Counted from the first letter of the stretch, positions 1-64,000 are shown. The stretch: 64,000 nt of DNA from Flectonema sp. DT1601 (GCA_964019425.1 OZ025797.1:1116001-1180000); one strand, 5' to 3'. Numbers and translations are program-made. The notes: generated by a model not told the origin, from the sequence alone.

Positions 1-140
1 TTTTCTTCTTTTTTTACTTAAGATGCAACAATGCTTGTTGTAAATAGAACTATTTAAAAAGAAAAAAATGAACTTTTGAGAAGGGGAAGAGTATGGGGAA
101 ATTGGTCTTTATTCAATTCATAGCGAAAATGTACAACCAT

Positions 141-3017
141 TTACAACTCAAAGACTTCCTTGTGGAGTGGAACATTGTTAGCAACCGCAGCGCTCTCAAC
201 ATCATAGATCAGTCCACCAGGTCCACATGCAAATACTGCCGATCCAGGCTGGGCATGGTCAAGAACAGCACTCCAGTTTGGTCTTCCAAACATAGTTGGA
301 AATGGAATATCTGAGTGGTAGTCTGCCTCTTTTTCTGGGTAGTTTGCATTGTTAAGTGGGTTCTCATATTGGCTCTGACTTGTGTAGTAAGAAGAACCTT
401 TACTGTTCAACATTGATGCCTCACTGGCAGAAGTGTTGTAAAGCTGCCACTCAACTCCATTTACCTGTGAAAGAGCGCGAAGTTCCTTTGCGAATGGTTC
501 GTAACCAGCTCTGCCGCGGAATGCCCAAATCACAATAAGTCTGACGTTGCTGTTCTTAACGTACCTCTGTGAAGCGTGGAAGTCAATCATACTTAATATT
601 GCTGTGAATCCGATACCACCAGCGCAGAGATAGATTTCACTGCGGCCTTCCATGTCGTACTGAACCATAGGGCGTCCGAATGGTCCCTGGCATGCGAATT
701 GATCACCAACAGAGACCTGTCTTAAATCGTGTGTCCATTCACCTGGTCCCATATCTCTGATGTGTAGTGTGAAAGTTTCCTCTCTTGCAGTAGAAATAGA
801 GAACGGATGCCATTCTTGTGCTCCCATGTCACTATTCTTCAAAGACACCCACTGGAATGGTTTTAATTCAGAGATACCCTTCTTGTGCAGAGTCAACTTT
901 ACTACATTACCAAAACGCTCAATTCCGAGAACTTCAGCACGGTTTGTATGACTCTCGTAGTATCTGATAAGAACATCAATTGCATACAACAACACTGGGA
1001 TACCACTGAAGATCATTAGTGTTGGGTAATGGATCCACGCAAAGATATAAAGCACGGCATACAAAGTATGCAAAACAACAAAAAGATTCCAATGAGAGCG
1101 ACGAAGAAACGCTGCAGGCAAAACAACAAACAATGCTGCAACCCAAGCAAGGAGTCCAGCAAGTGGAGGGCCGTGAGGGAAACCGATCTCCCATTTAATG
1201 ATACGCTTGAGTCCTTCTTTTACTGCTTCAGATGTTGAATAGGTGTCGGTGTAGGTTCTGGTACTCCAGTTTGGACTTCCGTTGTCGTAGTACTGAACAT
1301 GCGCCAACCACATACCCAAACCATGAGCAGTCATAAAGATAAGAATCCAAAATCCTAACTTCTTGTGGAACTTCAGGGCGCGTTCAAAAGGGATTCCGAA
1401 AGCGAGAAGCAAAAGACTTTTCCTCGCAACAGGGAAAAGCTGTAATGTGAGCATACCAGCTACAACACCACCGAGACCTCTTGGAACTTTACCAACCAAG
1501 TTATTAATGGTCGCGTGGTTGAATACGTACGCAAAACATAATCCTAACCATCCAAGAATCCACATGCCCATGATAAATTCTGCCCAAGTCGTACGCAGTG
1601 GAATTGGAGCGTAAAAGTCAAGGTACCACAGTGGACTCTTTGCTTTTAGAGGTCCGCACAAAGGAAATTGGTATGTTTTGTTAAGAAGCTGAAGAACAAT
1701 AGCTACAACCGCGATGACCAAGAATAGACCAATCCACGAAAACAAAAGGACTGCAATAATATCACCGGAATCTCCTCTCCACTCGAAGTAGATCATTCCT
1801 CCCTTCCAGTGTTTGTTTCCGGGGACAAACTTAGTCCAAATGTAGTAAGGATTCTTTGTACCAGGGGCACAGCCAGTGCAACCCTGACCATCAACAACTC
1901 CGTACTTTGGTCTCCAGACGCCACTATTATGGCCATCGCCACCAGCGGCACCATCGGCGTCTCCATCATCTCCGTCTCCTCCCTTGTGACCATCGGCACC
2001 TCCATCTCCGTCATCTCCGTCTCCCTTTTTACCATCAGCATCTCCATTTCCGTCATCTCCGTCTCCCTTGTTACCATCGGCATCTCCCTTGTTACCATCG
2101 GCATCTCCCTTGTTACCATCGGCATCTCCCTTGTTACCATCGGCATCTCCATCTCCGTCATCTCCGTCAAGAGTTTGAATTCCGTGTCGGTGGCCATCTG
2201 CATCACCATTTGCGTGGCCATCTCCGTCTCCTCCGGTCGATGGTGCTGGCTTGCTAGGTGTTGATGCGTGGCCATCTCCGTCTCCTCCAGTCGCTGGTGC
2301 TGGCTTGCTAGGTGTTGATGCGTGGCCATCTCCGTCTCCTCCAGTCGCTGGTGCTGGCTTGCTAGGTGTTGCTGCGTGGCCATCTCCGTCTCCTCCAGTC
2401 GCTGGTGCTGGCTTGCTAGGTGTTGATGCGTGGCCATCTCCGTCTCCTCCAGTCGCTGGTGCTGGCTTGCTAGGTGTTGCTGCGTGGCCATCTCCGTCTC
2501 CTCCAGTCGCTGGTGCTGGCTTGCTAGGTGTTGATGCGTGGCCATCTCCGTCTCCTCCAGTCGCTGGTGCTGGCTTGCTAGGTGTTGATGCGTGGCCATC
2601 TCCGTCCCCAGCTGTTGCTGCTGCGTCACCAGTCGCTGCATGGCCATCTGCATCACCACCGGCGTTACCTTTGTTTCCGTCAGCATCTCCACCGGCGTCA
2701 CCTTTGTTTCCGTCAGCATCTCCACCGGCGTCACCTTTGTTTCCGTCAGCATCTCCACCGGCGTCACCTTTGTTTCCGTCAGCATCACCACCGGCGTCAC
2801 CTTTATTTCCGTCAGCATCGCCGTGGTTTCCGTCTGCGTGTCCATCGGTGTCCCCGTGTCCATCTCTGGCTGCGCCATCGACTGCGCCATCGACTGCGGC
2901 ATCACCGCCATCATCACCGCCACCATCATCACCGGCTAACTGTACTCTTGAAACCCCAATAGCGAATATCGTAATCCATGCTACTGACAGCAGCAATGCT
3001 GCAAACAACTTAAACAT
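141..3017 (-). CDS. Ferric reductase-like transmembrane flavoprotein (FRO/NOX family) with signal peptide and long Gly/Asp/His repeat N-terminus
   Basis: 958-aa ORF. Hydrophobic N-terminus, several TM segments with heme-ligand His (KFHKKLG, TAHGL, VLHTL, WIHYP), FAD motif WHPFSI, GPFG, NADPH motifs AGGIGFT and ACGP, C-terminal KEVFEL. Confidence 0.9.
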   Translation of the reverse strand: MFKLFAALLLSVAWITIFAIGVSRVQLAGDDGGGDDGGDAAVDGAVDGAARDGHGDTDGHADGNHGDADGNKGDAGGDADGNKGDAGGDADGNKGDAGGDADGNKGDAGGDADGNKGNAGGDADGHAATGDAAATAGDGDGHASTPSKPAPATGGDGDGHASTPSKPAPATGGDGDGHAATPSKPAPATGGDGDGHASTPSKPAPATGGDGDGHAATPSKPAPATGGDGDGHASTPSKPAPATGGDGDGHASTPSKPAPSTGGDGDGHANGDADGHRHGIQTLDGDDGDGDADGNKGDADGNKGDADGNKGDADGNKGDGDDGNGDADGKKGDGDDGDGGADGHKGGDGDDGDADGAAGGDGHNSGVWRPKYGVVDGQGCTGCAPGTKNPYYIWTKFVPGNKHWKGGMIYFEWRGDSGDIIAVLLFSWIGLFLVIAVVAIVLQLLNKTYQFPLCGPLKAKSPLWYLDFYAPIPLRTTWAEFIMGMWILGWLGLCFAYVFNHATINNLVGKVPRGLGGVVAGMLTLQLFPVARKSLLLLAFGIPFERALKFHKKLGFWILIFMTAHGLGMWLAHVQYYDNGSPNWSTRTYTDTYSTSEAVKEGLKRIIKWEIGFPHGPPLAGLLAWVAALFVVLPAAFLRRSHWNLFVVLHTLYAVLYIFAWIHYPTLMIFSGIPVLLYAIDVLIRYYESHTNRAEVLGIERFGNVVKLTLHKKGISELKPFQWVSLKNSDMGAQEWHPFSISTAREETFTLHIRDMGPGEWTHDLRQVSVGDQFACQGPFGRPMVQYDMEGRSEIYLCAGGIGFTAILSMIDFHASQRYVKNSNVRLIVIWAFRGRAGYEPFAKELRALSQVNGVEWQLYNTSASEASMLNSKGSSYYTSQSQYENPLNNANYPEKEADYHSDIPFPTMFGRPNWSAVLDHAQPGSAVFACGPGGLIYDVESAAVANNVPLHKEVFEL
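1960..2830 (-). repeat. Coding tandem repeats inside the ferric reductase gene (54-bp x~7, 33-bp x~5, 21-bp x~4)
   Basis: Encode ATGGDGDGHASTPSKPAP, GDAGGDADGNK and GDADGNK. The 54-bp period is visible at 2251/2305. Confidence 0.9.
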
Positions 3018-3840
3018 ACTTGTTTGTTATCTGAAGACATAATGTAACCAATACAAGGAACCAAAACACATTCTGGAGTTTCCCACCGCGTCTGCATCTT
3101 CTACCTATTCTGGGTCAGTTCTGCCCAAGCAGTTTCGAGATCGAATCTACTTACCCACCTCACGGTGTGCCATGCATCTTCTGGAGTACAAATAAGTAAT
3201 CACAAATATATTTATTTTATAGCACTACAGCTTGAAGCCTTCACTCGTCGTACAGACTTATGTGAGCCACAAATGCTGAGACCAAACCAGAGCGGGATGA
3301 TAATGCGGTTTAGTTGAAAATGGAAAGGAAAGGTATTACAAACTATCAATCACTTGTTCCACAGTAAGCATACAGTGGTCACAGTAGCCTGCTGATGTTA
3401 AATACAGCTACCACCTCATTGAGCTGGTCACTTCAGCGTAGTTACTTTCAAAATAAATAGAAAATAAAATAAGGGGGGAAAGGATGAGGAAGAGAATTGC
3501 CCGAAAACCAAACCACGTACTATGGACCTAATCACGTCTCCAAATATTTTGGCGGAAACTAAAAGTTAGAACAAGAGATCCAGAGTGCCCATAAAAAAAG
3601 AGAAAGGAAATAAAACACTTTTTTTTAATTTATAGAAACGAAATCCATGAAGGGAAGCATGGTGAGAGACACTCAGGTGTCTAGTTTAATTATTTATTTG
3701 AGAGATAAGGAATGATGAAACACTAAATCGATAAGAAGGTTATCTCACCTCAACAATATAATTAGTTTTCAATAAATTGAATCTAATTTGAAGACTTCGA
3801 ATAACAAAATGAATTAATCATCACACACCAAATCCTGGTT

Positions 3841-4615
3841 GAGATAAATCCAATCTTGACTTCGAGTAATAACCGACTACGGGAAGGGAAGGGAAGAGAG
3901 GGAGAAGCATGGACATGCTGAGAGGCACTCAGAGTGCCTGGTTTTTATCTATTTCGGGTGTCAGTCATTTGGCACGAGTCCCTAAAGACATGAAATAATA
4001 AAACACTTCATCGATATACGATGGCTACACTACTAAGTCTGATTACCCAGACCCATCGCATGCACAAGTCAGACGTCAGATAACTTCAACCATTATTAGG
4101 GATTGAAGAATAGTCGGATGACATAATAACATAACGTACGCCAAGAAGCATTCAAAGTGTCTGGTATAATGGAAAAACAAGACAAACACTTTATCGAATT
4201 ACAGCAAATCAAAATTAATGAATCACACAAGTAATGGCGAGTGAACAGGGAACAGCCCAAGCCTGAATCCGAAAGGAATTGTGGTGCAAGCTATTGTGGG
4301 GATCTGGTCCAAATACTGGCAGAGATGAATCCAATCTTGACTTCGAGTAGTAATCGACTACGGGAAGGGAAGGGAAGAGAAGGGAAGAGAAGGGAGGGGG
4401 AACTTTGATACGATACGAAAAGATTTATCTGGGAAGAATACTGCAGGTCTTTGCACAAAAAAATAAAAATACTGTCACAATGAAACAGGAGGCGTTGAAC
4501 ATTGCCTGGTTTCTTTGGGGGGAACTTTGATACGATACGGGGGGAGGGGAAGGGAGGGGAAGGGAGGGGGAAGGGAGGGGGAAGCATGGACATGCTGAGA
4601 GGCACTCAGAGTGCT
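3841..4615. repeat. Dispersed short duplicated segments with (GGGAA)n tracts
   Basis: gagat(a/g)aatccaatcttgacttcgagta..cgactacgggaaggg at ~3841 and ~4322; agcatggacatgctgagaggcactcagagtgc at ~3906 and ~4583; ggggaactttgatacgatacg at ~4397 and ~4519. Confidence 0.7.
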
Positions 4616-4879
4616 GTTCATGACAACAGTTCTTGCAGGTCTCAAACAAAAAAAAAATTAAAGGTCAAGCAAAAAAAGAAAACAAAATAATGATGAAGGT
4701 AATGTTGTTAAAAAGAATTACGAAATATAAATATAATAAAAGAAAGAAAAACTATTTTTCTGTTTCTGCGGCTGCTTCTTCTTTCTTTAGATATCATCAG
4801 GCGATTAGAAGAAAGACGTAGTAGTACCCGAAAGGCGAGAGGTGATGGGAAGCAGCACTACTGACATTGTTATTACACG

Positions 4880-7800
4880 CTACTCCTCGACTTCTATGTA
4901 CCTTTCAATGTAGGGGCGGTACGAACAATCGTAACGTCCACACACCCCACACCTCCACACGGGTGTCTGTTTCTTCTTTTTCAGTTTAACGAGTCTCTCC
5001 TGCTCTATTCTCCAGTCGTCTTGCTGCTTCCAAATTTGCTTCCATATGGTCATCATCGCAAAGTCAAACCCACTCTCCAGCTTTTGCATGAGTTCCGGAT
5101 CAGAGAACGCCCGACGTAAGTCTGTTACAGTTGTTAGGCCTAATGAGGTTCCTCTATTAGTCAGTTCTGTTGTGAAGCTATCTGAAATACCTGAATCCTT
5201 CCATGGATCTTCATTTATGTTTTTCGTTTCGGTTTCGACTTCTGGTTCTGACTCGTCCACTTCAGGGACCTCAGCAGCAGCAGCTACAGCAGAAACGACG
5301 TTCTTTGAGATAGCAGACGCAGTGGGTGCAGACATCAATGGAAGCTTTTGTGTATCACTCGCTTTTGATAATTTCGCAGGAAGATTTTCTTCACGCGTTT
5401 CTCTGAATTTTTGAAAAACCTTCTCAAGCTCCCAGTTATGAAGCGGCCTGTCAGCGTGTTGCGCGTGTTCTTCAAAACACTTATTACGGAGTGTCTCGAC
5501 ATCTCGTACATTAGACCATGATGACAGCTTCAAACATTCGTCCATTTCTGCTTCTATCACATCGCGAGCATCTGACTCGACAGGAATACATTTTTTTTTT
5601 AACATGGTAACCAATATATCACAACACTCATCTCTGCTGAAATTACTAAATAATATTTCTTCAGCTATTCTGCTTTTCAACCCTTCATTTGTTGTAAGCA
5701 TCGCATCGATGTCTTTCTTGTAGCCAGCGAGAACTACGACCATCTTGTACTGATACGTCTCGTCCGTTAAAAGTTGTACAATCTCATCCAGTACCTCACG
5801 TGATTCGGTTAACCTGTACGCCTCGTCAATGAAAAGCACGCGGCCAAGACTCTCTTTGAAAATCATTTGTGTTTGCTTCGCGGCTTGTTGCGCGTACCCA
5901 GTTACAAAGTCAGATACAGACTTCATGTTCACTTCTGATGATCCCAAGATCCCAAGGCTTTCGTAAAGCTTCCCGATCCGTTTTGCTACAGTTGTCTTCC
6001 CAGTACCTGGTGCACCTACAAAGCGGAAGTTCATGGGGATCACATCCCGAGGTTCTTTTCCCTTCTTTTTACATTGCAAACAGACATTACGGATCCTTTC
6101 AAATCTCGTCACTATGCTGCCCACAGAAAACAAATCGCTGAACAGGGCAGCCACATCTGTTTGCTCTGCACCCGCCGACTCCTGAAAGTGAGAAAACAAA
6201 AGACGGTCACTAGCGATTGAGGGATCGTTCTTTGCGCATTTTAGCAGACGTTGTGCGGCGGCAGAGACGCAGTTGTTCACTTCCCCAGCATTGCCAAAGT
6301 TTGGTAACATTTTTTTTTTGGATAAGACCTCCGAAACCACTTTCACTATATCAGACGTATCCATGAGCAGGTCCTGTTTCTTCAATCTTGCTGCGAGGAT
6401 GCGGAACAACTCGTCATCATTGAAATCTTCGAAGTTCCACGCGTTTGTGAACTGGAAACGACGTTGGAACCCGGGGTTACAATTATTTATCATCTTCTCC
6501 ATCTCTTTCGTGTATCCTAAAAGTACTACCGCACGATCTTCACCCGTACCGCCGCTCACTTTTTCTACAATTGTATTAATCACCTCTTCACGATACGGAC
6601 ACTTGCTGTTGAACCCCGAGCAAGGGTCAAGGCCATACGCCTCGTCAATCACAAGCACCGAACCCATCGCAGACTCAAGAAGTGCGCTAGTTTTCTTTGC
6701 GGATTCCCCCAGCACTGTCCCCACACAATCACTCGCAGTACGAAGTATAACTTCTCCTCTGCTTAGCACACCAGCTTCCTTCAGAATCTTCCCGTACAGT
6801 TCAGCAACAGTAGTTTTCCCTGTTCCAGGATTCCCAATAAACACACGGTTCAGCATCACTTCCCGAGGAGCCTTTAAATCTTCTTCGAGTTTTATGTTTT
6901 GCTCAATAGAGTCCAGCACAGCTTCCATGGATTCCTTAATCGATTGCAGTCCCATCATATCTTCCAATTTCTTGTAGGGTTCGCTGTTCTTCACATTGAA
7001 ATCCGTCACCCCAAGTAGGTCTTCTTTCCTCAGAGTTCTGTCAGTCACACCCGATTTTCGCGCACGTGCCGCGTTCCGGTCCGTGGCAATATCGTATAAG
7101 TTGTGCATCGTACGTGCATTTCCAAAACCAAGTCCACGGCGGCGACCCAGCCTGCGTACAGCAACCTCAAGGTAGCGTTTGTCTTCCAAGTCGAACACGG
7201 GCTTCGAATCAATTGTAGACTTGTCATTCTTGCGTTTGCTCTCAAAGATACACAACAACTCCTCATCTGAGTAGTCCTCAAACTTACACTTATTCGGGAA
7301 ACGACTGGGAAGTCCCTCATTGAAAGCAATGAGATCTGCGATACGTGCTTCGTACCCGGCGAGCACAATCGTCATTTTTCCTTTGTGGTTCTCCATTTCT
7401 GTCAGAAGCAGATTCAGAATCTGACCCCCCCGAGGGTCACTCCCGTCACGCAGCTGATAAGCTTCATCGATAAGCATCACACCTCCATTTTCAAGTTCTT
7501 TCAGTGTGCTTGCACATTTGTCCACTCCGTCAGTGATCAACTTCGTCCCGCTTGTCTCTATGAAATTTGAAGCGTCCTTGAACAGTCCTTCTTCCTGCAG
7601 TGCCTCGCAGAATATCCTCGCCACAGTCGTCTTTCCCGTTCCAGGGTTTCCAGTGAAGATGGTACTGTACTGACGTTTCTTGTAATCCCTACCAACCTCT
7701 TTAGCTTGCTGAATGCCCAAGATAACATCGTAGAAATACTTCTTCACAGTAGAAAGACCTGTCATGCCAACCAGTTTCTTAAAGGCCTTACGTTCATTGG

Positions 7801-10800
7801 CAAGCTTCTCCCAGCTACTTTTCTCTGCCCTGCGCTTCGCACTTGACAGGTCCAACTGTGAGCGGGGTTTGGTGCATGCCTCTTGAAGCATACGGCAAAC
7901 CACACCCCGCGGACGAGATACTTTGTCAGACTCATTTTCGCAAAAAGTCTCCTTGAAAATGCGTGTTTTCTTTGCAACAAGCCCAAAGACCGCATCCAGC
8001 AGTATCGTATCTGCCCCCGCGTCACGAAGCTGTATTAAACTAACGAGTACGGAGCCACACAAAAATCTGTGGGCTAAACTCAAATTACCCTTGACTACAC
8101 TCTGCATATTTGTCCGCAACGCGAGTACCATCGACAAGTAGAATGAAGGAAGTGTCACATTAGCTGCGTCCTCAAGCAAACTACGTGCGGGACCGTCAGC
8201 TAACAGCTGTTCGCAGTACCTCCGCAGAAACAAAACTACTTCATCATCGCCTTCAAGAAGCATTCGATACGCAGAAGTTACGTTGGGTTTCTCAGAAAGT
8301 AAAATAATCGTCGCCTGCATCGGACCGCCTCGCAGAACTTCCTGTCGAGGAGTCGTGTTCTTAAGCTCTTTGTGCATGTCCTTCCATCCGAAGATAATAT
8401 CAAAGTTCTCAGGATCTCGTTGTGCAGCTGACACAATTTTATCGAGTTCTCCTTTTTCGCAAGCTTTGCGTAGATCTTCTCGCATGGCATTCAGCTGCTC
8501 AGATTCTCGTTCTTTGACAGCATTCGATTCTTCCAAATTCCTTTTTTGCAGATTAGCTCTGTCGTTGATAGTACGCATTTCCTCAGTACTTTTCTGACGA
8601 GCTTCTGCCAGTCTGCGTACTTCCAAATCCCTTTGCTGTGTCAGCGCTTTCACTTTTGCCATTCGATTCTTCCTTTTCATTTCTAGATTCTCTTGTGATT
8701 CTCGCTTCTGTTTAATAAGTTCGATCTCCGTCTTTAACTCATTCGTATCTTTTTCACCTCGGGCTTCCTGCAGCAACAATACTTTTCTTTCAGCAAGAGC
8801 AGCTCTTTTGATGACTCGTTCCCGTTCCTCCCGAATTGCATCAATCTCTTTCTCCGCTAAAATAGCTTCTCCTTCTAATTTCTTCATAAGGAGAATGTGT
8901 GCTTCTTCTTCCTTGATAGCCTTGGAGCGTTTTTCATCTAATACGGTTGCCATCTTCATGTCAATTTCCCGGATCTTGCGGCACAAGCTACAGTCTAACA
9001 CGCCCTGCTCTTTCTTATAACATTCAAACACAACATGGTGCCCTTCACTGCAGGTCGAACTCACAGGAACACGGCACCGAATCTTGGTGTGTGGGGTTGA
9101 GTGGCACATCTTTGGACAAGGGTGACTACATTTTAAAGAACTTTCACATGGCAAGCTGCATCCGCCATCAGGTGTTAAGTTAATAAAATCATTCTCAGAT
9201 TTAAGAAGTTGAACAGTGCGGTGTCTCTCACATACCGCAGGAAACCCGTTGTATACTTGCTTTGCTTCCTCCAGCAGCTTTCGGAGTCTTATCCAAACAC
9301 TTCCACGAGGATTAGTCAACGTAGCGAGTGACCCGATCATGTACAGACCACAGCGTGCTCGGGAGAGCATCACGTTCACACGTTCTGGTTGTTTCAAAAA
9401 CCCAATATTACCACGTTTATTACAACGAACTAATGACACGATTACAATATCAGATTCTTCTCCCTGAAAGTTATCGATGGTGGACACACGAACTGCTGCA
9501 CGATCCTTTGGAACGTCTTCGTCTTCGTCTTCATTGTTGCTTTCTCCATCATCCTTCTGCTTCGCAAGTTGTTCTTCGTCCAGCTCTGATAGCGTTGCCT
9601 TCCACAATTTCGACTTCTCCAAAGCGCGGCGGATGTCAATGAGCTGCCCTAAGTAAGGCGTCAGAATTACTATGTCACCCGGACTGTGTCCCTGATTGAC
9701 GAAGTATCGCAGCATGCCCATTACCATAATTACTTCATACTGATTTGTTTTCGATAAGCTGTCGGTGGTATTCTCAGATCCCTCAGCATTCTCGGGAACG
9801 TTGTGGTCTATAAACACAACATTCTTCGCTGTGCCCTTCGGAACCTGCCTATCAACAACAACCTTCGGTCCGTCAATGTATTGTTCGTAGGTCGGACGTA
9901 CGAGCCTCGACATTTCAGGTCTCATTCGGTGCTGCATTTCTAACGTCACATAAGGACTTCCTTCTAATATCAGTCTTTCAAACATAGATGTGTTGAATTT
10001 GTACGGCCCACCACTTTCTACCGTCAGGTCGTAGGATTCAATCTTTGGTCGGAGTTGCTTGTGATCTCCGATCATTGCAACACGTCGCAGTTTGAGCGAA
10101 AGCAGCGACGTCAGCGCAGAGCATTCCAACAATTCTCCAGCCTCTTCGATGAAAACAGACGTCACGTCATCCAAGAGAGAAGAGTTCTCTGCCAAAAAGG
10201 TTGTGGTACACCCCAGAATGTGGCACTCATCTACTACCATTTTCCTTTCAAAGTCACCCAGCTTGCGCATCTGCTTTCTCACATCAGCATGTTCAACCAC
10301 TAAGTCAGATAGTTCTACTCGGCTGCTGTCAAGATCCAACCAGTCGTCCAATTTCGATTTCCTCCCTGCCAATGTAAGATTCCATGGAAATGGGTCACCT
10401 GTTCGCATCTTATCTCCAGATTTGCTTTTTCCGGAGAACCACAATTCGTACTGATCGAAGTGTTGTCTCTGCTTACCAGCTTTTCCGATTAAAGTAAACC
10501 CGTCTTTTGTAGTCTCCGTTGAGAGCTGATCTGCGATAGCATTTAACCCTTTCCGGTTTAGAACTTCCTTGACTATGCGCCATTTAGGGTGAGAGTGCAA
10601 TGCTTTTTTAGATGCGGACACTATATCTCTTTCTAAGGAATCCAACTGTTCTCTTAGTCCATGAAAAATTGATCCCACATTTGCTCTACGCTGACTTTTC
10701 TCGAGTTTCATCATTACACGATCCGCAAGAAGGGTCGATTTGCACCCGGAGCCGAATCTCACCATTTTGTCCAACGGAATACTTCTTCGGATATGAAGAC

Positions 10801-12229
10801 TCTCCATGAACTGATCAATTGTGTGATTAGTGAATGCCACAAGAAGGATCTTCTCGGTGGGGTCATTACGATACAGCAGGTTTACGGCGTGTGTAGCAAC
10901 GTGTGTCTTACCTGTCCCTGGAGGACCTTGAACTAAGCTCAGTTTGTTCTCCAAAATCTCCCCCACTGCACGCTGCTGTGGTGAGTCAAGGTCCAGCATT
11001 GGAAGCTGAGAATACACCGCAGACTCTACTCCCTGAGATAAGTGTGAGACAGAACGAGCTGTTTCATTAGTCTTCCCCCCAAGAATAATATCCTCAAAGG
11101 GAACCTTCCGAATAACTTGCAAGCGCCTCAGAACAGGAGGATACGCAAACAGACTCCCACCCAGCTGCACCATGGTTGCTCCCTTTTCTCTCAATACAGC
11201 AGCACCCATCGTTCCGTCCCAGAAACTGATTCCAATAGTCGGACGATGGCTACTTAACTCACCTACTTCTCTCGCTACGATGGTAGCGAGGGCAACAATT
11301 GTAAAGTTTTCTCTTGTAACAAACGCCACCACACCGCTTGTAGGGAGAAGGTTGCCCGAGTTCTCAATGAGTTCTCGCCGCTTTCTTATTGAATTTTCGT
11401 TTGCCAGCACATGTGTTGGGTGGTAGTTGAAGTTTACAATAAAGAAAGCTTCTCTAGACTGATAACCGTTGTGCTTCACACCTTTCCCATTGTCTTTGCC
11501 TTTGCCTTTACCTTTACCTTTACCTTTACCTTCCTCGCCACCACCAACATAAATAGTATTGAAGGTTGCATTCTCAAACCACCTTCTGCGTGCCCTCTTG
11601 CTGGTTATATCCTTCCTCCAGATATCACGCATTGCAGTAAGGTGATCCTTCATTTCTTCTCTCAAAGGTCCAATAAGATCCTCTCTTAAAAGGGCAAAGT
11701 GGAAGGCAAGATATTCCTCACAAGTTGCAGAACCTGGTTTACTTGGAAGTGGAAGATTGACCCTCGGATCGATGACTTCTTGCAGGGTGGGCATGATTTC
11801 CTGATAGCGGTATGAATGTCTACTGCCATTGAGATCGTTCACTATGGTTGCTTCATCTTGCATCCATTGCACAATCGGTGTATTCCTATCAGGAATTGTT
11901 TTCAGTTTCCTTTGAAATTCGCTGTCGGAGAGAAGCAAACCGAGCAGCTTGCGTATCTGATCGATGTGCATTGGATGTTTCTTCAAGAATTCCAGGAATT
12001 TTGAGAAGGCTTCAAAATTTTGAGTTATCAGAGAACAGCACACTTTTGAAATGAATTCGGATCCATTCTTGTTAGGGTCTAATAACATTGTGACGACCGT
12101 CAGGCATCCTTTGTGAACAGCCTTGTCTACAAAAAGAACTGCATCACTTAAAGTATGGCAAGCACCAGACTCAATGCGATCCTCAATGAATCCTCCTTTA
12201 CCACCTTTACCCTTCCTGCTTGTCTTCAT
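4880..12229 (-). CDS. ZNFX1-like SF1 (Upf1-type) helicase with NF-X1-type zinc fingers, coiled coil and three CbbX/SpoVK-type AAA+ domains
   Basis: 2449-aa intronless ORF. Helicase motifs LLREDL, QGPPGTGKT, FTNHTID, IEEAGE, GDHKQLRP, QHRMRP, LTPYLGQ, TIDNFQGEE, RVNVMLSRAR. Cys-rich CSHPCPKMCH. Three AAA modules: GNPGTGKTT/IDEAY twice and GAPGTGKTT/IDEAY. Confidence 0.85.
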   Translation of the reverse strand: MKTSRKGKGGKGGFIEDRIESGACHTLSDAVLFVDKAVHKGCLTVVTMLLDPNKNGSEFISKVCCSLITQNFEAFSKFLEFLKKHPMHIDQIRKLLGLLLSDSEFQRKLKTIPDRNTPIVQWMQDEATIVNDLNGSRHSYRYQEIMPTLQEVIDPRVNLPLPSKPGSATCEEYLAFHFALLREDLIGPLREEMKDHLTAMRDIWRKDITSKRARRRWFENATFNTIYVGGGEEGKGKGKGKGKGKDNGKGVKHNGYQSREAFFIVNFNYHPTHVLANENSIRKRRELIENSGNLLPTSGVVAFVTRENFTIVALATIVAREVGELSSHRPTIGISFWDGTMGAAVLREKGATMVQLGGSLFAYPPVLRRLQVIRKVPFEDIILGGKTNETARSVSHLSQGVESAVYSQLPMLDLDSPQQRAVGEILENKLSLVQGPPGTGKTHVATHAVNLLYRNDPTEKILLVAFTNHTIDQFMESLHIRRSIPLDKMVRFGSGCKSTLLADRVMMKLEKSQRRANVGSIFHGLREQLDSLERDIVSASKKALHSHPKWRIVKEVLNRKGLNAIADQLSTETTKDGFTLIGKAGKQRQHFDQYELWFSGKSKSGDKMRTGDPFPWNLTLAGRKSKLDDWLDLDSSRVELSDLVVEHADVRKQMRKLGDFERKMVVDECHILGCTTTFLAENSSLLDDVTSVFIEEAGELLECSALTSLLSLKLRRVAMIGDHKQLRPKIESYDLTVESGGPYKFNTSMFERLILEGSPYVTLEMQHRMRPEMSRLVRPTYEQYIDGPKVVVDRQVPKGTAKNVVFIDHNVPENAEGSENTTDSLSKTNQYEVIMVMGMLRYFVNQGHSPGDIVILTPYLGQLIDIRRALEKSKLWKATLSELDEEQLAKQKDDGESNNEDEDEDVPKDRAAVRVSTIDNFQGEESDIVIVSLVRCNKRGNIGFLKQPERVNVMLSRARCGLYMIGSLATLTNPRGSVWIRLRKLLEEAKQVYNGFPAVCERHRTVQLLKSENDFINLTPDGGCSLPCESSLKCSHPCPKMCHSTPHTKIRCRVPVSSTCSEGHHVVFECYKKEQGVLDCSLCRKIREIDMKMATVLDEKRSKAIKEEEAHILLMKKLEGEAILAEKEIDAIREERERVIKRAALAERKVLLLQEARGEKDTNELKTEIELIKQKRESQENLEMKRKNRMAKVKALTQQRDLEVRRLAEARQKSTEEMRTINDRANLQKRNLEESNAVKERESEQLNAMREDLRKACEKGELDKIVSAAQRDPENFDIIFGWKDMHKELKNTTPRQEVLRGGPMQATIILLSEKPNVTSAYRMLLEGDDEVVLFLRRYCEQLLADGPARSLLEDAANVTLPSFYLSMVLALRTNMQSVVKGNLSLAHRFLCGSVLVSLIQLRDAGADTILLDAVFGLVAKKTRIFKETFCENESDKVSRPRGVVCRMLQEACTKPRSQLDLSSAKRRAEKSSWEKLANERKAFKKLVGMTGLSTVKKYFYDVILGIQQAKEVGRDYKKRQYSTIFTGNPGTGKTTVARIFCEALQEEGLFKDASNFIETSGTKLITDGVDKCASTLKELENGGVMLIDEAYQLRDGSDPRGGQILNLLLTEMENHKGKMTIVLAGYEARIADLIAFNEGLPSRFPNKCKFEDYSDEELLCIFESKRKNDKSTIDSKPVFDLEDKRYLEVAVRRLGRRRGLGFGNARTMHNLYDIATDRNAARARKSGVTDRTLRKEDLLGVTDFNVKNSEPYKKLEDMMGLQSIKESMEAVLDSIEQNIKLEEDLKAPREVMLNRVFIGNPGTGKTTVAELYGKILKEAGVLSRGEVILRTASDCVGTVLGESAKKTSALLESAMGSVLVIDEAYGLDPCSGFNSKCPYREEVINTIVEKVSGGTGEDRAVVLLGYTKEMEKMINNCNPGFQRRFQFTNAWNFEDFNDDELFRILAARLKKQDLLMDTSDIVKVVSEVLSKKKMLPNFGNAGEVNNCVSAAAQRLLKCAKNDPSIASDRLLFSHFQESAGAEQTDVAALFSDLFSVGSIVTRFERIRNVCLQCKKKGKEPRDVIPMNFRFVGAPGTGKTTVAKRIGKLYESLGILGSSEVNMKSVSDFVTGYAQQAAKQTQMIFKESLGRVLFIDEAYRLTESREVLDEIVQLLTDETYQYKMVVVLAGYKKDIDAMLTTNEGLKSRIAEEILFSNFSRDECCDILVTMLKKKCIPVESDARDVIEAEMDECLKLSSWSNVRDVETLRNKCFEEHAQHADRPLHNWELEKVFQKFRETREENLPAKLSKASDTQKLPLMSAPTASAISKNVVSAVAAAAEVPEVDESEPEVETETKNINEDPWKDSGISDSFTTELTNRGTSLGLTTVTDLRRAFSDPELMQKLESGFDFAMMTIWKQIWKQQDDWRIEQERLVKLKKKKQTPVWRCGVCGRYDCSYRPYIERYIEVEE

Positions 12230-12339
12230 TGTTCTTAGTTTTGTCAGTATAAGTTTCCTGTAAAATGTAATAAATGGATATATGCAACGACAACGGACTT
12301 CATAGCCGGCAGAACCACATCAGAAAGTAGAAAGGAGAA

Positions 12340-14187
12340 CGTTTTCTTTATTTCTTATTTTGTCTTTTGGGTAAAGGTTGGATAGTCGTTGGTTTGCGGT
12401 AGGTAGTCTTCCAATCAGGACGCTTCTTGTCCTTCGTCGCTCAATACGGAGACGGTAGCCAAAGACCACTGGGTTACCGAGCTATGAAGCTCTACGGTCC
12501 TCAGAGAGTTATTAGGAGATGAATTAGGAGTGATGTATGAGTATGATATACTAAAAAGATAGTAACTTCTGATAACAGCTTGTTGCCGTCCATTGTTCTA
12601 AATGCCATACGAAGCCAGCGAGGGAATGTAAGTTCCTCGTAGCAAACATAAATGGCAGCTCTCAGGCCTCCGGTAGCATCAAGATATTGCCTAAACATCA
12701 CCCGTTTGATCGATGGTTTCGCCCTTGTTGAACCCTCCATAATCTTACCAAACAGCTTTCTGTTAGCTTCCCTCGCTATCCTTGACTTATATGCGAAGAA
12801 GTCCATAGTCGTTGACACCGGCTTGCTCTTAACATTTTTCGAAATCTTTTTCGCCAGTTCATCTGCCTTGTCATTCGGTTCAATTCCCACATGAGCTGGG
12901 ATGAATTGAAAGTGTACGAATGAGTCTAATTTTCTTATCCCTTCTAGTATCGAGAGAGAGTTCAGCTTCCTCTGAGCCGCAATTCCACCACGCAGCTCAT
13001 CCAGATTAGATTTAGAATCACTGAAGACTCTCGTGATTCCAGATCTGGGACCCAAGACAGAGGTTGCTTTTCCAAATTCACTTATTAACAGCTTCAGAGT
13101 TACCTGTTCAGCTTTATAACTACTTTCCGTTGCAACAAGTCTCGATGCCATGGTCCGTTCGCACGGCGTGATCTGCACTGCCGCTGCGCCTGCCGTGTAG
13201 TTGACAGGGTCGTGGGATCCGTCAACAAAAATAGACGAGGTACATGGCCTTAGTTCGCTGCAGTACTCCTCGAACTTAGCCTTGTCCACTTCAGCAACAC
13301 CAGTCTTTGAATGTCCATATCCGCAAGATATCTCCAGGTTCGGAACATCTATCCATGGCTCGATGCTGTCAGGCATGACAATCCCTTGGATCTTCATATT
13401 ACGGTCTTCAGCTGGTAAAGTGAACTCCAAGTTCCACTAGCAATTCTCTTCGTAAAAAGAACCCAATCCAGTGACCGATACCTGAATAAAGCAATTCTGG
13501 CTTGCTTCTCAATCTGCAGTCTCATCGGGAGTATGTTCGCCTCCCACAGTAACGGAAGGGACCTTGTGTTGAAGCCGCAGCCTGTGATTTTTCTAGCTAT
13601 CTTCCTCAGATTCAGGTCAATAGGTTTAAGTTGTTCATCTGTCAAGAAAGGTCCATAGCTCTCAAGCCCATACAGAATCCTTGAGAGGATGTATAAGTTC
13701 TTGATCATGTTCAGCATTTTGAAATCAAAGTTGAATTGCTCCAACTTTCGAAGCAGAACAAGTCCCTTCCTCGTCTCATCCAGTAGTTTATCCACTTGTG
13801 TACCATATTTCAGGTCATCGTCAATATGGACACCCAAGTACTTAACACTATCCACCATCGGCATGAGTACGGCAGTCAGCAACTTCACCCAGGTCGGATC
13901 CGGTCCCACTGGCATCAGTTCAAGAAGTTCACTTGCCTTCGTAACCTCAGTATCACCCAGCTTGAGGATCATCGCCCCGTTTCCAAGTAATGGCCTACCT
14001 TCTTCATTTGACCGAATCATCCCAGCCAGTTCCTCCCTACTGATCCGAAAGAAGTTCTCTCCTGACGTTCTGGGGAATCCCAGCCTCCAATACATATTCC
14101 TAGGACAGTCCACCGGCATCCCGCAGGTCTTCGAAACCGACAGTGCCATGTCATTATCTTTGCACCAACGATCTACTAACCCAAGGA
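12340..14187 (-). mobile_element. 5'-truncated, frameshifted ingi/I-like non-LTR retrotransposon (RT C-terminal half + RNase H)
   Basis: ORF 13394-14149 has KYLGVHIDDDL and RKIARKITGC..LLWEANILP. ORF 12501-13430 has RNase H motifs FVDGS, SYKAEQ, FSDSKS, FIPAHVGIEPNDKADELAK. Frameshift near 13400-13440. Boundaries approximate. Confidence 0.8.
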
Positions 14188-17100
14188 CTAACTGCAGATT
14201 TTGTCTGCTTCTTCGTTTCCGACAATGCCACAGTGAGAAAAGACATGCTGGAAAATAAACTTTGTTTTGAATTTATTGTTGAAAAATTCAATAAACTGCC
14301 AGATGCGGCTTCCTAGTCTCGTTTTCTGTTTTGTTCCCCCTTTTTCCAGTTCCATCAAGGCACTGGAGGAGTCTGACACAAATAAAACTGACGCATTTTC
14401 CGGCGGTTTAAATTCCTTAAAAAGTAAAACAAAAGCGTTTTTGATCGCCATCATTTCAGCCCTAAAAGAGGTGCAGATTATTCCTGCTTCACTTTTGTTT
14501 GTGAGAAATTCGTTTCCTTCGCTGTCTATGATGTACACACCAGCAGCACCGCGTTCTTCAACAACGGCACCATCGGTATATACCTCTAAGACTGGTTCAT
14601 AATCTTTCCTTATTTCATTAAGAACAGCTTCACAAGCTTTTTTATTTTTTTTTTTGTCTTTTTTTTTTCTAACATGCATTTCTGGTTTAAAAACATTGAA
14701 ATCATTTGAAAAACTCCATGGAGGATGAACGTAAATGGGATATTTCTTAAAACTGAGTGATAGAAGGTTGTGTTTTTTCAGAACATTCATTCCTAAACGA
14801 GTAAAAGAATCAATGGGTGTTGAGGATATTCTTTCAGGTGGAATAAAGACATTTAATAAAGGGGACGTGATTCGCGCCATTTTGGCGAACCATCTACCAG
14901 TTTCAAGTCTCAAATGGGTGTTGATACTTTGTTGTTGTGCCTCAAAAAAGATCTTATCTCTTGTTTCCCTTGTTGGTGGTAAGGCACCTAAAACATAGCA
15001 CGCACCCCTAAGGTGTAAAGAGAGAAGCCTGTCCATGTGAATCTTTTTATACCTAACTTCAGGATAAAAAGCTTCACACGAGTTTGTTATGACAGGTCGA
15101 ATATACAAATCATACACCTCACGCAAAGTTGCAGTACACTGTCCCCATGCTTTTGATGCGACAAGCTTCAGATACCTTAAGCGAAGATTAACTCTTCTAC
15201 AAATATACGAGATATGCTGTTTCCAATCGAGCTTGTTATCAAGGATCACCCCAAGAAGCTTGGCGCTATCAACACATGGAACAATATTTTTTGTTAAATT
15301 TGAAGTAAAAGTGAAAGGTGTTTGTAGTGGGGAATTTGGGGAGTAGGGATAATACACAAGTTTTGTTTTGTCAGGCTCATAACTTACTTTTAATTTTAAT
15401 TCGTTTAGATCCTTTTCAATCTCATTAAAGAAATATTTCGTTTTTGCCAAATGATAAGTAAAACCTTTCCCTTCATCATCAACTACAAAAGCAATATCAT
15501 CCGCATACTTAGCAACCGTAATATCTAGTCTCTCTGCTACTTTTTCAATATACAGAGTAAAAAGTAGAGCCGACAAAACTGTTCCTTGTGGAACACCAGA
15601 ATAAACATTGTGGTAAGAACCTTTTTCATTATTAACAACAACCGCTGCTCTTCGTTTTTTAAGAAAGGCCTGAATCCAGGCTATAAAATGTTTTGGTATT
15701 CCAAGATCTACCATCCTTTGAAGGAGAAGATCATGGTTCACACTATTAAAAGCTTTTTCTATATCAAGAAGAACAAGGGCCGCTGACTTTTTTTGGTGTT
15801 TAAGAAATCTAAGTCTGTCCGTAACATATAGGATGTTTTCCCGGCAGGAACGCGTTTTTCGATAAGAAGTTTGGTTGAAACCAATACCGTCAGTTTTCTT
15901 TTCATTCGGTGATTGCATAAAATACGTAAGACGTTCCTTCACCATTCTTTCCATCAATTTCGCAATAAAAGGGGTGAGAGAGATCATTCTATATGAAGAG
16001 GGGAGGTTTGGGGGTTTTCCTTTTTTTAAAACAGGGATCCAGTGTGTGTCTTTCCAATCACTCGGGACAACAGAATGTTTCCACGAATTGTTAAAAATCT
16101 TAAGTAAAATGTTTAGCATTCTAGGTCCCAAATGGTTAAGAAGAATACCTTGAACGCCATCTGGTGAATTCTTTTCCAGAGCCATTCCTCTCAATTGGAT
16201 TCTAAGTTCATGTTGTGTAAATGGTGTAAAATCAGAAGGGTCTGTTTCTATTTTCTTTGTCTTTGTTTTTTCTTCGATATTACCAACACGTTGTAAAAAT
16301 TGATTATTGAAAATTGATGCTTTTTCCACATCATCTGTAACAAGTTTATCACCACAGGTGATTTCTCGAATTTCTTTAAGCCTTGATCTGCCATCAAGGC
16401 CTCTTATGTCTTCAAAAGCTTCAATAATAGACTTGTCTTTTTTAAGGCTTTTTTTAAACTGTTGATTCTTGGCATCAACGACTGTTTTTTTGAGTTCTTT
16501 TTTAAAGATGTAAAAATTGACTTTCCCTGTTGCGACAGATCTGTAAGATCATCCCGTTGGTCACAATGTGACTCGTTGAACTCATGAAACTTAGATGCAA
16601 CCGTCGTGTTCCACCACTTCTTTGGTGACTTTCCTTTCAAATAAATCCTTGGTACAAAGATCCGTAGCGCATTTTTTAATTCTCTTATGAATTCCATTGA
16701 TAATTTCTGGTTATCTTGAATCTTTTCAAGTCGCTTCGCCACCCTTTCGAGGTGGGAGCTGTAGTTTGGCCACAGTGCCCTGTTCCAATTATAAGAAAAA
16801 ACCGTTGCACCGTTCGCTCTGTTTATCGAATCCGAAAAAAAAGAGAAAAATACATTGGTACATGATCGCTTGATAGAGATTCGAGCGTCGTCCAGTTGCC
16901 AATATCACAGTTTTTTTGGAGAACAACATCAGGAGAGGTGTTTGATTTTGGTCTTGTGGGGATTTCCTTAACGTTGCAGCATTCAAACTGGTTATTGTTT
17001 AGAAAAGTCGAGACTTCATGGCCATTTGTGTTTGACTCGTCTCTCGGGTCCCAGAGTGGATGCCTTGCGTTAAGATCCCCCGCGATAACTACTTTATCAT

Positions 17101-17745
17101 TTTTATTAAAAAGAAAAATACTATTCATATCAAAAGAGGGGGACCTATCAGAGGTTGATTGGCTTACCGGTGGTCTGTACACGTTGTATACCCTTACAGT
17201 TTGTTTTGAATTTGACACAAAAATGCCCTGGACTTCAGTGCAGTCTTGGCTGTGTTGTGCAACAGCGAATGCTGTCACGCTTAGGCTGTTCTTGTAAAAA
17301 ATTGCCAATCCACCACCTCTGACGGGTGCGTTTTTTTTTACCGGAATTCTCCGGTCTCTTCTGAGACACTTGTACCCATTAAAATTAATGGTTTCGTCGT
17401 TATCCTTTAACAAAGTTTCCTGAACCATGAAAAGGTCAGGTTTTATATTTTGTAAAAAAAAAGTTATTTCGTCGGATTTCGACTTGAGACCACAAACATT
17501 AAAAGATACAATTCTCAGTTCACTGTTTTTTTGCTTTTTTTGTGGACCGGGGTTCGGGTGAATGTCTCCACACAAAAGAAGGTTCGAGAAATAAAAAAGA
17601 TAAAAATCATAAAACAGTCAATTCGGAGGTTCTTCTTTTTTTCTTTTTGTGTTGTCATCACTATCGTTTTCTTTGTCCAGCTTCAGCTTCACAAGATCGA
17701 TGTCTTCGTCCATCGATCCTTGTTGAAAACCTTCTTTTTCTGCAG
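14188..17745 (-). mobile_element. Degenerate ingi/I-clade LINE: probable ORF1 tail, 2A-like peptide, APE endonuclease, RT, RNase H; truncated at both ends
   Basis: 16823-17575 APE (SFNVCGL, VQETLL, GGGLAI, NVYRPP, AGDLNARH, SDHVP). 14188-16329 RT (YRMISLT, LDIEKAFNSV, GVPQGTVLS, YADD, LLGVILD) and RNase H (YTDGA, RAEMMAI, SDSSSAL, HVFSHCGIVGNEEADK). Frameshifts between ~16330 and ~16850. Confidence 0.9.
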
Positions 17746-19600
17746 TGCCTCCAGCCATATGAATTGGACTACAAGACCCTAAAGATGGTTAAAAACTTGT
17801 ACGTAACAGCGAGGATTTCCTATGCACTGGACAGCTTTGGTTGGTTGCTCAACCAGCATAAAACAGATGCTATCGACTTCGAGATGAGAAAAATAGCGAG
17901 ACTCGTAACAGGATGCAGCAGATGTACTCCGAGGGAGTTGCTCCTTTGGGAAGCCGACATCTTACCGTTTAAAAGACAAATCGAAAAGCAGACTAAAATT
18001 GCCTATTTCAGGTACAAAGCCATGACCTGGGTGCCGGACACCAACTCACTCGCATCGCCTCGAAGCTTCTGGGGTGGCCTCATTCCCCGTTCTGAAGGTC
18101 AACTAGAAAGTGTGGGGATCGTTCAACCTGACTCTATCAAACCTTGGATTGCTTCGGACAATGTTCAAATCAGCAACAGCTGCGGTTTTACAAAATCCTC
18201 TGATCCCGCAGTGGACAGGGAGAAATTCCTTACCTACAACGCGACACTTCCTCCGGTGGATATGGTGATCAACTGTGACGGTTCATACTCTTCGAGTGCG
18301 TCAGGCGCGGCTCTCATTGCTAAGTCACGAGACGGAAAGAAACGTGCTCACGCGACCAGATTAGTGCGTGCGGATTGCAGCTACAGAACTGAGCAACATG
18401 CCTTGAAAAATGCGGCAAACTACTTAAACTGGAAGGTACAGAAAGACGGGTTAACTAAGTCAGTCAGAATCTATACCGACTCAAAATCATTGTTGGACGA
18501 GTTGAAGGGTGGCAGGTGTAAACAGAGAAACACCAGATCCCTCGGCATCCTCGAGAACCTACGGAACTGCGGTATGAAAGTACATCTTCAATTCATCCCT
18601 TCTCACATGGGGATAGAAGCACACGAGAACTTGCTAAGAAATCGGCTCACAACAGATACCTCCCTCAAATCCCAATCCGAGGATCCTTCTTCTATCACAA
18701 ATCCCGAGTGAGGAGGGGATCACGAAGGACATTAGGAACAGAATTGGTTACACCTGCTATAAAAACACCGTCAAAGGTGCCGCGATAAAATATCCTCCCG
18801 ACATGAAAAGGAGCGATGAAATCAGAATTGCGAATTTCAGAACGGGGTGTCATCCACTGATGCAAAACTGGCGGAAAGCCATCAAATGTCCATTCTGCCA
18901 TAGCGCTCCATCCAACCAACTCCACCTACTCGTAGGCTGTCATCACAGAAACTCGATGCAGCCAGATATGAAATCCTTGGCTTTTCTACATTGACAGGCA
19001 AATGGGACCGATCAAGTGATCTAATCCTCATCAACGGCATTCCTGCCAGTCTTGGCTCAATCTTTGCCACCAGCTGGCTTCCTTCAGTAGCGATGTTGAT
19101 CAGGTGGATGGAACAAGCATCCAACCTGAGACTTTGGAATTGTGTAGGTGACACGTAGTCGCCATTTAAGTGTTTTATCAATATTTAGTATTTTCATCAT
19201 TATCAATCATCTCCTGGTTGGGTAACTGCACATCACTTTCGGTGTTGTCGCAGTGTCTCATCCAACACTCCTGTCTCCTTCTTCTCCTTTAAATTTCTCT
19301 TGAGGGCAGGCCTTCGGGCTGTTCAAGTGGTCTTTGACCACCGCTCTAGTTATATGCTCGATTCTTTGTTTTCCTTATCGATGGTAGGAATGGTAACCGA
19401 ATTAGCTTCATGTGTCCAATTTCAAGGACGCGTGACCATTTATTTTTTTTCCGTTGCCGCTCTTCTTACGTCCTCAGGCGGAGCCTACCTATGTTTCCCG
19501 TGTTTTCCAATTGTCAGACTTAAATCAAAAGAAAGTATAAAAGAAAGACAAAACAAAGAAGTGAAAAGAACAAAAACAAAGTGTTTGGTAGCACAGACGA
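17746..19600 (+). mobile_element. 5'-truncated, frameshifted ingi/I-like LINE 3' part (RT thumb, RNase H, CCHC knuckle, 3' UTR); related to the 12340-14187 element
   Basis: KNLYVTARISYALDSFG..RKIARLVTGC..LLWEADILP aligns with the 13394-14149 protein. RNase H CDGS/YTDSKS/FIPSHMGIE. CPFCHSAPSNQLHLLVGC at ~18885-18940. A-rich end ~19525-19620. Confidence 0.8.
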
Positions 19601-20055
19601 GTGTAACCAAAAAAAGAAAAGTTTTTTTTATTTATTTTTTTTTTTTTTTTTTTTTGAGGGAGGTGAGAGGCAAGTATGGCAGGAGAGCAAACCCTCGGAA
19701 CCAGCGATCCTTATGTTACATGAGTGTGCGCTAAAAAGATAAACTGCAACACAAGTTTTGGGCCGGTTTTCTAGGTCCTACCATATCTGTCGCCGAAGCG
19801 AAGAAAAGAAAAAGGAAAAAAAAAAACAATATTTGTGGTTGTGTTTGCGCTGATGGTTGCACTCCCACTTCCAGCGTGTTTTTTCTTTCTTCTTACATTT
19901 ACATACAGTTTACATACAACTCTGTCTTCCTTTTCACTCTTCTTTTTTTTTTTTTTTTCATTTTTCTTTTAACATGTTTGCTTCTTTACATTTTTTACAA
20001 GTTCACTTCTTTACATTTAATTTTTTCCGTTCATTCACTTTCCGTTTCATGCTTC

Positions 20056-23000
20056 TCACATGGCATCGTTTTTCGATCGCGATCCCCGTGATTTCCTTTT
20101 CCTCTTCTCTTTCCCACGCCGCGATCTCTCCAACAATCCGCAGCATTCAGCGTAGTCACACTTCACGCACATGACTACCCGCGTTCCCTTCGCGATCCGC
20201 TCTCCACACCTATCACACCATCCCTTCGTCGGGTGTTTCACCGGATTCTTGATCGCTGCTTGCGGTATCTCCTTTCCGCACCCACACATCCCTACTGGGG
20301 GGCGGTCTTCTTGTGTCGGTGGGGAGCAGATCGAGCTCGAGTCTGACGTCATCTTGTCTGAGTCATGGTCCATGGTAGGCTCCGTGGTGGTTTCAGGCAC
20401 AATATTTTTCTCGTGTGTGCTTGTTACCGCCTGTGAGACTTCCTTACCGTTCTCCTCCTTCCACTTTAACAATCTCCTCCCGACTTTTTCCTCACCTCTC
20501 ACCCATCGGTAGGCCTCTTCGCTGGCTTCGGGGGGCAGGCGCTCCAGCCTCAGCGTTGATCCAAGTCGATGCGCCATTCTCTGCGAGACCTCGATGTATC
20601 GTCGGTGTGACTCTACTGAGTGCTCGAGTGAGCCGTACGCCACTATTTCCTTCACTGCGTCTCCGTAACTTAGCAGCTGCGCCATCCCGATCCCTAACGC
20701 CTTACCCTCGCGGTTCGGCGAGCATTCCTTGAGGGGGAATCTCCACATGTGGATCACTTCACCGCCACTTACAACACACGTTCTCGTCTCCCTCTGTGTT
20801 GCTGCGTAGAACAGTTCATAGATGGGCTTTTCAGAGTGCCATTCTATGAGCTCGATCTTCGCCCTCTTCTTCGAATCTCTAAAAGCCGCTTCCGGTTCCG
20901 ACTGTCCTCGCACTCCCTCCTCAGGCTCATGGATCGCACTTGGGCGCCATCCTATTCGGGGCTCACGTCCATGGTGGGGATCTGCCGATCCTTCCTTCGG
21001 CTCCTCGACTGGTTCCGCTGGCTTCGGTTTCTGTTCTACCTCTGTTTCGCCTGTCATCACTTGGCACACCCACTGGTAAGCTGTGTGCTTTACTTCGACA
21101 GGTAGGTCCGCCAGCCTCAACACTAGTCCTCGTGCCCTTACCACGCTACTTATCGCCCCGAATTTCTCCCACCGTTCTCTCGTCCACTGTTCCAAGGGTG
21201 CGTATGCTTGCACTTCCACGGGTCCCTCCAGGAGGCCCTTCCCTGTGACCCATTCCAGTGCCAATTCTAGTGCGGCCAGCATGGGGTCTTTTTCCTCTCC
21301 TGTGGTCTCATGCCACTTCTTCATCACTGGTCCTCCGCCACTCCGCACCAGGCACGCCCTTCCGGTTTTGCCTAAGAAAAGGTACACAGCTGGATGTGGT
21401 GGTGTTGGCTGCGTTAACCCTTTCGTGGCTCTGTGCTCTTCGACGTACTCCCGTGCTCTCCTGTCCGTGCAAAGCTTCTTCACCTTCCCACCTGGACAGC
21501 GTAGCACTTGCAGTGAGGCTTCACTCCATGTGCTGTACGTTCCTGGACGCCGTCCACACGGGACCGCGTACCGCCGATTTCTGCGTGGGCCTTTTACTGG
21601 CTTGTCTGCTGTCTTATACTCTGGGTCAGTGCTTCTCAGGAAAGCCTCCGCCTCCTCTCCATTATTGAAGCCCTGATAAACAGCGCAAGAGAGTCCCTTC
21701 GTCTGTTTCTCGGCCTCTGCCCAGCTATTCACGATGGTAGTGCGTCCCCTTCCCTTCGAGATAGCATAGAGCTTGAACTTGCTCTCCATTCGCGTCGCCG
21801 GTTGACTCCTCTGGCCTTTCGTTGTGTGTGCTCGTATTGTGACACGCGTGGCGTTCTTCTTCTCGCACCGACCTAGTGTCTTCACCGTCCTTAGCAGGTT
21901 CGGTGGGTTTTGGGTCCGTGTTGATTGTGGTACTTCACACTGTGTCCGTGACTTTTGCGTTCCAGGCCGTATGAGCATTTCACTGTTCACTTGCCTATAA
22001 TCCCTTCCTTCCATTCCGTGCTGCTCTGGGGGCGTTACCCTGACCACCTGTGGAGCTAGTCGTGGCATCATCGGAACTTCATTTGCGCAGAACATCTCCT
22101 TTGTAGCTTGTCTTCGCAGGAATAGCACGTAAGGGACAGACGACAGCACCTCTCGCCAGCTTGTTGCTCGCTCCACCTCATCGTCCTGGTACCTCCAGCC
22201 GCCCGGTGATAGGGTGAAAGACGTGTAGTGACCCGATCCCAGACACCCCTGATGGACCACCACAGCGGACACCCTATAGTCGGCCTGTATCTTGCTGTTC
22301 CGCATCGACACTTGTTCTCCCAGCGCCATTTTCGTGGCATTCTCGTTCACAATGCATACGATCATCGTTTCCGGCGCCTCCATCAAGATCCTGCGCTCCT
22401 GCAAAGACCCCGTACCGCACAGTCCGCACACGTAGTCCTGTGGTATCGTCGTCGACTCCAGTGCCGACTGTAGGTCCCATCCCCGCAGTATCAGGCCGCA
22501 GTCCAGCTCGATTGATTGGCTCCCTCCGCCACAGCATATGCACGTGCGTTCTACTGCCACCATGCATGTGAAAGCGTTTGCTAAGAGGTCGCCTGGTCTT
22601 GCTCTTTCCTGCAGGTCCGACACTATGTGTAGTAGGGCTCCGTGGGCGTCCTGTTGTCCTCTTCCCATCCATTCTCTTGTGATCCTCGTTATCTCTCCTT
22701 GCGACCCACCTCCCTGCACCAGTGCTAGTGCGCACACTGTGCACCTCGTCCCGCATACGTGAGGGGTGTTCCGTGCCCGCTGGAAATCCACATGCGACCC
22801 CTTCAGTAGTGCCTGCAAGGTGGCGTTCAGGTAACACGAGTCTCCGAGGTTCGTCAGGCCCTCCATCCAGGTGGTCCGCGTCTGGATATTCGTCCCACCC
22901 CCTTGGCTCTGCGGTTCGGTGACGTCCGGGCCTCTGCTACCAAGACACGGGGCCGCTGGCGCTACCCGCGTGCAGAAAAGGTTTGATTCCGGTTCACAGT

Positions 23001-26000
23001 CCTCCATGAGTATATCACCCCCTTCATCCATTCCATACGCTAGCGGCTCGCTCGTTTCGGCAATCTCCCCTGTAACTTCCTCCATTAGTTCCTGGGAGTT
23101 CGCCCCTTCCTGGCTCTCATAGTTCTCCATCTGTACATCAGCTTCTCCGTCTGTTCCACGCGCTGTCGGTTCGTCATATCCCTCGCGGTCTTCCTCCCGA
23201 GCGTTTGCTTCCTGTGGTACCAGTGGCTCCCTCTTTTGTTGGGCCTCCTCTGGGTCTTGCTCTCCTTCCCACGGTGCTGTCTCCCACGTGGTCGGTCCTG
23301 TTGCGTAAAAGCCCAGTTTTAGACCTTGCTCCCTAGACGTCTTAGGTTCTGTCGGCTCCCTTCTGCTCTTCTGTGGGGCTGCTCCTTCTGAAACCAATCC
23401 ATTCGCTTGCGTCTGTGCGCCCTCTGTCGGTTTCACAAGTGCATGCGGTTCTCCCTGCTCGGGATCACGCAACGGCTGCGTAGGCGTCCGCACGTCCTGG
23501 CTTGGTGTTGAAATAGACACCGGTGGTGAAAGGTTCCTCGCCGGCAGGTTCGACTCTTCTTTTACCGCAGGCGGCGCCTCCGGTTCTTTCGACCGCTCGG
23601 CTACTTTCACCGGGACCTGTAGCAAATCCTGTCCTGTTTCTTGTAGTTTTAATACGGACTGCTGGGGAGCCGGCGGTGCCTGTCGTCTATCCTGGTCCTC
23701 CGGTTGCTTTGACAGCGTCAATGGCACCGCACTCAGTCCCTGTGGCATCCGCTCGACATTTTCGTGGGGTTTCACAGGCGGCGGTTCCGATAGCGACAGG
23801 GATGTGTCCGAGTAATTCCCTCCTGCGTGCGATCCTGTCCCCGCCGACGGTTCGGTGACGTCTTTCGTCTGGTCGCTCCCGTCCATTCGCATTGGTTCCG
23901 TTGTTGAGCCTTCTGCCCGCTCTGGACTCCGCGCCTCAGACTTGAGCAGCTGGGGCGGCGGCGGCGCCTGTTGCCCACCGTCCCCTTCGGAGCGGTTAGT
24001 TTGTACTGGTGGCGCTTCCTTCGTCTCCTGCGTCAGCTTCGCAATGTCTCCGTTTGATGCTGGCTCCAAAGTCTCGACATTTCCGTGGGGTTTCACAGGC
24101 GGCGGTTCCGATAGCGACAGGGATGTGTCCGAGTAATTCCCTCCTGCGTGCAATCCTATCCCCGCCGACGGTTCGGTGACGTCTTTAGTCTGGTCGCTCC
24201 CGTCCATTCGCATTGGTTCCGTTGTTGAGCCTTCTGCCCGCTCTGGACTCCGCGCCTCAGACTTGAGCAGCTGGGGCGGCGGCAGCGCCTGCTGCCCACC
24301 GTCCCCTTTGGAGCGGTTAGTTTGTACTGGTGGCTCTTCCTTCGTCTCTTGCGTCAGTTTCGCAATGTCTCCGTTTGATGCTGGCTCCAAAGGTTTCGGC
24401 TCCGACGGGGATGGTGGTTGCTCTGCCCTCGGCTTTTCCACATGCAGAACTGGCTCTTCCCTCCTTTCTACCACCGCCTCCTTCGCTACTTGTGTTTTTT
24501 GGTCAAAGTACCGCCGCCTCGCTCGTCCCGATTTATCGTCCATTGGGCGTGGCTTCAGTGCTCGGCTTGTCCGCATGCGGTGGTCTATGGAGAGGAGCTT
24601 CTCACTTAACAGACCCTCCGTTCCTTCGATTCTCGTATACACCCAATAAAGCGGCCCCGTGCCTGGTCCTTCTTTGCTCCGCACCCGTTCGTCGCTCACA
24701 CATGCCCATCGGTTCCTCGGCGTTCTTACCATTGTCATTGCATGTCTCCCATTGCCACATACACTCCCCGTTAAAACATAACTGCGTGGCCCGCTTTCAG
24801 TCTCTACCTGAAAGGCGGCCCTCGTCGTCTGTTCCACTCTCTCCTTCGCGAACAGGATCGGCGGCATCTCGGCGAATCTCCACTGCACAGTGCAGTCTCT
24901 GTTTGGCGATCTACACCTCTCGCAGATCGTTGGACTCTTCGTCTCTTCTTCGAGCGGCCCTCCTAAGAGGATGATCTTTGCTGTCTCCGGCTTGGTCTTT
25001 GGGTCCAAGACCATGAAACTCAGCTGCACCTCCTGCCTCACAAACCCACATACACACCTGTGTGTCGCTTTCAATCTGGATTCGAACAGGCTCCTCAGAG
25101 TCCCCCCCCACACCGCGCATTCCTTCAGTGCCAGGTTATTTAGGATCTGTTTAAGGAAAGCCAATGGCGAACCTCCTGCCAAAGAATACCTTGTTATCTC
25201 CTTCCTGACCGTGTCCGCCGTGAAGTCCTGGATCGTGACTCGTGTCTCCTCCATTAACCCGTCCAGTCTTGGGTGGTCTTCTTTAGACATCTTCCACAGT
25301 ACACAGGCGAGACATCCCCCTACGCACGTTTTATCCGCCGTTTCTTTCTCTCTCATCAACCCTATTAGTGGTGTGGCCCATATTAGGCTGCAGACTGTTG
25401 CTGCGGCGTAGCACGTCCCTCTCGTGTTCTCAAATCCCCTCACATCCGATGTGGCCCACTTGTCATCTTGTTTTCCCGACGCCTCGTAGGACAATAACGG
25501 CCGCTTCGTGATGTCTAGGTCCGCCATATCTCGCTCTAGCTGGGCCATCACATCTCTGCCATGTCCTTTGAACCTTGGAACACTTCCTGGCTTGCCTTCC
25601 GAAACTACCAGCTTCACCACCGGGGCGCCCGGCAACCGTCCTGTCTCTTTCGTCGTGGGTCCCGGTCCCTCAGCTCGTGAAGGCTCCGTGATTGCGTTCC
25701 CTCGGTCCGGAGTTGGTCCCTCCGCCGGCGTCCTCCCTCCGACTCCAGATTCCTCAGTTGACGGTTCCTCCGTTCGTGCCTCCCCCGGCTCCCCTGCCCC
25801 TCCGTGAGTCTGCTCCAGTTCCTTCGGCTCCTGCAGGGTGGACCTCGTCCCGCTTTCCGGGGCTTGCACCTCCCTCTGGTTGCCTGCCTTCTGTGTGCTA
25901 TCTCTTGCAGCTTGGCCAATCTCCGGCGCAGCGTCCGGTCCGGTAGTCCTTCCCACACTCCGGTCGGCCTCCGACAGTAACCGCCCCGATTCGTCTGGCC

Positions 26001-29000
26001 CCTCCCCGATGCTCCCCATCTTGTCGACCAGGTCTTGTATCTCGTCTTCCCACTCATCCTCCTTGAATATCGGGGGTAGATCCGTACTGATAGGTGCTCC
26101 GTCGCCCCCCATCAGCAACTCCCCCCTATCTTCGACCGCTCTCGCCCAGCTATACGCTAGCGTTGTTGATATCTCTTTCGACAGTGCCCTCCACGCCTCT
26201 GCCGGTCTCCGTGTCCTCAGAGAAATCGCCTTGATGAAGGCCGCAGCTGCCTCATTCATGGCCCCGTCGCGCGTGAAGACTAGAGGAACGAAAGCTATTC
26301 CCTTCGAGCTACACTCCTCCCCGTATTTCTTCACCTTTTCCCTCTCCTTCGCCTGGATGACCCGCCTCGCATCCAAGTGCGATCCCCGGGACAGACTTGT
26401 CTGCGAGCATACCTCGATGACCGTCACGTCGTACGCCGCCGGTCTTCCTGTCCAGTTTCGTGTCGTTCCCGGCACTGCCTCGCTTACCAGGATGTCGGCC
26501 GGTTTCCTCCCTCCATCTAGGATTCGTTGCGGCTCCATTTCCACGGACATCCCCGTCACCCTTGCCTGCTTCGCCAGGAAATCCCTGACTAGGTTATGGC
26601 GTATGGTTGGCGTTGCCCCCCGGTTACACATCCCTGCGTGCACCCCCCGAGGGTCTAGCTTAGCGTTGCACCTCTTGCATAGCTGTCCCGCCTGTAAGAC
26701 CTCCAGCCCTAAATGCGCCCTGATCGCGGTCCGGAAAATTTGTGACGGCATCACGGTTCCCGTGTCGCTTGCCTCCGCCAACCACGCACTCGCCCTCGGC
26801 ATGGACACCGCTCTGAAGTGTGCAAGTCTTTCTCGGTCTCCGCTCCCCTTCAGGTCGTTGACCATCTTCGTTTTCAGCGAGGCGTCGATCTTCATTGACA
26901 GCTCTCTCTGTCGCACTACCTTATCGAGGTCCAGGTCGCACTCCTCCGAGGTCTCCAGCGTCAGCGCTTTACACACCCCACTCCACTCCTCAGGGTCGAC
27001 TTGGTATTGGGCGTCCAGCTCCACGCACAGTTTCCTCGTCGCAGTGGCCGACGCTGCTCTGCCCGCCGCCGCGTGTCTCCCACAGTTTCGCAGGCCCACC
27101 CCCCCTTCCCGCAAAGGTAGCTCCGCCTGTAAGTGCGCCCGCTCATCCATATCCCCACCCACGAGACCCCGCAACACGCTTCTCACTACCGCATCGAAAT
27201 CTGCCAGACCTGATCGCTGGTCCTCCAGGTACATTGACCTCATCAAGTATACCATCTTCCCATACGAATGGCAGTATCGTAGCTGGGTCAGCGCTACGTG
27301 CCGATCCGGTAGCATCGTCAGTGACTCGCTTACTTTCTTCAGCTTCGTCACGTACTGCAGCAGGTATTCCTTGCAGTAGCTCCCACTCCCTACCGGTAGC
27401 TTGAGAATGGTGAAGTTTCCCTCGGACTCTTGTTTCACCTTCTCCAAGCCCCCCTTCGGTTCCAGGCCCACCCGCAGAGGTACGAATACGCACTTCGCCT
27501 CCTTTACCTTTAGCCCCAGGCTTGATGCCTTTTGAACCAGGTAGTCGTACGCCTTCGCTAGTTCGTCTACGCCTCCCATCAACACTCCATCGTCTAAGAA
27601 CCAGAGGCTTCCATCCAGTCCCATCTTCTTGAGTCCCTCCAGTAGGCTTTTTATCCCGAGTGAGAAAAGGAGAGGCCCCGCCGGATCCCCCTGTTGGGCC
27701 CCCTCCCTCGACGGAATCGTGGTATCCTCAAAAAAGAGGCTCGTCGGTCTCTCGTAACACCACGATGCCAAAGGCAACAGTTCCGGCAGCGTGGACGCCA
27801 GCTCACGCAGGAACACCGCCCTCGAGACACAGTTAAAAGCGTTCTCAAAATCAATGGTCAGGATTGCCTTGTTGGCCCCCCTGTTCCTCCTCGCGTAGTC
27901 CCGTACTATTGCGTACACCGCCTCCACCCCACTGGGTACCGCCACCCCCAGCTGTCCTCCTGGCTTTAAGAGGTTTGGTATCTTGGGCCTTATTTTTGCT
28001 AGCACTATCTTCCACGCCCACCTCCGCAGTGATTCCCCTACTGCTATTGGTCTATACCCGGTCGGCTCTTTCTTCAGCGCGATCAGGCGAGCTCCTGCCA
28101 ACACCGGTGCCGCCTCATAAGGTACTTTCCCTCTTACCAGTAGCTCTAATGTAGTGCAGAGCGTTGGCATCAACCCTCGCAGTCCCGTGTCGCACGCTTG
28201 CTTCAGGAGCTCCACGCTTAATCCCGACGGTCCGGCCCCCGTGTCCTTCGGGAATGTCTTCAGCGATGCTAGTGCTTCCTCCGGCGACACTACTGTGTTC
28301 CCCGTTCTCACCCCCTCCAGGTCTATCTTCTCGTGCATGGGACTCGGGTGGATGGTCTGCATCGCCGCCAGGACTTCCGGCGCGTTCGGCGCTAGCCCGC
28401 TCGACACCAGGCATTTATTAGCCTGCGCGTACCTCCCTCTCCTGCTCAGGGCGCAGCACCGCTCATACCGTTCTCCCTGTGTCGTTTCCTTCTCCCGTCG
28501 TCTTTTGTTCCTCTTTGCCCTCGTGCTCCACATCGCTACATACTCTCCCCTCAGCCATCCTTCCAGCCTGCTCGTCAGCCTCTCCCTATGCGTCTCTGTC
28601 CCCTTCTCATCCTTCCGCACCGCCGGCGTTCCCAGGCATGCTTTCGGGAGCATCAATAGCAGCTTCCATGCCCGCGGGTCATTCCGCTGTGCTATCCGTT
28701 GCAATGTTGCCATGAGAGCTCTCGCCCACAACATCGTCAGCCTCTCGTCCAACTTTTTTGGCACCACTACCTGTGCCGCCCCTATCTCCTCCCACGACGG
28801 CAGCTCTCCAAGCTCTTTTTCGTCTGGCCACGGGGCGTTCTGAACCTCTTCCTCCCCCCCATCTAGCGCCATGGCTTCTCTACATCTCGGGTGGACCCCG
28901 GTGCTGCTTCCCGTCAGACACCCACACATCGTGCATGGTCGCACCCCCATCGCCTGCTGCTCCGCCTCCGTGAGAGGGCGATCTGACAGGAGGTGCTCCT

Positions 29001-32000
29001 TGTTCAAGTGGCCTAATAGTCCTCCCCAGTTCTTATATCCCTCAAATCGCTGGGCGCGTGATCGCGAGCATTCTCCCCTGGGGCAGTAGTAAGGCCCAGA
29101 CCCCCTCAGTCCCGCGCTTGGTCCCGTCCCCAGGCCTATCCTCACCGCAGCCTCTTCAGCCGTTTGTTCGGAGAGCTTCAGCACATACACCGCCTCGGCT
29201 CTCTCCTCCACCCGATTGAGCATTTCGGCGTCCGCTTGGAGCACTGCCTCGTAGTGTTCTTTATCCAGCACTATCCACAGCGGGATGTCCTCAGTCCTTC
29301 TCAGGGGCAGCATCTTTAGGAGTCTCCCCGCCTCCCACACTATGATCACTACTCCCATCTGGTCCGCCGCAACCTGCAGCGCTACGTTGTCCCCCCATCC
29401 CTTGTTCTCCAGTCGTACAGCGTAGTCCTCCTTGGCCAGTCCGTTGACGAACCATTGGTCCGTCCTCTCTTCACCTCTCATGTATTCCGCGAGTCTCTTC
29501 CGCAGCACCCTCGCACCCACTCGCCGATTCCATTCTCCCTTCGCCAGTAGGATTGCTCGGAACATACAGTCCCCATCCCCCTTAGTCTTGGTTACACTGA
29601 CTCTCGGGAACTCCCTCTGTAGCTCTATGGACGTGCTTGGCGTTGCTTCCCCCTCCACCTCTCTGGAGCTGCTCAACTTCCTACACCTTGGGTGCATACT
29701 GGCCGTCCCCTTCATTGCTCGTCCGCAGTGTCCGCACGCCTTCATGCCGCAGTCAGCCCACTGGTCCTGTCCCAATTGACCTTTATGCTTCCCATCTATG
29801 TGTGCCAGCAGGCCATTCTCCGTCCCAGACCACTCACACACTGGGCAGCTCGCACCCCCACCTCTCATCTCGTGGGGTTGCTGCTTGCAACTGCTTCTCG
29901 GCTTTGACGTCGACTGTTCATCTTCCGGCGCTCTCTCTTCCTTTGTTCGTCCCCCACTTTTCGTTTTCCGGGCCTTTTCCCGCTTCTTCTCTTGTTTCTT
30001 GTGCCATCGCGCTGGTGGACTCAGTCTCCACCTGTCGCTCGCCCGGTTTGGCCCCCTCACCTGTTGCGTGATTTCTTCCTGATACCTCTCGGTCTCATTC
30101 GTTCCCGCGCAACCCACTAGCTTTGGCTGGGGGAATAACCATATCGTGGGCTCCAGTTTTTGACATGCTAAAGACGGTAATATTCCTGTTGCCATATGTG
30201 TCCCTAGACCCGGCATATCCCTGAGTATCTCTAATTCCAACATGGCCCGCCACCTCTTTGTATACTCCTGTTCGTGTGCCATTGTCGTGTTCATCCCAGG
30301 CCCCCGCGTTGATGCCGTCTCCCTCCCTGCCCCTAGTGTGCGGTTTGTCTTCGACTGGCTGTGCCCCCTCCTCGTGTACGACACGAGCGTGGGTTCTCTA
30401 GGCCCCGTCTCCGCACACCTCCTCGGGGCTGCCCCTTCGCCAAACACATTGTGTCTACTCCTCGAGTACGGCACCAACGCGAGTGCTCCAGGCCCAGCCT
30501 CCGCACAGCCCACCGGAGCCGCCCCTTCGCCAATCACGTTGTGTCCACTCCCCGAGTACGACACTGTGAGTGCTCCAGGCCCAGCCTCCGCACAGCTCCC
30601 CGGAGCTGTCCCTTCGCCAAACACCTTGTGTCTACTCCCCGAGTACAACACCGTGAATGCTCCGGGCCCAGCCTCCGCATAGCTCACCGGAGCTGTCCCT
30701 TCGCCAAACACGTCGTGTCTACCCCCCGAGTACAACACCGTGAGTGCTCCAGGCCCAGCCTCCGCACAGCTCCCCGGAGCTGTCCCTTCGCCAAACACCT
30801 TGTGTCTACCCCCCGAGTACAACACCGTGAATGCTCCGGGCCCAGCCTCCGCATAGCTCACCGGAACTGTCCCTTCGCCAAACACCTTGTGTCTACCCCC
30901 CGAGTACAACACCGTGAGTGCTCCAGGCCCAGCCTCCGCACAGCTCCCCGGAGCTGTCCCTTCGCCAAACACCTTGTGTCCACTCCCCGAGTACGACACC
31001 GTGAATGCTCCAGGCCCAGCCTCCGCGTAGCTCACTGGAGCTGTCCCTTCGCCAAACACGTCGTGTCCACTCCCCGAGTACGACACTGTGAGTGCTCCAG
31101 GCCCAGCCTCCGCGTAGCTCCCCGGAGCTGTCCCTTCGCCAAACACATTATGTCCACTCCTCGAGTGCGACACCGTGAATGCTCCAGGCCCAGCCTCCGC
31201 GTAGCTCACTGGAGCTGTCCCTTCGCCAAACACGTCGTGTCCACTCCCCGAGTACGACACTGTGAGTGCTCCAGGCCCAGCCTCCGCGTAGCTCCCCGGA
31301 GCTGTCCCTTCGCCAAACACATTATGTCCACTCCTCGAGTGCGACACCGTGAGTGCTCCAGGCCCAGCCTCCGCATAGCTCACCGGAGCTGTCCCTTCGC
31401 CAAACACCTTGTGTCCACTCCCCGAGTACGACACCGTGAGTGCTCCAGGCCCAGCCTCCGCGTAGCTCCCCGGAGCTGTCCCTTCGCCAAACACCTTGTG
31501 TCCACTCCCCGAGTACGACACCGTGAATGCTCCAGGCCCAGCCTCCGCGTAGCTCACTGGAGCTGTCCCTTCGCCAAACACGTCGTGTCCACTCCCCGAG
31601 TACGACACTGTGAGTGCTCCAGGCCCAGCCTCCGCGTAGCTCCCCGGAGCTGTCCCTTCGCCAAACACATTATGTCCACTCCTCGAGTGCGACACCGTGA
31701 GTGCTCCAGGCCCAGCCTCCGCATAGCTCACCGGAGCTGTCCCTTCGCCAAACACATTATGTCCACTCCTCGAGTGCGACACCGTGAATGCTCCAGGCCC
31801 AGCCTCCGCGTAGCTCACTGGAGCTGTCCCTTCGCCAAACACATTATGTCCACTCCTCGAGTGCGACACCGTGAGTGCTCCAGGCCCAGCCTCCGCGTAG
31901 CTCACTGGAGCTGTCCCTTCGCCAAACACGTCGTGTCCACTCCCCGAGTACGACACTGTGAGTGCTCCAGGCCCAGCCTCCGCATAGCTCACCGGAGCTG

Positions 32001-49511: not shown

Positions 49512-51158
49512 CTACTTCAACTTACACTTTGCAGAGAACACGGCTTGTTTGCTAGTGGTGTACATGTTACCTTCGGACGAACGCTGCATTTTGTGCGACA
49601 TTTCCGAGGTCAGCATCTTCTTTCGACCAATACCTGCCCACGTTGACGGCTGGTAAGACACTGCCATGTCTTCCAATTCAGCACAGTAGTTGGCCGTCTT
49701 GGGAGTCGTGCGGGATGCGGATGTCATGACTTTCTTTTTACACTCAGCGATGGTGTCGCGGGATTTGACCCAGTCACCACAATCCGCAAGTTTGGTGGCA
49801 TCTTCCATGGCTTCAATTACCATCAGTCGATTTCTCTGAATGTCAACACTTTCGTTAGGAACGGCAGCCCTTGTTTGTTCTTCAGTCTTTTCAACTCTAT
49901 TAATAAACACCTTGCAAACACTAGTCTTTACCTCCCCACTTGGAAGGGTGTATGATATTGTCAGCTCTGCTACTTCGACCTTTGAAGCTGGCCCCTGCAC
50001 TGCTGGAAGGCTGATCGAAAAAACAAAGTCGCGCTCCTCTTCCGAATAGATGTCTTTCATTTTAAAACAGTTTTGATCCGATCCTTTGTGACTGAGGCAC
50101 TTTGTTATCTCGACTCCAGTGGCTGGTACGACAGAGAGGCTTAAATTCGAAGCTGCAACAGTGAGTAGACCACCTAGACATTCAGCAAATGCAACGGGAA
50201 TGTCGTCAGGCTGTGAAACGAAAGTATAAAGACCAGAACCGGCCTCAGCTATTGACCTAAGCATGGTTTCATTGTGCTGCCCAAATCCAAATGTGTAGAC
50301 TAAGCAGTTTTCGTTTTTGTCTAGTATGCCATGCATCTGCTGAACAATAGCATCCGTGTTTACGATGCCTTCGTTAGCATGACCGTCTGTGAATAACATA
50401 ACAGTCTTCATGCCAACTCCATTCTCTACTGGCAGCTCAGGTGCTGTGGGAGTATATTGATTAATGTTATCATCTTCCGTTGGACCACTTGGCTTTGATT
50501 CACAATCGGTTTTCTCTGAAGACTCGCTTTTTTCAGGCACAATCGGGTCACTATGGCTTGCCAGTACTGGTGCCGTTGCTGGAACCGGTGCTGGAACTGG
50601 TGCCGGGACTGGTACCGTTGCCGGCTGTGGATGCTGCTGTTGTTCTTTGTTTGCGACAATGCTCCGCAATTCAGCTAAATTTTTCAGACCTCTAATGAAG
50701 TGAGGTTGTTTCACACTCGACATCTTATATTTCGGTATTTGAACAGCCTCACCGCACACCTCGCGCATGCCATTTAGAAGCCCGCCAGAGAGGTTAGTCG
50801 CTCCACCAGGTCGCAGTGTTGCAACAGCAGTAAGTGCCTCCTTTTGATTTTCTGAAGACATTGGCAGCATCGGTAGTACCCGAGAAACTTGTTGATCATA
50901 TGCAACAACACCAAACTTATCGCAATCAGACAACTCACGAATCATAAACTCCAATGCTTCAATCACCAGTGACAGCTTCTGACCCCTCATTGAACCGGAC
51001 CTGTCAATTACGGCGCATATTTCTACCGGAGCTCGATCACATTTCCGCTGCTGAGCTGCCTCAACTACTGATTGTACGTTTCCCAGCATTAGCAATTCGG
51101 TTTTACCAAGACCTGCCTCTTCGAATTCGGTTACGCCGCTTAGTGTGATCGCCGTCAT
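49512..51158 (-). CDS. von Willebrand factor A domain protein
   Basis: MIDAS VIDRSGSM, GGATNLSGGL, LFTDGHAN, YTFGFG, IAEAGSGLY, FAECLGGL. Pro-rich insertion inside the domain. Start taken at first ATG. Confidence 0.88.
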   Translation of the reverse strand: MTAITLSGVTEFEEAGLGKTELLMLGNVQSVVEAAQQRKCDRAPVEICAVIDRSGSMRGQKLSLVIEALEFMIRELSDCDKFGVVAYDQQVSRVLPMLPMSSENQKEALTAVATLRPGGATNLSGGLLNGMREVCGEAVQIPKYKMSSVKQPHFIRGLKNLAELRSIVANKEQQQHPQPATVPVPAPVPAPVPATAPVLASHSDPIVPEKSESSEKTDCESKPSGPTEDDNINQYTPTAPELPVENGVGMKTVMLFTDGHANEGIVNTDAIVQQMHGILDKNENCLVYTFGFGQHNETMLRSIAEAGSGLYTFVSQPDDIPVAFAECLGGLLTVAASNLSLSVVPATGVEITKCLSHKGSDQNCFKMKDIYSEEERDFVFSISLPAVQGPASKVEVAELTISYTLPSGEVKTSVCKVFINRVEKTEEQTRAAVPNESVDIQRNRLMVIEAMEDATKLADCGDWVKSRDTIAECKKKVMTSASRTTPKTANYCAELEDMAVSYQPSTWAGIGRKKMLTSEMSHKMQRSSEGNMYTTSKQAVFSAKCKLK

Positions 51159-51813
51159 ATTTTCCAAAAAAAGGCCTGAAGGAAACTAATTATACAACAA
51201 ACTGCATCAAATAAGACCATTTTAGTTAGCGCATCGCCTTGCAAATCTGCAACGAAAACATCTCAACGGAGACGGTTCTCCTTCGCGGAGTACTGCTCTA
51301 AAACAAAATAATGTTTTCTTTTCTTTTTTTCTTTTTTTTTCGAAAGAAATTCCACACGTTTTTTTGAAGCAAAAAACAAAACAAAAAACTCATTTTAGCA
51401 GGTAATGTATGAAATTATTTAATAAGTTAACAACAAACTAAAGGTCAAATCACACCTGGTGCACCTGCGATTATATCGCGAAAATGTTTCCCACTCATGA
51501 AAACCCTGAAGCTGTAGCACGCGAGTTAGAACGAGGAGATTTGGTAAGGAAGAAACCGCTTTTTAGTAACATCAGAAACGTTTACCATAAAAGCTAGGGC
51601 AGCGATACCAACTTCGATCAGAATCGATCGAGGGTCCAATCAGGACTGAATAAGATGAGACAGCATTTAGCCTTTTTCAGTTCCCAGAACTGATAGAAAA
51701 CACAACTATGGAATTCGCCTACGCTGAATTCACTTGGAAAATAAACAAATGATACTGCAAAAATGAATAATCCTTGTGGGTAATTATTCTTGTGAGGAAA
51801 GTTTCTAAAGAAC

Positions 51814-52848
51814 TTACATTACATTACAGTATGTGTGGATGCCGGAGCTCGGCTTCCACCCCGTCTTTTCTGTGATTTTGTCGATCAACTCGTCAGCAGT
51901 AAGCTTTGGGGATCCCTTCTTTTCCTGCTCAGCTTCATTTATCAATTTAACTAAAGTTTGATTGACAGGCGTGTCATCAGACAGCCTGGTGAGGTATCCG
52001 TTGAGGTACTTAATTTCGGTAGTGCGGAGGGCAGTAAGATCCTCTTTCATGGAAGAGCCAGCTCTGATGTCTACAGAAACCATATTTTTGGCTAATCTAT
52101 TAAATACGAAATCAGGAAACTCAAGGAAAAATGGAAGCAGACCAGGTGGCATCGGCGTCAGCTTAGCGGGTACGACTCCTTGTGACGCTGTAATTTTCAG
52201 TCCTTCTCTCATAGCACCGGCCCAAATTTGACGAAATTTCTGCTGCTTGATTTGTGTCGCCAATGGAATACCCGCGAGGGCGTTAACTGAATTGTTGGTA
52301 TTGATGAGAAGCTTTGCCCACATGACTTCCAACATATCATCACGTGCGGCGGACCCAAGACCCGCCCTGCGAAGAGTTGATGCAACCGTTTCCGTTGTAG
52401 GTGTTCTCTCCATGTAAACATCACCCGAAGTAGTTTTGACGAGGTTAAAAGGATCCAATTGAATAACATTAAAACCAACCATACCAGCGTGCACAACGTG
52501 GCTTGGAAATTTCTTCTTCAGCAGGTTTACTGCGTCGAGTCCATTGCACAGTGATACAATTGGGATGTGTTCCCCAATGGTGACCGTCAAGTCTTCTATA
52601 AACCCTGTTTTCAGCGCCACGAGCATCACGTCAACCTCTAAGCTGCTGAAATCCTCCGTTGACAGTCTGTAATCACACTCAAATGGCTTTCCTTCCACTT
52701 GTATGGCTCCAGCCTCTTTGATAGACTTTAGCATCCTTTCCCTTCCAATAAAAATGACATCAAGACCATGAAGGCGGAGTGACCCACCAATATACAAACC
52801 AATCAGTCCTGCACCAAGAATCCCAACACGGAGGGGTTGATCTGACAT
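51814..52848 (-). CDS. panE: 2-dehydropantoate 2-reductase (ketopantoate reductase)
   Basis: GILGAGLIG Rossmann motif, LVALK, SLCNG, WAKLLIN, SSMKEDL...TEIKYLNG. ATG at 52848. Confidence 0.88.
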   Translation of the reverse strand: MSDQPLRVGILGAGLIGLYIGGSLRLHGLDVIFIGRERMLKSIKEAGAIQVEGKPFECDYRLSTEDFSSLEVDVMLVALKTGFIEDLTVTIGEHIPIVSLCNGLDAVNLLKKKFPSHVVHAGMVGFNVIQLDPFNLVKTTSGDVYMERTPTTETVASTLRRAGLGSAARDDMLEVMWAKLLINTNNSVNALAGIPLATQIKQQKFRQIWAGAMREGLKITASQGVVPAKLTPMPPGLLPFFLEFPDFVFNRLAKNMVSVDIRAGSSMKEDLTALRTTEIKYLNGYLTRLSDDTPVNQTLVKLINEAEQEKKGSPKLTADELIDKITEKTGWKPSSGIHTYCNVM

Positions 52849-53149
52849 AATATGATTTGCAAAATACTGAAGGGAATTGAGTAACACTTCGCCAAGCAAT
52901 CTGCTAACCGAGCAAAAAAAGGATACTGTAAAAAGAAATATTCAAGTGAGAAAGATTAATTCCTTACTATAACTTCTAATTCAAAAAAAAGTAATTTCGA
53001 TAATATCTTTCAGCTATCCAGTCATGTGATCGTAGCGGGTCCCATCTACAGATTCATGCCCATATTTCGCTTTGCAGTAGATATAGCGTTGGAAACTAAA
53101 CGGAAATAAGGAATTCCTCATCACCACGGTACCTTCCGTATTGATCAAT

Positions 53150-54850
53150 TACCATATTCTTAGCCTTTGCCTTTGAGACACCTTTTGCCTTAATCTCCAT
53201 ATGTTCAGCTGTTGTGTATGCATATGTTTTAGCCTTCAATGCAACGACTCGGTGATAAGTTCACTATGGTTTCGGCGTTTCCGATGTGTTGAGACCATTG
53301 GACGGCCTGAAAGGATCTTCCCTTCGCCCCTTCGGGACATCCCACCAGTCTACAACTATTTCCTTCGCAGAAATGGAAATAAAATTCTGCTTCCCCAGTT
53401 TCCATACTTCTCCCCATCTTGCTGCCGTCTTCCACGCGATCAGTAAACCAGTCCTTAGGTTCACATCTTGTCTCATCGACCATGCAATCAAGCTGGGGCG
53501 ATCTATTGGTTTTGCTTGTTCCAACGGAATCACCTCCCAACTCCATCAATTTCGATAGAATTTCGCGGCTCCAACACCGCTTTACTTGCAACAAGGGGCT
53601 GGCCTCGGTTCACTTTTGACCTTTGCCAGCCCCCCCAACGTTTCCCTGATATCCATTACTAAAATTACTTCTATTCCTGAAATTATTTTGCGGATTCCAA
53701 CTCCCCAAGCTTCTCCCCTTTCCTCCTTTTCCGCCCCTTTCGCTCTTCGCCTTCTTTTCTGCCTCGATTTCTGCCAGTTTTACTGCCTTGTCGAATGTCT
53801 TTCCTGACTTGACAAGTTGTTCAATTACATCTGCGCCGATTCGCTTCGTTAAATATTCCCATTTCAAAATGAGACATTCTAGCGATTTATTCATACTACG
53901 GATCAGCGGCTTTGAATGTATCCAATCCGTCGATGTCTCTGACATCGCTTGGATGTTGTCTCTTACAACACCGAATGCGTGTTTTACTTCACGCACCTCC
54001 CTCGTTTCCAGCTTTCCGCTGTGTGCCGCCCACTATTTACTGTCGAGCTTGGCTATTAACCTATCGGCATCGCCTCGTGCCAATATCTCCCTCCATTGCA
54101 ACACGTTTGTTGCGTCTGCAGCCAGTTCGACTCGATGTTTTCTGGCGTGAACGGACATACCTCCCCTCCTGTTTTCTTCCTCAACATATCGTCCCTCTGC
54201 TGGATCTGCACCTGACACATTTGCTGGTTCTGTGCCGGCAATGTTAACACACTCTGTAATGTGTCTCCGACCTGCGGTATGTGTTGCTGTGTTACTATTT
54301 GCGGTTGCGGTACTTGCGTTTGCGATAACGTAGTTGCTAATCTTAGTTCCATTTCTTCTACTTTGCGATTCATCATATCGAACTTTGAGATATTCTCACT
54401 TTCCACACGTTGTGCCCACATATTCCAATACACATCTTTTGATATTACATGTGCATATTCGAATCCGACATGCGGAAAATCAAATGTTTCGTCAGCACCA
54501 ATATGCTGATATACCCCCTGTAACAAGCTAGTTTTTCTAGACAATGTTACTTTTACTTTTCTAATACCCCCCAAAATTTCCCTAGAGAGTAAACCGCAAT
54601 ACCATACCCATTTAGATTCGCCTTCGCGTCTCATCATATATACCGCATCACTTCCGATTAATGCTGACGCATTTTCCGTCATCATCTCTACTGACATTTT
54701 CCTGCTCGGGTCCCAAAAAGTCCCCGCTTCCCCTATCGTGGCTCTTGGCGACTGAGCCCTTGCATTTCTCATCTCCTCCATAGTCACTGAGTCCGGGTCG
54801 ATAGCCGCCTCGACATGCGGGATCTCAACAATAGGTGGTGTGGAAGTCAT
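53150..54850 (-). mobile_element. Internally deleted TATE/DIRS-like tyrosine-recombinase element remnant
   Basis: 53264-53533 encodes IPLEQAKPI...LIAWKTAARWGEV..L...IVVDW...KG...DPFRPS, resembling the N-terminal catalytic part of TATE-type recombinases. Upstream frameshifted gag-like ORFs 54056-54850 and 53610-53996. No RT visible. Confidence 0.6.
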
Positions 54851-55289
54851 TTTATCAAAAAAGATTAAAGTTTAAGTAAGTTCAATGAGGATTAAGCAAA
54901 ATTTGCTAAGGAAAGGAATTAATGTTTTAATTAATAATGTACTGATACAGAATAACATCTCAAACATAGCGATCACTTATGCAACGAGAGCTAAAAGATC
55001 GATATAGACATTTCTAATCCAAAGACTAGGGTGCAGAGTGCATTTCAGCTAAGGGAGGACCTTTTTCATTTTTCCGTTCCGTTAGGACAGAAAAGTAATA
55101 AGTATAGAATAATTTTCGACGTACCAAAAATAAAAAATTATAAAAGATTAAACAAGGTTATCATTGCTTTTTTTTTTTATCGATCGACTTTGTCGACTAA
55201 TTTCTATTTTCCGTCCTGGTCAAGACGCTAAACTGATTGTTTTTTTTTAAAAAAATTAATAAAATGAGGCGATTGGCAGGTGGAGGTGT

Positions 55290-55580
55290 TCACGATTTTT
55301 CACTTTGCTACACGAAAATTCACGATTTTTCACGATTTTTCACGATTTTTCACAATTTTTCACTTAATTTTTTGCTGCTTTCTGGTAGTGAAATCCCGTG
55401 AAAATGTGTGAAAATGTGTGAAAATGTGTGAATTCTAGTGAAAAAAGTGAGTGATATCCAGATGGTACCGTTGCATACTTGTGCAAAAAGCTAAAGCTAA
55501 AGCTAAGCTTTTTAGAGCTAAGCTAAAGCTATTTAGCTTTTTTTAGCTTTTTTTAGCTTTTTTTTAGCTTTTTTGAAAAA
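55290..55580. repeat. Short tandem/inverted repeats (TTCACGATTT vs GTGAAAATGT; AAAGCT vs AGCTTT)
   Basis: 10-bp units 55310-55365 with an inverted counterpart at 55398-55445; AAGCTA/TAGCTT arrays 55487-55575. Resembles DNA-transposon subterminal repeats. Confidence 0.6.
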
Positions 55581-56059
55581 AAAATTTCAAACAAAAAATA
55601 CCTCATTTTTGGACATTTTTGGTATTTTTTTGGAATTTTTTTAGAAAAAAAATGGAAAGTTGTTGAAAATAAAGCAGTGGAAAATTGAGAAACTGGCACT
55701 GTGGAGCTTGAAAGCATTTTTTTTGAATTTTTTGAAAAAAAATTTATTCTCTCAGAATGTAAAAAAAAAAAAAAAAAATTACTTGAAGGGGTGTAAAAAA
55801 AATTTTTTTTAATTAAAAAAGCTAGTAACCAGTCTTGTTTGGGTTTTTTTGGGGTCTTTTGGTATATTAGCAGCTAAATCTGTGAACAGAGCAAGGATAT
55901 AAGGCAAGAGGTGTCAAAACTGCATAAATCCAAATTTCCCCTCCTTAATTTACCCCCCCCAGGTTCTTAAAAAATGTCTTACAAAGTTCCCTGTCAAACT
56001 ACAGTAACTTAACCTGTTGCAATGTGTTTTTTTTCTCCTTTCAGATCCATCTCTCCTAC

Positions 56060-57645
56060 AATGAATGCTCTTGAAACTCCACTTGAGGCTGCTGAGCTGC
56101 AGCAACTTGCATGTGACTTGCAAGTCGATGATCGAATCGTTCTGCGATTCAAGAAAGAGGCAGCGAAGAAGATAGTGGAATGGAGAGGCTATGTGCAAGT
56201 AGCCCGAGGATCAGGTGATAACAGGCATGTTGGTATCATGTATCGCCAAGATCCTGCCACTATCCTTCGATTTCCACCCTCTGATGCTGATTTGGCATCA
56301 AATCCCTATCACTCAGTCACAGTGTACAGGGGGAATCTCTCTCACTTTCGACATCTTAGTCACTCAGCTAAGAAAGAAGGTAGTGGGGATGTAGAAAACT
56401 TAGTTGGAAACTGGCAAAAGGAGCAGTCATCATTCAGTAACATTTCTACTGACGATGGTATAACTGCAGTAGAAAAGTTGCAAGACCACCATCTTGTAGC
56501 CCAACAAAGCTACAGGGACTCTGAGTTCCAGGCATTCCAGTGCAATGCATGAAGAGCAGTTGCTGCTGCAGGAAGAGCATGAAGCAGTAACGCAGAAACT
56601 GCAGGAGTCAAACACTGCTGCTGAGAAGGAATTACTTGCAAGATGAGTGCAGTGCCCTAAAGAAACAACATTCTTCCCTAGCAGAAGGGATTCAACTGCA
56701 GGTAGCACAAATTACACACGCAACTCTAGCAAATGTGTTGCAGACAGGCAGCTCAGAGAAAGTTACAGAGTTGGAAACAAGGGTTCTAGAGATTGAGAAC
56801 GAGAAGCGGTTACTTGAATCCGAACATGGGGAGATGGAAAATGAAGTGAAGCGACTAAAAGCAGAGGTAGATGATGCAGAACAGAAGTGCAGAGATGCAA
56901 CTGAGGTGTGGAATGCAAAGGAGGAGAGGATTCGCAATATCCTTGATAGTAAGCCGAAGGAGAGCATGCCTGAAGTACTTCCCAAGATACCAGCTGCGCC
57001 AATTCCACAGGAAGCTAAGGAGGGGATTGGAGGTTGGGACAACACAGGCTGACCGACCACTCTTTGGTGAGGGTGGTTGGTTTGTTGATAATGGGGATAG
57101 GGGCAAGTGCAACATTTGCGGTGAGATTAGGATGAAGAATGGAGGCTCAGGGAAGAAAAACGCTGGAACAAGTAACCTGCGGGCACACTTGCGTTGTCAT
57201 CACAACCTCCCAGGAAGCGGGAAGCCTAAGGAGTTGGGGGTAACACATGGCACTTCCACCACTGATCTGTGTGTTTTAAAAGACTTGGTATGTAAATGTA
57301 AACCATTGAATTTCTTTAGAAACATCAAGTGTTTGTACAATGTCTCACACCAACAGAGCATGATGGACAAAATAGCTGTGTTCTTCTGCCAAAATAAGAT
57401 AGCCCTGCAAGTGGTTGAAGATCCAACTTTCACTGGCATTACGTCTGCACCTGCAGGTGTTACGCGAAGGAGTCTGCTTGCCCACATTGAGAAGCTTGGG
57501 AATACCTGCCGTCAGAAGTTGCTTAAGCGGTTTGAAGGCGATGATGTTACAATTATGTTTGATGGGGCGACACTACCTGGAAAGCGACGAGTGCTGAACT
57601 TCAGTATTCACAATGGCCATATGGCCCTGTTTTTTAGAAGTGTGA
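56060..57645 (+). pseudogene. Disrupted hAT-like transposase (coiled coil, BED zinc finger, first catalytic Asp), truncated by the palindrome
   Basis: KCNICG...GTSNLRAHLRCHH (BED), IALQVVEDPTF, TRRSL, VTIMFDGAT..RRVLNF..FFRSV. Probable 69-nt GT-AG intron 57288-57356. Stops/frameshifts upstream. Confidence 0.7.
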
Positions 57646-58320
57646 ATTCGATAGAGTGGGAAGTAACGGACTGGGAGCTTTTGGCTCCTGCCCTATTCCC
57701 GATGTAAACTTTCTTTTTATTTTTTTTTATTTTTTAACAGGCCCAGAGGGCGACAATGACTGTTGCTGACCAAGGAATAATATTCAAATGAATTTTCGTT
57801 TCAAAGAAACGAACAGAATTAAGAGAGAGGCAGAGAAAAAAAAAAAAAAAGAAAGAAAAGAAAAAAAAATATGAAGAGGAAATAATCAAACATGAAAAAA
57901 ATAAAAATAAAATAAAATATAAATAAAAAACGTTGTATGAAAAAGGAAAAAAAAGAAAAAAAAAAAAAAAGACCAGAAAAGGAAAGAGAAAATGAAAAGG
58001 AATAATATTATTGTGGGGATATGAGGATAGCAGGGAGATGCTCTTTTTTTTTTTTTTTTTTTTTTTTTTATTTATTATTTAAAAAAAGGAAACAATCAGT
58101 TTAGCGTCTCGATCGGGACGGAAAATAGAAATTAATCGACATAGTCGATCGATAGAAAAAAAAACAATGATAACATTGTTTATTCTTTTTTTTTTTTTTT
58201 TTTTTTTTTAAATCCTTTTAATTATTTTTACTTTTTCTATCGATCGACTATGTCGATTAATTTCTATTTTCCGTCCCGATCGAGACGCTAAACTGATTGT
58301 TTCCTTTTTTTAAATAATAA

Positions 58321-58358
<38 letters not shown>

Positions 58359-58760
58359 ATCTCCCTGCTATCCTCATATCCCCACAATAATATTATACCT
58401 TTTCATTTTCTCTTTCCTTTTCTGGTCTTTTTTTTTTTTTCTTTTTTTTCCTTTTTCATACAACGTTTTTTATTTATATTTTATTTTTTTTTTTTTATTT
58501 TTTTCATGTTTGATTATTTCCTCTTCATATTTTTTTTTTCTTTTCTTTCTTTTTTTTTTTTTTTTCTCTGCCTCTCTCTTAATTCTGTTCGTTTCTTTGA
58601 AACGAAAATTCATTTGAATATTATTCCTTGGTCAGCAACAGTCATTGTCGCCCTCTGGGCCTGTTAAAAAAAAAAAAAAAAAATAAAAAGAAAGTTTACA
58701 TCGGGAATAGGGCAGGAGCCAAAAGCTCCCAGTCCGTTACTTCCCACTCTATCGAATTCA
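57643..58760. repeat. ~1.1-kb near-perfect inverted repeat (arms ~515 bp, spacer ~70 bp)
   Basis: tgaattcgatagagtgggaagtaacggactggg... (57643) mirrors ...cccagtccgttacttcccactctatcgaattca (58760). Arms stay complementary to ~58160/58232. Confidence 0.92.
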
Positions 58761-58794
58761 GCCTTTTTTATATTCTTTTTTATTAATTTTGAAA

Positions 58795-59295
58795 AAAAAA
58801 ACAATCAGTTTAGCGTCTTGACCAGGACGGAAAATAGAAAGTGATCGACATAGTCGATCGATAAAAAAACAATGATAACATTGTTTATTCTTTTTTTTTT
58901 ATTTTTTTTTTTTAATATTTTTTTATTTTGAAAAAAAAAAAAAAAACAATCAGTTTAGCGTCTTGACCAGGACGGAAAATAGAAAGTAATCGACATAGTC
59001 GATCGATAAAAAAAACAATGATAACATTGTTTATTCTTTTTTTTTATTTTAAATTCTTTTTATTTATTTTTTAAAGAAAAAAACGGAAAATAGAAATTAG
59101 TCGACAAAGTCGAACGATAAAAAAAAAAAAAAAAAACATTGATAACATTGTTTATTCTTTTTTTTTTTTTTTTTTTTTTTTTTATATTCTTTTTTATTAA
59201 TTTTCAGTTTAGCGTCTTGACCAGGACGGAAAATAGAAAGTGATCGACATAGTCGATCGATAAAAAAACAATGATAACATTGTTTATTCTTTTTT
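58795..59295. repeat. Tandem copies of a ~90-bp module (aatcagtttagcgtcttgaccaggacggaaaatagaaa..gtcgatcgataaaaaaacaatgataacattgtttattc)
   Basis: Copies at ~58803, ~58948, ~59083 (partial), ~59205; also in the palindrome core and inverted at ~55160-55245. Confidence 0.85.
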
Positions 59296-59304
59296 GGGTT
59301 ATAG

Positions 59305-59473
59305 CCCAAAATACCCCACCTGGTGGCCCAAAATACCCCAAAGTGGCCCAAAATACCCCAAAGTGGCCCAAAATACCCCAAAGTGGCCCAAAATACCCCA
59401 AAGTGGCCCAAAATACCCCAAAGTGGCCCAAAATACCCCAAAATGGCCCAAAATACCCCGAAGTGGCCCAAAA
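59305..59473. repeat. 20-bp minisatellite (GTGGCCCAAAATACCCCAAA) x~8
   Basis: Directly visible. Confidence 0.92.
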
Positions 59474-59871
59474 CCTGGCCAAATTTACTGTCACACTTAG
59501 CCAGGGATAATTCTCAGTAAGGCCGCCGTCACCGTGAACAAACATAACCCAAGAAACAAGCAATTCTCCAATTTTCTTCATCTCACTCACTTCAGTCGGG
59601 ATTGTACACAAGCCAAGAAAATTACTCGAAAGTCGAGGCAGTTCGAACGTCAGCATTCACATTAGCAAGCAACCAGTCCTGAGTACTTAAAGAACCCAAT
59701 CATTACGTGCATCAGCCACAGAGGACACGGATCTGCTATGCAGGGAAGTGACTTGAACTCGTTCAACTAATTAATGTGTGCAGATATAAGCGCCGCGAAT
59801 TGACGGGTCTGAAGTTATGCTTTCCGAAGAGAGCAACCACCCACGCGAGTGTTATTTTGACGCCATAACCG

Positions 59872-61771
59872 GAATAAGAAATTTGGGAGAGGAATAGGGG
59901 CAGTGAACTTTTGATTCAGGCCCTTCCCAACGAACAGGACGAAGACTTCTAAAACCTGAGATGAACCAATTGAGTTGAAACAAACAAATAACAGAGACGC
60001 AACACATACCGGAACATCATCGCAAGCAATGCTTCGGACCTCCGTCGACCTTCGTTCTTCCGGCGGCAAAGGGAAACAAGAAAGAACGGGCAATGAGACA
60101 AACCTGTTAGTTGGTGTTGTGTTGTTGTTAAAAACAAAAACATAAACGCCAGGAAGTTCGACAACGAAGACATCGACATCGATCGCTGCTCTGCAGATGT
60201 CCGGCGGGTGTTTGTCTACACTGTGTTTATTGTTTGTTTTTTTCCCAAGGTTCAACCCTGGGAAGAGAAGTAAAAAATTCCGTCAGTGTCGGCCTTCCTG
60301 TTCGAAGGTGCGCACCAATGACGATAAATAGAGTGGGGGGGGGAGAAAACCTTTGATCCAACTGGATCCCTTCACGAGCTGACATTGCCATGTGAAGTTA
60401 AATATTCTGGCGATGCCAGCTCAGGCGACTTAGCCTGCTTTTTTCTTTAAATAAAAAAAATAAAAAGATACCAACAGGTGGGGTGATGGGTTGCGCCACT
60501 GCAATCCAGTCACAAAAAGAAACAAAGGTAATCTCCAGGGTTCTCGACCCTTGGCTCTCCCTGCGCAAGCATCGCATGGAGGGTGACGCTAAGCACCCGG
60601 GGGGTACGAAACAAACTTTCCCCCTGCTGTCCTGTTTGAAATAAAAAAAAAAAAAAAAAAACAAAGGGATAGAAGTAAACAGAATACATTACACCTCAAC
60701 AGGTGACGCTAAACACCCAGGGGATACAAACCAAACTTTCCCCCTGTTGCCCTGTTTGAAATAAATTAAAAAAAGAACAAGAAAACAGAATACAATACTC
60801 AGCAATCAGACTCGTTCACTCGCTTCGCCAGAGCCGTTCGAGCCGATGCTCATGTAAAGTTACCTGTTTTCTTTTAACAAATTAAATAAAATAAAATAAA
60901 AATAAAGTATACAAACCAAACTTTCCCTGGAATACAATACCTAACAATCAGTGCGTTCACTGGCCTTAGGGCTGTTCGGACTTATGCTTGGACTGTTCCC
61001 TTGCAGAAAAAAAAAGTAAAATAAACCAACTTTGGGACATTAGAAAAGCATAAAATAAAAGTTGCTACAACCAAAAGACAACTGCAAAAAATAAGGTTTT
61101 TGTAGGGGAGCTACAATGTAGCAATAATGTCACACAGTCATGTGGCAAGCTGAATAAGAAATTTGGGAGAGGAATAGGGGCAGTGAACTTTTGATTCAGG
61201 CCCTTCCCAACGAACAGGACGAAGACTTCTAAAACCTGAGATGAACCAATTGAGTTGAAACAAACAAATAACAGAGACGCAACACATACCGGAACATCAT
61301 CGCAAGCAATGCTTCGGACCTCCGTCGACCTTCGTTCTTCCGGCGGCAAAGGGAAACAAGAAAGAACGGGCAATGAGACAAACCTGTTAGTTGGTGTTGT
61401 GTTGTTGTTAAAAACAAAAACATAAACGCCAGGAAGTTCGACAACGAAGACATCGACATCGATCGCTGCTCTGCAGATGTCCGGCGGGTGTTTGTCTACA
61501 CTGTGTTTATTGTTTGTTTTTTTCCCAAGGTTCAACCCTGGGAAGAGAAGTAAAAAATTCCGTCAGTGTCGGCCTTCCTGTTCGAAGGTGCGCACCAATG
61601 ACGATAAATAGAGTGGGGGGGGGAGAAAACCTTTGATCCAACTGGATCCCTTCACGAGCTGACATTGCCATGTGAAGTTAAATATTCTGGCGATGCCAGC
61701 TCAGGCGACTTAGCCTGCTTTTTTCTTTAAATAAAAAAAATAAAAAGATACCAACAGGTGGGGTGATGGGT
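59872..61771. repeat. Pair of apparently identical 620-bp direct repeats (59872-60491 and 61152-61771)
   Basis: Offset 1280 bp; identical translated ORFs in both copies. Confidence 0.92.
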
Positions 61772-61984
61772 AGCTTTCAACACATAACAACCAGGGATAA
61801 TTCTCAGTAAGGCCGCAAACCGCCGTCACCGTGAAGCTGCTACAAACATAACCCAACAAACAAGCAATTCCTCCAACTTTTTTCACATGTCGTTACTCAC
61901 CTCGGACACACTCAGCCAGCCAGAGCTTCTCGATGATTTATCATCGTCCTGTTGAAAGGGAAGGGCTAAGCATAAGATTTGTTG

Positions 61985-62553
61985 TACTGCAACTGGAAAT
62001 ATTACTGCGCGGAAAAAACCGCACTAATTTTTCCACGCAGTAATATTTCCACCGCACTAATTTTTTCTATTCTTTCTTTTTTTTTTTTTTTTTTTTTTTC
62101 TCTACCTCTCTCTTAATTCTGTTCGTTTCTTTGAAACGAAAATTCATTTGAATATTATTCCTTGGTCAGCAACCATCATTGTCGCCCTTTGGGCCTGTTA
62201 AAAAAAAAAAAAAAATAAAAAGAAAGTTTACGTCGGGAATAGGGCAGGAGCCAAAAGCTCCCAGTCCGTTACTTCCCACTTATCGAAATTCAACCAAATC
62301 TGCAAAAAACCGCACTAATTTTTCCACGCAGTAATATTTCCACCGCACTAATATTTCTGCTCAGAAGTGATTTTTTCTCCAGATGCATTTTTCTGCTGGT
62401 GCCTTACACAGCAAAAAAGCAACCAAATTTTTTTCTACCACCAAGTGGAAAAAACCGCACTAATCTTTTCTCAAAAAAACCGCACTAATTTTTCCGCGCA
62501 GTAATATTTCCCCGCAGTAATTATTCAGCGCAGTAATATTTCCAGTTGCAGTA
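61985..62553. mobile_element. MITE with perfect 26-bp terminal inverted repeats, containing a third partial copy of the palindrome-arm sequence
   Basis: TACTGCAACTGGAAATATTACTGCGC ... GCGCAGTAATATTTCCAGTTGCAGTA; internal AAAAAACCGCACTAATTTTTCC repeats; ~62095-62290 matches ~58560-58755. Confidence 0.85.
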
Positions 62554-62772
62554 ATTTAAAATAACAAGAGTGATAATTGTGATCCAAATTTTCTTAAAAG
62601 GGTTGATTCATTGTGGTTACACAAAACTAAATAAAAAAGTGAAAAGTATTCATGTTTTTTCTTATTCTTTCTTCTGTCTCTTCCTTGCCTTGTCAGCACC
62701 CTTGCGCTTTTTTTTCTCGTTTTCTTTCTTCTTCTTTCTCTTCTTTTTCTTCTTTCTCTCTTCGTTTTCTTT

Positions 62773-64000
62773 TTATTCTTTTCTGCCTCTTTCGCCGTTT
62801 CGGTGAGGCTTAGTTATTTCGCGTTCACCATAAACTCGCAGCCGTTTTACCCTTGAGCGACCTATGGATCTCTTTACTAGAGGAGGTTTTGTTTCATCCG
62901 CTTCCAGCTCAGGAAGTCCGAGCCCCAAGGTTGGGACAGGATAGGTGTACACCTTTGCTGCTGTTTTTGCCCACAATTTCTGATTTACGAAACTGTAGGC
63001 CGCATCCAACGGCTCCCGATCACTAAACTGCTCAATGGCGGACATAGCATGTGAGCACGGAACACCGTACTCTTGGAAAGTGCTGCATGTGCAGCTCAAT
63101 TCGTTGAGATCTGCAGTCCATCTCCACTCCCCATCCTCCACCTCATACACCCCCTCCCTTACCCTAGTCGCCATGTGGTCCTTCCGTGCCGTAGCGTAGT
63201 TTGCCTTCAAGCTGCTGCGTACCCGCTTGACAGGGGCAAGGGATCGCAGCTTGCTACAACCTTCTACCTCTGCAGCAAACTCCTCCATTCTCGTCACTGC
63301 TTTGTGCAGAGCGTGTCTGCGAGTTCCCTCCATCAGGTCAATATAGTTTAAACCCCGAAGGGGGACTAGGACCGCGTTCAGAGACTCGGCTATATTGCTC
63401 GTTGTGTGACCGCAGCGGGGGTGGGGAATGTGGGCTTGGCAAAAGGTACCTAGTTCTTGTGCAGACACATAGTCAGCTGCACGCTTGGAGATTTTCTTAA
63501 GCTCTTTAAGCAACTCTTTGGCTTTAGCAGTGGATCTTGCATGTACTAATTGCTTGTACACCAAGAATGCTGCCTTGCCGTGCAGCTTTAATACGTTTCT
63601 GCCCATGTGGGCAGTGCAAAGACAGTGTGTCGTTGCCAGTCGTGAAGACACATTTGACACGCCCTTGAACTTGTCAGAAATACTAACGACACCTGTACGA
63701 AACACTGAGTTTCCAATCCAATCTTTGTGCAGCTTCACAAAAGTGGACCACCCGTCCTTGTTTTCATTTCCCTCCGATATCATAAATATCAGTGGAAACA
63801 AGTGGCTGTTGGCATCAACGCCAACGGAGACGTACAAAACACCCTTGTACTTTCCTGACAGGTGTGTCGCGTCGAAGGCGAACACGGAGCGAAGAAATTT
63901 CGCTCCTCTGCGAGAGTGTCCGAAGGACCACGCCGCCTTATTGAATCGACCGTCTTCGTCGATTCTCAACATGGTGCGGCTTTCACAGTCCGCGTCCTCC
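62773..64000 (-). mobile_element. Mutator-like (MULE) DDE transposase with SWIM zinc finger; 5' part runs off the window
   Basis: FAFDATHLSGKYKGVL..VGVDAN (D1), ISDKFKG (D2), HCLCTAH (CxxH), TTSNIAESLN (E), SWIM CTC...GVPCSHA, GRSRVKR. Confidence 0.92.

What the first reader, a model, noticed from the sequence alone, without database searches (positions are those of the whole stretch)
20056..34248. Giant 4730-aa single-ORF RLE retrotransposon protein with three deubiquitinase-like domains
Seen: a CRE-type RT-CCHC-RLE core has an OTU domain upstream (GDGDCMF..W..HY) and two USP/peptidase C19-like domains downstream. One has near-canonical Cys/QQDA/His/Asp boxes (~22100-22860); the other is divergent (~24650-25440). 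The 14.2-kb frame is uninterrupted. Established: some RLE elements carry a single cysteine protease (e.g. Ulp1-like in NeSL), and the RLE is normally near the C-terminus. Inference: about 2000 aa of accessory domains after the RLE, with OTU plus two USPs, is exceptional. It may counter ubiquitin-based host restriction, modify chromatin at target sites, or process the polyprotein.
Basis: partly seen in the sequence, partly recalled or inferred. Interest (0 to 1): 0.85.

Follow-up and report, generated by a model that had tools for sequence, protein, structure and literature searches.

The report
Giant deubiquitinase-armed retrotransposon wearing spliced leader
A young, multi-copy jumping gene in what is likely a diplonemid-type flagellate encodes one 4,730-residue protein with three ubiquitin-protease-type domains around its copying core, likely cuts itself at a conserved ubiquitin-like site, and begins with the host's mRNA leader, so this copy was likely made from a fully processed message.

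Summary
Confirmed. The minus strand holds an unbroken 4,730-codon ORF: 29-aa repeats, OTU, zinc fingers, RT, CCHC-RLE, a divergent USP and a canonical USP. There are 26 near-identical proteins on at least 12 contigs. It is not a one-off: its RT falls in a well-supported 11-tip clade (98.5/98) that holds every OTU/USP carrier found (0 of 172 outside), including a 3,379-aa Diplonema papillatum OTU-RT-RLE-USP protein annotated only as SLACS. Two new points. (1) A ubiquitin-tail-like Gly-Gly motif lies just before the OTU in all 5 members with enough upstream sequence, which points to polyprotein cleavage. (2) The element starts with a whole 39-nt euglenozoan spliced leader joined exactly at the AG acceptor of a 288-bp tandem monomer, with poly(A) and a candidate 7-bp target duplication, and no SL gene around it. 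The 18.6-kb copy was therefore probably reverse-transcribed from trans-spliced mRNA. Protease activity and targets are untested. New variant of CRE/SLACS; I found no description in print.

The parts
38348..38429 (+). Host tRNA-Ser(AGA) gene, head to head with the element's 5' end, 64 bp away (flank, not part of the element)
38284..38290 (-). Candidate target-site duplication, 5' copy (7 bp)
   Evidence: matches 19629-19635
38245..38283 (-). Complete 39-nt euglenozoan spliced-leader exon, the 5' end of this copy
   Evidence: 37 of 39 identical to SL 'Euglenozoa 14' in PMC3795323 Table 1; the exact 39-mer heads SL RNA genes in metagenome loci
34908..38244 (-). 11.6 identical 288-bp monomers, each with a pyrimidine tract and AG acceptor; the SL is joined at that AG in the first monomer; no ATG
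34249..34907 (-). Unique 5' UTR, no ATG, with a strong second acceptor (first base after AG at 34483) and long T and A runs
20056..34248 (-). Single 4,730-aa ORF (P0001)
32848..34248 (-). N-terminal 467 aa, no family match; 1 difference in the second full-length copy P0008
30360..32852 (-). 28.6 in-frame 87-bp (29-aa) repeats; P0008 is 116 aa, four units, shorter
29857..29877 (-). Conserved Pro-x-x-(Leu/Met)-x-Gly-Gly motif, aa 1458-1464; predicted cleavage site after G1464
29680..29847 (-). First zinc-finger pair (C1468, C1471, H1483, H1488; C1505, C1508, H1519, C1522)
   Evidence: sequence; weak zf-Di19 hit
29233..29598 (-). OTU cysteine protease, aa 1551-1672 (C1561, H1665)
28882..29085 (-). 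Second zinc-finger pair (C1722, C1727, H1747, H1752; C1772, C1775, H1786, C1789), shared with relatives
27049..28281 (-). Reverse transcriptase, aa about 1990-2400 (D2133, D2219, D2220)
26149..26679 (-). CCHC knuckle (C2524, C2527, H2537, C2541) and restriction-like endonuclease (P2583, D2585, D2607, K2638), aa 2524-2700
   Evidence: alignment; SLACS/CRE consensus in PMC12857005
24625..25443 (-). Divergent USP/C19-like domain, aa 2936-3208 (C2946, H3169, S3185)
23752..24392 (-). In-frame 321-bp duplication inside a low-complexity linker
22108..22866 (-). Canonical USP/C19 domain, aa 3795-4047 (C3805, H4007, D4022)
21436..21774 (-). Two RNase H1-type RNA:DNA hybrid-binding domains (Cauli_VI), aa 4159-4271
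21049..21423 (-). RNase H-like fold 1, aa 4276-4400, no acidic residue on the first strand, likely inactive
20464..20838 (-). RNase H-like fold 2, aa 4471-4595, 25% identical to fold 1
20140..20217 (-). C-terminal Cys-rich finger, aa 4678-4703 (ZZ-like spacing, label recalled); similar fingers follow the post-RLE OTU in relatives
19636..20055 (-). 400-nt 3' UTR and 20-nt poly(A) (19636-19655)
19629..19635 (-). Candidate target-site duplication, 3' copy

Best explanation
This is a recently active CRE/SLACS-type non-LTR retrotransposon of a euglenozoan (likely diplonemid) host whose single 4,730-aa polyprotein is likely cut by its own OTU protease at a ubiquitin-tail-like Gly-Gly site, and whose two USP domains would travel with the reverse transcriptase to strip ubiquitin from it and from host proteins during insertion. 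Steps. (1) SHOWN: an 18.6-kb unit of SL exon, 288-bp array, 5' UTR, ORF, 3' UTR and poly(A), not inside an SL gene. (2) INFERRED, strongly: the element is transcribed from outside or from the array and trans-spliced at a monomer's AG, which caps it like any host mRNA and frees it from the polycistronic precursor; the RT copies it to the leader's first base. Each round uses up one acceptor, so the array serves as a reserve of 5' ends. (3) INFERRED: cleavage after G1464 separates a 1,464-aa repeat-rich part from a 3,266-aa enzyme, replacing an ORF1/ORF2 split. (4) INFERRED from the family: zinc fingers and RLE nick the target and the RT primes on it. (5) INFERRED, weakest: the hybrid-binding and dead RNase H folds hold the RNA:DNA intermediate, and the USPs protect the complex from proteasomal removal or damp ubiquitin signalling at the break.
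For: Domains and intact active-site residues. RT clade support 0.997 in FastTree (183 tips) and 98.5/98 in IQ-TREE (54 tips); 8 of 11 tips carry OTU or USP, 0 of 172 outside. Catalytic Cys and His are kept in 6 of 6 pre-RT OTUs and 5 of 7 post-RLE OTUs at about 40% RT identity. The Gly-Gly motif occurs once per protein, 27-122 aa before the OTU, in 5 of 5 members with upstream sequence, and the sixth begins at it; 1 of 38 outside proteins with a long N-terminus has it there. The SL is whole and joined exactly after the monomer's AG, the first AG behind the main pyrimidine tract. No 12-base piece of the SL occurs elsewhere in the window. Viral papain-like and OTU-cluster proteases that both process polyproteins and deubiquitinate are described in PMC10318531 (passages).
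Against: No activity, expression or cleavage was observed. The Gly-Gly pattern was defined after seeing these sequences, and relatives share it by descent, so the shuffle probabilities overstate the case; a host deubiquitinase could equally cut it. The divergent USP is below Pfam's cut-off, lacks the middle box, and its fold model failed (pLDDT 34). Two of 7 post-RLE OTUs have lost the catalytic residues, and the OTU/USP profiles were built from clade members, which biases the 0 of 172. Copies are too alike to test selection. Some short members are probably frameshift pieces, not 5' truncations (P0010 and P0013 share a contig length). The 5' anatomy, the 7-bp duplication and the tRNA neighbour rest on one copy; the duplication is short and A/T-rich. 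The hybrid-binding and RNase H-like domains were not found in any of 150 relatives.
Confidence: 0.6

Rival explanations
1. The proteases serve mainly as anti-host deubiquitinases (protein stability, DNA-damage or antiviral signalling); the Gly-Gly site is cut by a host enzyme or not at all.
For: USPs normally act on ubiquitin conjugates (established knowledge). The same slot after the RLE is filled by OTU in some lineages and USP in others, and the three USPs are barely alignable to each other (19% at best), which suggests repeated capture of one activity. PMC2836005 proposes a ubiquitin-pathway role for OTU, Ulp1 and C19 domains on DNA transposases (passages).
Against: The Gly-Gly motif sits next to the OTU in every OTU-bearing member and is rare outside the clade.
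Confidence: 0.25
2. The SL is the remnant of an SL RNA gene target, as for trypanosomatid SLACS/CZAR/CRE, not the mark of trans-splicing.
For: SLACS and CZAR insert between SL bases 11 and 12 (PMC5814959), so a duplication leaves SL exon at the 5' junction. SL genes with this exact exon lie among tRNA genes in 13 of 43 loci, and a tRNA is 64 bp away here.
Against: No SL bases 12-39 and no SL intron follow the element anywhere in the window. The junction respects both the SL exon end and the monomer's acceptor to the base. The candidate duplication lies outside the SL.
Confidence: 0.1
3. SL plus array plus the A-rich stretch at 34259-34385 is a separate retroposed non-coding unit, or a host-type 5' repeat expansion, lying in front of the ORF.
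For: A long A-rich tract lies just before the ATG. D. papillatum has tandem copies of 5' UTR plus intergenic DNA upstream of dozens of ordinary genes (PMC10161547).
Against: The 7 bases beside the SL recur right after the poly(A) beyond the ORF, and only 1 of 83 A-runs in the window is followed by that 6-mer. The monomers are 100% identical, as young as the ORF copies.
Confidence: 0.12
4. The tail after the RLE is passively captured cargo with no role in transposition.
For: Long low-complexity linkers, a fresh internal duplication, degenerate USP and RNase H copies; 3' transduction is common in non-LTR elements (PMC6431247).
Against: 2,030 codons stay in frame. Independent lineages keep intact post-RLE proteases and a similar Cys finger. 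A longer RNA raises the cost of 5' truncation.
Confidence: 0.08

Closest known systems
CRE clade of trypanosomatids (SLACS, CZAR, CRE1, CRE2)
   Same: Single ORF, N-terminal zinc fingers, RT, CCHC-RLE, internal repeat regions, poly(A) (PMC12278014 passages); RLE motif order as in the SLACS/CRE consensus (PMC12857005); an SL at the 5' junction.
   Different: 4,730 aa with 2,030 aa after the RLE; OTU, two USPs, hybrid-binding and RNase H-like domains (the word 'protease' does not occur in PMC12278014's main text); not inserted in an SL gene; SL joined at an internal acceptor.
Diplonema papillatum 'SLACS 132 kDa protein' models, e.g. KAJ9439003.1 (P0202, 3,379 aa)
   Same: Same RT clade, OTU-ZF-RT-RLE-linker-USP, Gly-Gly motif before the OTU.
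   Different: One USP, only 19% alignable to the canonical USP here; no Cauli_VI hit; RT 40% identical. PMC10161547 names SLACS only as an annotation class (passages).
NeSL and Utopia-1_TSP (Ulp1 protease); Dualen/RandI (Josephin); a Symbiodinium ORF2p with N-terminal OTU
   Same: Non-LTR elements with a ubiquitin-family cysteine protease upstream of the RT (PMC4640811; PMC13405545).
   Different: One protease, N-terminal, other clades; no USP and nothing reported after the endonuclease.
Ginger1, Helentron and Mutator transposases with OTU or Ulp1; a Trichomonas transposase with peptidase C19
   Same: Mobile-element proteins fused to deubiquitinase-type domains (PMC2836005; PMC6431247).
   Different: DNA transposons; Ginger1 carries OTU or Ulp1, never both.
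Burro LTR retrotransposon (4,873-aa polyprotein)
   Same: Similar size and ubiquitin-related cargo (PMC6431247), so this is not the longest retrotransposon ORF.
   Different: LTR class, other domains.
L1Tc/ingi Pr77 system
   Same: Solves 5'-end definition in a polycistronic, trans-splicing host.
   Different: [quoted passage not shown]

Membership tests
CRE clade non-LTR retrotransposon | Single ORF with non-LTR RT | tested here: met
CRE clade non-LTR retrotransposon | CCHC knuckle plus SLACS/CRE-type RLE motif series | tested here: met
   All consensus residues present in order; spacings off by one at three places and 7 longer before the last Asp
CRE clade non-LTR retrotransposon | N-terminal C2H2-type fingers, internal repeats, 3' poly(A) | tested here: met
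CRE clade non-LTR retrotransposon | RT groups with reference CRE1/CRE2/SLACS/CZAR against NeSL, R2, R4, HERO | tested here: inconclusive
   No reference sequences were among the hits; the tree shows only grouping with D. papillatum proteins that NCBI names after SLACS
CRE clade non-LTR retrotransposon | RLE close to the C-terminus (usual state) | tested here: not met
   2,030 aa follow; 24 of 144 RLE-bearing proteins checked have more than 200 aa after it, mostly this clade
SL-gene-specific SLACS/CZAR/CRE1/CRE2 | Insertion between SL bases 11 and 12 with SL sequence resuming at the 3' end | tested here: not met
   No 12-base SL piece elsewhere in the window
SL-gene-specific SLACS/CZAR/CRE1/CRE2 | Target-site duplication | tested here: inconclusive
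   7-bp A/T-rich candidate from one copy
OTU protease (PF02338) | Profile match above cut-off with Asp/Cys box, Trp-Gly motif and His | tested here: met
USP / peptidase C19 (aa 3795-4047) | Profile match above cut-off; Cys, Gln-Asp, His and Asp boxes | tested here: met
USP / peptidase C19 (aa 2936-3208) | Profile match above cut-off; all boxes | tested here: inconclusive
   Below cut-off; Atlas 0.96 to USP clusters; Cys and His present, middle box lost, Ser at the third position; fold model failed
Deubiquitinases (all three domains) | Cleavage of ubiquitin substrates | not testable with these tools
   needs biochemistry
RNase H | RNase H-like fold | tested here: inconclusive
   Model of aa 4276-4400, pLDDT 67, RNase H strand and helix order; best Z 8.0 (Argonaute, rmsd 3.8, 123 aligned), 7.9 (integrase core, rmsd 2.8, 97), 7.0 (archaeal RNase HI, rmsd 3.9, 108): middling
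RNase H | Acidic catalytic residue on the first strand | tested here: not met
   Predicted strand 1 of fold 1 has no Asp or Glu
tRNA-upstream-targeting elements (TRE5-like, recalled) | Many copies at a fixed distance upstream of tRNA genes | not testable with these tools
   One copy at 64 bp; no genome held

The most novel reading that the evidence does not exclude
An undescribed subclade of giant euglenozoan CRE elements behaves like an RNA virus: one polyprotein that cuts itself at a ubiquitin-mimic Gly-Gly site with its OTU and carries interchangeable OTU or USP deubiquitinases against the host. It has left SL genes and instead takes its capped 5' end from host trans-splicing at a tandem reserve of acceptors, possibly landing just upstream of tRNA genes.
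Probability: 0.4. Interest if true: 0.88.

Novelty: new variant of a known kind. Interest (0 to 1): 0.75.

Why it matters
Ubiquitin-family proteases have been seen on many mobile elements, but what they cut is an open question. Here a conserved candidate substrate site sits beside the OTU, so the question can be tested with a 300-residue fragment. USP domains and proteases after the RLE were not found in the papers I could search. The SL-headed copy offers a third way for a non-LTR element to define its 5' end in a polycistronic host, besides ribozymes and SL-gene targeting. An RT that copies an 18.6-kb message to its first base is also a candidate source of SL-tagged retrocopies.

Tried and rejected
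No genome is held for the window, and no sequencing run was listed, so flanks of other copies, dN/dS and expression were out of reach; read laying was not used. Single-sequence fold of the divergent USP failed (pLDDT 34) and was not searched. Foldseek on 'pdb' was busy twice. The Atlas gave only leads below 0.9 for the RNase H-like region. The Glyco_hydro_11 and FLYWCH hits fall on the Gly-rich repeats with no passing stretch: rejected. Giant-virus origin of the USP: the Atlas's nearest clusters are Nucleocytoviricota minimal USPs, but single-protein scans of viral contigs found no relative of the USP or RT and the records were not held; left open. A homologue search among proteins of 2,601-8,278 aa returned only the element's own cluster and missed the 3,379-aa D. 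papillatum protein, so that blank is not evidence of uniqueness. The tail search found one 81%-identical 175-aa piece. No 2A-like tail in the ORF. The strict four-residue ubiquitin-tail motif is not enriched overall (3 observed, 1.2 expected); only the positioned motif is. Rfam has no family for the SL or array. No long target duplication: exact matches stop at 10 A-rich bases. Repeat units vary at all codon positions (65/45/68), with no clear sign of protein-level constraint. Earlier-finding look-ups by place, words and sequence were empty for this element.

Full report
OBSERVATION. The minus strand carries one stop-free frame from 34248 to 20056, 4,730 aa; 200 shuffles give at most 273 aa. 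It is G+C-rich (58%) against 41-47% for four neighbouring host genes. Order of parts: 467 unique residues; 28.6 repeats of 29 aa; a zinc-finger pair; OTU (Pfam above cut-off; weak matches to nairovirus OTU structures); a second finger pair; RT; CCHC-RLE ending near aa 2700; a divergent USP (Pfam below cut-off, Atlas 0.96); a linker with a 321-bp duplication; a canonical USP whose Cys and His boxes align with USP15; two RNase H1 hybrid-binding domains; two related 125-aa domains with an RNase H-like fold of middling score and no first-strand acid; and a Cys finger.

IT IS A YOUNG MOBILE FAMILY. The protein's 90% cluster has 26 members; 15 were listed, on 12 distinct contig lengths. Of the 14 others, one is full length (4,614 aa, four repeat units shorter), 10 end at the same C-terminus and 2 span the RT; differences outside the repeats are under about 1%. 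This 3' excess fits target-primed reverse transcription and shows that the USP tail is copied with the element. Some pieces are probably frameshift products, and the copies are too alike to test selection.

IT BELONGS TO A CLADE. The RT-RLE search returned 150 best representatives of 13,571 hits. Cluster look-ups for 10 of them revealed longer members, among them D. papillatum proteins named 'SLACS 132 kDa protein' of up to 3,379 aa; that one reads OTU-RT-RLE-USP. Others read OTU-RT-RLE-OTU. Of 265 proteins, 196 had a near-full RT and 183 remained after I dropped cluster mates. The query falls in an 11-tip clade (FastTree 0.997; IQ-TREE 98.5/98 on 54 tips). Eight of the 11 carry OTU or USP, one a degenerate OTU, two are fragments; 0 of 172 outside do, though the profiles were built from clade members. 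A Pfam scan of 33 long relatives found no OTU or UCH outside the clade but did find Ulp1 in two outside proteins. Catalytic Cys and His survive in 6 of 6 pre-RT and 5 of 7 post-RLE OTUs at about 40% RT identity. The three USPs hardly align with each other, so they are old or separate captures, not a recent duplication. Trypanosomatid reference elements were not in the set, so CRE membership rests on the RLE consensus and NCBI's names.

A CANDIDATE CLEAVAGE SITE. Each OTU-bearing member with upstream sequence (5 of 5) has one Pro-x-x-(Leu/Met)-x-Gly-Gly motif 27-122 aa before the OTU and nowhere else in the protein; the sixth protein starts at the motif's last four residues. In-window shuffles give 0.002-0.015 per protein; 1 of 38 outside proteins with a long N-terminus has the motif before the RT. 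The pattern was chosen after seeing the data and is inherited, so these figures overstate it. That it resembles the ubiquitin C-terminus is recalled knowledge. Viral proteases that both process polyproteins and deubiquitinate are described in PMC10318531 (passages). I infer cleavage after G1464.

THE 5' END. Upstream of the ORF lie 659 unique bases and 11.6 identical 288-bp monomers. The array begins with 39 bases that differ at 2 positions from a listed euglenozoan SL exon (PMC3795323 Table 1). The exact 39-mer occurs 45 times in 43 metagenome loci; 31 are followed by GT, mostly with an SL-type intron, and 13 loci hold tRNA genes, several with U1, U4, U5, U6, 5S or SRP genes (Rfam run on 20 of the 43). 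So it is a true SL exon. D. papillatum's SL exon is also 39 nt (PMC10161547 section 10). The host is a euglenozoan, likely a diplonemid; long intron-free host ORFs nearly all on one strand fit. In the window the SL is followed not by GT but by the base that, in the 11 inner monomers, follows a pyrimidine tract and AG. That AG ranks second of 21 by pyrimidine content and is the first behind the tract. No 12-base piece of the SL recurs in the window, so this is not an insertion at bases 11/12 of an SL gene, the SLACS/CZAR rule (PMC5814959). The 7 bases before the SL recur right after a 20-base poly(A) 400 nt past the stop; 1 of 83 A-runs in the window is followed by that 6-mer. This gives an 18,648-bp element (38283-19636). 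The simplest reading is a full-length copy of a trans-spliced mRNA. A stronger acceptor 235 nt before the ATG could give a shorter message for translation only (inference). A tRNA-Ser gene lies head to head 64 bp away; one case cannot show targeting.

MECHANISM. Transcription into the element; trans-splicing at a monomer; translation; OTU cleavage releasing a 3,266-aa enzyme; RLE nick and RT copying through the leader; USPs and hybrid-binding domains protecting the complex and its intermediate. The anatomy is shown; trans-splicing is strongly inferred (about 0.8); self-cleavage is inferred (about 0.6); the targets of the USPs are a guess.

LITERATURE. Single N-terminal proteases are known: Ulp1 in NeSL and Utopia-1_TSP (PMC4640811, passages), Josephin in Dualen and an OTU in a Symbiodinium ORF2p (PMC13405545, passages); OTU, Ulp1 and C19 occur on DNA transposases (PMC2836005, passages). 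Burro's ORF is longer (PMC6431247, passages). PMC12278014 (passages) describes trypanosomatid CRE without proteases; PMC10161547 (passages, section 10, supplement search) names SLACS only as an annotation. PMC12857005, PMC5814959, PMC3795323, PMC5601477, PMC9940879, PMC6338049 and PMC10318531 were seen as passages. Searches returned no description of a CRE element with USP domains, proteases after the RLE, or an SL joined at an internal acceptor. Repbase and subscription journals were not searchable, and the supplement search of PMC10161547 returned no SL text, so its Additional file 1 may hold relevant repeat analysis that I did not see.

VERDICT. Real, and a new variant of a known kind: an extreme member of an apparently undescribed deubiquitinase-carrying CRE/SLACS subclade, with a testable cleavage site and an unusual 5' end.

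Noticed in passing
L044-L047 (one 238-kb IMG/VR contig) and L004, L005, L009, L010, L016, L017, L021-L023, L030, L033, L039, L041, L042: The same 39-nt SL stands in DNA directly before a short 5' UTR in 14 metagenome matches and 4 times in one large viral contig, where ORFs of 186 aa or more follow. All 18 have a giant-virus early-promoter-like motif (label recalled) ending 18-19 nt upstream, against 0 of 30 GT-followed matches. This suggests a giant virus of this host group that encodes the host leader. One paper search found nothing; earlier scan notes report the same for other leaders.
   Followed up: partly
L006, L007, L012, L014, L020, L024, L029, L031, L034, L035, L040: SL RNA genes with this exon sit in compact clusters of many tRNAs with U1, U4, U5, U6, 5S and SRP genes, unlike the SL-5S-U2 repeat described for D. 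papillatum.
   Followed up: partly
window 12501-18711: Broken APE-RT-RNase H elements next to the 3' end: APE (16823-17617), RT plus RNase H (14188-16548), further RNase H pieces, and an oppositely oriented related piece at 17503-18711.
   Followed up: partly
window 4880-12319 (-): Intron-free 2,479-aa frame with an SF1 helicase (AAA_11/AAA_12) followed by three AAA modules; a possible defence-related NTPase.
   Followed up: no
window 141-3026 (-): Ferric reductase/NADPH oxidase-type frame with an N-terminal region of several coding tandem repeats (21, 33, 42, 54 bp).
   Followed up: no
window 55169-62280 and 62773-64000: Nested A/T-rich inverted repeats of 80-211 nt around a zf-BED/DUF659 frame, and a MULE-SWIM transposase at the window end; likely DNA transposons and MITEs.
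   Followed up: no
window 38488-38600 and 38750-38800: Short palindromic repeat family just beyond the tRNA gene; the Rfam miRNA matches there are far below their cut-offs.
   Followed up: no
P0031, P0033, P0027; P0053, P0057; P0108, P0154: Other CRE-like proteins outside the clade carry MLLE (poly(A)-binding protein C-terminal), Prim-Pol or Ulp1 domains.
   Followed up: no
window 30360-32852 against P0174 aa 720-731 and P0204 aa 365-375: The 29-aa repeat unit contains a five-residue stretch like the one preceding the Gly-Gly motif in two relatives; the array may be an amplified, degenerate cleavage-site region.
   Followed up: no
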